A DNA stretch of 64,000 bases. Source: the human T2T-CHM13v2.0 reference genome, Homo sapiens. Shown here piece after piece: positions 1 to 64,000 of the stretch (its first letter is position 1; the number at the start of each line of letters is the position of its first letter). Where the stretch lies: NCBI RefSeq assembly GCF_009914755.1, contig NC_060947.1. One strand, given 5' to 3'. The notes under the pieces are model-generated. The model ran no database searches. It was given only the letters and a program-made list of their open reading frames with translations, and had not been told where the DNA came from. The position numbers were made by a program, and so were the translations under genes.

Positions 1-269
1 AAGAATTAATTTTGAAAGACACTCATAGTATTTAGACAGACTTCTACAGACTGATAAGGGTAGAATAACACTAGTAAATAGGCGTTTAAAGATGGAAAGA
101 GATATTTTCCTAGAGTACATAAATTCTTTGAATGCATGAAAGTCCCTTGACCCAGCTGAAATACATTTGTTTATATAGTTATTCATTCAGTAAATATTTT
201 TTGAGCAACTACTATACTAGGCATTCTGAGATACTAAGGAATAAATATAAAGTTTGTCCTCAGGGAGGC

Positions 270-480
270 AGTATAGCATAGTAGTTAAAAACATAGAATA
301 AAATACATCTACTTCTGAAACATTGCTTCTCTCTTTACTAGTTACATGACCTTGAGCAAATTGCTTAAATATTATGTCTTAGATTTATCCTCCATCAAAT
401 AAGGATAATAATACCTATTTCATAGGATTTCTATGAAGAGTTAAATGAAAAAATGAAAGTACATAAAATACACACTGCTT
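270..480 (+). mobile_element. MIR SINE fragment
   Basis: Typical MIR core: ggcagtatagcatagtagttaa ... tgaccttgagcaaattgctta ... ataataatacctatttcatagg. Confidence 0.7.
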
Positions 481-1351
481 GCCATATAATAAATAATTTA
501 ATAAGTATTTTAAAGTCTTGTAGTGTAGAAATAGAAGTGTTCTTTTCTGCAATGTATTTTTTTCCTAAGAGTAGCATTTATCTGCTTTATAGTATATGTA
601 GTATATGACTCCATTCCAAAAACTTATAAATAGACTCTGCATTCACACATGATACTCTTGTCATAATTCTCAAGCTGTACAAGGTAGGGGGGAACAACTT
701 AGAATAAGTAGTGAGAAGATTAGTAAATGAAACTGATCAACAACTATTAGTAATCTTACTAAGAAGAATAAAAGAGAGTTCAGAAGACTGATGATGGAAG
801 AATATGATTTATTTATTTGAACATAAGAGTGGAAGTCTAAGAAAGATTCTAAATGTATTAAAAAGCACTTTGGAAAAAGAAATGGATGTTACTAAAAGTC
901 AATGTGGATTCACTAAGAATGTATTATGCGAAACCAGTGTTACTCAAACTGGTGTCCCTCAGAATACTAAATGTTAATAGAATGGTGCTGGAATTAAAAA
1001 ATCTGTTCTATGGCTAAATAAATATGGGAAACAGGTATTTAGCAAAGTATTTGAACACAGAACAATTCTATTTGTGTGTGTGTGTGTGTGTGTATGTGTG
1101 TATTACTTATCATTATTCTAGACTAACGGCCTATGAAATATAGTTTTGGTTAACTATAGTTTTAAGTTAATTTTCTTTATTTGTAGAGTTACGAGACTTG
1201 TGGAAAGGAAAATAAACAATCATGTTTTATTTTAATTTTTATAAGGAGTTTGAAGAAATTTCATAAATGTAAGATGAAAACATGTCTTCAGGATCACTTA
1301 AATATATTGATTCCATAACCCTTAAATAAATTTTGAAAATTTATATATCCC

Positions 1352-1497
1352 AGAGGCTCCTCAGCCGCATGCCAAGCAGTCAATCGCCTTAGCTCCCGCA
1401 GCCTGTGCTCCCAACTCTGTGGCTCCACCCGCTATTGTAGGCCAATAATCTGTTATGGAGCATGCCTTTACCCCGTTGGAGCCCCTGCTTTCCACTG
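1352..1497 (+). pseudogene. TPK1: Retroposed TPK1 (thiamin pyrophosphokinase 1) 5'UTR and first 43 coding nt, 5'-transduced with an L1
   Basis: GC-rich segment starting right after the 5' TSD; ATG 1455 encodes MEHAFTPLEPLLST(G), matching the recalled human TPK1 N-terminus; the match stops after c.43. Confidence 0.85.
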
Positions 1498-1551
1498 AAG
1501 TGCCTTCACCTTCTGCCATAATTGTGAGGCCTCTCCCAGCTACATGGAACT
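1498..1551 (+). mobile_element. 54-nt exonised THE1/MaLR LTR fragment inside the chimeric retrocopy
   Basis: aagtgccttcaccttctgccataattgtgaggcctctcccagctacatggaact matches the THE1 LTR 3' part and ends where intact LTRs continue GT(G/A)AGT (compare 22681-22712 in this window). Confidence 0.8.
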
Positions 1552-3093
1552 ATGGCCGAATAGGAACAGCTCCAGTCGGCAGATCCCAGCATGATCGACC
1601 CAGAACACGGGTGATTTCTGCATTTCCAACTGAGCTCTGAAGAGAGCAGTGGTTCTCCCAACATGGTGTTTGAGCTCTGAGAATGGACAGACTGCCTCCT
1701 CAAGTGGGTCCCTGACCCCTGTGTAGCCTAACTGGGAGACACTTCCCAGTAGGGGCCGACAGACACCTCATATAGGTGGGTGCCCCTCTGGGAGGAAGCT
1801 TCCAGAGGAAGGATCAGCCAGCAATATTTGCTGTTCTGCAACCTCCGCTGGTGATAGCCAGGCAAACAGGGTCTGGAGTGGACCTCCAGCAAACGCCAAC
1901 AGACCTGCAGCAGAGGGGCCTGACTGTTAGAAGGAAAGCTAACAAACAGAAAGGAATAGCATCAACATGAACAAAAAGGACATCTACACCAAAACCCCAT
2001 CTGTAGGTCACCAACATGAAAGACCAAAGGTAGCTAAAACCACAAAGATAGGGAGAAACCAGAGCAGAAAAGTTGAAAATTCTAAAAATCAGAGGAGCAC
2101 CTCCTCTCCTCCAAAGGATCACAGTTCCTCACCAGCAACGGAGCAAAGCTGGACGGAGAATGACTGATGAGTTGACAGAAGTAGGCTTCAGAAGGTTGGT
2201 AATAACAAACTTCTCCGAACTAAAGGAGCATGTTTGAACCCATTGCAAGGAAGCTAAAAACCTTGAAAAAAAGGTTAGACGAATGGCTAACTAGAATAAA
2301 CAGTGTAGAGAAGACCTTAAATGACCTGATGGAGCTGCAAACCATGGCATGAGAACTTCGTGACACATGCACATGCTTCAGTAGCCAATTTGAAAAGTGG
2401 AAGAAAGGCTATCAGTGACCAAAGATGAAATTAATGAGATAAAATGAGAAGACAAAGAGGAAAAAGAGTAAAAACAAACGAACAAAGCCTCCAAGAAATA
2501 TGGGACTATGTGAAAAGACCAAATCTACATTTGATTGGTGTACCTGAAAGTGTCAGGGAGAATGGGACCAAGTTGGAAAACACTCTGCAGGATATTGTCC
2601 AGGAGAACTTCCCCAACCTAGAAAGACCTAGAAAGACAGGCCAACATTCAACTTCAGGAAATACAGAGAACACCACAAAGATACTCCTCGAGAAGAGTAA
2701 GAGCAAGACACATAATTGTCAGATTCACCAAGGCTGAAATAAAGGAAAAAATGATAAGGGTAGCCAGGGAGGAAGGTCGAGTTACCCACAAAGGGAAGCC
2801 CATCAGACTAACAGCGGATCTCTCAGAAGAAACCCTACAAGCCAGAAGAGACTGGAGGCCAATATTCAACATTCTTAAAGAACTAATACATGTTCTAAGA
2901 TTACATTTACTAATTTAATAAATGTACTAAAATATTAAAAAAAAATTTCAACCCAGAATTTCATATTCAGCCAAACTAAGCTTCATAAGTGAAGGAGAAA
3001 TAAAATCCTTTACAGACAAGCAAATGCCAAGAGATTTTGTCACCACCAGGCTCAAAATAAAGGGATGGAGGAAGATCTACCAAGCAAATGGAA

Positions 3094-3128
<35 letters not shown>

Positions 3129-6100
3129 AGTGGTTGCAATCCTAGTCTCTGTTAAAACAGATTTTGAACCAACAAAGATCAAAAGAGATAAAGAAGGCCA
3201 TTACATGATGGTGAAGGGATTAATTCAACAAGAAGAGCTAACTATCCTAAATATATATGTACCCAATACAGGAGCACCCAGATTCATAAAGCAAGTCCTT
3301 AGAGACCTACAAAGAGACTTAGACTCACACACAATAATAATGGGAGACTTTAACACCCCAGTGGCAGTACTAGACAGATCAATGAGAAAGAAGGTTAACA
3401 AGGATATCCAGGGCTTGAACTCAGCTCTGCACCAAGCAGACCTAATAGACATCTACAGAACTCTCCACCCCAAATCAACATAATATACATTTTTCTCAGC
3501 ACCACATCACACTTATTCCAAAATTGACCACATAATTGGAAGAAAAACACTCCTCAGCAAATGTAAAAGAACAGAAATCACAACAAACTGTCTCTCAGAC
3601 CACAGTGCAAGCAAATTAGAACTCACGATTAAGAAACTCACTGAAAACTGCACAGCTTCATGGAAACCGAACAACTTGCTCCTGAGTGACTACTGGGTAT
3701 GTAATGAAATGAAGGCAGAAATAAAGATGTTCTTTGAAACCAATGAGAACAAACACACAACATACCAGAATCTCTGGGACACTTTTAAAGCAGTGTGTAG
3801 AGGAAAATTTATAGCACTAAATGCCCATAAGAGAAAGCAGGAAAGATCTCAAATCGACACCCTAACATCACAACTGAAAGAACTAGAGAAACAAGAGCAA
3901 ACACATTCAAAAGCTAGCAGAAGGCAAGAAATAACTAAGATCAGAGCAGAATGGAAAGAGATAGAGACACAAAAAACCCTTAAAAAATCAATGAATCCAT
4001 GAGCTGGTTTTTTGAAAAGATCAACAAAATTGATAGTTAGCAAGACTAATAAAGAAGAAAAGAGAGAAGAATCAAATAGATGCAATAAAAAAGGATAAAG
4101 GGGATATCACCACCGATCCCACAGAAATACAAATTACCCTCAGAGAATACTATAGACATCTCTACGCAAATAAACTAGAAAATCTACAACAAATGGATAA
4201 GTTCCTGGACACATACACCCTTCCAAGACTAAACCAGGAAGAATTTGAATCTCTGAATAGACCAAAAACAGGCTCTGAAATTGAGGCAATAATTACAACC
4301 ATAAAAAGTCCAGGAACAGATGGATTCACAGCCGAATTCTACCAGAGGTACAAAGAGGAGCTGGTACCATTCCTTCTGAAACTATTCCAATCAATAGAAA
4401 AAGAGGGAATCCTTGCTAACTCATTTTGTGAGGCCAACATCATCTTGATACCAAAGCCTGGTAAAGACACAACAAAAAAAGGGAATTTTAGACCAACATC
4501 CCTAATGAATATAGATGAGAAAATCCTCAAGAAAATACTGGCAAACTGAATCCAGTAGCACATCAAAAAGCTTATCCACCACAATCAGGACTGCTTCATC
4601 CCTGGGATGCAAGGCTGGTTCAAAATACACAAATCAATAAGCATAATCAATCACATAAACAGAACCAATGACAAAAACCACATGGTTATTTCAATAGATG
4701 CAGAAAAGGCCTTCGACAAAATTCAACAGCTCTTCATGCTAAAAACTCTCAATAAACAGGGTATTGATGGGACGTATCTCAAAATAATAAGAGCTATTTA
4801 TGACAAACCCACAGCCAATATAATACTGAATGGACAAAAACTGGAAACATTCCCTTTGAAAACCGGCACAAGACAAGGATGCCCTCTCTCACCACTCCTA
4901 TTCAACATAGTGTTGGAAGTTCTGGACAGGGCAATCAGGCAAGAGAAAGAAATAAAGTGTATTCGATTAGGAAAAGAGGAAGTCAAATTGTCCCTGTTTG
5001 CACATGACATGATTGTATATTTGGAAAACCCCATCGTTTCAGCCCCAAATCTCCTTAAGCTGATAAGCAACTTCAGCAAAGTCTCAGGATACAAAATCAA
5101 AGTGCAAAAATCACAAGCATTCTTATACACCAATAACAGACAAACAGAGAGCCAAATCATGAGTGAACTCCCATTCACAATTGCTAAAAAGAGAATAAAA
5201 TACCTAGGAATCCAACTTACAAGGGATGTGAAGGACCTCTTCAAGGAGAACTACAAACCACTGCTCAATGAAATAAAAGAGGACACAAACAAATGGAAAA
5301 ACATTCCATGCTCATGGATAGGAGGAATTAATATCGTGAAAGTGGCCATACTGCCCAAGATAATTTATAGATTCAATGCCATCCCCATCAAGATACCAAT
5401 GACTTTCTTCACAGAATTGGAAAAAACTACTTTAAAGTTCATGTGGAACCAAAAAAGAGCACGCATTGCCCAGACAATCCTAAGCAAAAAGAAAAAAGCT
5501 GGAGGCATCATGCTACCTGACTTCAAACTATACTACAAGGCTACAGTAACCAAAACAGCATAGTACTGGCACCAAAGCAGATATATACACCAATGAAACA
5601 GAATAGAGGCCTCAGAAATAGCACCACACATCTACAACCATCTGATCTTTGACAAACCTGACAAAAACAAGAAATGGGGAAAGGATTCCCTATTTAATAA
5701 ATGGTGCTGGGAAAACTGGCTAGCCATATGTAGAAAGCTGAAACTGGATCTCTTCCTTACACCTTATACAAAAATTAATTCAAGATGGATTAAAGACTTA
5801 AATGTTAGACCTAAAACCATAAAAACCCTAGAAGAAAACCTAGGCATTACCATTCAGGACACAGGCATGGGCAAGGGCTTCATGTCTAAAACACCAAAAG
5901 CAATGGCAACAAAAGCCAAAATTGACAAACGGGATCTAATTAAACTAAAGAGCTTTTGCACAGCAAAAGAAACTACCATCAGAGTGAACAGGCAACCTAC
6001 AGAATGGGAGAAAATTTTTGCAATCTACCCATCTGATGAAGGCCTAATATCCAGAATCTACAAAGAACTCAAACAAATTTACAAGAAAAAAACAACTCCA

Positions 6101-6945
6101 TCAAAAAGTGGGCAAAGGATATGAACAGGCACTTCTCAAAAGAAGACATTTATGCAGTCAACAGACACCAGAAAAAATGCTCATCATCACTGGCCGTCAG
6201 AGAAATGCAAATCAAAACCACAGTGAGATACCATCTTGTGCCAGTTAGAATGACAATCATTAAAAAGTCAGGAAACAACGGATGCTGGAGAGGATATGGA
6301 GAAATAGGAACACTTTTACACTGTTGTTGGGAGTGTAAATTAGTTCAACCATTGTGGAAGACAGTGTGGTGATCCCTCAAGGATCTAGAACTAGAAATAT
6401 CATTTGACCCAGCAATCCTATTACTGGATATATACCCAAAGGATCACAAACTATGCTACTATAAAGACACATGCACACGTATGTTTATTGCAGCACTATT
6501 CACAATAGTAAAGACTTGGAACTAACCCTAATGTCCATCAATGATAGACTGGATTAAGAAAATGTGGCACATGTACACCATGGAATACTATGCAGCCATA
6601 AAAAGGATGAGTTCATGTCCTTTGTAGGGACATGGATGAAGCTGGAGACCATCATTCTCAGCAAACTATCACAAGGACAGAAAACCAAACACTGTATATT
6701 CTCAGTCGTAGGTGGGAATTGACCACTGTGATCAGTTGGACACAGGGCGGGGAACATCACACACAGGGGCCTGTCAGGGGTGGGGCCTGGGGGAGGGATA
6801 GCATTAGGAGATATATCTAATGTAAACAACGAGTTGATGGGTGCAGCAAACCAACATGGCACATGTATACCTATGTATCAAACCTGCACATTGTGCACAT
6901 GTACCCTAGAAGTTACAGTATAATAAAAAAACATTAAAAAGAGAC
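1552..6945 (+). mobile_element. Near-full-length L1PA (L1PA6/7-like) with spliced 5'UTR and disrupted ORF1/ORF2
   Basis: L1 5' end atggccgaataggaacagctcc; ORF1 remnants (EQSLQEIWDYVKRPNL); ORF2 EN/RT/C-terminal fragments (3088-6372); 3'UTR and A-rich tail; TSD AATTTATATATCCC at 1338-1351 and 6946-6959. Confidence 0.95.
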
Positions 6946-8090
6946 AATTTATATATCCCTTCACACATCTTTAACACCAAACCTTATTCATTATTAATTA
7001 AAATTTAAATTATTTTTAAATTTTTTGGTTTTTTATTTATTTTTTATTTGTGTGGGTACATAGTATGTGCATATATTTATCGGTTACGTGATATATTTTG
7101 ATACAGACATGCAATGCATAATAATCATATTGGTGTAAATGGGGTATCCATCACCTCAAGTATTTATCCTTTGGTTACAAGCTATCCAATTATACTCTTT
7201 CAGTTTTTGAAAAAGGTATAATTATTTTTTACCATAGTCACACTGTTGTGCTAGCAAATACTAGGTCTTATTCATTCTTTCTGTTTTTTGAACCCATTAA
7301 CCATCCCAACTTCTCTCTGTCTAGCCACTACCCTTCCCAGCATCTGGTAACCATCATTCTAGTTTTTATCTTCATGAGTTCAATTGTTTTAATTTTTAAC
7401 ACCCACAAATAAGTGAGAATGTGTGATGTTTGTCTTTCTGTGCCTGGCTTATTTTATTTAATATAATGACCTACAGTGCCATCTATGTTGTTGCAAAGGA
7501 AAGGATCTCATTCTTTTTTATGACTGAATAGTAGTCAGTTGTGTATATGTACTACAATATCTTCATTCATTTGTTGACAGACCCTTAGGTTGCTTCCAAA
7601 TCTTGGCTATTGGGAATAGGGCTGTAATAAACATGAGAGTACAGATATCTCTTCGATATACTGATTTCCTTTCTTTTTGGCTATATACCTAGGAGTGGGA
7701 TTGCTGGATCATATGGTAGCTCTATTTTTAGTTTTTTGAGGAACTTCCAAACTGTTCTTTATAGTGGTTGTACTCACTTACATTACTACCAACAGTGTAT
7801 GTGGGTTCCCGTTTCTCCACATCCTTGCCAGCATCTGTTATTGCCGGTCTTTGGATAAAAGCCATTTTAACTGGGGTGAGATGATATATCATTGCGGTTT
7901 TGATACGCATTTCTCTGATGAGCAATGATGTTGAGTGTCTTTTCATATATCTGTTTATCATTTTTATGTCTTCATTTGAGAAATCTCTATTCAAATCTTT
8001 TGTCTATTTTTGAATTGGATTATTAGGCATTTTCCTACAGAACTGTTTGAGCTCCTTATATATTCTGGTTATAAATTCCTTGTCAGATGG

Positions 8091-10227
8091 TGACATGGTT
8101 TGGTTCTGTGTCCCCACCCAAATCTCATGTTCAATTGTAATTCCCAATGTTGGAAGTGGGGCCTGGTGGCAGGTGAATTGGTCATGGGGTGATTTCTCAT
8201 GGTTTAACTCCGTCCCCATTGGAGCTGTTGTTGTGATAATGAATTCTTGTGATATCTGGTTGTTTAAAAGTGTGTGGCACCCCCCACCCCAAGCTTCCTT
8301 GGTCTTGCTCCTGCCATGTAAGACACCTGTTTCTGATTTGCCTTCTGCCATGAGTAAAAGCTCCCTGAGGCCTTCCCAGAAGTAGATGCTGCTATGCTTC
8401 CTGTATGCCTGCCTGTGTATATGTACCACAATTTCTTTATCCATTAATAAGCCAATTAAACCTCATTGCTTTATAAATTATCCAGTCTCAGGTATTCTTT
8501 ATAGCAGTGTGTGAATTGGCTAATATGACAAATTGGTATCAAGGAGTGTGGCATTGCTATAAAGATACCTGAAATTGTAGAAGTGGAACTGGGTAATGGG
8601 AACTGGGTAATGGGCAGAGGTTGGAAGAGTGTGGAAGGCTCAGAAGAAGACAGGAAGATGAGGGAAAGTATGTAACTTCCTAGAGACTGGTTGAATGGTT
8701 ATGACCAAAATGCTGATAGTGATATGGACAGTGAAGGCCAGTCTCAGGAGGTCTCAGATGAAGATAAGAAACGTATTGGTCACTTCTGTTATGAGATGAT
8801 TTAGGGTATCTGATGGAAGAAATTTCTAAGCAGCAAAGAAATGAACTGAAACTGGAACTTATATTTAAAAGGGAAGCAAAGCATAAAAGTTTGGAAAATT
8901 TGCAGCCTGGTCATGTGGTAAAAAAGAAAAGGCCATTTTCAGAGGAGGAATTCAAGCTGGCTGCATAAATTTGCATAACTAAGAGAAAAGCAAGTGCTGA
9001 TAGCCAAGACAATGAAAAAAAAAATGCCTTGAAAGCATTTCAGAGACTTGCTTGGCAGCTCCTTCCATCACAGGCCTGGAGGCCTAGGAGGGAAGAATCA
9101 TTTCCTGAGCCAGACCCAGGGCCCCGCTGCCCTGTGCAGCCTCAGGAGACTGCTTTCTGTATCCCAGCTGCTCCAATCCCAGCTATGGCTAAAAGGGGCC
9201 CAGATGCAGCTTGGGTCACTGCCTCAGAGGGTGAAAGCCATAAGCCATGGTGGCTTCCATGTTGTATTAAGCCTGTGGGTGTGCAGAGTACAACAGTTGA
9301 GGCTTGGGAGCCTACATCTGGATTCCAGAAGATGTATGGAAAAGCTTGGATGCCCAGGCAGAAGCTGCTGCAGGGGTGGAGCCCTCATGGAGAACCTCTG
9401 CTAGGGCAGCATGGAGGGGAAATGAGGGGTTGGAGCAGTGTTGCACCAGTGTGCCCTGGATGTGAGACATTGGTGTCAAAGATTATTTTGGAGATTTAAG
9501 ATGTAATAAATTTCTTTCTGGGTTTCAGACTTGTGTGGGGCCTGTAGTCCCTTATTTTGGATGATTTCTCCCTTTTGAAACAGGAGTGCTTATTAAATGC
9601 CTATATTGCTGTTGTATCTTGGAAGTAACTAACTTGTTTTTTATTTTACAGGCTCTTAGGTGGAAAGGACTTGCCTTGTCTCAAATGAGACTTTGAAATT
9701 TGGACTTTTGAGTTAATGCTGGAATGAGTTAAGACTGTGAGGGCCTGTTGGGAAGGCCTGATTGTATTTTGCAGTTTGAGAAAGAAATGAGTTTTGGGAG
9801 GGGCCGGGGTGGAATGATATGGTTTGGATCTTTGTCTTCACCCAAGTTTCATATTCAATTGTAATAGCCAATGTTGGAGAAGGGGCCTGATGGGAGATGA
9901 CTGGATTATGGGGGCAGTTTCTCATGGTTTAATACCATCCCTCCTGGAGCTGTCATCACAATAGTAATTATTGTGAGAACTGGTTGTTTAAAAGTGTATA
10001 GTACCTTCTGCCCCCTTGCTCCTGCTCTGGCCAAGTAAGACATGCTTGCTTCCCTTTTGCCTTTCTCAATAATTGAAAGTTTCCTGAGACCTTCCCAGAA
10101 ACTGAGCAGATGCCAGAATCATGCTTCCTGTATGGCCTTCAGAACTGTGAGCCAATTAAACCTCTTTTAAAACAAATTACCCCGTCTCACATATTTCTTT
10201 ATAGCAGTGTTAGAACTGAGTAATGCA
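8091..10227 (+). mobile_element. MaLR (MST-type) provirus: LTR 8091-~8527, internal region, LTR 9815-10227
   Basis: Both LTRs start TGA(C/T)ATGGTTTGG and end near ttatagcagtg..taat(g)ca; MaLR-int sequence between; 5-bp TSD gatgg (8086-8090) / ggtgg (10228-10232) splits the L1 motif tcagatgg|gtagttt. Confidence 0.9.
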
Positions 10228-12396
10228 GGTGGGTAGTTTACAAATATTTTCTCCCACTGGGTGGGTTGTCTCTTCATTTTATTGATTTTTTTTTTTTGTT
10301 TTGCTTTGTTTTGTCTTTGTTTTTGTTTTTTGCTGTGCAGAAGCTTTTTAACTTGATTTGATATCATCTGTCAACTTTTGCTATGGTTTCCTATGCTTGT
10401 GGGTTATTACTCAAAGAGATCTTTGCCTAGTCCAATGTCCTGGAGAGTTTCCCCAATGTTTTCTTTCAGTAGTTTCTTAGTTTTATACCTTAGGTGAAGT
10501 CTTTAATCCATTTTGAATTGATTTTTCTATGTGGCAAGAGAGCGGGACCTAGTTCCATTCTTCTGAGAATGAGTATCCAGTTTTCTCAACACCATTTATT
10601 AAAGTGACTTTCTTTTCCCCAGTGTATGTTTTTGGCACCTTTGCTGAAAATGAGTTCACTTTAGGTGTGTGAATTTGTTTCTGGTTTCTCTATTCTGCTC
10701 CATTGGTCTGTGTGTCTGTTTTTATGGTGTTACCATGCTGTTTTAGTTACTATAGCTCCGTAATATAATTTGAAGTCAGGTATGTGATTCCTCCAGTTCT
10801 GTTCTTTTTCTTAGAATAGCTTTGGCTATTCTGGGTTTACTGTGGTTCCATACAAATTTTTAGATTTTTGTTCTGTTAAGAATGTCATTGTTACATTGAC
10901 AGATATTACATTGAATTTGTAGATTGCTTGGGTGCTATGAATATTTTAACAATATTAATTCTTCCCATTCATGATTGTGGAATACCTTTCCAATTTTTTC
11001 TTTTCTTCAATTTCTTACATCAATGTTTTATAGTTTTTATTGTAGAGATCATTCACTTCTTTGATTAAGTTAATTCCCAGTTATTTTATTTTATTTGTAG
11101 CTACTGCAAATGGGGTTACTTTCTTGACTTATTTTTCAGATTGTTTTCTGTTGCCATATGGAAATGCTAGCAGTTATTATATGTTGATTTTGTATCCTGC
11201 AACTTTACTGAATTTGTATATTAGTTCTAATAGCTCTTTGGAGGAGATTTTAGGTTTTATCAAATATAAGATTACATCATCTGCAAACAAGGATAATTTT
11301 ATTTTTCTTTTCCAATTTGGGTACCCTTTATTTGTTCCTCTTTTCTGATTACTCTAACTAGGACTTCCAGTACTATGCTGAATATCAATGGCAAAAGTTG
11401 GCACCCTTGTCATGCTCTTGATCTTAGAGAAATGACTTTCAGTTTTTCCTCATTAAGTATGATACTAACTATGGGTCTGTCATACATGGCTTTTACTATG
11501 TAAAGGTATGTTGCTTCTATTCCCAGTTTTTTTAGGGTTTTTATCATGAAGGGATGTTGGATTTTTTTCAAATGCTTTTTTAGCATCAATTGAAATAATC
11601 ATATGATTTTAGTCTTTCATTCTCTTTATATGATGTATAACAATAATTGATTTGCATATCTTGAACTATCCTTCAATTAATGGGATAAATCCTACTTGGT
11701 GATCATGAATGATATTTTTAATGTGTGATTGAATTCAGTTTGGAAGTATTTTGTTGAGTATTTTTGTGTCAATATTCAACAAAGATATTCACCTATAGTT
11801 CTCCTTTTTTGATGTGTCTTTGTTTTTTTGTATCAGAGCAATACTGGCCTCATAGAATGAATTTAAAAGTGTCCCCTCTTCTTCTATGTTTCACAATAGT
11901 GTGAGTAGGTTGGTATTAATTCTTCTTTATATGTTTGGTGGAATTCAGCAGTGAAACCATTGGGTGCCAGGCTTTTCTTTACTAAAAATCTTTCTATTAC
12001 GGCTTCAATCTCATTAGTTGTTACTGATCTGTCCAGGTTTTGGATTTATCCATGGTTCAACCTTGGTAACTTGTATTTGTGTAGGAATTCATCCATTTCT
12101 TCTAGATTTTCCAATTGGCATATGGTTGCTTACAGTAGCCACTAATGATCCTTTGAAATTCTTCAGTATCAATTGAAATGTCACATATTTCAACATTGAT
12201 TTTATTTGGGTCTTCTCTCTTTTTCAGAATTAGTTTGACTAAAGGTTTGTTAATTTATCTTTTCAGAACACCAACTTTCTGTTTCATTGATCTTTTGTAT
12301 TATTTTGTTCATTTCATATTTATTAATTTCAGCTCTGATATCATTTCTTTGAATAATTTTGTGTTTTGTTTGCTCTTGCTTTTCTAGTTCTTTGAC

Positions 12397-12507
12397 TTTA
12401 ATTTTAATTTTTTAATTTTTAATTTTTTGGGTACATAGTAGGTGTATATATTTATGGGGTACATGAGATGTTTTGATATAGGCATGCAATGTAAAATAAG
12501 CACATCT
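12397..12507 (-). mobile_element. Very short 5'-truncated L1MA 3' end nested in the older L1
   Basis: T-rich tail followed by gggtacatagtaggtgtatatatttatggggtacatgagatg, interrupting ORF2 sequence. Confidence 0.7.
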
Positions 12508-13810
12508 TTACAATAAATTATTAGGTTGCTTATTTGAAGTATTTTTTTATGTAGCACTTACAGCTATACACTTCCATCTTAGTAGTGCTTTTGCCGTATC
12601 TCATAGATTTCGGTATGTTGTGTTTACATTATCGTTTGTTTCAACCAATTTTTATATTCCCTTCCTAATTTCTTTACTGATCCACCGGTCATTCAGGAGC
12701 ATATTGTTTAATTTCCATGTGTTTTTATAATTTCCTAAATTTCTCTTGTCATTGATTTATAGTTTTATTCCATGTGGTTAGAGAAGATGCTTGATATTAT
12801 TTCAATATTTTTAAAAATTTTTAAAGACTTGTTTTGTGACTGTACATATGGTCTATCCTTGAGAATGATCCATGTGCTGAGAAGAATGTGTATTCTGCAG
12901 CCACTGGATGAAATGTTCTGTAAATTTCTGTTAGTTCACTTTGGTCTATAGTGGAGATTATTTCTAATGTTGCTTTGTTGATTTTCTTTCTGGAAGAGCT
13001 GTCCAATGCTGAAAGTCGGGTGTTTGATGTCTCCAGCTATTATTGTATTGGGGCATCTGTCTCTCTTTAGCTCTAATAATATTTGTTTTATATATCTGGG
13101 TATTCCAGTGTTGGGTGCATTTACATTAAAAATTGTCATATTTTCTGACTGTATTGACACTTTCATCATTATAGAGTGTCTTTCTTTGTTCCTTCTTATA
13201 GAATTTTTTTCTTGAAATTTATTTTGTCTGATATTAGTGTAGCTACTCTTCCTCTTTTTTTGTTTCCATTGGTATGGAATATATTTTTATATCTTTTTGT
13301 TTTCGATCCATGTGCACCTTTGTAGGGGAAGTGTGTTTCTTGCAGGCAACAGATAATTGGGTATTTTTTAAATCCATTCAGCCAGTCTATGTGTTTTCAC
13401 TTGAGCATTTAGTTCATTTCTGGTCAGTGTTATTGTTGATTGTAAAGATTTACTCCTGCCATTTTATTATTTGTTTTCTGGCTGATTTGTGTTTCCTCTT
13501 TCTTCTTTCCTTCCTTCCTGTCTTTCTTTTATTAAAGGTGATTTTCTTTGATTGTATGATTTAATTTCTTGCTTTTTTGTGTATCTATTGTATGCTTTTT
13601 GATTTGAGGTTACCATGAGGCTTACAACCTTACAAGAGGTTACTATCTTATAACCCATTATTTTTAGTTAGAAACTTTACACTGTTTGAATAAAAAACCT
13701 AACAAGCAAGCAAAAAGAAAATTATTAAAAACCATACATATTAACTTCATTCCTTTTTTTTAACTTTTTGTTGTTTCTACTTATATCTTATTGTACTGTC
13801 TATGTCTTGA

Positions 13811-14186
<376 letters not shown>

Positions 14187-14198
14187 TAGTCTTTCTAC

Positions 14199-14609
14199 TT
14201 TTTTTATATATATATACTTTAAGTTTTAGGGTACACGTGCACAACGTGCAGGTTTGTTACATACGTATACATGTGCCATGTTCGTTTGCTGCTCCCATTA
14301 ACTCGTCATTTACATTAGTTATATCTCCTAACGCTATCCCTCCCCCCTCTCCCCACCCCACGACAGGCCCTGATGTGTGATGTTCCCCTTCCTGTGTCCA
14401 AGTGTTCTCATTGTTCAATTCCCGCCTATGAGTGAGAATATGCGGTGTTTGGTTTTTTGTCCCTGCGATAGTTTGCTGAGAATGATGGTTTCCAGCTTCA
14501 TCCATGTCCCTACAAAGGACATGAACTCATCCTTTTTTATGGCTGCATAGTATTCCATGGTGTATATGTGCCACATTTTCTTAATCCAGTCTATCATTGA
14601 TGGACATTT
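14199..14609 (-). mobile_element. 5'-truncated young L1PA 3' end
   Basis: tatactttaagttttagggtacacgtgcacaacgtgcagg; ORF2 C-terminus [17 protein letters not shown]. Confidence 0.9.
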
Positions 14610-15109
14610 AAGGTAAGAGTAGTTTACACACCACAGTCACAGTGCTACAATTTTTTTTCCTGTGTACTCATTATTACCAGTTTACTTTGTATTTCAGATG
14701 ATTTCTCATGGCTTATTAATGTTCTTTTATTTCTGACTGAAGTCCTCCTTTTAGCATTTCTTGTGGGACAGGTCTGGTGTTAATGAAATCTCTCAGCTTT
14801 TGTTTGTCTGGGAAAGTCTTTATTTCTCTTTTATGTTTCAAGGATATTTTTGCTGAATATACTATTCTAGAGTAAAAGTTTTCTTCTTCCAGCACTGCTG
14901 GACTGTAAGGTTTCCACCAAAAAGTCTGCTGCCCGAGAGTCTCTCTTTCTCTACCTATTCTTGAAAGCCAATAACTGTGTTAAGATTTTCCCCTTTGATG
15001 CTATTTTCTAGATCCTGTAGGTGTACTTGTTTTTTATTGTTTTTTATTTTGTCTCCTCTGGCTGTGTGTTTTCAAATAGAATATTTTCAAATAGCTCTAC
15101 CTATTTGTC

Positions 15110-18100
15110 TCTACCTACCCCCAGCCCCTGGAAGCCACTGATGTTTTTACTGTATCCATAGTTTTGCCTTTTCCATAATGTCCCATAGTTGGAATCATAC
15201 GGTATGTAGCCTTTTCAGACTAGCTTATTTCACTTAATAGTAAGGATTTAAGTTTCCTCTATGTATTTTCATGGCTTAATAGCTCACTTCTTTTCAGTAT
15301 CTAATAATATTTCATTTTTGGATGTACCACAGTTAATCTATTCATTCATGTACTGAAGGACATCTTATTTGCTTCCAAGTGTAGGCAATTGTGAATAAAG
15401 CTGCTATAAACATCCATGTGCTTGTTTCTGTAGACATAAGTTTTTAACTCCTTTGGAGAAACACCAAGCAGCATGATTGCTGGGTAATATGGTATGAGTA
15501 TGCTTCATTTTGTAAGAAACCACCAAACTGACTTCCAAAGTGGCTGGGCCATTTTGCATTTCCACCAGCAATGAATGATGTTCCTGTTGCTATACATTCT
15601 CACCAGCATTTGCTGTTGTCAGTGTTCTGGATTTTGGTTATTCTAATAGTTGTGTAGTGGTATCTCATTGTTGTTTTCATTTACATTTCCATCATGACAT
15701 ACGAAGCTGAGCATCTTTTCAAATGTATATTTGCCAGCTGTATAACTTCTTTAATGAGGTAGGTGTTGCTTAAGATCTTTGGCCCATTTTTATTTGGTTG
15801 TTTGTTTTCTTATTGTTGAGTTTTAAGTATTTGTATATTTTCTTATTGTTGAGTTTTAAGTATTCGTATATTTTGTATATTTTGTTATTTGTATATTTTG
15901 TAAAACTGTCCCTTATCGGATATGTCTTTTGTAAACATTTTCTCCCAGTCTCTGGCTTCTCTTTTTATTCTCTTGACAGTGTCTTCTGCAGAGCTGAACT
16001 TTTAAATTTTATTTGGTAACAGATTTATTAAAGTATAATTCATATATTATACAATTTATTCCTTTAAAGGGTACAATCTAATAGTTTTTATCTGCACTAT
16101 ATTCAGTTATGTAATCATCACCACAACCAATTTTAGGACATTCTCACGACCCCATAAATAAACCCCATACCCTTTAGTTCTCACCTCCCAACCCCTCTAT
16201 TCTTCCCAAACCCTCACCACCAGCCTCTAGCAACTACCAATCTACTCTCTATCTAAATAAATTTTCATATTCTCTGTAAGAAATTTGTTAATTTTAATGA
16301 TGTTAAGGTTACGGATTATTTCTTTTATGGACTGTGGTTTTGGTGTTTTATCTAAAATGTCATTGTTAAACTCTGAGTCACCTAGATTTTCTCCTATGGT
16401 ATCTTCTAGGAGTTTTATAGTTTTGCATTTTAAATTTAGGTCAGTGATCCATTTTGAGTTAATTATTGTAACGGGTGTAAAATCTCATGTCTAGACTCAT
16501 TTTTTTTTACATGCAGGTATCCAGTTATTCCAGCACCATTTGTTAAAAGAACTACCTTATTAGCTCAATTGCCTTCATTATTAAAGGTCAGTTGACTGTA
16601 TTAATGTAGGTCTATTTCTAGGCTCTCTAGTCTATTCCCTTGATCTATTTGTTCTTTCACCAATACCACACTGTCTTGATTTCTGTAGCTTTATAGTATG
16701 CCTTGAAATTGGGTAGTGTCAGTCCTCCAACTCTGTTCTTTTCCTTCAATATTGTTTTATTTATCTTAAATGGTATGTTTAAACATTTTTATTTCCCATG
16801 TCTGTTACTAATATGTTCAAATACCATTCTATTTACATATTGATCTTGCAGGCAGTTATCTTGCTCAAACAATTTATTATTTAAAATAGTTTATTAGATT
16901 TTCTTTTGTATTTTCTACATACATGTGTATTATTTACAATTGGTTACATTTAAATTTATTCCCTTCCAAAAATTATAACTTTATTTTATTTTTCTTCTTT
17001 TATATTGCCTAGAATATCTAGCACTATGTTGAGTAGAAGAGGTAATAGCAGGTATTCATGTTTCATTCCCATTGTCACAGGAAGAAGTTTAATATTTCAC
17101 CACTAAGTATACTGTTTGCTTTAGCTTTTTATATACATCTTTTATCAGATTAAAGAGGCTCTTTTTATTTCTAGTTTGCTAATTTTCAATCATGAAGGGA
17201 AGCTGAATTTATCACATTACTTTTCTTCATCTATTGAGATGATCATGTGATTTTTCTTCTTTCTTAAGTTAATGAGGCACATTACATTGATTGCTTTTCA
17301 AGTGTTGAACCAACCCTGAATTCTTAGTGTTGGGAAAGGCAATCTTGTGTATGCAGTCTTTTGACCCCCACATGGCCATTTAAAATAGGCATTGGGACTA
17401 AAATATTTCCTTAGCAAGAGATAAGCAGCCTACACACCCTGTTCCAGGCTAGAAATATTTTTCTGTTTCAGACTTACTAAGTGTTCTTTTGTTTTACTAA
17501 GTGTATGCATCCATGGCTCTCAGACATGTCCTAGCTTTCTGTCTTTCAGACTGGGTTGGTGTGGGTGTGGATAAGGGTCCTTTTTCTAAGGCACAAGAAG
17601 GGTGTGCTTATCCAGTTGCTCTGTGTTTGTTGCTAGGGGGTACCGTCTAGCCATGGAGGGTACCAACACACACTATTGAAGCTGATTGTGCTCTGTTTTT
17701 TTTCTATATAAGTAAAGTGTTGTTTCATCCAGGGCTTGACTGCATTATGTTCTCCTTCATGACTCTGATAAAGCGATGCAATGGGCATATGTGATTAGAG
17801 TCAATTCCTGGGATTAGCAAGTGATGCCCAATGTTCTGCTTAACAATTAGAATAACCCAACTTGGTCATAAAGTACTATCCTTTTTATATACTACTGGAT
17901 TTGGTTTGATACTACTTAGTTTAGTAACTTTGCTTCTATTTTTCAAGAGATGAGATTGGCCTGTGTATTTCTTTTCTTGAAATGTACTCATCAAGCTTTG
18001 GAATGAACACTAAGCTGCCCTTGAAATGATTGAGAAATATCCTTTTTCTTCTATTATATTGAAGAATATGGGTAAAATTGGCATTATTTATTCTTTAAAT

Positions 18101-18170
18101 GTTTGGTAAATTTTGCCAATGAAACAACCTGGGCCTATAGTTTACTTTGTGGGAAGGTTTTTATTTATAT
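15110..18170 (-). mobile_element. Old L1M (L1MB/MC-like) fragments
   Basis: Degenerate antisense L1 3'UTR and ORF2 motifs (ttgcattcccaccagcaatgaatga; cagcaccatttgttaaaa). Confidence 0.65.
17328..17845. mobile_element. Solo LTR (ERVL class, LTR40-like)
   Basis: TG...CA termini (tgttgggaaagg...gcttaaca) with 5-bp TSD cttag/attag, inserted in L1M; family tentative. Confidence 0.6.
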
Positions 18171-18879
18171 ATACAATTTTAAATTTTTCTTATGTCTTTT
18201 AGTTCTGTACATATTTTAAACTCACAAGACATTTGTTATTATTGTTTTACACATTGCTCATTCAGATTTACTCAGATATTTGCCATTTCTGTTGTTCTTC
18301 ACTTCTTGCTGCATCTCTTAGCTATAATCTTTTTTATTTTACCCGAAATACATTCTTTAGTATTTCAATTAGTGTAAAACTTTGGTGAATAATTCTCTTT
18401 TGTTTATATGAAAGTGTCTTTATTTCACATTAGTTTGTAAGGGATATTTTTGTTGGCTTTAGATTTCTATGCTGACAGTTATTATTTTAGCACAGTTATA
18501 TTCTATGCTGACAGTTATATTCTTTTAGAACATTGAAGCCATGTTTTCATTGTCTTCTGCCTCTCATTTGTTCTGATGTACAGTCAGCAATAATTTTTTT
18601 TTTTGCTACTCCTTTGATGGTAATACCTCTTTTTAATTTTTGTGTGCTTTTCTAGTCTTTAGTTTTCAGTCACATCTATTTTTTTAGGTAAGATTATTTT
18701 CAATCGAGTGCTAGACTTTGAGATGAAAATGTGGTACTAACAATGAGGCTCCAGATGATGCTATCTTTTTTCAAAGACATATAACTTTTGCTTTTGGAGC
18801 CTATCCAAGTCACCTTAAAGGTTCCTTTGGAGTCCATTCAAGTGTTGTTTTTCTTGTTTCTGGATTATAGCTGTTCGGA

Positions 18880-19310
18880 GAAATGATGCTATGTGACTTC
18901 CAAGATAAGGTCATAAAAGATGATCTAGTTTCTGCCTTGTTCATTGGGCTGTAAGCTGCAGTATGAGAAGATCAACTCTCTGAAGCTGCCATGCCATGAG
19001 AAAGTCATGTGGTGAAGCCATATTCAGGCACTCTAGTCAACATTTACATCTGAGCTTAATGTTTGAATCATTTCAACAAAGGCACCAGAAACACAAATAA
19101 AGAAACCTCCAAATGGTTTTAGCCTGCAGCCATCAAGTGACTCCCAGCCTTCAAGGCTTTCCAGCTGACGTCCTAATTACAGTAGAGAAGAGACAAGTAG
19201 TCACCTCTGTGCCCTGGCTGAATTCTTGACCTGCAGAATCTGTGAGTATAATAAAATGGTTGCTTCATGCCACTAAGCTTTAGGGTTGTTTGTTACACAA
19301 CAATGGTGAA
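18880..19310 (+). mobile_element. MLT1-type MaLR LTR
   Basis: tgtgacttccaagataaggtcataaaa ... ataaaatggttgcttcatgccactaagctttagggttgtttgttacacaaca. Confidence 0.65.
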
Positions 19311-19369
19311 AGGAATGAGTGTTCTGGAGGTGTCAAAGGAAATAAGGAAATGAAAATGAATAAAAAGTA

Positions 19370-20290
19370 TAAGATTGGAAGAAAAAATAGAGCTGCCATT
19401 TTTTATGGTTGATGTTATTGTGTAAATAGAAAATGTAAAAGAATATACAGATAAACTATTAATATTCACATATGAGTTTAGAAAATTACTTGATACAAGG
19501 TCAACATACTATAATCAATTGTATTTGTATATTGCGGTTATAAACATTCTACCTTTTTAAAAGGAAATATAAAGGGCAATGAATAGTCAGGACACTTCAT
19601 GAAGAAGACCAAAGTAGGAGAATTTGCCATATTACATTTCAAGATATTTAAATTTATAATAAGTAATATAGTGTGGTAATGGCACAAGGGTAGACAAATA
19701 GACAAATGAAACAGAATACAGACACCAGAAACAGACTCACGCATGTATAATCATTTGATTTTTGACAAAGATGGTATTGCAAAATAGTGGGAAAAGGGTG
19801 TAGTTTCAATTATTGGTGCTAGAATAATTGGATAGCTATTTGAAAAAAATTAAACTTGACATATATCTCAAACCTTACACACAAATCAATTCCAGGTGGA
19901 ATGTAGATCTAAATGTAAAAAGCACCACAATAAAGCTTTTATAAATAAATGTAAGATAACATTTTCACGTTCTCAGGGTCTGGAAAGATTTCTTTAAAAA
20001 TTCACAGAAAAGCATTAACCATAAAGAAAAATATTTTATATATGACTAATTAAAAATGTTTAAAAAAAGGCTAGCCTCAGGATAAAAGTTACTTGCAACA
20101 CATAGGGACAAAATGTTGCTATTAGGAATAGAGACAAAAAAATATAGAAAAATAGAAAAAGTTCTTAACAGATATTCCACAAAAGAAAATATATAAATGG
20201 CAATAAATATATGAAAAGATGCACAACTTCTTAGTAATCAGTGAAATGTAAATTAAAACCACTGTGAAATACTATTCCTCAGAAAATAAA
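19370..20290 (+). mobile_element. Old L1M ORF2 fragment
   Basis: Degenerate ORF2 RT and C-terminal motifs (gtgtggtaatggcacaagggtagacaaatagacaaatg; atgaaaagatgcacaacttc). Confidence 0.65.
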
Positions 20291-20752
20291 AGGGCTAAAA
20301 GAGAAACAAAGTGTCCAGAATGAGGACCTTACACTACTTTATACAATGCTAGTCATACCATTCTTGGATTATGACATTCAATTCTGGGACGACCTTTTGT
20401 AGAAGAGAGAAACTGACAAACTGAAACATATTTAGTGACACCTCTAGAGATCACAGCTTATGAAGAATGGCTAGAGAAACAGGAAATACTAAGTTGGAGA
20501 AGAGAAGGCTTCATATTACAAGGATAAAGATGAGTTTATAATGGGTAATTATTAGAATCAAAGAAACATGAAAGGAAACAGTTCTCAGCTTAATCTCAGA
20601 AAATAATGTTCTAATGTTTTAAGCTGACTAAAAGCAGAATGGAAATGCCTCTGGAATTTTCAGCTCACTGTAACTGGAGGTGTTCATAAGTAATTTCTGG
20701 ACAACCACTCTATGGAGTTATTACTGGTAGGATGTGGGGGGAAGATAGAGAG

Positions 20753-21269
20753 CGTATTAGTCAGGGTTTTCTAGAGGGACAGAACTAATAAGATAGGTGT
20801 ATATATAAAGGGGAATTTATTAAGAAGCATTGACTCACACGATCACAAGATGAAGTCCCACATTAGGCTGTCTGCAAGCTGAGGAGCAAGAAAGCCAGTC
20901 CAAGTTCCAAAACCTCAAAAATAGGGAAGCCGACAGTGCAGCCTTCAGTCTGTGGTCGAAGGTCCAAGAGTCCCAAAGCTGAAGAACTTGTATTCCAATG
21001 TTCAAGGGCAGGAAGCATCTAGTACGGGAGAAAGATGTGGGCTGGGAGACTAAGCCAGTCTAGTCCTTCCATGTTCCTTTGCCTGCTTTTATCCTAGCAG
21101 TGCTGGAAGCTGATTAGATGGTACCCAGCCAGACTGAGGGTGGGTAAGCATCTCCCAGTCCACTGACTCATATGTTAATCTCCTTTGGCAACACCCTCAC
21201 AGACACACCCAGGAACAATACTTTGCATCCTCAATCCATTCAAGTTGACACTCAGTATTAACCATCACA
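20753..21269 (-). mobile_element. MLT2 (ERVL) solo LTR
   Basis: gtattagtcagggttttctagagggacagaac ... gttgacactcagtattaaccatcaca; reverse-complement homolog of 36918-37661. Confidence 0.85.
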
Positions 21270-21617
21270 GAGGGTTAGAGTGACTTCTGAGGTTTTAAGG
21301 GGTTTAAAATTCCACCCTATCCCTATCCTGTCTCTTTCCAATGATAACCAAATTTATTCGCTCCTCCTCTGGAGTCAGTGATACCCAACGGAAGAGTGGG
21401 GCAGTAACCCTTACTCAAACTATCAGAAGGTTTTGGAAATAGGGGATGCTCCTGAGTAGAGCCTTATTTTTCCTTGAGACCATTTACTGTTACTGCTCAG
21501 GGACAACGCATGAAATGACATTCTATCCCTCTGCTGGAATTCTGTAAAGAGCTAATAAAAATTACATCTCTTAAGTCCGGCGCTTCAAAGCCTTCCACAT
21601 TGTTTTTCTATAGCTGA

Positions 21618-21636
21618 GTGGCGCCCTCTAGTGGCT
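21618..21636 (-). promoter_or_regulatory. CTCF binding motif
   Basis: Minus strand reads AGCCACTAGAGGGCGCCAC, near-perfect CTCF core, in non-repeat DNA with retained CpGs. Confidence 0.65.
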
Positions 21637-22083
21637 CTAATCATGAACGTACCATCTGGGATGAGATCAGACCTCTGAACACAATACTTCAGGACTCCCT
21701 CTGGTAAGGAGTCAATGTTGCTTCCTGCTGATGCACATCACTACATAGCAGGTGACTGAGACAGGATAAGAATTCTTAAGCATAACACTCTGTTACTTAA
21801 CCTACCCTATCTCCTCTGCAGATACTCCCCTTCTGCTGGCACTTGAAGAGAACAACAGTATATCCTCCAATGTGCGGTAATTTTGTATGTGATTTACATA
21901 TTTATGTGTTAATGTGTTGTGTGTTAATAGAGAAAAAATTTTATATTACTGGTCTCCCATCTGCCAGAGGAGGCAGGAAGGTGGGCACTAGGGCATCATT
22001 GAGTGATGTTGTTGGTTCTTCTAAAAATCAAGGCTCTTTGAAGACCACCAAGACTCCAGACATTCTTACTTTGGAAACGGGAA

Positions 22084-22787
22084 GATTTGGTTACGCTTTG
22101 TGTCCCCATCCAAATTTCATCTTGAATTGTAATCCTCATAATCCCCACATGTCTAGAGAGAGACCAGGTGGGAGGTGACTGGATCATGGGGGTGGTTTCC
22201 CCCATGCTGGTCTAGTGATAGTGAATGAGTTCTCATGAGATCTCATGGGTTTTTTTTTTTTGTTTGTTTTTTGTTTTTGTTTTGTTTTGTTTTTTGAGGA
22301 GTTTAGCTCTGTCGCCAGGCTGGAGTTCAGTGGCGTGATCTCGGCTCACTGCAACCTCTCCCTGCAATTCTCCCACCTCAGCCTCCTGGGTAGCTGGGAT
22401 TACAGGCGGCCACCACCACGCCTGGCTAATTTTTGTATTTTTAGTAGAGATGGGGTTTCACCTTGTTGGCCAAGATGGTCTCAATCTCCTGACCTCATGA
22501 TCTGCCCATCTCAGCCTCCCAAAGTGCTGGGATTACAGGCGTGAGCCACTGTGCCCAGCTGATCTCATGGTTTTATAAGGAGCTCTTCCCCCGTTGCTCC
22601 TCCCTCTTCTGTCTCCTGCTGCCATGTGAGAAGGTCCAAGCTTGCTTCCCCTTTGCCTTCCACCATGATTGTAAGTCTCCTGAGGCCTCCCCAGCTATGC
22701 AGAACTGTGAGTCAATTAAACCTCTTTCCTTTATAAATTACCCAGTCTTTGGTATTTCTTTATAGCAGTGTGAAACAGACTAATACA
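22084..22787 (+). mobile_element. THE1/MST solo LTR with nested Alu
   Basis: ctttgtgtccccatccaaatttcatcttgaattgtaatc ... gcagtgtgaaacagactaataca. Confidence 0.85.
22250..22560 (-). mobile_element. AluS with small internal deletion
   Basis: gtcgccaggctggagttcagtggcgtgatctcggctcactgc...gtgagccactgtgcccagct; TSD gatctcatgg(g)tttt on both sides. Confidence 0.9.
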
Positions 22788-24076
22788 CACCACTTCACAG
22801 TGTATCAAACATAAAAATGCAAATGTACTTATAATCCCACTTAAATATAAATATTAAGCATATTCTAAAATTTGTATAACTTTGTTTTAAAATTTAAAAA
22901 ATTTTCAGCCACAAGCAATTCATTAAAATATGCTCGACAGTGATTTCTCTGCAGAAACAGGAATTCTGCTTATGTGAGATAAAAATGTAAACTCCAAATT
23001 GTTTTCAAATGAAATGAAATTTTTACAAATAGTAAACTTAATATTCAATGAAGTTGACATGATAATGTTTTTCAGACAGTTCATTAAACATTTCTACACC
23101 ATAATTTTGTAGTGTTTTGTAGGTAAATAATATTTTAACTTTCTCAAAAGTTTAAAAGTAGGTAAAATTTCTGCTTCTGGAAAAGGTGGGGATAGGTGAT
23201 CTGGAACTCTCTTGATAAAGGGAATTTAAAATATTGGAAGGTATTTTATAATACATGAAAAATATCAAAGACCTCAAGAGGAAAGTGAGGAATTATCAGG
23301 GCGAGAAAAGAGGGTGAATTACAACTCCAAAGAGCTCAGTGATGATAAAGAGTGCTTCTGCTGAGGGGGTATTTGCTGATCAAGAAAATTCAGCTACTTT
23401 TGGTGTGGCAAATGAAAATAACTCACCTGGAGACTCTTAGTTCTGAGTGAGGGGTGAGAGCATAGCAGTGTCCACTTGAGAAGGGAAAGGGATGTCATAC
23501 TACGGTAGTATAAGACAAATTATGTTCATTTTGCAAAATGAAAAAAAAAAACAGAAGAAAGAGTCTCCTGTTGCATAGGCCGAAAAGTGCAATAGCAGTA
23601 GCCCTGATGTTGGCAATGAGGAGGGTGACTAGATCATGCTGACTTACTTTTGCCTGATTATTTGTATAAAGATTTTGAGTTGTGTCTAGCAAAGGCAAGA
23701 GTTGGATAAGTGGAGAGGGCAGAAAAGGTTATGAGAATGTGGGGAGAAGGTGAAGAAAGAAACAGGAAGAGCAAAGGCATGAGAGTGATCATAAGCATGA
23801 TGATTGCAGCAGGTAGTCAACAATGATTACGTACATAGGGAAGTTAGTTTGGGGGAGCACTAAGTAAGATTGTATGAATAGTGTGGGCCTAGATTATGGT
23901 GAAAACTGTTTAGCAACATAATTTAGGTTTAGTTCGATAGTCAATGGAGAGCTAATTTAAGTATTTCTGCCTACGTTGTCTTCAGTAATATAAGAAAGTG
24001 GTGTTTTAGGATGAAAAAATTGCTAACTTTTTTTTTAGTACTTTCACTCTTCCAGGCAGTGAGTTAACAGTAATAG

Positions 24077-26587
<2,511 letters not shown>

Positions 26588-27419
26588 AAGAAGGTGGCCT
26601 CTGGAGTTCCTAACTCTGGAATGTACTAACCATATGATTTTAGGAAAACTATTTTTCTGAGTTTCAGTTTCTTCATCTGTAAAATTAATGTAATAGTACC
26701 CACCTCTTGAGGTTGTTTTAAGGACAACATGTAAAGAGATTAATTTGGAATTAGTATTTAAGACAGATTGGAGAAGGGAAAACCTGTGGGTAGGGAACAG
26801 TTAACAAAGCTATTGTAAGCACTGAGCCTAGGCAAAGACAGTAAACCACTAGACTGGAGACAGTGGAAAAACAGCAAAGGAAAAGAAGTAGGACAAGCGA
26901 CTGACTCCTCTCCACTCTCATTCATCTTGCAAATTCCTTTTTTTCTGTTCATTTAACATAATCTGGGAACCTAAAACTACACTTTGAAGTATATGGTCTG
27001 TCTCTGGACATTATTAACTGTTTGCTCATTTCCTTAGAGCTACAAATAACCATCTGATCTCTCTCTTCACCATTTCAACATCTGCAATATGTTCTCCCAA
27101 ATCCCTTACTTCAGTCAGTTAAAAAGCAAAACAAAACAAAAATCATCCATCTTTTTACACAATATTTTCAATCTTTTCTTTGTAATTTATTCCTTCATTC
27201 TTAAACTTGCCAATCAGGCCTCCTGCAAATTCCCACGGAAGCAGGGTTCCCTAATTTAACAAAACACAAAATTCAAAAAGAAAACCAATCCTGCCATTTC
27301 TGGGCTTAAGGAAACCTGAAACTTTCCTTCAAAACTCTGCAGCATTGCTCAGTACTTTAGTGCCTAATTCCTACAACGAGCTAAGATCAGAAAAATCACT
27401 ACGTAATAGGAATCTTAAA

Positions 27420-27920
27420 ATGCGCAAGGCTTTGAGAACATGGGTTTTCAACATACAGCTTGCTCTTTCAGGATCTGTCTTCTTATTTGCATATATTTCT
27501 GAGCAGGAAGTTATGCGCAGTACTTTTAGTCTCCGCGTGAAAAGGTCCTTCATGCTAATCTAATTCAATTCAGTTCTCCTTTTTCTTTCTTCTTCTCCTC
27601 GCCCTCTTCTCAGGGAAGGAATCGTCAAAAATCAATGTTTCAACAGATCTCGCGGTGCTATTCGAGATTCCCTATTAAAAAAAAATAGAATTGATGCAAA
27701 CAGCCTGTTCCTTCCGGGGTTTTGGGCTGGAACTGCAGCGCTTAGAGAGCTCGGTGGAAGCTGCTAAAGGCGGAGGCGGGGCTCTGGCGAGTTCTCCTTC
27801 CACCTTCCCCCACCCTTCTCTGCCAACCGCTGTTTCAGCCCCTAGCTGGATTCCAGCCATTGCTGCAGCTGCTCCACAGCCCTTTTCAGGACCCAAACAA
27901 CCGCAGCCGCTGTTCCCAGG
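27420..27920. promoter_or_regulatory. SH3BGRL promoter/5'UTR, probably bidirectional with HMGN5
   Basis: Local CpG enrichment; octamer ATTTGCAT 27485-27492; ETS motifs CAGGAAGT 27504-27511 and CTTCCGG 27711-27717; GC box GAGGCGGGGC 27773-27782; directly upstream of the ATG. Confidence 0.8.
27457..27633 (-). other. HMGN5: Probable non-coding first exon of HMGN5 (head-to-head partner)
   Basis: Recalled head-to-head arrangement of HMGN5 and SH3BGRL at Xq21.1; minus-strand donor GCT|GTATGT at 27456-27451; the 5' boundary is approximate and not derivable from sequence alone. Confidence 0.5.
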
Positions 27921-27965
27921 ATGGTGATCCGTGTATATATTGCATCTTCCTCTGGCTCTACAGCG
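27921..27965 (+). CDS. SH3BGRL: SH3BGRL coding exon 1 (thioredoxin-fold SH3BGR-like protein), MVIRVYIASSSGSTA
   Basis: Kozak-type AGGATGG; 45 nt encode the known SH3BGRL N-terminus; canonical phase-0 donor GCG|GTAAGG; exon 2 not found in the window. Confidence 0.95.
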
Positions 27966-29598
27966 GTAAGGAGAGTGGGGAGTCCACCTTTGTTGTTTTC
28001 CTACACACCAGTCCTCTGCTGCCCCAGAACCATTAAAATGCAGAAGTTCCTCTGGCAGCTTCTCCTTTGGAAGACTCATGCATCCCCGATCCCACCCTTC
28101 TTCTTCCCTTTTTTCCCTTTGTTGCATCGATTTCATTTTTTTTTTTTTCCACATAGAGTTCAGCTTTGTTTGCTTCGTGACGTTGGGGGGCACATTTCTG
28201 CTTTGAAGGAAAACGAAAGCTACCAAGTTTTGGGAGATGGGAGATGGTGCTATACGGTCTTTAGGGTTACGTGAAGTCAAGTAAAATCGCACACTGGTGA
28301 GTTTCAAGAGTGAGACATTTGATGAATACGCCCTAAGTACTGAGACAAGGAGGAGTGCACTTCTGTAAAGGATGGGGGTACACATGCTGTAACTGGTGGG
28401 GATTGAGTGGAGGCCTACCGAGGCATTGTAATTATTCTGGGTGAGTGAGACCCTGGTAATAGAGTTATTTTGAGAGTGTGTAGAAGAAAGTGGTTAACTT
28501 GAGCTTGAAGGCCTGTTAGAACTAGACAAATTGGGAGGGGAAGTTGGTAACAATGACGTAAATTTTTTTTTAACTTAATATGACACGAGATTCAGTTTTC
28601 CCCCCATATTGTCCCTTATTTTGACTGTTTCTATTCTTTCAAAATATTTTACTTTTAAATTTCTCTCACTGCTTCAAGTATATTGAGAACTGGATAGGGA
28701 GCTCAGTGGCTTCTTGTGTAGTGGCAGCCTGAGTTGCTGCTGCTTCAAATGATAGGACTTTCTCTTTCATGGATTCACTTACTCTTAATTTAGAATAACA
28801 AATTTTCAGCAGCTGTCGGGAGAATATGATAAACTGGGGTGCAAGATGAGTGTATATCCATGATAAATGAAAGTGCTTCTGCTTTTTACAACTCAAGAGA
28901 AAGGCAGACAGTGGCAAGAACAGATGTGTGGGTTCAGATTGTAGGGTATAGGAACCCCTTCCCTCTTCTTGAGCTTTAGAGCAGCAGCTAATCCAGGTTG
29001 TTGTGTGTTTTTATTTTTTGGCTTGTTTATTTACACCTGAGAGGATGTGGAATGGAAGTGGAGGTTATGTTAAATCACAAGAACCTTGATATTTGAACTT
29101 TGTCTTCTCTGGCCACCATGTGTGGATATGTTTATGCAATTTTGGAATATCAGAAAATTTAATCTTACATTTTTTGAATAAGTTTAGGTTAAAAAAAAGA
29201 ACACCTTTTATATTTCCTTTGGACCTAATTTTATGAGCCTCTTGCTTTATTATTTTCCATACATGTTGTCTAATATTTCAAAGTAAAATTTGAGTTGCTC
29301 AGAGTCTCAACTCAATCCAATAATTGTAAAGTCCAACTTAATGCCTTTAGTTAAACCCCTAATGAGACTGAACAGATCAGGCAGTTAGTTTTGCTTTGGG
29401 AGTCATACAGTTTCAATACTGTTATTTATTCTTTGCTTTCTCCTTCCTCTACCCCTTCTTTAAAAGTAGATTCAACAAGAAACTGCTTTCAGAATTTCTA
29501 TTCAAGTAAGAATAACTGCACCTCTCTTTGTTAAGTCTTAAGTTTCCAAGAGCCTTAGAAATGGCTGCTGTCTTCTATTATTTCCTTTATTGGACTCC

Positions 29599-29805
29599 TT
29601 TTTTTTTTTATTTAGATTTCAACTTTTATTTTAGATTCAGAGGGTACATGTGCAGATTTGATGCATGGGTATACTGTGCAAGGTTTGGGGTACCATTGAA
29701 CCTCTCACCCTGGTAGTGGGCGTAGTACCCAATAGGTAATTTTACAACCTTTGCCTTCCTCCCTCCCTCCTCTGTAGTCTTCAGTGTCTATTCTTCCCAT
29801 CTTTG
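29599..29805 (-). mobile_element. Short older L1PA/L1PB 3' end
   Basis: ttttattttagattcagagggtacatgtgcagatttg...tacccaataggtaa. Confidence 0.75.
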
Positions 29806-30402
29806 TTGGACTTTATTGTTGAAGACCATGCAAATGGCAGATGTTTATGGTATTTGTATTTTATTTCAATTTTTTGTCATGAGTAGTTAGAAATTTATTA
29901 GAAATTTATCTACTGTAGTAATTATAGTTCAATGAACCTGTTATCAAAATTCTACTTCATAATGCCAAAATAAATCCTTGCTTTATTATACTATTACAAC
30001 ACTTTTAAATAATACCAAAACAGTGTAAAGTGAGTACTTCTTTGTAACATGAATGGAGTGGTGATTATTTACTTCAGAAAGGCACTTTTCAGTTTGCTGT
30101 ACTAAAGTTTTCCTTTAAGATTGATGCCCTGTTTGTTTTAATACATAAGTTAGAAAGTTTTGAGCAAATATCCTGATGGAGTCCTACAATTGCACATAGT
30201 GAGATACTTCAATAAGTGACTAAGTTTAGTTGTCTGAAGAACAGTTAAAAGCTTCTTTGCTTTGGATTGGTGGTAGCTGACTGTTTCTTAATCTTCCTAC
30301 TGGTTGTCATTAAAAAAAAAAACAACAGATGTTATACTGGTTATACTGGGCAGAGTGGGGGATCTGGATCTGTGATAATTGGCAAGACAATGTTAACTTA
30401 TT

Positions 30403-30604
<202 letters not shown>

Positions 30605-30647
30605 TTAGAAATGAAAACAAGTATGTTGGTCTTTGCAATGGATTTCA

Positions 30648-31206
30648 TTTTTTATTTTTATTGATATATCATAATTGTGCATATTTATGGGGGACATATG
30701 ATCTTTTGATACATGCACACAATGTGTGATGATCAAATTAGGGTAATTAGGATATCCGTTACCGCAAACATTTATCATTTATTTGTGGTGGGAACATTCC
30801 AAACATTCTAGCTGTTTTTTCTAGCTATACAGTAAATTATATTGGTAACTATAGCCACCCTATTGTGCAATTGAACAGTGGATCTTATTCCTTCTATCTA
30901 ACTGTATTTGTGTACTCATTAACCAACCTCTCTTAATCCTTCTTTCCCCCTACCCTTCTCAGCCTCTGGTAACCACCATCCATTCTACCCAATATCTTCA
31001 TGGGATCGACTTTTTTAGCTCCCACATGGGTGAGAACGTGTGGTATGTCTTTTGTCTTTCTGTGTTATGTCTTAGTTCACTTAAAATAATGTCCTCCAGG
31101 CTCATCCATGTTGTCACAAATAACAGAATATCATTTTTATGGCTGAATAATATTTTATTTTGTGTGTGTATATATATGTGTGTATATATAAGTGTGTGTA
31201 TATATA

Positions 31207-31251
<45 letters not shown>

Positions 31252-32020
31252 CACATTTCCTTTATTCATTCACCGTTGATGGACACTTAGCCACATATCA
31301 TAGTTATTTTGAATAGTTCTTTAATAAACATGGGAGTGCAGATATTTCTTTGATATACTGATATCCTTTCTTTTGGATATATACCCAAAAGTGAGATTGC
31401 TAAATCATGTGATAGTTCTATTTTTGTTTTTTGAGGAACCTCTATGCTGTTTTCCATGGCAGCTCTAGATCATGTGGTAGTTCTATTTTTGTTTTTTTGA
31501 GAAATCTCTGTGCTGTTTTCCATAGCAGCTGTACTAATTTACATTCCCAGCAAAAGTGTACTAGTATTCCGCTTTCTCAGTGCCCTTACCAGCATTTGTT
31601 ATCTTTTTGGTAATAGCCATTTTAATTGGAGTGAGATGTTATCTCATTATAGTTTTGATTTGCATTTTCCTGATGGTTAGTGATGCGGAACATTTTTTCT
31701 TATACCTGTTTGCGATTTGTATGTCTTCTTTTGTGAAATGTTTATTGAAATCATTTGCCATTTAAAAAAATTGGATTATTTGTTTTTTTGTGGGTTTCTT
31801 TTTTGCTACTGACTTCCTTATATATTCCACATATTAATCTCTTGTCAGATGGATAGTTGGAAAATATTTCCTCCCATTTTTAGGTTTCTCCTTACTCTAT
31901 TGATTGTTTCCTTTGCTGTGCAGAAGCTTTTTAGCTTAATATAGTTCCATTTGTCTATTTTTACTTTCATTGCCTGTTTTTGAGGTTTTACCCAAAAAAT
32001 CTTTGCCCAGACCAATGTAA
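30648..32020 (-). mobile_element. L1MA 3' portion with (TG/TA)n and an internal tandem duplication (~31400-31530)
   Basis: L1MA 3'UTR motifs; ORF2 fragment [21 protein letters not shown]. Confidence 0.8.
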
Positions 32021-33694
32021 TGGACTTCTTGATGGTAACCATAATAATGATAGTCAGTAGAAGCCCCTAAGTATGTCAGATACTATCTCATTTTTAAAAA
32101 TAATCCTTTGAATTAAGCACTATGATTATCTCTGTTTTTCAGAGAAGGAAATACAGTATACAGGTTCAAAGAGTAAATAACTTTCTCAAGGTTACACAGT
32201 TGGTAAGCCATAGAGCTTGAATCCAAGCAAGATGTTTGAATCCAAAGAATATGTACTTAACCACCAAGAAATGCATCCTCCCAGTGATTTATGGCAACTA
32301 GTAGGCATGAGGAAATAAATTTGAACACGAGTAAGAGGTAGGGGAGGAAGTAAGTCCTGTAAGTGGAAGAAGAGTTGCCTGGGCATGTGCATATAGGGGA
32401 ATAGAGAAATGGGCAGCTAGTGTGTAGGAGGGATATTGTGTCTAAAAGGGAATGTCTGTAAGTAGGGTAAGTGACTGTTCACCCAAGGCCAAGAAGATAG
32501 AGAAGACCTACACAGTTGGAAAGCCTAAACTGGTCTGGTATAGGTCAAGGTATAAAATTCAGGCCTTAATACTGTTTAGTTTGATGGGAACCATTTAACA
32601 AGAATGCAGCTTCCAAGTAGTCTGTCTATATGAAGTGATTTCTGCCTGTTCAGAATTGTTTATACATGTCTTAACTCACTGTGACACAGGTATATGCCAC
32701 GTTTTGTTTCTTGAGATTGTAATGCCTTGTAAATTTACATTTAATGGAAAATGAATAGTAATCTCAGAGCCTATATAAGTTAATAAATTGCAATAACTTC
32801 TTAACAAAAATCAACATTGGCCTAGGATGAGAATTGCTAGAGAGATGATAGCTTGGAGAATTTTAACTGGTTTGGGAGTTTTTTCCCTATACATATTTCC
32901 CCAAGACCCATAATGATCTCCATTTCATGGCATCTATGCATTCTATTTGTGCCTTGGTGTAGAAATTTTAAGATTGTGGGAAATAGATGATTTCTTAGGG
33001 TTTTAATTGTGAAGTAACTTTTAAAAATTGATGTATTTTATATAACTGATAAAACAGAAGCTAGTTGTAGCTTGGATTGTTCACAAATATACATAATTTT
33101 TCTCTATGGTTGTACTCTGCACAATTTATAACAACAGATAAAACAATGTTCTGGATTGTGTAATTAGTCACTAGTCACAGTATTTTCTTCATCTGGATAA
33201 TATAGAAGAGCAAGACACAGTTCTTCATTATGTGGTTCTCAAATAATTGTACTTTAGGCGCAGAATGTTTTGCTGCTCTGTCTGTATTTATACATTAAAC
33301 ATTGATTTTGTGTATGCAAGGATTTTTGTCATATCTTCCAAAGTTTGTTTGAATGTTGTTTAAAGGTGTTCATAGAAGATGTTCACTTAGAAGACTAAAA
33401 TTAGAAACTGTTCACCAAATGACTGGGACATACTTTTTGGAGGTCCCTAACAGTGGAAAATGGCAGCTTTCACATGGCAAATGTGGAGACTCAAGATCAG
33501 TGCTTTCAAATTGATGCTTAGTATTTGATGGCTGATTTCCTAAATTTCACAGAAACATTGGAAGAATTTGGCCCAAAAAGAGGCTGATCAGTGATCAGTG
33601 ATGGTGATTCTTGGGCATTTAAAAAGATGCTTAAATGTTACATGGTTGTAGGGAAGAATATATTGTGAAAGTTTAGTAAAAGATTAATTATCTG

Positions 33695-34026
<332 letters not shown>

Positions 34027-34721
34027 TTATTTCTAGCACAAAGACTAGTTACTTTGTTGAGGAAGGGTTTTGATCAATAAACCCTCCACCAGGGTTAGCC
34101 TAGGGAAAAAATAAATAAACCTCAAATGTCAATCAGATTGAATGTTCTCTGTAGCTAATCTTTAAAATCTTTTATGAAATATATATTGTGCAATTAACCA
34201 AGTATCATTTACAAAAACATTTCCTGCTTTAATGGAATTATCAAGGTTGAATTTTGTATTTCATTTCTTACTGATACAAGTAAACAGATTAAGAGAGAAG
34301 CTGCTGGTTAACTATCTGACCATCTGTTTGCTTTCAGATCTACTTTGCGGCCCACTAGGAGGCCTTTTAAACCCAGTCTTTAATTACTTTCTTCAATCCA
34401 GACCAAGGTTAAACAAAAGTACATTTAGAGAGACGAGGCGGTTCATTTATGATGACTGTTTTCATTAATATGAGAGACAAACCTGACCTTTTACACTTGG
34501 GCAGCAGAGAAGAATTTTAAGCAAGGAGATTTTTTTCTAGCCCAGGTCTTGCCTGTTGGTTTTATTAGGTTTGCTTGAAATCTTGCAGATTGCCAGAACA
34601 TCAGGCAAAAAATTCAAATATAAGTTTAAAAATATCATAACAAATTCAAAGACTGTATATTTAAGTGTTCAATGATGCTAGGTTTTTTGTTGTTGTATTG
34701 CCCTTTCGTTAGCATAACTAA

Positions 34722-35027
<306 letters not shown>

Positions 35028-36917
35028 CTAAGATTTGACTTTAGTAATAGTAAAGACAACACTTATTTATGCATTGTATATGTCAGGCAAGGTGCCCAGG
35101 GCTTTACCTACATTATTTTACTTAATTTATCTTTACAATAATATTTTAACATAGTAATAACTACTATTAGATTCATTTTACCTAATTGGAGGGGGTATCT
35201 CTAAGATCCAGAAACATAGGTACATTGGTCAAGACTGAAGAGCTAGAAATGACAGGGCTGTGATCAGAACTCTGGTTGTTCGGACTTCAGAACCCACTCC
35301 TAAACACTGTGTTATTTACACATCCTCTGTTTATAGGTATTGAATAGAAATTGTCAATACTACATAAAAATCCTGTTATATGATTTTGAAATACAATTGC
35401 CATTCAAGAGGGGATGATGTCTAAGTAGGCAAATGTGTTCTCATTCATAACCCGTACTCGAGAGTGAGATGAGAGTTGGCACTGGTGGGCAGGCTGGGTG
35501 TAGGGAGGATAGTAGCACCATGTTCTTTTAAAATGTGGTTCTTTTTTTAAAATCAAATGAATTCATCGAGGGCACACTTAAAAATAATATTTGTCTGTAC
35601 TTTCTTATGCTGGCCTGTGTTACATACTGAATTTTTATGACTGATTCTCTTGCATGTTATGTGGCTATAGACCAACATAATTAAAAGGTGGTTTCTATGA
35701 TTCTGTAAATCTAAATTAACCAGGAAGGCAGTACTGCTATAACTTGTAAACTCTGGTTTTAGACTCTAGTCCTTGATTTCTGTCCCTTTGGCTTAGTCCT
35801 TTTTGGAAATGAGACCCTATCCTAGAGTTAGGGTCTAGCCAAGCCTTTCTGCTTGGGGGATTTCCAAAAATGAGTCAAGACAAATAAAATTTCACCTTTC
35901 AAACACCAGAGAATATTCATCTTAGGTAACATTTACTACATGAGAAAATTTTCTGTTTCACCATCACCTTTCAGCCAGTTGTTTCATTATAAGTGCAGCA
36001 TGTTTTTCTGTTAAAATTATCTGTAAATATATATTTAATAGTAGTTGTATGATATTGGAGACCGTTCTCTTCAGTATGTTATATCAAATTTGATTTAGAA
36101 GGAAGACAAGCATATATAATTACTTAATTTATTAAACATATGATCAATCATCTTACTTTAATTTCTCATGCAAATTGTCAGCTTTAGTGGGTAATAATAT
36201 TAAGAGCTATAATTCATTGAGTCAGGCACACCGGTAAGAACTTTACATGTATTGTTTCATTTTTCTGACAATTCAATGAAGCTAGTACTCTTATTATCTC
36301 TGTTTTTAAGAAGAGAGGCTCAGAGAACTAGCCAGGTCACAGAGCTAGTAAAGTACCCCCCAGGTTTGTCTGATTCCAGGGCCCATGATCTGAAGCCCTA
36401 TGCTATTCTTCCCACTTGATGATATTCACTAATTACCCACTCTGAATGCAGCTCTGAAACTGATTTACAAGTCGTTGTAATACTTCTTTTCTGATGAACT
36501 TGAAAAACCATGAAAAATACTTCTTAATTAACTGGTCTATAGCAATACGTGGTCTATAGAAATACTAAGGATAATTCTGGTGGTCTGTTACATCAAGTGG
36601 AGAACTTGAGTTTATCAGAGGAGACAATCAAAGTTATAAGAGCTCAGCCTATACTATTAGTTAGAATGCAGAACATGTACCTTTATCTCAATTTAAGAAA
36701 ATCATTTTATTGCAATCTAATGAAAAGTAGATAAGATGAATTGTTTTTTGAAGGGATTTTAAAGCTTTTTTAGCTGTAAGGGTGAGATATGTTTTATTGG
36801 CTATTGCCTGTGTGATTTGAGTAGGTCATAAAACTTTCTTTGCCTCTCATCATTCTCACAAGCTGAATATGAGTAACTTAAAATGAAGAGTATCATGAAA
36901 GAAAGCTTCTAGAAGTG

Positions 36918-37661
<744 letters not shown>

Positions 37662-37829
37662 AAGTGTTGTTGGAAATTTATTACTAAAAATAATGAAATC
37701 TGATCTCAGACTTTCAGAAAAAACATAATTGGTCTTGTGATTCAGGTAAATAATTTTAACTTCTCAAAGGATTCAGTAGTTGGGGTGAAATATTTTCAGT
37801 GAATTTCTACTTGAAACAAGAGTAAAGGT

Positions 37830-37980
37830 AGACCTGGCACAATGGCTCATGTCTGTAATCCTAGTAACTTGGGAGGCCCAGCGGGGGACGATCATTTGAG
37901 GCTAGGCGTTTGAGACCAGCTTGGGGAACAAAGTGAGACCCTGTCTCTACAAAAAATAAAAAATAAAAAAAAAAGAATAA
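37830..37980 (+). mobile_element. Alu monomer (FLAM-like)
   Basis: Left-arm-only Alu sequence followed by an A-rich tail. Confidence 0.7.
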
Positions 37981-39509
37981 AGATGTTAAATTTAAACTTT
38001 CTAAACAATGTTGAGGGGACAATCAGGGTTGTTGGTGGTGATGAGACAATTTGCCAGGTAACAAGACAAACACCTGGTGGGTTTTAAAGTGAGCAAAATG
38101 GAAGTGTGACAAGATCCAAAGTAAGGACAATTTTATACTCGACTTTGAATTCATGCTTTGAATTCATTCTTTTTTTTTGAAAAAGAGGATGTTGAAAGGC
38201 AAGTAAAAAATATTGTGAAAAAAATGTGACTAAACATTTACAAATTGCCCATCAGATCAGATTAGGATTTTTTATTAGATCTTTAAGTTAAAGTTGAAGA
38301 ATGAGTTTTGTTTAGTGTGTGTTTATATCCAATTAGAAATTGTGTGGCTATGATTAGGTGCTGTATGGGGAGCTTAATAGAGGAGTGCATATCTCACTTG
38401 GGATTTAATCTGACTCAACCCATGAGTTGAACTCGAGAAGTAAAGTACACATCCCAGGGGATCCTTATGCTGCCCAAATGCCAGGGACTGCTTGGGACAG
38501 GTCCCACCAGACACACAGCAAGTGTGCACTTTCCAAAGTCAGTCACTCTAGGTTTCATGAAAACTCAAAGCATCTAATACGATCTTGTCAAAATTATGTC
38601 TACATGTCCAAGTGGATTTACTGTAAATCAATGTCTAATTACTTTTTGAAAATTATTCACTTACAGAGATTGAATTGACTTTTTTTCATTTCATAATGTG
38701 GTTGAGTAGGAAAGTCTTAGAATTGTACTTTTTCGTTGAAGTATAAAACTAGCGATAGAGTGCATAAACATTATATTGCTTAAAATATATGGAGAATGGC
38801 TCAAAAGGAGCTATTAGCACAAAAAATGAGATTCTGTCTTGTGCAACAGCTCATGTAAGAGAAGAGATTTTGGGGAAGAAAATGAAATTTGAAACCTTGG
38901 ATTGTCAGAACATGGATTTCTCCAAAAGCAGTTATAAGAAAAAAATAGTTGACTATCTCCCAGTGATTGAGGTAATCATGACCGAATTCTACACCCACAC
39001 CTCCACAAAGTACCACCACTTGATGTCATACACTTTCTTCAAATATTTGAAGTTGGAATGGTAGGCATTAATTTGTGTATGTTTTAGTAAAAATATATAG
39101 CAATTTTTATTTCATATGATTAATGGTGAGTCATTATGCTAGGTAAAAGCATATGATAAAAAGATAGATGGCATGTTGCACATAATAGCGTTATGCATTT
39201 TTCCTAAATATTTCCTTAAGCTTTAGCAATTGCCTCTTAGCAACTGTTTCAAGTTATATAAGGCAGATTTCTGTTCCTAATGAACAGATTTTGAGGCAAG
39301 GGGTATATTGTTACAGTTTTTTTTTTAACTTTCCTCCTCATTTATTAATGGACCCGTCAAAAGTTAAAAATACTTTGTAGAACTCTACTGTAGAATAGTA
39401 CTATTTCAAAATTCAACAAAGTGATGAGTAGCAACTTATCATCTACCTCTTTCACTTCTTATTACACAGAATATAATTATAAACTGGTAAGTTTTTAAAT
39501 AAATATTTT

Positions 39510-40085
39510 TTCACATATGAGTGGATGGCCTGTTGAAATTCAAGTGCAAAACAGGCCACCCAAGTGGAGATTTGCAGCTGCTAGATGGAAACGTGTGACT
39601 AGAGTTTGGGAAAGATGGTGGACGGAGAGTAGATATGGGAGTCATTTATGTATAGGTGCTACTTCAAACTATGGAAAAGAATGAACTCACTAGGAAAAAG
39701 GAATTATGGCATGAGATGAGAAGAGAGCTGAAAACAAAGACAGGACTTTGCTGAATGTTCACATTTCGGAGGAGGTGAAAGAAACAGGAACAGCAGGAAA
39801 CACGTGGATTCATTAGGAAAGATCAGAGTAGCATCTTGTAATAGAAACCATGGTAGGGAAGAATTTTCAAGGACAATGAACATTGTTAGTTCCATACAGG
39901 AATTTTGAAAACTGATAAAAGGTCATTGAATTCAAAATAAGGAAATGATTAGTGACCTTGGAGAAAAGCGGTTTCAGTAGATTGGTGAAAACAACAGCCT
40001 GATTGGGAAAGGTTAAGAAATGGAGCAAATAATGAGGAAGAGATGAGTATATAGACTAATATTTGACTAGTTTGGTGAGAGGAAA
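39510..40085. mobile_element. L2 fragment
   Basis: Purine-rich L2 motifs (gtagatatgggagtcat; gtgaccttggagaaaagcggtttcagtaga). Confidence 0.6.
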
Positions 40086-40862
40086 GGAAAAAGAAGATTC
40101 CTGAAAATAGTTAAAATAAAATGATATTATTCCAGCGTTATTAAAAAAGAAGAAAATTAAGCGAACTGGAATTTTTCCTAGAAAAATCCTGTTTGTCTGT
40201 TTTCCCAGCCTAGATTTATCAGATCATTGTTGATTCTTTAATTTCACCATAGAATCAACTTTAAACTACCTCAGTGTCTAGTGGCTGAAATATTCAACAA
40301 TTAATATTTGGAAATTGTGACAGAGACAGAACATGAATATTTGTGATAGGAAAGGATGAAAGCAAATAAATATTTTTATATTGTTCTACTTGAGAATGCC
40401 CAATGAATAATTTTATCAGACAAATGCATATTATTTCAAAAAGCATTTTATTACCCTCGTAAAAAATAAGCAGGAAAGTCAAAGTTCTCATAAAAAGTAT
40501 GAAGAACAGCTGGACAATTTTTATTACCACCATTTATTTGCTGAAATTTAGTAAAGATCAGTTTGATTCTTTAGAACATATTGCTTTTTAAACTTTGACT
40601 TCTGGCTATGGGATGGATTATTTTAGTCATAAGAAAGTATAACTGATCTAATACTTTACACTTATTTTCCCTTCTCGCTAATGCCAACCTAGCTTCTAGG
40701 AGGCTGGAAAGAGTATACGGTTAGAAAATTGGTAGGCAGATCACTTCCTTTAAGATTTCTGGGCTGACTTAAGATCTGGTGAATACTATTCAAGAAAGAA
40801 GATAAAGAAAGGAAAATGGAATTAAATCAGAAGTTTGGGATTCCATATCAATGACATTATTC

Positions 40863-40920
40863 AATTCTAGTGGAGAGAGTTTATGGAGCTCCGGTTCCAT
40901 AAACTCTCTCCCCTAGAATT
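40863..40920. repeat. Inverted repeat, 25-bp arms (1 mismatch), 8-nt spacer
   Basis: AATTCTAGTGGAGAGAGTTTATGGA-gctccggt-TCCATAAACTCTCTCCCCTAGAATT. Confidence 0.9.
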
Positions 40921-41989
40921 TCATACTTCTACATTCAATACTTTTACATTGAACTAACTTGATCGTATGTGCACATACATGTACCATATAAACACTTGGC
41001 AGAGATGTTCAAGTGCAGAGCCTTGCACAGGGTGGACAATTTGAATAGATTATGTAGATAGGTCCTGCCGATTCTGAATCTATGATTTGTGCTTAGGAAT
41101 TATCTTGCTTTCACCCTCAAATTCACTCATTCATTGAGAATATACTTGTTGCCAGCCACTGGACTAAACTCTGGACCCAGGCTCCGAAGGACGAGAAAAG
41201 GCCAGGAATAAAGATTTTCTCAGCCTCCTCCCTGAGCCAGAATGAAGGAGAAAGTATGGGGATGTCAATTTGAGGGACTAAGTTACATGGTCTGCAAATA
41301 AGAAAGGAGTCAAGGCAGAGGTACTTTAGGGACTCTCTGCCTGCCTGTTGATAAGCTGCCTCATAGAAATTAGCATTCTCCTGTCCCCCAACCAGTGTGC
41401 AAATATATTCTGCCTACCCTTTCCAGTCCCCCTGACAATGATCTTCTTATTGAATGACAGTTCTGAAAAGTGATAAGTTATTAGTTCAGTTGAACTGTTA
41501 CCCAATTTTCTTGCCATTTCACTAGACAGAAGTGTGGAAAGTAGATCCTAAGCACAATTTGCACTTCCTTTTTATACCGGAACATTCCACAAAGACATTA
41601 CTATTATACAGTTCTGATTAAAGCCAAATGTTGCAGTCATAATAAATTAAAGATTTGTGGCTTCATTGTCTGTTTCTAACATTTAGCCTGGGATTATGGA
41701 ACAAAGCCCACTAAATTCCCTTTTTCATTATCTAAAAAATGCCTTTTAGACTTTTCTATAATTCCCTCACCTTGAGATCATCCTAGCTTTGATCTTTTGT
41801 GTAAACAATTATGTCTTATAAAAATCTGAATTGTATTCATTCCTTTATTTATAATCTCAACCACTTTCTGTTTGTCACTCTTCCTGCTCTCCTTGTTTTT
41901 TTTCCCTCTCTTTTCCAAGGGTTATAGGATTCCTGACAGTTTGGTTTGAAGTTTAGTTCAGTATTCTATATATCAATATGCATTATTTA

Positions 41990-44900
41990 CTTTGTTTTTG
42001 CTTTAATTTTCAATTTTTAATTTTTGTGCGTACAGAGTAGGTACACATATTTATGAGGCACATGAGACACTCTGATACAGGCACATAATGCACAATAATC
42101 ACATCAGGATAAATAGGGAATCCATGAACCCAAGCATCTATCTTTTCCTTGTGTTACAAATGATCCAGTTATACTCTTTCAGTTTTTAAAATGTATAATA
42201 AATTATTGTTGACCATAGTCACCCTGGTTGCACTGTCAAATAGTAGACCTTATTCATTGACTCTATCTATATTTTTGTACCCATTAACCATCCCCATCCT
42301 CCCTACCCTACCCATTATCCTTCCCAGTCTCTTATAATCATGGTTCTACTCTATCTCCATGAGTTCAATTGTTTTAATTTTTAGCTCCCACTAGTAAGTG
42401 AGAACATGCAAAGTTTGTCCTTCTGTGCCTGGCTCATTTCACTTAAAATAATGTCATCCAGTTATATTTAAGTTGTCGCAAATGAAAGGATCTCATTCTT
42501 TTTATAACTGAGTAATACTCCATTGTGTATATGTGCCACCTTTTCTTTATCCATTCATCTGTCAACGGACACATAAGTTGCTTCCAAATCTTGGCTATTG
42601 TGAATAGTGCTGCAATAAACACAGGAGTGCAGCTATCTCTTTGATATATCCATTTTCTTTTGGATATGTACCCAGCAGTAGGGTGGCTGGATCACATATA
42701 TGTAAGCTCTATTTTTAGTTTCTTTGAGGAACCTCCCAACTGTTCTTTTTAGTGGTTGTACTAATTTACCATACCACCAAGAGTGTATGAGGGTTCCCGT
42801 TTCTCCACATCCTCGCCAGCATGTTATTGCCTGTCTTTGGATAAAAGCCATTTTATTTATATATATTTATTTGTATCTTCTCTCTTATTTTCTTAATCTC
42901 ACTAATGGTCAATTAATTTTGTTTATATTTTCAAAAAACCAGCTTTTTGTTTCATTTATCTTTAATTTTTTGTTTCAATTTCATTTAGTTCTGCTCTGAT
43001 CTTTGATTTTTTTTTTCTTCTGCTGGGTTTGGGTTTGGATTTTGTTTCTCTAGTTCCATTAGGTGTGAGCTTAGATGGTCTATTTGTGCTTTCAGACTTT
43101 TTGATGTAGGCCTTTAATGTTAGGAACTTTCCTTTTAGCACTGCTTTTGCTGTTTGATAGTTTGTATCACTATTATCATCCAGTTTAAAGAATTTTCTAA
43201 ATTTCCATCTTGATTTTCACTGTTGACTCAAAGATCATTCAGGAGAAGACTATTTAATTTTCATGTATTTGTATAGTTTTGAGGGTTCCTTTTAGAGTGA
43301 ATTTTCAATCTTATTCCACTGTGGTCTGAGAGAGAACTTGATAGAATTTTCATTTTCTTAAATTTATTGAGACTTGTTTTGTGGCCTATCATATGATCTA
43401 TCTTGGAGAATGTTCTATGTGCTGATAAAAAATGTATATTCTGCAGTTGTTGGGTAGAATGTTCTGTAAATATCTGTTTAGTTCATTTGTTCTAGGGTAC
43501 ACTTTAAGTCAGTTGTTTTTTTGTTGACTTTCTGTCTTGATGACCTGTCTCGTGCTGTCAGTGAAGTATTGAATTTCCCCACTGTTATTGTTTTGCTGTG
43601 TGTCTCATTTCTTAGGTCTAGTGTAATTGTTTTATAAATTTGGGAGCTCCTGTGTTAAGTGCATATATATTTAGGATTGTGATATTTTCATGTTGGACTG
43701 ATATATTTATCATTATATAATGCCCCTCTTTGTCTTTTTTCACTTTTGTTGCTTTAAAGTCTGTTTTGTCTGATATAAGAATAACTACTCCTGCTTGCTT
43801 TTGGTTTTCATTTGCATGGAATATCTTTTTCCACCCCTTTACCTTAAGTTCATATGAGTCCTTATGTGTTAGGTGAGTCTCTTGAAGACAGCAAATAGTT
43901 GGTGGTTGGATTTTTGTCCATCCTGCCATTCTGTATTTTTTAAGTGGAACATTTAGGCTACTTACATTCAGTGTTAGTGTTGAGAGATTTTTTTCATCAT
44001 GCTAATTGTTGTGTGAGTACTTTTTTTAAAATTGTGTTATTGTTTTATAGGTCCTCTGAGGTTTATGCTTTAAGAAGGTTCTATTTTGGTGTATTTCAAA
44101 GTTATGTTTTAAGATTTAGAACTCCTTTTAGCATTTCTTACAGTGCTGGCTTGGTAGTGGGGAATTGTCTCCACATTTGTTTGTCTCAAAAAGACTTTAT
44201 CTGTCCTTCATTTATGAAGCTTAGTTTCACTGGATACAAAATTCTTAGCTTATTTTTTTTTGTTTTTGTTTACTGAGGTTAAAGATAGTACCCCAATCTC
44301 TTCTGGCTTGTAGGGTCTCTGCTGAGAAGTCTGCTGTTAATCTGACAGGTTTTATACATCTATATCTATATCTATATATCTGTATGTATATATATATATA
44401 TACAGATATATATGTGTATATATACACACATACAGATATGTATATATATCTGTATATATACACATACAGATATATAGATATAGATATATATACACATATA
44501 TATCTGTATGTATATATAGATATAGATATAGATATAGATATAGATATAGATATATCCCAATTTGAAATGAAGAAGTCAATGTATCCATCTTTGCAGATGT
44601 TATGATGTTACATTTGGAAAAACCTAAGGACTTCACCAAAAAATCCCATTAGACCTAATAAACAAATTATGTACAGTTGCAGGATACGAAATCAACACAC
44701 AAAAATCAGTAGCATTTCTAAATGCCAACAGTGAACAATCAGAGAAAGAAATCGAAAACTTATTTGAGGGAATAATTGAGGAAAACTTCCCTGGCCTTGC
44801 TAGAGATCTAGACATCCAACTACAAGAGGCTCAAAGAACAGCCAGGAAATTTGTCACAAAAAGATCATCACCTAGGCACATGGTCATCAGGTTACATAAA

Positions 44901-47040
44901 ATCAAGACAAAGGAAAGAATCTTAAGAGCTGTGAGGCAAAAGCATCAGGTAACTATATATATATATTTACATATATATGTAGATTTATATATGTACATTT
45001 TTTCAGTCTTCTTGAGTTTCTTTCATCAATATTTCATAGTTTTCATTGTAGAGAGCTTTCACTTGTTTAAGTTAATCCCTGTGTAGTTTATTATGTTTGT
45101 GACTACTGTGAATGGGATTACTTTCTTGATTTCTTTCTCAGATTGTTCACTATTGGCATTTAGAAATGCTACTGATTTCTGTGTGTTGATTTTGTATCCT
45201 GCAACTGTACATAATTTATTTATTAGGTCTAATGGGATTTTTTGGTGAAGTCTTTAGGTTTTTCCAAATGTAACATCATATCATCTGCAAAGATGGATAA
45301 ATTGACTTCTTTATTTCAAATTGGGATGCCCTTTATGTCTTTCTCTTGTCTGATTGCTCTAGCTAGGGCTTTTAGTAGTATGTTGAATAACAGTGGTAAA
45401 AGTGGACATCTTTGTCGTGTACCAGATTTAGAGGAAAGCCTTTCAGTTTTTTTCCCATTAAGTGTTATATTAGCTGTGATTCTCTCATATATGGCTTTTA
45501 TTATGCTGAGGTATGTTTCAATCCCCAGTATTTTGACACTTGCTGTCATGAAGGTATGTTGAATTTTATCAAATGCTTTTTTAGCATCATCTGAAATTAT
45601 CATATGGTTTTTGTCCTTCATTCCATTGATATGATGTATTACATTGATCGATTTGCATCTGTTGAACCATCTTTGCATCCCTGGGATAAATTCCACTTGG
45701 TCATGATGAATGATCTTTTTAATGTGTTCATGAATTCATTTTTTTAGTATTTTGTTGAGTAGTTTTGCATCAATGTTCATCAGGGATATTGGCCTATAGT
45801 TTTCTTTTTTTGGTGTGTCTTTGTCCAGTTTTGGTACCAGTGTACTATTGGCCTTGTATAATCAGTTTGGAAGTATTTCCTCCTTCTTTTCTGCTTCAGA
45901 ATACTTTGACATAGGATTTGTATTAGTTCTTCTTTAAATGTTTGATAAAATTGAGCAGTGAAGCCCATCAGGTCCTGGCATTTCTTTGCTGGAAGACTCT
46001 GTTGCAGCTTTGTTCTCATTACTTGTTTTTTGTCTGCTCAGGTTTTGGATTTCTCCATGGTTCAATATTTGTAAGTTGTATCTGTCTAGGAATTTATCAA
46101 TTTCTTCTGGGTTTTCCAATTAATTGGCATATAGTTGCTCATAGTAGCCTCTAATGATCTTTTCAATTTTTGTGGTATTGGTTGTAATATCACCTTTTTA
46201 ATCACTGATTTTATTTAATTGGGCCTTCTCTCTGTTTTCTTATTCTGAGCTTAAGTTTGTCCATTCTTTACATCTTTTCAAAAAACCCACTTTTTGTTTC
46301 ATTGATCTTTTTTAGTGTTTTTTTTTCATTTCAATTTAATTTATTTTTGATCTGCCCTTATTTATTTATTTTCTTCTAAGTTTGGGTATGATTTGATCTT
46401 GCTTTTCTAGTTCTTTGAGATGCACCTTTAAGTTGTTTATTTGAAGTTTTTCTAAAAACCTTTTAAGTCACCCTTATAGCTATAAACTTTTATTTTTTAC
46501 TATATATTTCACTGTATCTTATAGGTTTTGGTATATCATATTTCTGTTTTTATTGGTTTAAGAGATTTTTCAATTTTCTTAATTTCTTCGTTGACCCACT
46601 GTTCACTCAGGAGCATATTGTCTTATTTTCATGTGTTTGGATAGCTTCCAAAATTCTTCTTGTTATTGGTTTCCAGTTCTATTCCATTATGTTCAGAAAA
46701 TATATTTGTTATAATTTCATTTTTGAGGAATTTTTAAAGACTTGTTCTGTGTCCTAACATATGGTCTATTCTTGAGAATGATCTATGTGCTGAGGAGAAG
46801 AATGTGTATTCTGCAGGCATTGAATGATATGTTCTGTAAATATCTATTAGATCTATTTGTTCTACAGGGCAACTGAATTCTAATATTTCTTTGTTGATTG
46901 TCTGTTTGTATAATCTGTCCAATGCTGAATGACAGGTCTTGAAGTCTCCAGCAATTATTGTGTTAGGCTCTATTTATTTCTTTAGCTCTAATAATTTTTG
47001 CCTTATATATCTGGGTGCTCCAGCGGTTGTTGCATATATC
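41990..47040 (-). mobile_element. Mosaic of at least two L1 (L1MA/L1PB) elements with an internal inversion and TA-rich array
   Basis: 3' end at about 42000; EN domain present twice (43618-43929 and 46734-46922); RT 45316-45696; plus-strand pieces at 44554-44953. Confidence 0.85.
44354..44553. repeat. (TA/TAGA/CA)-rich simple repeat
   Basis: tatatctatatc...atatagatatagatatag. Confidence 0.9.
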
Positions 47041-47879
47041 TTCTTCACCCCCTTCTTAACTTTTGGAGTTAATTCATGTCGCTGCTACAATTAAACTTGA
47101 TAAGAATCACCTATTGTGCCAGAATTTTCAATGCTGTGGCTGCTCAATGGTTGCCTTTGGCCAACTGTATGGCAAAAAGTCTAAGTGCTAAAGTAATTAT
47201 TTCTCCTTAGGTTTCCGTCAGATTACTATATAAGTAAAGATAATTTTTGCTCCACCTTTCCCCTTTATCTTTTTCCCCAGTATATTTGTAACAATCCCTA
47301 CTGCAAACATTTGAACTCTGGCAAAATGGGTGTCTTACTCCCAGGAGTTAATAAGCATAAGAATCCATTTGGGCCCTGTTGCTCTAGTGGATAAATTTTG
47401 TCCTAGCATCAAGGTTGTTCTTTTTAAAATAGCATTATGGCTTTCCACATTTTATAATGGTGCTTTAGGTGAACTAAAACAATGATATCTAGGTAGAAAG
47501 GTCATGCAGTAAAACATTACTCTTTTTTGTTATTAATGTCAATTGTTATTAAGAAAGCTTGAGCATAACACTGAAAGTTCCTTCTCCATTGTATAGAAAT
47601 TGACTTTTAGTCTGTTCCACCTTTATCACCATCAAACATATTGCAAATAAAATATTAGAAGCATATGTATAGAAGGGATCATGGGAAATCATCTAGTCCA
47701 TCCATGTAAGGACTGTTTGTGAATTGTCCCAGAAATATTATTATCAATTTTCTCTTAGTAAATTCTCCAAGGAAAGAAATATACAACCTCCTTTGGTAAT
47801 ATGCTGCAGTAATACTTTATTCCTTGTTGTCCTAGACTCTGCGTCTAAGATTACAGAAATCTGGCTGACCATTGAAGGA

Positions 47880-49042
47880 TTTCTTTCTTTTTTATTTATT
47901 TAATTTTTTATTATACTTTAAGTTTTAGGGTACATGTGCACAACGTGCAGGTTTGTTACATATGTATACATGTGCCATGTTGGTGTGCTGCACCCATTAA
48001 CTCGTCATTTAACATTAGGTATATCTCCTAATGCTATCCCTCCCCCCTCCCCCCACCCCACAACAGGCCCCGGTGTGTGATGTTCCCCTTCCTGTGTCCA
48101 TGTGTTCTCATAGTTCAATTCCCATCTATGAGTGAGAACATGCGGTGTTTGGCTTTTTGTCCTTGCGATAGTTTGCTGAGAATGATGGTTTCCAGTTTCA
48201 TCCATGTCCCTACAAAGGACATGAACTTATCCTTTTTTATGACTGCATAGTATTCCATGGTGTATATGTGCCACATTTTCTTAATCCAGTCTATCATTGT
48301 TAGACATTTGGGTTGGTTCCAAGTCTTTGCTATTGTGAATAGTGCCGCAATAAATATACATGTGCATGTGTCTTTATAGCAGCATATTTTATAGTCTTTT
48401 GGGTATATGCCCAGTAATGGGATGGCTGGGTCAAATGGTATTTCTAGTTCCAAATGCCTGAGGAATCGCCACACTGACTTCCACAATGGTTGAACTATTT
48501 TACAGTCCCACCAACAGTGTAAAAGTGTTCCTATTTCTCCACATCCTGTCCAGCACTTGTTGTTTCCTGACTTTTTAATGATTGTCATTCCAACTGGTGT
48601 GAGATGGTATCTCATTGTGGTTTTGATTTGCATTTCTCTGATTGCCAGTGATGATGAGCATTTTTTCATGTGTCTTTTGGCTGCATAAATGTCTTCTTTT
48701 GAGAAGTGTCTGTTCATATCCTTCACCCACTTTTTGATGGGGTTGTTTGTTTTTTTTCTTGTAAATTTGTTTGAGTTCATTGCAGATTCTGGATATTAGC
48801 CCTTTGTCAGATGAGTAGATTGCAAAAATTTTCTCCCATTCTGTAGGTTGCCTGTTCACTCTGATGGTGGTTTCTTTTGCTGTGCAGAAGCTCTTTAGTT
48901 TAATTAGATCTGATTTGTCAATTTTGGCTTTTGTTGCCATTGCTTTTGTTGTTTTAGTCATGAAGTCCTTGCCCATGCCTATGTCCTGAATGGTATTGCC
49001 TAGGTTTTCTTCTAGGGTTTTTATGGTTTTAGGTCTAACATT
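47880..49042 (-). mobile_element. 5'-truncated young L1PA (about L1PA3-5), 1.15 kb
   Basis: Intact-looking 3'UTR and ORF2 C-terminus (48115-48976). Confidence 0.92.
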
Positions 49043-49429
49043 TTCTTTTTACCTCTTTTTTTTGTGGTGAAGTGGGAGATCAGATTCTTGAAACTGTGGA
49101 AGCAGGGGAAATCAAGCACCATACAATACATGGAGAGCCAGTAGTTATCAATTTAATATATATTTCCTAAGTACCCACTGATAAAATACTCAACTCTGTA
49201 GAGAACAAGGCCTTAATTCTGAAAGAGCTAATTTTGTTTTGAAAAGCTTAAAATAAGTCTGATGATTTTTTTTTTCTTTTCTACCTCTCTTCTCTTTTTA
49301 GGAAGCTTTCTGTGTATTGCTTCTGCCTGTGGATCAGTACAGTGTAAGATCATGTGATAAGGGGAATATTCCTATATGAAACTCAAGACATACTGAATTA
49401 AAACCAATTTTAAAATTAGTGTTTTAAAC

Positions 49430-49710
49430 TTTTTTTTTTCTTTGCGATAGGGTCACGCTCTGTGTTCCAGGCTAGATTGCAGTGATGCAGTCACAGCTCA
49501 CTACAGCCTCCAACTTCTGGGCTCAAGCAATCTTCCCATCTCAGTACCCTCCCTAGTACCAGGTCTGACTGATTAAAAAAAACTTTTTTTTGTAGAAATG
49601 GGATCTTGCTATGTTGCCCAGGCTGGTCTTGAATTCCTGGCCTCAAGTGACCCTCCAGTCTTGGCCTCCCAATGTGTTGGGATTACAGGTGTGAATCACT
49701 GCACCTGGCC
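49430..49710 (-). mobile_element. AluJ-like
   Basis: gatagggtcacgctctgtgttccaggctag...gtgaatcactgcacctggcc. Confidence 0.85.
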
Positions 49711-51001
49711 AAATTCTTTAGTCAGTAATTCCCTAAAGCTCAAGTATTGGGAGTTGTTCATTCATGATAGTTGATAGTGTTATAAATGAAGAAAATTACA
49801 TGACATGGCTAATGTAATACCCAATGCAATGCTTTAAAAGGTTCAATTTCCAGAAAAATTTTATCATAAAACTTTGAATTATACTGCTTGTTGTTGTAGA
49901 AGAAATATCACTGTTTTAGAACTCTATACTTAATGCTGTGACTTTTTAATGTAGTTTACTGCTAACTTGTTAGAAATCTTTGTCATCATCAGTATGCTAA
50001 TCAACCAGGAAACCCTGTGTTGGGGCGTAAAGGGCCTTAGGGAAATGGGTTAACCTTTGTTTCATCCCATTCCCCAACCCCAGTCACCACGTAAGAAAGA
50101 AATGACCTTAACTCTACTTCCTAGGAATGCTAGTTAGATTTTTAAAATGTGATTAATAGCAAGAGCTTTGAATTTCTTTGAAAGAAAGGATTTTTTTTTC
50201 ATTAGCAGCCCAAAATAATTTGTTAAAACTCTAATGTGACTTCTTTAAAACACAATTTATAATGTCAGGAAGACAAGCTGAGGCACAAGTTACGTGCTTA
50301 ACCCAAAACCATATAATTGGAGGCAATACTAAGAGTAAATCAAGAATAGATACTAGAAGGCATTATTTCAGGTCACAATTACCCTGTGAGATTAAGATGG
50401 TTTGTATTTACTAACTTCATTGTATACAAAAAGTTTATTTTGAGCCTCACTTATGATTCCACTGCATTTTTCTTAAACTACATTTTTGGATATGGTATAA
50501 TAAATGGATTATGAATCATCCTTTGTTCAATCTTTTTTGTTGTTGTTGTTTTTGTCAATAGTCTTTTCTCCTTCTTTTTCCTCAACTCTGGAGTTGGGAA
50601 CACTTTTTTTTTTCCCCCTAAGTCACTAGAGAAACCACGAAGGAGGCGCTATTTCTTCTTGGAGTTTGCTGATTAAAAGCTAACTCAACCTCAGTCTTTT
50701 CTAAAAAAAAGGTGATGGTTCAGATAATTGCTTGATGAATGATATGTGAAACAAAGATGGCTTTCTCATAAAAACTCCGGACAAATAGAGACTATATTTC
50801 ACTCAATACTCAGGCCTTCTTTCAAGCCTTTCAAGTCTGAGGTAAGCTCTGACATCTCCAGTACCAATTTTATTTTTTTTTAACCAGCTCTTTAGCCATG
50901 GAAAAGCATTAATTTTTTCTTTCAACAAAAATAAAATTTGATAAGATCTTCAGTATTAGGGGAATAACTGTTTTAGCATAGAGCAGGAGATTATTTATAT
51001 A

Positions 51002-51425
51002 TTTTCTTTTTAATTTTTATAATTTAGGGGGTACAAATGCAGTTTTCTTACATCGCTATATTACATCGTGCACTCATCATCTAAATAGTGTACTTTGTAC
51101 CCAATAGATAAATTTTCATCTCTCACCCCCCTTCCACCCTCTCACCTTTAATAGTCTCCATTGCCTATTATTTAACTCTGCATGACTATGTGTATTCTTT
51201 GTTTAGCTCTCATGTATAAGTGGGAACATGCAGTATTTGACTTTCGTTTCTGTGTTAATTCACTTAGGATAATGGGAAATTGCATCCATGTTACTGCAGA
51301 GGACATGATTTCATTCTTTTTTGTGGCTAAGTAGTATTCCATGGTGTATATTTTTATCACAGTTTCTTTATCCAATCATCCACTGATGGACACGGGTTGA
51401 TTCTGTGACTTGGCTATTGTGAATA
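51002..51425 (-). mobile_element. L1PB/L1MA 3' end
   Basis: gggggtacaaatgcagt...gtagtattccatggtgtata; MDKETV..YTMEYY fragment. Confidence 0.75.
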
Positions 51426-52364
51426 ACACAATAGCTAGATCCAATTAATTTTATATAATTAAGACTAAGGAAACACAATGATCCTAGTTGAAATGTTAAC
51501 CAATATTATGGGTCACTACTAATTATATTGTAAATAAATCCCAGTCCTCTGAAAGAAGAATGATACCTTGACCTAAGTGTTGGCAGTACATTATTTCTTC
51601 TTCTGAAGAATGATTTCTTTTTACCTCACATAGCTTTCATTTCTGTGGTAAGAACATTAAACATCTACTCTCATCATTTTTTATTAGTACAATATATCAT
51701 CATTAACTGTAATCACCATGCTATGTACAATAGATCTCTTAAAGTTATTCTTCCTATCTAACGGTAGTTTTATGTCCTTTGACCAACAACTCCCCAACCA
51801 CCTCCCATTGGCACCTCTAATAATTATTCAGATAGGTTGTTCCATTGTTAGACAACTCTAGTTAGTACAAAGGATTTAAATTTAATTTAAAATTAAACCA
51901 AAATGTGGTTCTTTCTAACATCTACCCAGTGGTTTGGATTTTTGTATTCTGAAGTAAATCTTCTCCTTGCTATTAGAGCACTTCACCTAAGGTAAGATCC
52001 CTGGCATGTCTCCTTGCAGTTTTCTGAAAACAGCTTTTGATTATCTGTCTAAAGATTGAACGTTCCTAGTTCTTTCAAACATTCTATATGGTGCATATAT
52101 TTTATGCCCTTTACAATCTTGGCTGCCAGCTTCTAATTTGAGCCTCCCTAATATTTTTAAAGTGTTTAATCCAAAAGTCTTAAGTGTAAGTCTTCAGTGT
52201 AGTCTTGGATATATTTATATATATATATATATCTATATATATATATCTATATCTCTCTCTCTATATATATATATATAATTTTTGTTATATTTTGTTTATA
52301 TTTTATCTATTTATTTTATGTATTTATATTTTATTTATATTTATATTTTATTAATATTTATATT

Positions 52365-52700
52365 TAAGGTGGGCCCTAAATGTAATAACAACGGTCTTTT
52401 TAGTAGAAAGGCAGAGGGAAAATTTTTGACATAAAGGGAAATAGGAGGTATGATGATGTAAACAAGAGGTTGGAGTGATGTGAGGAAAGAGTCATGAGCC
52501 AAGAAATGTAGATGGGCTCTGAAAACTAGAAAAGACAAGGAAAATAGAATCTCTCCTAGAGCCCTCAGAAGGAAAGAGTTTTACCACCACCTTGGTTTTA
52601 GCCCTGTAAGACTAATTTCAAGCTCTGACCTTTAGAACCGTGTTGTTTCAAGCCACTAAATTTGTGGTGATTTGTTAGAATGACAATAGGAAACTTAATA
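52365..52700 (+). mobile_element. MLT1 LTR preceded by TA-rich low-complexity DNA (52210-52360)
   Basis: ggtgggccctaaatgtaat...tctctcctagagccctcagaagga...aagccactaaatttgtggtgatttgtta. Confidence 0.7.
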
Positions 52701-53817
52701 GAGTTGTTGGCTATGCCATTGTTAAGTCATTTATCCTTGTGCAGTTCACTTAACTCTGTCACTGCTTTTGTTCCTTTTAAGTAAGGTTGAGCTTAACATT
52801 GCCCATATTACAGATCTTTCAAGATTGTCATAAGAATTGTGAAGTTGTATCTGAAATAAATACATTGGACTTTTCTAAAGAATGATATTCTTATGAAAAA
52901 ATGGAGCATCAAAAATCAGTTACTGAGTCATTGTTTGTTAGACCTGACACCAGTTAGAAACATGGTGGAAAGTTTTCAATCACTTTATGGATTTGAAATG
53001 GCCACATTTTATTTTGATCTACAGAAGATTTCCAGATCCATTGCTAAAGCGATCAGTTAGTTTCCTATTTAACAGTTGCATTTTTGTATTTTTCTTAAAA
53101 ACAAACAAAATGTTCTGTTCTGCACAGTTTCTAACCCCTATGCCCTTACTTTGCTGGGTCTATTTGAGAACAGGGGGCCTGTCTCATCACTTGGAAAACC
53201 TTAGAGTTCAAGTCTGTGCGAAGAATGTGCAAAAATTCTTGTACTGTTGGGACTGTTGACTGCTTCCTAGCCTAAAGGAAATCAGTTGCCTAAAGGAAAT
53301 CAGTTGTCTTATGTTTTTACATTTGCTTTAGAAATGATTTCTTTTTTGCTTGCTATCTTGATAAATCTCTAAAAGACATAATGATTCCATTTGCTTTTTA
53401 AGTTTTAAATAATAATAACATTTACTTGCAAATACTGTTAAAATAATATAATTTTATCTATTTTTATTTGTTATTTTATAATTCTTGTAAGCCGAATGTG
53501 CTGTTACATAGCCTAAACCAAGAATGGGATAAGTACATTGGTGAACTAATGCCTGAAGTATTAACCCATATGATAACATACTTCATTTCTTTCTTGGATT
53601 TCTGCACTGTCTGGTGAATTTACACAAGTTATTACAAAATAAACTGTGACCACGATGCTTCTTGTTCTCTCATATATTGCAGTTTGTATGCAGTTTTAGA
53701 CACCAGGGCTTAAAAAAATTATAGTGATTTCATGTAAGTATGTATAGTCCTTTTCTAGTGGTGGTTCATATGAATGGGTTTAAATAGAAAAATGTTCCAT
53801 GTAAGGAGCCATAGTAT

Positions 53818-54443
53818 TGTCAACTAAAAATATCAAACTCTAATATTTATGAAGAGGTTTATTCTGAACCATATCTAAGTGACCAATGGCCCATGACACA
53901 ACCTTCAGGAGATCATGAAAACATGTGCCCATGTTGGTGGTTGGACTCCAGCTTGGTTTTATATATTTTAGGTAGACATAAGACACCAGTTAATACATGT
54001 AAGATGTACATTGGTTCGGTCCAGAAAGGCAGAACAACTGGAAGCAGGTGCTGGGAGCGGGGACAGCTTCCAGGTCATAGGCAGATTCAAAGATTTTCTG
54101 ATTGGCAATTGATTGAAAGAGTTACTATCTACAGATCTGGAATCAATAGAAAGGAATGTCTGGGTTAAGATAAGGGGTTGTAGAGACCAAAGTTTTCTCA
54201 TGCAGATGAAGCCACTAGGTAGCATGCTTCAGAGAGAATAGCTTGTAAATGTTTCTTATCAAATTTAAAGAGCCTGTTCTATTGGTAATTTTAAAAGGGA
54301 GGAAGGTATAATGAGGCATGACCAGTTCTCCCTTCCCATCATGGCCTGAACTAGATTTTCAGGTTAACTTTGGAATGCCCCTAGCCAAGAGGAGGGGTCC
54401 ATTTAGATGGCTGGGGGGCTTTGAATTTTATTTTTGGTCTACA
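53818..54443 (-). mobile_element. MER4-group ERV1 solo LTR
   Basis: Minus strand begins TGTAGACCAAAAATAAAATTC..CCCCCC; TG..CA termini; 4-bp TSD GTAT at 53814-53817 and 54444-54447. Confidence 0.85.
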
Positions 54444-54893
54444 GTATATAGTTAATTCACATTACTTTGTTCATATGTTTTGGTCTACAGTATATAGTTA
54501 ATTCACATTACTTTGTTCATATGTAACATTACTTTGTTACATATAATGTAAATTCATTTCTCAACACAGTGACATTAAGAGCTCTTTGCCACAAATGACT
54601 TATAGCTGTGACATATGAGCTATAGCTTGTGAGTTACACACAGCATCTAGAGGGTTCAAAATTCGATATTACTGAAGTTTGGAAATCTTGAGTGTCCTGA
54701 GTAGAATGACAGTCCTCTTTTACAAAGAACCTAGAAAATTGGATAGCTCCTTTTTAAGGAAGTCTGTGATCCATTAATGTCTCTGCTCCCTAGAATTTGT
54801 GTCCAGAGGCTGTGGAGCAAGTGTCCATGATTAAACAACATGGAGTTATTAGTAATTAAGGAGATTCTGAAATGGGAGAAGTTCCGTATACTC

Positions 54894-55688
54894 CTTACAG
54901 GATGTGCCATGGGGGTGTGGCTCACTTTTTCGGTGGCCCGCCACTCAAACCTCTGGGGGGAGCATGCATATGGGCAGGCTGTGGGACTCTGACCCCACAA
55001 CAGTGTCTTGGGGTGAATGTTTACAGCTGAAGCCCCAGTGGGCGTGTGTTACAGTATGCTCTTTCAGTTTAGCCATCTGTAGGTGCCTTGTGTTAGTCAG
55101 CTCAATTAGACCCCACCCTGCCTTATCACAAGGACAGAGTGCTTTCTGTATCCTGGGGTTTCTTGCCTTGGTGTACCAGAAGAATCGGATCACATGTGAG
55201 CTTGGAGAATGATTGCAAGGTTTTATTGAGGGGAAGTAGCTCTCAGCAGATGGTTGGGGAGCCAGAAGGGAGATGGAGTGGGAAGGTGGTTTTCCCCTGG
55301 ATTCAGGCTGCTCAGTGGCCGGGCTGTCCTCTGACTGCCCTGGCCAAACTCCATGTCGTTCTGCTGGTTGGTGGCTTGCCAGTGACTGTTGGTGTGCTCT
55401 TACACTAGTGTGTTCCTTTCAACATCCAGCTGCTTGTGTGTTCTTCCACCTTTGTGTTCCTCTTGATGTCCAGGCGCTTGTATGCGTGCCCAGTAGGGTC
55501 TCAGGGTTTTTATGGGCACAGGATGGGGGCATGATGGGCCAAGGTGGTCTTGGGAAATGCAGCATTTGGGCAGGAAAACAGAAATACTTGTCCTCACCTA
55601 GGTCTGTGGGCACAGGCCCAGGGATAGAGCCCTAGCCAGGGACCACAACCTTTCCTTCCCAGCGCTTCCATGCTCCTCTTCTGTATCA
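54894..55688 (-). mobile_element. ERV1 LTR (LTR1/LTR28/MER52 group)
   Basis: GC-richer block; minus strand begins TGATACAGAAGAGGAGC...GGGCCTGTGCCCACAGACCTAGGTGAGGAC. Confidence 0.7.
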
Positions 55689-55894
55689 ATTCTAGGCATA
55701 TGTCGTAGTGGAAGGGACATTGAACTTGCAGTATGAAGTTCAGAGGTTGAGTGTGAATTCCACCATTCATAGCTGTGTTGCAGGTCCCTTCATTTCTGTG
55801 AACCTCAGTGACCTCAACTCAAAAATGACTATACATTATAATACTACTCCCCTACCTATTCCATAAAGTTGTCATAGTGAAAGAGATTATATAT

Positions 55895-56395
55895 TCATTA
55901 TTCAGTTATTCATCAACAAGTATATTTTGAGCATCTTCTATGTGCTTGACTTTGTGCTAGGCACTGAGGATTCAGTGTTGAACAGGATAGACATAGACAT
56001 AGCCCCTACTTTCATTAATGTTACATTCTACTGGAAAATACAGACGTTAAAGAAGTAAATGCATAAATAAGTATGTAATTATGACTTCTGATAAGTGCCA
56101 GGAAGTAAGAGGACAGAGTTTAGAGTGAGAGTGTAACAGTAGACTTACTTTAGATAATGTGATCAGGGAAGATGCCACTCTGGAGGTGATGTTTAAACTG
56201 AGTTCCAAAGGAAATAAGAAGGAAACAGGTATGTGATGTGCAAAGAAAATAACATTTCAGGCTGAGGGCTAGCAACTGAAAAGACCTAGAAGAGGAAATT
56301 ATCTTGGCATATTTGAGGAACACAGGTAATCCCTGGTGTGGCCAGAACAGGCTGAATAATATGCAATAAAATTGGAGTTGAAGTCAGAGGAGAGA
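55895..56395. mobile_element. L2 3' region
   Basis: ttcattattcag...tattttgagcatcttctatgtgc...tgtgctaggcactgagga. Confidence 0.7.
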
Positions 56396-58121
56396 TCAAA
56401 TAAAGCCAGTGGTAAACTTTATAAACTCTAAAATCCTATACAAGTTTAAAGTGGTGGTGGTATGACTGGCACTATTTTCGTCCATATAACATTCCCGAGT
56501 TCTTTCATCCTTGTAATGTGTGGCCCCAACTGACTGTTGACGCATGAAGATAAGTCTGTGGATTCCTGTTTTTATGCTTTGACTCTGAGCTAAATTGGGT
56601 GAAAGCTGGATTCCCCTAACTTTCTTTAAGATAAAAAAAAATCTTAGATTTCTTCTGTAGTTATTTGCCCCTAAATGAGATTTTTCATATCTTGTGGTTC
56701 CTAATTGGGTCACTGAATCAGTGCTCGTTAGAACAATATGTTGATATGTAAAAGTAAGGCAAATATGTTCACAAGTTGGTGGTCTGTGGCTCTTGAAGGA
56801 GAGAAGTCAGAAAAGCCAGGTTGGATTGACCTTGGAAAATGTTCATGTAGAAATAGATTTAAATATTATTTTAGCAGCAGCCTGTCAGTAAAAGCTTTGT
56901 TCATTCTTAATCTCTTAGGAAAACAAAAGCTTCCGCCAATAAGAATGGCACATTTCATCAGACGCATGTCTAAAAAGATGGACTTACAGATGAAGTTCTA
57001 TTTGTAAATTTGGAGTCAAGGGAATACTTATCACTCCTAACTCAGTTTATCACTTAAAAGAGTTGTGAAATGTGGTGTCATTAGGCTTCTTTTTTAAATA
57101 AAGAGAGTTGAATTTTATTTTATTTATTTTCTCTATAATGTTAGCCTTTGAGGGTGTCATTATTCATATTCATCACTTTTAGAAGAGAGAAGTTAGAATA
57201 TCATTTTGGATACTTTCTTTTTTAAATCAATTCCGTCTGAACCTAGTGATCTAAAGAATGTAGTAAACTGTGTTATAGGATTTTGTCCTTTGCTGGAAAG
57301 CAGTTTGTTGCTGTATGTAGCTGATTAGAAGGAGGGTTCCTAACTCTTACTAACCAATAGCTATTATCAATTTAACTGAATTGCTGTTTTGGTTTTGTGG
57401 TCTTTATCAGCTTTCATAGGTTATAGTGGCAATAATTCTAAGGAGAACCTTTTGGAGCTCAGTCAGCTTACTCAGATAGACTCATGGCAAGCCATTAGCA
57501 AACACTAGTTGTAAAAGTGGCAGCTTTGGGTCCAAGACTGCTGTAGCAATATTTTCTGGGTGCTATCAAATGAAATTAATAAAATCATTTGCATGGTACT
57601 TAGCATCATTACTAGCACGTAGTAGATGCTGAATATATATGCATGTTCACATATATTTATATGCATGTTTTTATGTGTTTCTCTCTATATATATACACAC
57701 ACACGTATATGTATATGTTTGTACAGGTGTGTGTGTCTACACAGACACCCACACACACACACCTCAAAGCCTCAGTAAAATTGGGGATAATAATACTTAC
57801 CTGGCTGTTATAAAGTTTAAATGAGATAATATGCTTAGCACAGTGCTTAAAACAGTAACTGTTCTATAGCTATATTTTATATATGTTTTATTATTATTAC
57901 AGGTATACCTTATTAAACTCATATTGTCCCTAAAATATTTTACTATGCATAGCATCTAATGCAAGTTATTTAATTCTCTCTGAAATTTAGATCATAAATA
58001 GGGGTAATAGTATTACATACACATCACAGAATAGTTGTGATGACTAAACAAGATGAAGTTCTCAATGTAGATCTTGGGATACAGTAACGGTTCAATAAAT
58101 AAATAAATAGTAGTGAATTAG

Positions 58122-58122
<1 letters not shown>

Positions 58123-58154
<32 letters not shown>
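58123..58154. repeat. (GAT)n microsatellite
   Basis: About 10 perfect GAT units. Confidence 0.9.
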
Positions 58155-58155
<1 letters not shown>

Positions 58156-61100
58156 AAGGAAGATGATATCACCTGTCCTCTGGAAAAGAAATGTAGGCTA
58201 ACTACTAGTTTTTCTGAATAGCAAGATTTTACTACTTAGTTGATGCTCTCCCAGAATTGTTTTTGTTACTAAATTCAAACTTTTAACATGCCTATCCTGC
58301 TCTCCTTTCTCATGCCTTCTCTCTCACTCTCTCTCTCTCACTCTTGCATGCCAAATCAAGCTGTTTCTTTGTGAAAGCACCAATGACATAGGTTAGCTTA
58401 CTATTTTTGAGGTCCAGCTGTACATTTTAATAAACACTTTTCGTATTGTGGAATAATGACCTAGTCTTTCCTTCTTAAAACATGCAGGGTGAAATCCTCA
58501 CTATTTTTATGAAACAGCATCTGATCTTGAACTTTTATGACTCACCTCAGTCACTTCACCTGTATTTTGGCCCTGTCAGATCATGTCTTTATTTAAACTT
58601 TTGATATTTTATTCTTTATATGTTTTTGCATTAGTTTTTATTTTTAAAACTTTTTCTAAGTATTTTTATCTTGACTACTGTGGTTTTGGTGCCTTCTTAA
58701 ATTTTATGCTAGAGATGACTACTGCCTCATTCTTCTCACTGGAGGATATCATACAACTATATGATATACAACTATATGATACATATACAACTTGCAATTG
58801 TGGGATTCACCTTTTCTGAGTATGAAAGTGGAAATCTTCTATAATAGTAGTTGAATTTTTACAATTGATTGGGAGAACAAATAATAACAAGAAGCTGTCA
58901 TGAATTTGGTAACACTTTGAAATGAATTTGTATTTTAGTTTAAACAACAGCATCTACACATATTGAAAAAAATAGTTGTGTGTTTAAGTGCAAGACTTAT
59001 TTATTCAGTCTATAGATAGTGCTTTGCATACGTAGAGCTTTGTAGACCCTTTACAATAACTCTTGTTTCTCCCTCCATATTCTTCATCCCGACAGAGATC
59101 TCTGGACCACAGATTAGAAACCACTGCTGTAAGAATTCAGATATAAGGAAAATCAGTGTGCCTAAAATATGTTTAGAGAATATAGGACTTTGATATCCAT
59201 GAGCATTTGAATACCTTGCCCAAGGTTATATAGCCAATAACTTAGCAGAGCCAGGATCCATATCCAGGATTTTACACTGACATGACTTTGGCATGAATTT
59301 GAAAAATAAGTAGGAGAAAAGGAGTAAATAAATGTGGGAAGACATTCTGTTTATTGAGTGCCTTTTGGGTGCCAAGCTTGGAGCCAGGCACTTTGCATTC
59401 CTCTTTTATGTAGTCTATGAAGTAGGTGTTATTATGCCCATTTTACATTTAAGAAAACTGAGCCTCAGAGCATTTGAATACCTTGCCCAAGGTCTTATAG
59501 TCAATAATTTTAGAGCCAGGATCCGTATCCAGGATTTTATAGTTTCATTGTTCGACTAAGACAGGAAGAAGTCAGCTACTGTTAATGCTGGTAAACAAAA
59601 AGTTTGAATTTAAACTGGTAAGTCAGAAGTGCACAGAAATTACAGTTGTTTGCTTTTATACTTTCCTCATTTGGCAGGCCCATCTTAACTGCCTAGATAT
59701 TTTTAAATGTCCTGTTGAGGAAGTTTGTGTTTTTTTCTAGGTCATCATTCAACAGATTATTTTGTCTTTCATTAATTTACTATTAATATTTACCTCTACT
59801 CTCTAGGCTCTTTACATAGTCTAGAATAGTCTGTTTTTCACAGGCTATCTCGAGCAAGTTGCAAAAACATACATAGTCTCTTTATTGGCCCTTTCTAAAT
59901 TCTTCAAATTGGATTTTAAAAAGTAGATTCCAATTACAAATAGGTTGCATCAATATAGAAATACCTTGACTTGCTCATTTTCTCAAAGTAATAAGGCAAA
60001 TGTTAAAAAAAATCATTTCTGCATTATGCATTAATAAAATACAGATGATGAAATGGTTTTCCTCATTTTCTTTTTAGTTGTCTTTCATGATTTTTACAAA
60101 GTAAATTTATGAACAGTTCAGTGCAGCTTTTCGTTTTTAAGGTATTAATGCTTCTTCCAATGTTTTGATTATTTTGCATTCAAATATGGCCAGGAGATGT
60201 GATTGTTAATTACATTTCTTTATGATTTGTGTTACAGCAAAATGTTCTCCATTGAATTTTTTGGTGTAACATGGAAAACTTTTCTTCTGTTGTGAAAGTA
60301 TGTGTACTATTGAACAGCAAGATAACTTATGGAAATTTTAAAGTTCTTAGATGAGGCTTAACTGTGGAAATATTCTTCTTTTTTCAATTCTGTCTCCCAC
60401 TAAAATCATTAAGGCTCTCTGGGTCTTGAGACATATGAATTCTTCACCTTGATTGTAGGTACCCGTTAACAGAAGTTTACTAGGCATGTTTTAATATCTG
60501 AAAGGGTTGTAATTCTGGGTTTTGAGTTATGTCCCTTTCCTTTGCCTTTTAGATTTTTGTGATTGTGTCTTAGACTAATGCCAGTAGTTATTGTGGAGAT
60601 TTATGAGCTAGCAAGTACTTATGAGACATCTGGGTTTCCATACACTGTAAAGCTGAACAATTTAAAGCACAAATTTTGGATTCAGGATACATGTTTTTAA
60701 ATCTCATGTAATGGAACAAGCTATCATTTAATGGTGGTTGTCTTGAGTAGATTACTTACCTTTTCCCTCATCTCAGAGAGTCCCTTTCTTTATCTGTCAA
60801 ATGAAGACAGTAATACCAACATCACAGATTTATTTTGAGGATTTAGAGATAATGTTATATGCTCCACACTGTGCTTAGTACATAGTAGGCACTCAATAAA
60901 GGTAAAGCTAACAAAATTTTGATAAATATTATTTTAATGTTAGCAAAGAAAACATGCTTATGAGCTTGAGGATTTAGGATATAGTATGCCTGGCAGAGAC
61001 CACTACCAAACTGTCCCAAAAAGTAGTTGCTTTTTTCTTTTAGGAAGTCTCCAGGTCTTACAACCCAGAGTTTGGAAGGGCTGGGGAGAGAGAAAAAGGG

Positions 61101-62578
61101 TCAGAGAATTTGTATTTTTAATGCTTGGGGTTGCTAGGTAGTTGAGTATCGGAAAAGTGAATATGGAAACTTGCCTCAGTTGACAAAAGTAGAACGTAAG
61201 AAAGGGAAAGAGAAATAGTGCCTCAAGCAAACAATTAAGAGCAATAGTTTACTGTTTTCAGATATGATATATAGACTACCCACCTCTACCCAGAGTAGTG
61301 TTTTTAATGCAGACTCCTAGGCCCAGGTCTTGACTTTCTGAAGTATATTTTCAGTCATACTGAGGTTTGAAAATCTCCTGGTATAACAAAATAAGGTTGA
61401 AATTAGTTCAAATTTTTATTTTTCCACTTATTAACTGTACCCATGGCTCTTGTCCTTCTTATGTTCCACTCCAACTCTGCTTTTACCACTCTAGCCTTTT
61501 TTCTCCTTGTTATTACATAACTCAATCAACTAACTGTACCTATTCAACTAGATAGTTGTGTAACATGCCATCATTTGGTCTTAAACCATTGGAGTGCTAT
61601 CACTGGCTCCTCGTACTGAACTTGTACAGTTTTCTAGCTGACAGCTACTTTTAATTTCCTGACCTCTCATCCACAATGTCTGGTCCTGACATGACTGCCA
61701 ATTCTTCTCCCTAGTTTCTATGTGGTCTGAATTACTACCCTGACCAATCTGATGCCCAGGTTTGTTTGTTTTTTATGAGTTTACCCAATTTAGAGCCTGG
61801 ATAGCAAACTTAACTCAAGGGTATGGACTCAGATGCAAAACTTCAGTGTGTATAGCCTACAGACTCTATAATCACCGAATACTTCTTTGTACCCCAGTGC
61901 AGATCGTGTCCATATCTAATTTAATAGGCAAGAGCACACATGCTAGGTGTGGAAAAATGGACAAGGATTCTGCATTTTAAGCAGAATCTCAAAAAATAAG
62001 CAATAATAATTAACCAGAATTACAACCCTTTCAGATATTAAAACATGCCTAGTAAACTTCTATTAACGGGTACCTACAATCAAGGTGAAGACAAAGGACA
62101 TTCCTGTGAGAGGTAACAGTAAGAGCAAATACATGACTTAGGACTAGTAAACGACTCAGTGTTAGGTTTTCTATAAACATTCCATTGTTTCTCACGATGC
62201 AGTATGAGTAACACCTGCTTCAAAAATTTCAGAGGGTGACTGTTTAAAATTTTATTCATGGGTGCTCTAGACTTATTAAATTTGGATCCATGGGAATGCG
62301 ACTCAACAGTCTGCATTTTCAACAACAGATGCACCATCAAAAAACATCAAGTAGCTATATATAACTAAGGATATGTAGTTGAAGACTTGAGAAGACTGAG
62401 CCATGTATTTCTAAAAGGGCTGAAAACTATGTAGTTTAGAGAATGCTCACTTTCTATAAAAAAGTGGCAGTGTTTGGAATTAGCCACACACTGTGGAACC
62501 AATTACCATTTAAGTTATAATACACAGGATTCTAGAAGAAAAGAAAATGATCTTATCTGAAGTCCAGTAAGTTTTGTT

Positions 62579-62617
62579 GTGTGTGTGTGAGGGAAGGACG
62601 GAGGGAGAGAGAGAGGC

Positions 62618-62652
<35 letters not shown>
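62579..62652. repeat. (GT)n/(GA)n simple repeat
   Basis: gtgtgtgtg...gagagagagagagagag. Confidence 0.85.
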
Positions 62653-62656
<4 letters not shown>

Positions 62657-62839
62657 ATAGGATGACAGTGCAAGGAGGCCCTGGTGTGGCTTCTAAGTGG
62701 CAAGGAACCTTCAGTAAGAAAGCAGGCACAGTCTAAAGACTTGAAACCATGGAAATTAGATAGATTCCAGTGAAGGCTATGGTAGTGAGAGAAAAGTCAA
62801 GTAATGTTATTGAATTAAATTCTTACTTGGATTTCCTAG

Positions 62840-64000
62840 GGAAGAGATGGATCAAGATGGTGAAATAGAAGACTCCACCAATCATCCCCTTCACACGAAC
62901 ACCAATTTAACAACTATCTACATGCACACACACAAAAGCTTCATCAATTTAACAACTATCTACATGCACACACACAAAACCTTTGTAAGAACTCAAAATC
63001 AGGTAAGTACTCATAGTACCTGGTTTTAACATCATATTGGTGAAAGAGGCACTGAAAAGGTAGAAAAAACAGTCTTGAATCACCAGTGTCGCCCATAACT
63101 CCCTCCCCGACCAGCAGCAGTTGCATGGTGCAGAGAGCTTCTCTGGTTGCTGGGGGAGGGAGAACTCAGCAATTGTGAGACATTCAACTCAGTTCTGTCC
63201 TGTTAGAGCAGAAAGGAAAACCAGACCAAACTCAGCTGATGTCTGGACACAGGGAGCATTTAAAGTAGCCCCAGCCAGAAGGGAATTGTTGATACTAGCA
63301 GTCAGAACTTGAGTTCTTGCAAACCTTGCCACAGAGGGTTACATTGCCCTGGGTCTTTAAGTAAACTTGAAAGGCAGGCTAGGCTACAAGGGCTGCAACA
63401 CTAAGGCAAATCCTAGAGCTGAACTGAGTCCAGATACAGTAGACTGTGGGGCACATGAGCTACTAAGACAATAGCTGGGTTGGCTAAGGGAATGCTGTCA
63501 TCACCCCTCCTTTAACCTTAGGTTGCACAGCTCACAGCTCCAAAAGAAGCGCCTTCCTTCTGCTTGAGGAGAGGAGAAGGAAGAGTGGGGAGGACTTTGT
63601 CTTGTATCTTGGATACTAGCTCAGCCACAGCAGGACAGGGCACTGGTCATAGTTGTGAGGCCCCTGTTTCAGGCCCTAGCTCCCGGATGACATTTCTAGA
63701 CATACCCTGGGCCAGAAGGGAACCCACTGCCTTGAAGGGAAGGACCCAATCTTGGCAGCATCCATCATTTGCTAACTAAAGAGGCCTCAGGCCCTGAATA
63801 ACCAACAGTGATTCCCAGGTACTACATCAAAGGCCTTGGTTGGGTCTCTGATTGTAAGCTTAAGGTACCCGCTTGGCTGGCCACAGGAGGGTAGAGCATC
63901 AGGCAAGCTCTTGGAGTCCCTGACTCCAGGACTTGACTCTTGGATGGTATTTCTGGACCTGCCCTGGGCCTGAAGGGAGCCCACTGCCCTGAAGGGTGAG
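62840..64000 (+). mobile_element. 5'UTR of an older L1 (L1MA/L1PB type), continuing past the window end
   Basis: caagatggtgaaatagaagactccacc start; repeated gggccagaagggaacccactgccttgaaggg motifs typical of L1M1/L1PB 5' ends. Confidence 0.75.

What the first reader, a model, noticed from the sequence alone, without database searches (positions are those of the whole stretch)
1338..6959. Retrotransposed spliced chimera: TPK1 exon(s) + THE1 exon + L1, one insertion with TSDs
Seen: a 14-bp TSD (AATTTATATATCCC, 1338-1351 and 6946-6959) brackets the whole 5.6-kb unit, so the 200 non-L1 bases at its 5' end arrived with the L1. 1352-1497 encodes MEHAFTPLEPLLST, 1498-1551 is MaLR LTR sequence and 1552 onward is L1. 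Knowledge (recalled): this is the TPK1 N-terminus, TPK1 is on chr7, and its first coding exon ends at c.43, exactly where the match stops. Inference: a germline transcript from the TPK1 promoter was spliced through an exonised THE1 into an intronic L1 and retrotransposed to X. This is a host-promoter-driven spliced 5' transduction, a fossil of an otherwise hidden TPK1-L1 fusion isoform and a route to exon shuffling. I cannot tell whether this copy has already been catalogued.
Basis: partly seen in the sequence, partly recalled or inferred. Interest (0 to 1): 0.92.

Follow-up and report, generated by a model that had tools for sequence, protein, structure and literature searches.

The report
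Known TPK1 exon–L1 chimeric retrocopy

Summary
One target-site duplication (14 bp exact, 17 bp with one mismatch) brackets a 5.6-kb unit. It contains TPK1 exon 1 (1352-1438), TPK1 exon 2 up to c.43 (1439-1497), a 54-nt MaLR LTR piece (1498-1551) and a decayed L1 (1552 onward) with an A-rich tail. All junctions sit at GT/AG splice sites.

The unit is therefore a retrocopy of a spliced TPK1-MaLR-L1 chimeric RNA.

It is not new. Table S5 of Cell Genomics 2026;6(5):101165 lists this copy (hg38 chrX:81175623-81181203, gene TPK1) among 17 exon-L1 chimeras.

The 214 kb downstream of TPK1 exon 2 (introns 2-4) holds no full-length sense L1. Its only MaLR match, the intron-4 LTR used in the published mapping, matches 41 of 54 nt, whereas five unrelated copies elsewhere match 49-51 of 54. 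Cis-splicing to a since-lost intronic L1 versus trans-splicing stays open. About 170 kb of TPK1 and all outgroup genomes could not be examined.

The parts
1335..1351 (+). 5' target-site duplication (14 bp exact at 1338-1351; 17 bp GAAAATTTATATATCCC with 1 mismatch to the 3' copy). It is preceded by TTTT, giving a TT/GAAA-type L1 endonuclease site.
   Evidence: Table S5 of PMC13174262
1352..1438 (+). TPK1 exon 1 (5'UTR) copy. It differs from the source by 14 mismatches and 2 one-base gaps over 87 nt, many at CpGs of the source CpG-rich exon.
1439..1497 (+). TPK1 exon 2 copy (1 mismatch in 59 nt). ATG at 1455; the exon ends at c.43, where the source has a GTACTG donor.
1498..1551 (+). 54-nt MaLR LTR cassette exon. 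In other genomic copies the same stretch is flanked by AG (4 of 5) and GT (5 of 5).
1552..1634 (+). L1 5'UTR first piece. It starts at ATGGCCGAATAGG, directly after the CCAAG of related L1s, and ends at CAACTGAG, the L1 internal splice donor.
1635..6924 (+). Rest of the L1 (remaining 5'UTR from CTCTGAAGAGAG, ORF1, ORF2, 3'UTR). The reading frames are broken into pieces; the longest ATG ORF is 318 aa.
2444..2734 (+). ORF1 remnant (Pfam Transposase_22 at 2e-16, Tnp_22_trimer at 8e-8)
3088..3480 (+). ORF2 endonuclease remnant (Exo_endo_phos_2 at 3.9e-5, below the curated cut-off)
4607..5560 (+). ORF2 reverse-transcriptase remnant (RVT_1 at 1.3e-28)
6925..6942 (+). Short, degenerate poly(A) tail (AAAAAAACATTAAAAAGA)
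6943..6959 (+). 3' target-site duplication (GACAATTTATATATCCC; 14 bp exact at 6946-6959)
1455..1640 (+). 61-codon ORF from the TPK1 ATG through the MaLR exon into the L1 5'UTR. It is a by-product of the fusion and there is no evidence of use.

Best explanation
The unit is one L1-mediated (target-primed reverse transcription) insertion of a chimeric, fully processed RNA. The RNA began at the TPK1 promoter on chromosome 7 and was spliced four times: (1) TPK1 exon 1 to exon 2; (2) exon 2 to a 54-nt MaLR LTR cassette exon; (3) that exon to an AG acceptor at about nucleotide 13-14 of a near full-length L1; and (4) an intron of about 500 bp removed from the L1 5'UTR (SpIRE 97/622 type). The L1's own proteins then copied this RNA into an intron of HMGN5 on the X chromosome, in antisense orientation, probably some tens of millions of years ago. 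It has since decayed.

Shown: the TSD, the tail, the exon identities and the position of all four junctions at GT/AG sites.

Inferred: because only about 14 L1 nucleotides lie upstream of the acceptor used, the L1 must have been read through from upstream as part of a longer transcript. It was not started at its own promoter.

Open: that longer transcript may have been TPK1's own pre-mRNA, with an intronic L1 that was never fixed or was later lost. Alternatively it came from another locus and was joined to TPK1 exon 2 in trans. I put these at roughly even odds.
For: One insertion: the TSD pair is unique in the window and not expected by chance. There is an A-rich tail and a TT/GAAA target.

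TPK1 part: exons 1 and 2 are joined exactly where the source has GTAAGT...TGCAG, and exon 2 ends where the source has GTACTG. The TPK1 N-terminus is confirmed against PDB 9hjc_A.

MaLR piece: it aligns as one contiguous block to other LTR copies, with AG before it in 4 of 5 and GT after it in 5 of 5.

L1 entry: the L1 starts right after CCAAG in 6 of 6 related L1s examined (A2 and A3).

L1 internal gap: it is a 491-514-bp gap relative to 3 full-length relatives. In those relatives it is bounded by GAG|GT in 2 of 3 (the third has AT) and by GACAG| in 3 of 3. The junction is the same as in published SpIRE97/622 elements.

Single copy: the TPK1 segment and the LTR-L1 junction each occur once in the genome.

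Independent catalogue: this copy is listed as a TPK1/L1 chimera found by a multi-species-alignment pipeline that looks for flanking sequence arriving with the L1.
Against: No source locus was found. There is no full-length sense L1 in the 214 kb from TPK1 exon 2 to exon 5. There is none in the 31.5 kb downstream of one of the two best-matching LTRs, on C1.

The MaLR exon cannot be assigned to any one copy. The two best matches (C1, C5) tie at 51 of 54.

I could not examine outgroup genomes, so co-arrival of the exons and the L1 rests on the TSD and on the paper's pipeline. The L1 subfamily and the age are estimates only.
Confidence: 0.92

Rival explanations
1. Fully cis origin as in the published mapping. 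TPK1 pre-mRNA skipped exons 3-4 and spliced exon 2 to the THE1-type LTR in intron 4 (CHM13 C7:145807713-145807754; hg38 chr7:144627255-144627296). It then spliced to an intronic L1 further downstream that was polymorphic and later lost.
For: Cis-splicing is the common case. A sense-oriented LTR with GT at the right place exists in TPK1. The AG acceptor at L1 nt 13-14 needs upstream intron sequence, which an intronic L1 would have. RAP1GDS1/L1PA2 is a documented cis precedent.
Against: That LTR matches only 41 of 54 nt, with 9 or more differences, and the first 5 nt do not align. It carries about 11 extra nt and has GG, not AG, at the homologous acceptor. In the 27-nt core it has 5 mismatches (my count), while 2180 genomic sites have 2 or fewer.

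The paper itself needed an unexplained 'CA' and a questioned 9-bp match to fit it. A sense MaLR LTR somewhere in a 385-kb gene is expected by chance (my estimate from recalled copy numbers). No L1 lies between this LTR and exon 5.
Confidence: 0.25
2. Trans-splicing. The donor of TPK1 exon 2, which faces a 70-kb intron, was joined to the MaLR exon of a separate transcript from another locus. That transcript already contained the LTR and a downstream L1.
For: Copies outside TPK1 match the exon far better: 49-51 of 54 in 5 of 5 examined. One, at C1:241279295-241279349, is the only other place in the genome with the exact 33-nt 3' part of the exon and also has the AAGTGCC start preceded by AG.

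The paper reports that 15 of the 17 chimeras lack an intronic L1 at their gene locus and that the introns involved are long, and it favours trans-splicing.
Against: Trans-splicing is rare in mammals (established knowledge). No L1 lies within 31.5 kb downstream of the C1 LTR. The C1 copy is not uniquely best, because C5:25784709 ties at 51 of 54, so the exon is simply close to its family consensus. The AAGTGCCTT(N)CACCTTC start occurs at 122 sites.
Confidence: 0.35
3. No splicing between the parts. The L1 reverse transcriptase switched templates, or an RNA ligase joined RNAs, from the 5' end of an L1 RNA to an unrelated TPK1-LTR RNA, as in U6/L1 chimeras.
For: Such chimeras exist and are also bracketed by one TSD.
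Against: The break falls exactly between a family GT donor and the L1 CCAAG| acceptor, with no untemplated bases or microhomology. The L1 is near full length, whereas U6-type chimeras are typically 5'-truncated. The paper likewise disfavours template switching where a splice junction is present.
Confidence: 0.04
4. DNA-level coincidence: separate insertions or a segmental duplication happened to place TPK1-like DNA next to an L1.
For: None found.
Against: The TPK1 intron is precisely absent. A single TSD encloses everything. There is no other copy of the segment.
Confidence: 0.01

Closest known systems
mRNA/lncRNA-LINE-1 5' chimeric insertions (17 in hg38), Cell Genomics 2026;6(5):101165, PMC13174262, Table S5
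   Same: This is the same object. The row chrX:81175826-81181203, with non-L1 part chrX:81175623-81175822 and gene TPK1, prints the same 200-nt non-L1 sequence and the same L1 start. It shows the class features: first exons in sense orientation, a near full-length L1, a TSD and a splice donor at the junction.
   Different: The table splits the MaLR piece into a 42-nt match in TPK1 intron 4 plus 'CA' plus a questioned 9-bp match. Here the 54 nt align as one MaLR cassette exon with family AG/GT flanks, and the TPK1 LTR is a poor match. TPK1 is not mentioned in the main text. Supplementary figures in PDF could not be read.
RAP1GDS1/L1PA2 promoter co-option (same paper)
   Same: Two 5' host exons are spliced onto an L1 that has the 97/622-type 5'UTR deletion.
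   Different: For RAP1GDS1 a source SpIRE sits in intron 2 and gave two offspring. For TPK1 no source was found in the 214 kb examined, and only one copy exists.
SpIRE97/622 (Larson et al. 2018, PLoS Biol 16:e2003067)
   Same: The same donor (..CTGAG|GT) and acceptor (..GACAG|CT) within the L1 5'UTR.
   Different: Classical SpIREs keep the L1's own 5' end. Here the first ~14 nt are replaced by host exons. The coordinates were not found in that paper's 8 text supplements. Their probe required more than 95% identity to a modern L1.
SVA-F1 / MAST2 exon 1 capture (recalled from memory, no call)
   Same: A host first exon spliced onto a retrotransposon and then mobilised.
   Different: That case involves SVA rather than L1 and founded a family. 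This is a single dead copy.
Classical unspliced L1 5' transduction
   Same: Extra 5' sequence lies inside the TSD because transcription started upstream of the L1.
   Different: Here the extra sequence is not contiguous flanking DNA. It consists of three spliced exons from at least one distant locus.

Membership tests
L1 target-primed reverse transcription insertion | Target-site duplication flanking the whole insert | tested here: met
   14 bp exact, 17 bp with 1 mismatch. These are the only 2 matches in the window; 0 of 100 shuffles reach 2.
L1 target-primed reverse transcription insertion | 3' poly(A) tail and an A/T-rich endonuclease target | tested here: met
   Degenerate A-rich tail at 6925-6942. 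The target is TTTT|GAAAA, listed as YT/GAAA in Table S5.
Spliced host-exon/L1 5' chimera | The 5' non-L1 segment maps to the first exons of a gene, in sense orientation, with introns removed | tested here: met
   TPK1 exons 1 and 2 are joined at the source GT..AG intron.
Spliced host-exon/L1 5' chimera | The captured exon ends at a splice donor and the L1 part begins after an AG | tested here: met
   Exon 2 donor GTACTG. LTR donor GT in 5 of 5 family copies. CCAAG| before the L1 start in 6 of 6 related L1s.
Spliced host-exon/L1 5' chimera | The exon part and the L1 arrived at the same time (empty site in outgroups) | not testable with these tools
   No primate genomes are held. This rests on the single TSD and on the paper's alignment-based pipeline.
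Cis-spliced intronic-source chimera (RAP1GDS1 type) | A sense full-length L1 downstream of the captured exon in the same gene | tested here: not met
   None in C7:145802355-146016354 (214 kb, exon 2 to exon 5).
Cis-spliced intronic-source chimera (RAP1GDS1 type) | The extra (MaLR) exon maps to the same gene with high identity and splice sites | tested here: inconclusive
   The intron-4 LTR matches 41 of 54 nt, has GT present, and has no AG at the homologous site. Five unrelated copies match 49-51 of 54.
SpIRE97/622 | 5'UTR deletion bounded by the L1 donor near nt 97 and the acceptor near nt 622 | tested here: met
   A 491-514-bp gap versus 3 full-length relatives. GT is present in 2 of 3 and AG in 3 of 3.
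SpIRE97/622 | Otherwise complete L1 with its own 5' end | tested here: not met
   The L1 starts at ATGGCC, and the preceding ~14 nt are replaced by exons.
U6/L1-type template-switch chimera | Junction at non-splice positions, usually with a 5'-truncated L1 | tested here: not met
   The junction lies at donor and acceptor positions, and the L1 is near full length.

The most novel reading that the evidence does not exclude
The MaLR exon did not come from TPK1 at all. On that reading the RNA joined pieces of at least two, perhaps three, loci: TPK1 on chr7, an LTR elsewhere (for example C1:241279295), and an L1. This fossil would then be direct sequence evidence for germline trans-splicing feeding L1 retrotransposition.

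A related pattern appears in the published table. 5 of the 10 chimeras that keep an L1PA-type 5' start carry the 97/622 splice, against about 1.8% of full-length L1s. This would mean exon capture and intra-5'UTR splicing are mechanistically linked, for example because promoter-dead SpIREs can move only when rescued by host transcripts.
Probability: 0.35. Interest if true: 0.55.

Novelty: already known. Interest (0 to 1): 0.27.

Why it matters
Such fossils show that host promoters and first exons can be spliced onto L1 and carried to new places. That is a route to exon shuffling and to new L1 promoters. This copy adds little beyond the 2026 catalogue.

It also adds a caution that the published in-gene mapping of the MaLR piece is weak. 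That caution bears on the open cis-versus-trans question for the whole class.

Tried and rejected
Source L1 in TPK1: BLAST of the unit against C7:145816355-146016354 and 145802355-145816354 found only truncated or antisense L1 pieces. The sense fragments covered window 3048-6287, 5149-6941 and 5792-6939 at 86-90%.

Source LTR:
- A short-word BLAST in the first 200 kb found nothing longer than 19 nt.
- The whole 54-mer with up to 3 mismatches found only itself. The window has two 1-nt indels relative to the family, so ungapped search is blunt.
- The 27-nt core gave 2180 sites at 2 or fewer mismatches and 27 exact, none of the exact ones on C7 (only the first 100 rows were listed).
- The 5' 16/17-mer gave 122 sites. 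None of the 10 C7 hits is in TPK1 (22 rows were not listed).
- The 3' 33/34-mer found only C1:241279295 and the window.
- Exact searches would miss a source that has mutated, so these absences are weak evidence.

C1 locus: no L1 in the 31.5 kb downstream.

Closest L1: the 5' 901 nt gave 7315 candidates, of which 40 were scored, the best at 89-91% identity. No parent stands out.

Sibling copies: the LTR-L1 junction 30-mer with up to 3 mismatches found only itself.

Larson 2018 supplements: no occurrence of the hg38 coordinates in 8 files.

Not done: L1 subfamily assignment (no consensus library here) and the outgroup empty-site check (no primate genomes).


Full report
**What is in the sequence**

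The 14-mer AATTTATATATCCC lies at 1338-1351 and 6946-6959. Allowing one mismatch, these are the only two matches in the 64-kb window. Shuffles expect 0.08, and 0 of 100 shuffles reach two. The repeat extends to 17 bp (1335-1351 and 6943-6959) with one mismatch in this assembly. An A-rich tail at 6925-6942 precedes the 3' copy, and TTTT precedes the 5' copy. Everything between the two copies is therefore one L1-type insertion.

**The TPK1 part**

A search of the window's own genome with 1352-1551 gave two matches on C7, minus strand. Window 1354-1438 matches 146016762-146016847 at 83%, and window 1439-1497 matches 146016354-146016412 at 98%.

Reading the source locus shows that exon 1 ends ..CCATTGT|GTAAGT. 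Exon 2 is preceded by ..AATGCAG| and followed by |GTACTG. The copy joins the two exons exactly, so the roughly 350-bp intron is gone.

The ATG is at 1455 and the exon ends 43 nt later. The peptide MEHAFTPLEPLLST equals residues 1-14 of PDB 9hjc_A, thiamine pyrophosphokinase 1.

Differences from the source are 14 mismatches and 2 one-base gaps in exon 1 and 1 mismatch in exon 2. That is 17 events in 146 nt. By my reading of that alignment, at least 6 are C-to-T or G-to-A changes at CpGs of the source. This is what a CpG-island exon copied into methylated DNA should show. The remaining roughly 7% suggests an age of some tens of millions of years (inference).

**The MaLR exon**

Window 1498-1551 aligns as one block to MaLR LTR copies elsewhere. 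In those copies the block is preceded by AG in 4 of 5 and followed by GT (GTGAGT, GTAAGT or similar) in 5 of 5. A pyrimidine-rich run lies upstream. It behaves as a cassette exon.

**The L1**

L1 homology begins at 1552 (ATGGCCGAATAGG). In 6 of 6 related L1s examined, the preceding bases are CAAG, so an AG acceptor sits right before the entry point.

At 1634|1635 the L1 5'UTR jumps from ..CCAACTGAG to CTCTGAAGAGAG... Three full-length relatives carry 491-514 bp here. The stretch is bounded by GAG|GT in 2 of 3 (AT in the third) and by ..CTGACAG| in 3 of 3.

This is the SpIRE97/622 splice of Larson et al. 2018 (passages).

The coding regions are remnants: ORF1 (Transposase_22), endonuclease and RVT_1 pieces, with a longest ORF of 318 aa. 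The unit is unique. The TPK1 segment and the LTR-L1 junction each occur once in the genome.

**Already known**

A full-text search led to 'Comparative genomics reveals LINE-1 recombination with diverse RNAs' (Cell Genomics 2026; PMC13174262; preprint 10.1101/2025.02.02.635956). I read passages, section 13 whole and Table S5 whole.

Table S5 lists this copy. Its entries are:
- L1 at chrX:81175826-81181203.
- Both TSD copies as GAAAATTTATATATCCC.
- Non-L1 part at chrX:81175623-81175822.
- Gene TPK1 (ENST00000378098.8) with exons 1 and 2 mapped.
- The L1 given in two overlapping pieces.
- The same 200-nt sequence as in the window.

TPK1 does not occur in the main text. The PDF supplements could not be read. 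The class is described there as 17 insertions. Fifteen of those chimeras lack an intronic L1 at their gene locus, and the authors favour trans-splicing. RAP1GDS1/L1PA2 is their cis case.

**Where did the MaLR exon and the L1 come from?**

Exon 3 (GNLKYCLVILNQ) lies near C7:145946554, so intron 2 is about 70 kb.

In the 200 kb below exon 2 there is no MaLR match longer than 19 nt and no full-length sense L1. In the next 14 kb there is one LTR, at 145807713-145807754 on the minus strand in intron 4. This is the site used in Table S5.

That LTR matches 41 of 54 nt. The first 5 nt do not align, it has about 11 extra nt, and it has GG rather than AG at the homologous acceptor. Five copies on other chromosomes match 49-51 of 54.

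In the 27-nt core, 2180 genomic sites have 2 or fewer mismatches, whereas the TPK1 LTR has 5 by my count. Calibrating on the TPK1 exons (17 events in 146 nt), a true source should differ by about 6 events in 54 nt. The TPK1 LTR's 9 or more is high but not excluded.

The C1 copy (241279295-241279349, minus strand) is the only other site with the exact 33-nt 3' part, and it shares the AAGTGCC start after an AG. However, C5:25784709 ties with it at 51 of 54, and no L1 lies within 31.5 kb downstream of the C1 copy. The source is therefore unresolved.

About 170 kb of TPK1 could not be fetched.

**Mechanism**

Splicing explains all four junctions. Template switching or ligation would not place breaks at donor and acceptor positions (rival, about 4%).

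Only about 14 L1 nucleotides precede the acceptor used. That is too few for a branch point and pyrimidine tract (established splicing knowledge). The L1 must therefore have been transcribed from upstream as part of a longer RNA (inference).

I cannot decide whether that RNA was TPK1's own, with an unfixed intronic L1, or another locus's RNA joined in trans.

**Verdict**

The object is already catalogued, so interest is low to moderate.

Noticed in passing
Table S5 of PMC13174262; window 1634|1635: Ten rows of the table keep an L1PA-type 5' start. Of these, 5 (MAP3K13, RAP1GDS1 twice, ENSG00000233928, TPK1) show the 97/622-type 5'UTR splice in the printed L1 sequence, and PALLD starts at that acceptor. 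Larson 2018 reports about 1.8% of full-length L1PA1-6 as SpIRE97/622. A term search of the main text found SpIRE discussed only for RAP1GDS1.
   Followed up: partly
G000 C3:137332245-137333135 (-), C18:61766569-61767477 (-), C23:67209620-67210509 (+); loci L029-L031: Three other L1 copies are 87-89% identical to this one. They carry the same 5'UTR splice deletion but keep their own 5' ends (..CCAAGATGGCC). Larson 2018 used a probe requiring more than 95% identity to a modern L1 and found none older than L1PA6, so these may be uncatalogued older SpIREs. Their subfamily was not determined.
   Followed up: partly
window 6943-6959: The 3' TSD copy reads GACAATTT.. in this assembly, while Table S5 gives GAAAATTT.. 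for hg38. This is either an assembly or individual variant, or smoothing in the table.
   Followed up: no
window 1338-6959 relative to HMGN5 (span -60566..27633, minus strand): The chimera sits inside HMGN5 intron 1 in antisense orientation, about 20 kb from the HMGN5/SH3BGRL bidirectional promoter at 27.4-28.0 kb (hub annotation).
   Followed up: no
G000 C7:145978011-145983924 (+) and 145931413-145938362 (-), inside TPK1 introns 2-3: Several L1 fragments lie in these introns: an older antisense, nearly full-length L1, and truncated sense pieces at 86-93% identity to the window L1. None has a sense 5'UTR.
   Followed up: partly

What the first reader, a model, noticed from the sequence alone, without database searches (positions are those of the whole stretch)
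1497..1552. Both ends of the 54-nt THE1 piece, and the L1 start, fall on cryptic splice sites
Seen: the piece ends GGAACT, and intact MaLR LTRs in this window continue GAACT|GTGAG (near 10142 and 22702), a consensus donor. Knowledge: THE1 consensus has gtaAG immediately before AAGTGCC, and L1 starts ...CCAAG|ATGGCCGAATAGG, so the L1 here begins right after an AG and lacks its first ~15 nt. Inference: three precise junctions made by the spliceosome rather than template switching, including use of the L1 CCAAG (YY1-site) AG as acceptor.
Basis: partly seen in the sequence, partly recalled or inferred. Interest (0 to 1): 0.7.

Follow-up and report, generated by a model that had tools for sequence, protein, structure and literature searches.

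The report
Spliced TPK1–LTR–L1 chimeric retrocopy
An old, dead L1 jumping gene on chromosome X carries at its front two exons of the chromosome 7 gene TPK1 and a 54-base LTR-derived mini-exon, all joined at splice sites, so it is a DNA copy of a spliced hybrid RNA, and it is already listed in a 2026 catalogue.

Summary
Window 1352-6942 is a single L1 insertion flanked by a 17-nt target-site duplication that matches at 16 of 17 positions. It reads: TPK1 exon 1 (1352-1438), TPK1 exon 2 up to c.43 (1439-1497), a 54-nt MaLR (THE1/MST-type) LTR piece (1498-1551), then L1 from about nt 16 of its 5'UTR.

Every junction lies on a splice site in the source sequences.
- TPK1 exon 2 is followed by GT on chr7.
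- Family copies of the LTR have a pyrimidine run plus AG before the piece (6 of 7) and GT after it (5 of 7).
- Twelve of 12 full-length L1s have AAG just before ATGGC.
It is the known L1 5'UTR 97/622 (SpIRE) junction.
- There are no untemplated bases.

Splicing therefore fits far better than template switching.

This insertion is already in Table S5 of Law & Burns (Cell Genomics 2026), whose paper describes the class. What I add:
- The 54 nt are one contiguous LTR exon.
- The THE1 inside TPK1, to which the table maps 42 of these bases, is a poor source candidate.
- No source was found in 222 kb of TPK1, so cis- versus trans-splicing stays open.

Interest is low to moderate.

The parts
1335..1351 (+). 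5' target-site duplication GAAAATTTATATATCCC
   Evidence: The same 17-mer is listed in Table S5 of PMC13174262.
1352..1438 (+). Retro-copied TPK1 exon 1 (5'UTR part), starting near the transcript start
   Evidence: Window 1354-1438 matches C7:146016762-146016847 (minus strand) at 71 of 86 aligned positions; many differences are at CpG sites. On chr7 the exon is followed by gtaagt.
1439..1497 (+). TPK1 exon 2 up to c.43 (ATG at 1455), ending exactly at the exon's splice donor
   Evidence: 58 of 59 positions match C7:146016354-146016412. On chr7 the exon is preceded by aatgcag and followed by gtactg.
1498..1551 (+). 54-nt cryptic exon from a short-form MaLR (THE1/MST-type) LTR
   Evidence: It is contiguous at 92-96% identity with copies on other chromosomes. 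A 33-mer pattern of this form has 3,297 genome matches at up to 3 mismatches, against 0 for the control. Family copies have AG before and GT after.
1552..1634 (+). L1 5'UTR from about nt 16 to the 97-type splice donor
   Evidence: Twelve of 12 full-length L1s carry ...AAG just before this start.
1635..6924 (+). Rest of the L1, from the 622-type acceptor through ORF1, ORF2 and the 3'UTR. The reading frames are broken and there are later internal changes.
   Evidence: The junction CAACTGAG|CTCTGAAGAG, compared with the full-length L1 in L044, shows a GT...AG gap of 511 nt. The longest open stretch is 334 aa.
6925..6942 (+). Degenerate A-rich tail
6943..6959 (+). 3' target-site duplication GACAATTTATATATCCC, matching the 5' copy at 16 of 17 positions

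Best explanation
Window 1352-6942 is the DNA copy of one multiply spliced chimeric RNA. The RNA began at or near the TPK1 transcription start on chr7. It was spliced exon 1 to exon 2, then from the exon 2 donor (after c.43) to the AG acceptor of a cryptic 54-nt exon inside a sense-oriented short-form THE1/MST LTR. From that exon's GT donor it was spliced to an AG about 14-15 nt inside the 5'UTR of a near full-length L1. The L1 5'UTR also carries the known 97/622 intra-UTR splice, either inherited from its source or made in the same RNA. The L1-encoded proteins then copied this RNA into chrX by target-primed reverse transcription, leaving a 17-nt duplication and an A-rich tail.

Shown here: the anatomy, the duplication, and the coincidence of every junction with splice signals in the source sequences. 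Inferred: that the spliceosome made the junctions, and where the LTR-L1 unit lay. My leading guess is cis-splicing to an LTR-L1 arrangement inside TPK1 that is no longer present in the human reference (an unfixed allele, or a deletion). Trans-splicing is the main alternative. The copy is old (about 90% identical to its nearest relatives) and has broken reading frames. It lacks most L1 promoter sequence, lies antisense in an HMGN5 intron, and has no evident present function.
For: One retrotransposition event. A single pair of 17-nt duplications (16 of 17 matching) brackets the TPK1, LTR and L1 parts, and an A-rich tail is present.

The TPK1 part is a spliced mRNA. The exon 1|exon 2 junction is exact, and the copy stops at the last base of exon 2, which is followed by GT on chr7.

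LTR piece. Six of 7 fetched copies have AG at the homologous 5' site, after a pyrimidine-rich run. Five of 7 have GT after GGAACT. The THE1 inside TPK1 and two LTRs in the window show the same signals.

L1 start. Twelve of 12 full-length L1s have AAG directly before the window L1's first base. Nine of the 11 relatives have 7-8 pyrimidines in the 12 nt before that AG.

The 1634|1635 junction equals a GT...AG deletion of 511 nt relative to a full-length L1. It matches the SpIRE97/622 splice of Larson et al. 2018 (PMC5860796, passages).

Chance estimate for the LTR and L1 dinucleotides is about 3e-4. There are no untemplated bases at any junction.

Law & Burns 2026 (PMC13174262; sections 13, 14, 20, 21 and Table S5 read) list this very insertion among 17 mRNA/lncRNA-L1 chimeras. 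They conclude that splicing is favoured over template switching for the class.
Against: No source was found. I examined C7:145794000-146016354, which is 222 kb and covers all of the roughly 70-kb intron 2 plus the next 152 kb. It holds no short-form LTR matching the piece and no sense-oriented L1 5' end. About 160 kb of TPK1 could not be fetched.

The paper states that 15 of its 17 gene loci have no intronic source L1.

The L1 AG alone is weak evidence, about 11% by chance. The polypyrimidine tract and branch point of that acceptor would lie mostly in unknown flanking DNA.

Two of 7 LTR copies have AT instead of GT, and one has AA instead of AG. The site state in the actual source copy is therefore unknown.

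No RNA data were available to show that these splice sites are used.
Confidence: 0.85

Rival explanations
1. Trans-splicing. The TPK1 exon 2 donor, left waiting by its roughly 70-kb intron, was joined by the spliceosome to the LTR-exon acceptor of a separate pre-RNA transcribed from another locus. That RNA carried the LTR exon and a downstream L1. The product was then retrotransposed. This keeps the spliceosomal origin of the junctions but denies that the LTR-L1 unit ever lay in TPK1.
For: No matching LTR or sense L1 5' end was found in 222 kb of TPK1. Law & Burns favour this model for the class and note the long downstream introns. The only genomic copy that matches a 35-nt stretch of the LTR exactly lies on chromosome 1 (L006, C1:241279295-241279329). 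It also shares the piece's unusual AAG start.
Against: No L1 5' end lies within 11.5 kb downstream of that chr1 LTR. By my rough estimate, about one copy with the three shared variants is expected by chance among roughly 3,300 copies. Natural trans-splicing is rare in mammals. A lost polymorphic source in TPK1 explains the same data.
Confidence: 0.22
2. Reverse-transcriptase template switching, as in the U6-L1 type of chimeric retrogene. During integration the L1 enzyme jumped from the L1 RNA to an LTR-containing RNA, and then to TPK1 mRNA.
For: Chimeric retrocopies made this way exist; Law & Burns, section 13, call this formally possible. One junction has a 1-nt overlap (G).
Against: It would need three switch points that all land on splice-site borders, including the exact last base of TPK1 exon 2 and both ends of a 54-nt segment bounded by AG and GT in its family. 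The joint chance is about 3e-4 or less. There are no untemplated bases. The same RNA carries two more splice junctions.
Confidence: 0.05
3. The mapping in the published table. The last 42 nt of the piece come from the THE1 LTR inside TPK1 (hg38 chr7:144627255-144627296; CHM13 C7:145807713-145807754). The first 12 nt are a 9-nt intron fragment plus an untemplated CA.
For: Table S5 of PMC13174262. That LTR is sense to TPK1, has AG and GT at the right places, and would give a cis source for the exon.
Against: It matches only piece positions 12-54, at 86%. Between its AG and GT lie 63 nt, including about 10 nt that the piece lacks; a global alignment needs a 10-nt gap, two 1-nt gaps within the piece, an extra first base on the THE1 side, and 7 mismatches. 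Copies on other chromosomes match all 54 nt contiguously with about 4 differences, and 3,297 short-form copies exist. The 9-mer in intron 2 has TA before it and TT after it, and 0.76 such matches per strand are expected by chance in 200 kb. The only L1 5' end within 13.7 kb downstream is antisense.
Confidence: 0.05

Closest known systems
mRNA/lncRNA-LINE-1 chimeric insertions by spliced 5' transduction (Law & Burns, Cell Genomics 2026, PMC13174262). This locus is the row chrX:81175826-81181203 (hg38) in their Table S5.
   Same: The hallmarks match: first exons of a host gene in sense, ending at a splice donor; a near full-length L1; one target-site duplication; an endonuclease site; and an A-rich tail. 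The downstream intron is long (about 70 kb) and no source L1 is reported in the gene.
   Different: This is the only row of the 17 read whose L1 begins at ATGGCC, just after the internal AAG. It also has an extra repeat-derived exon between the gene exons and the L1. The table does not recognise the 54 nt as one LTR exon and gives no acceptor.
RAP1GDS1-L1PA2 chimeras: a promoter-less SpIRE driven by a host gene promoter (same paper, sections 14 and 21)
   Same: Two host exons are spliced to an L1 whose 5'UTR carries the 97/622-type deletion. The host promoter would have to supply transcription.
   Different: For RAP1GDS1 a source L1 sits in intron 2, the acceptor lies 15 bp upstream of the L1, and long-read RNA supports the splice. 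Here no source and no RNA evidence exist, the acceptor lies inside the L1, and only one copy exists.
SpIRE97/622, spliced integrated retrotransposed elements (Larson et al., PLoS Biol 2018, PMC5860796, passages read)
   Same: The L1 part has the same donor and acceptor usage inside the 5'UTR.
   Different: The published SpIREs start at the normal L1 5' end and carry no host exons. The published census used probes more than 95% identical to a young L1 and found only one L1PA6 member, whereas this older copy and at least 39 relatives share the junction.
Template-switch chimeric retrogenes (U6-L1 type); recalled from Buzdin and colleagues, not read here
   Same: A non-L1 RNA copy is fused 5' of an L1 within one pair of duplications.
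   Different: In those cases the junctions are not tied to splice sites and the L1 part is usually strongly 5'-truncated. Here every junction is a splice-site border and the L1 is near full length.

Membership tests
L1 insertion by target-primed reverse transcription | One pair of target-site duplications around the whole insert, an A-rich 3' tail, and an A/T-rich cleavage site | tested here: met
   The 17-nt duplications at 1335-1351 and 6943-6959 match at 16 of 17. The tail is 6925-6942. The upstream context is ttttg|aaaa.
Spliced 5'-transduction mRNA-L1 chimera (Law & Burns class) | Host-gene first exons in sense orientation, joined exon to exon, with the last one ending exactly at its splice donor | tested here: met
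   TPK1 exon 1|exon 2 at 1438|1439, and exon 2 ends at 1497 before genomic GT.
Spliced 5'-transduction mRNA-L1 chimera (Law & Burns class) | A near full-length L1 that could have encoded its own proteins | tested here: met
   The L1 spans 1552-6924, from about nt 16 to the 3' end. The frames are now broken, with a longest open stretch of 334 aa. Coding capacity at the time of insertion is inferred.
Spliced 5'-transduction mRNA-L1 chimera (Law & Burns class) | A source L1 downstream of the donor in the host gene (cis model) | tested here: not met
   None was found in C7:145794000-146016354. About 160 kb of the gene was not examined. The paper reports none for 15 of 17 loci. The class as published does not require this feature.
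SpIRE97/622 | An L1 5'UTR deletion bounded by the G98U99 donor and the acceptor at about nt 620-622 | tested here: met
   The window reads CAACTGAG|CTCTGAAGAG. The full-length L1 in L044 reads GAG|gtactg...511 nt...ctgacag|CTTTGAAGAG. The numbering comes from Larson 2018.
MaLR (THE1/MST) LTR-derived exon | Contiguous similarity to the LTR family, with AG before and GT after in family members | tested here: met
   92-96% identity to 7 copies; AG in 6 of 7 and GT in 5 of 7; 3,297 pattern matches. The subfamily name (THE1 versus MST) was not tested because no repeat library is on hand. The short form looks MST-like by recall.
Template-switch chimeric retrogene | Junctions independent of splice sites, often with microhomology or untemplated bases | tested here: not met
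   All junctions fall on splice-site borders. There are no untemplated bases and only one 1-nt overlap.

The most novel reading that the evidence does not exclude
The chimera records natural trans-splicing in the primate germline. TPK1 pre-mRNA from chr7 was joined to an LTR-exon/L1 transcript from another chromosome, and the product was then retrotransposed. A candidate LTR lies at C1:241279295-241279348; it shares the piece's AAG start and two rarer variants. In this reading an AG inside the L1 YY1 box served as a 3' splice site, so a promoter-poor SpIRE-type L1 could borrow a host promoter without lying in that gene.
Probability: 0.2. Interest if true: 0.6.

Novelty: already known. Interest (0 to 1): 0.3.

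Why it matters
These chimeras show how L1 elements can pick up host exons and host promoters, which is a route to new 5' ends for L1 and to exon shuffling. This one is a clean multi-splice example, with four splice junctions preserved in a single DNA copy.

Its value is as a refinement of a published catalogue entry. The middle segment is a single LTR-derived cryptic exon. The L1 was entered through an internal AG, which removes its first ~15 nt and, by recall, cuts the YY1 box. The THE1 inside TPK1, which the table cites, is unlikely to be the source. That last point bears on the open question raised by the paper, whether such chimeras arise in cis or by trans-splicing. The locus has no sign of present-day function.

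Tried and rejected
1. Source inside TPK1. I fetched C7:145816355-146016354, 145804000-145812000 and 145794000-145803999. I located exon 3 at about C7:145946540 with a short peptide motif, so intron 2 is fully covered. The piece had no match better than 17 nt in the first 200 kb. The only LTR match is the long-form THE1 at 145807713-145807754, at 86% over 43 nt. The only L1 5' end is antisense.

2. Source L1 by similarity. The 40 best genome matches each to the L1 5'UTR and to 1.2 kb of 5'UTR/ORF1 are 86-92% identical. None stands out and none lies in TPK1. None of the 11 fetched relatives has the LTR piece within 1.5 kb.

3. Other copies of the LTR|L1 junction. None of the 39 non-self best matches spans it. 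The TPK1 part matches only chr7 and this locus. The chimera therefore left no detectable progeny.

4. Candidate LTR on chr1 (L006). It is an exact match to a 35-nt stretch and has the same AAG start. No L1 5' end lies within 11.5 kb downstream. This is left as a weak lead.

5. The table's 9-nt fragment in intron 2. It has no AG or GT flanks and is a chance-level match.

6. Literature. No paper holds TPK1, LINE-1 and chimeric together in its main text (one search also gave nothing for TPK1). A paper on ERV/LTR splice signals (PMC1794541, passages) does not describe this LTR exon.

7. No splice-site scoring program and no repeat consensus library were on hand. Site strength is therefore judged only by eye against the textbook consensus, and the subfamily names (THE1 versus MST, L1PA6/7) are unverified.

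Full report
**What is in the sequence**

Window 1335-6959 holds one L1 insertion bracketed by a 17-nt target-site duplication. The upstream copy is GAAAATTTATATATCCC at 1335-1351 and the downstream copy is GACAATTTATATATCCC at 6943-6959, a 16 of 17 match. A degenerate A-rich tail lies at 6925-6942.

Inside, from 5' to 3':
- 1352-1438 is TPK1 exon 1. Window 1354-1438 aligns to C7:146016762-146016847 (minus strand) at 71 of 86 positions, and many differences are at CpG sites.
- 1439-1497 is TPK1 exon 2, matching C7:146016354-146016412 at 58 of 59 positions. The ATG is at 1455, so 1497 is c.43.
- 1498-1551 is the 54-nt LTR piece.
- From 1552 onward is L1, starting ATGGCCGAATAGG.

On chr7, exon 1 is followed by gtaagt. 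Exon 2 is preceded by aatgcag and followed by gtactg. The TPK1 part is therefore a spliced mRNA that stops at the last base of exon 2.

**The 54-nt piece**

It matches THE1/MST-type MaLR LTRs on many chromosomes at 88-96% identity. I fetched seven copies (L004-L010).
- Six of 7 have AG at the site homologous to the piece's 5' border, after a pyrimidine-rich run (for example ...ctcattctctcttgtctgccaccatgtgag|A). One of these, L004, is a longer form. One copy has AA.
- Five of 7 have GT right after GGAACT (GTGAGT, GTAAGT, GTGCGT, GTGTGT, GTGAGA). Two have AT.
They have AG at the homologous upstream site.

The piece is thus bounded by a good acceptor and a near-consensus donor in its family.

**The L1 start**

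All 11 closest full-length relatives (L032-L042), plus a further full-length L1 (L044), read ...AAG|A(T/C)GGC and have about 13-16 more bases upstream. The window L1 therefore lacks about 15 nt and starts just after an AG. Nine of the 11 relatives have 7-8 pyrimidines in the 12 nt before that AG. That this AG lies in the YY1 box is recalled from Athanikar et al. 2004, which is not held.

At 1634|1635 the L1 reads CAACTGAG|CTCTGAAGAG. A full-length L1 (L044) reads CAACGGAG|gtactg...(511 nt)...ctgacag|CTTTGAAGAG. This is the 97/622 intra-5'UTR splice of SpIREs (Larson et al. 2018, PMC5860796, passages). That splice removes most of the L1 promoter. All 11 fetched relatives share the junction, and the 39 non-self matches are contiguous across it.

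**Chance**

In 490-nt LTR contexts AG occupies 0.043-0.055 of positions and GT 0.057-0.067, a product of about 0.003. AG occupies 11 of the first 98 L1 positions. The joint value is about 3e-4, without counting the exact exon-2 end or site quality. There are no untemplated bases. One junction has a 1-nt overlap and the other has none.

Splicing is far better supported than template switching.

**Already in print**

A literature search led to Law & Burns, Cell Genomics 2026 (PMC13174262). I read sections 13, 14, 20 and 21 and all three parts of Table S5. The paper describes 17 mRNA/lncRNA-L1 chimeras. Six end at splice donors, most carry near full-length L1s, and 15 loci lack a source L1. The authors discuss cis- and trans-splicing.

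TPK1 is not named in the main text, but Table S5 has this very insertion.
- The row is hg38 chrX:81175826-81181203, with the same TSD and TPK1 ENST00000378098.8 exons 1-2.
- The table maps 42 nt of the middle piece to chr7:144627255-144627296 inside TPK1 and marks the GT after it as the splice donor.
- It treats the first 12 nt as CA plus a questioned 9-nt match.

No paper holds TPK1, LINE-1 and chimeric together in its main text.

**Test of the table's mapping**

The CHM13 equivalent is a THE1 solo LTR, sense to TPK1, at C7:145807713-145807754.
- It matches only piece positions 12-54, at 86%.
- Between its AG and GT lie 63 nt, including about 10 nt that the piece lacks. A global alignment needs a 10-nt gap, two 1-nt gaps within the piece, an extra first base on the THE1 side, and 7 mismatches.
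- Copies on other chromosomes match all 54 nt with about 4 differences.
- A 33-mer pattern of the short form has 3,297 genome matches at up to 3 mismatches, against 0 for the control.
- The 9-mer in intron 2 (C7:145979870) has TA before it and TT after it. About 0.76 such hits per strand are expected in 200 kb.

I conclude that the 54 nt are one contiguous short-form LTR exon, and that the TPK1-intronic THE1 is a family cross-match rather than the source.

**Search for the source**

Exon 3 lies at about C7:145946540, so intron 2 is about 70 kb. In C7:145794000-146016354 (222 kb) there is no short-form LTR match and no sense L1 5' end. The one L1 5' end, at 145794650, is antisense. About 160 kb of the gene could not be fetched.

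The best genome matches to the L1 are 86-92% identical. None stands out and none is in TPK1. No other locus has the LTR|L1 junction or the TPK1 part, so the chimera left no detectable progeny.

One LTR on chr1 (L006) matches a 35-nt stretch exactly and shares the AAG start. No L1 5' end lies within 11.5 kb downstream of it, and by my rough estimate about one such copy is expected by chance.

**Mechanism**

The most likely mechanism (0.85) is that an RNA started at the TPK1 promoter and was spliced e1-e2-LTR exon-L1 (AG at nt 14-15). It carried the 97/622 splice, either inherited or made in the same RNA, and was inserted by the L1 machinery. Whether the LTR-L1 unit lay in TPK1 (a lost allele or a deletion) or on another RNA (trans-splicing, about 0.2) cannot be decided here. 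Template switching gets about 0.05.

The TPK1 ATG opens a 61-codon upstream frame that runs through the LTR exon and L1 5'UTR to a TGA at 1638. The copy is old: it is about 90% identical to its nearest relatives and its longest open stretch is 334 aa. It lies antisense in an HMGN5 intron, and nothing suggests a present function.

**Verdict**

The thing is already catalogued, and the class is described in print. The refinements are useful to specialists but small.

Noticed in passing
window 1552-1800; loci L032-L042: The L1 has the SpIRE 97/622-type 5'UTR junction at 1634|1635. All 11 fetched relatives share it, and the 39 non-self matches (86-92% identity) are contiguous across it. Five of the 11 also read CTCTG, like the window, right after the junction, and three more carry the C at the third base. 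A full-length L1 has CTTTG there. This raises the question whether older L1PA elements include a propagating short-5'UTR lineage rather than only independent dead-on-arrival splicing products. The published census used young-L1 probes and found one L1PA6 case.
   Followed up: partly
L043 3714-3776 (C7:145807713-145807775, minus strand): A THE1 solo LTR lies sense to TPK1, about 139 kb downstream of exon 3, with AG and GT bounding a potential 63-nt exon. Table S5 of PMC13174262 maps 42 nt of the chrX piece to it. My alignments suggest this is a repeat-family cross-match.
   Followed up: yes
L044 650-5088 (C7:145794650-145799087, plus strand): An L1 with a full-length long-form 5'UTR lies antisense to TPK1, about 13 kb downstream of that THE1. 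It is 90.8% identical to the window L1 over 3.1 kb of ORF2, and most of ORF1 (query nt 831-2278) is missing.
   Followed up: partly
window 6943-6959: The downstream target-site duplication reads GACAATTT... in this assembly. The published hg38 table lists GAAAATTT... for both copies. This is either a difference between assemblies or a simplification in the table.
   Followed up: no
window 1455-1640: The TPK1 start codon opens a 61-codon frame that runs through the LTR exon and the L1 5'UTR to a TGA at 1638. In the original RNA it would have been an upstream reading frame ahead of L1 ORF1.
   Followed up: partly
window 2881-2945 and 3098-3126: The L1 body holds a roughly 65-nt AT-rich stretch that does not look like L1, and a run of about 29 A. 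These are probably later changes to the element.
   Followed up: no
window 1354-1438: The copied TPK1 exon 1 is only 83% identical to chr7, while exon 2 is 98% identical. Most of the exon 1 differences are CpG to TpG or CpA. This fits methylation decay of a CpG-island fragment after it was copied to chrX.
   Followed up: partly
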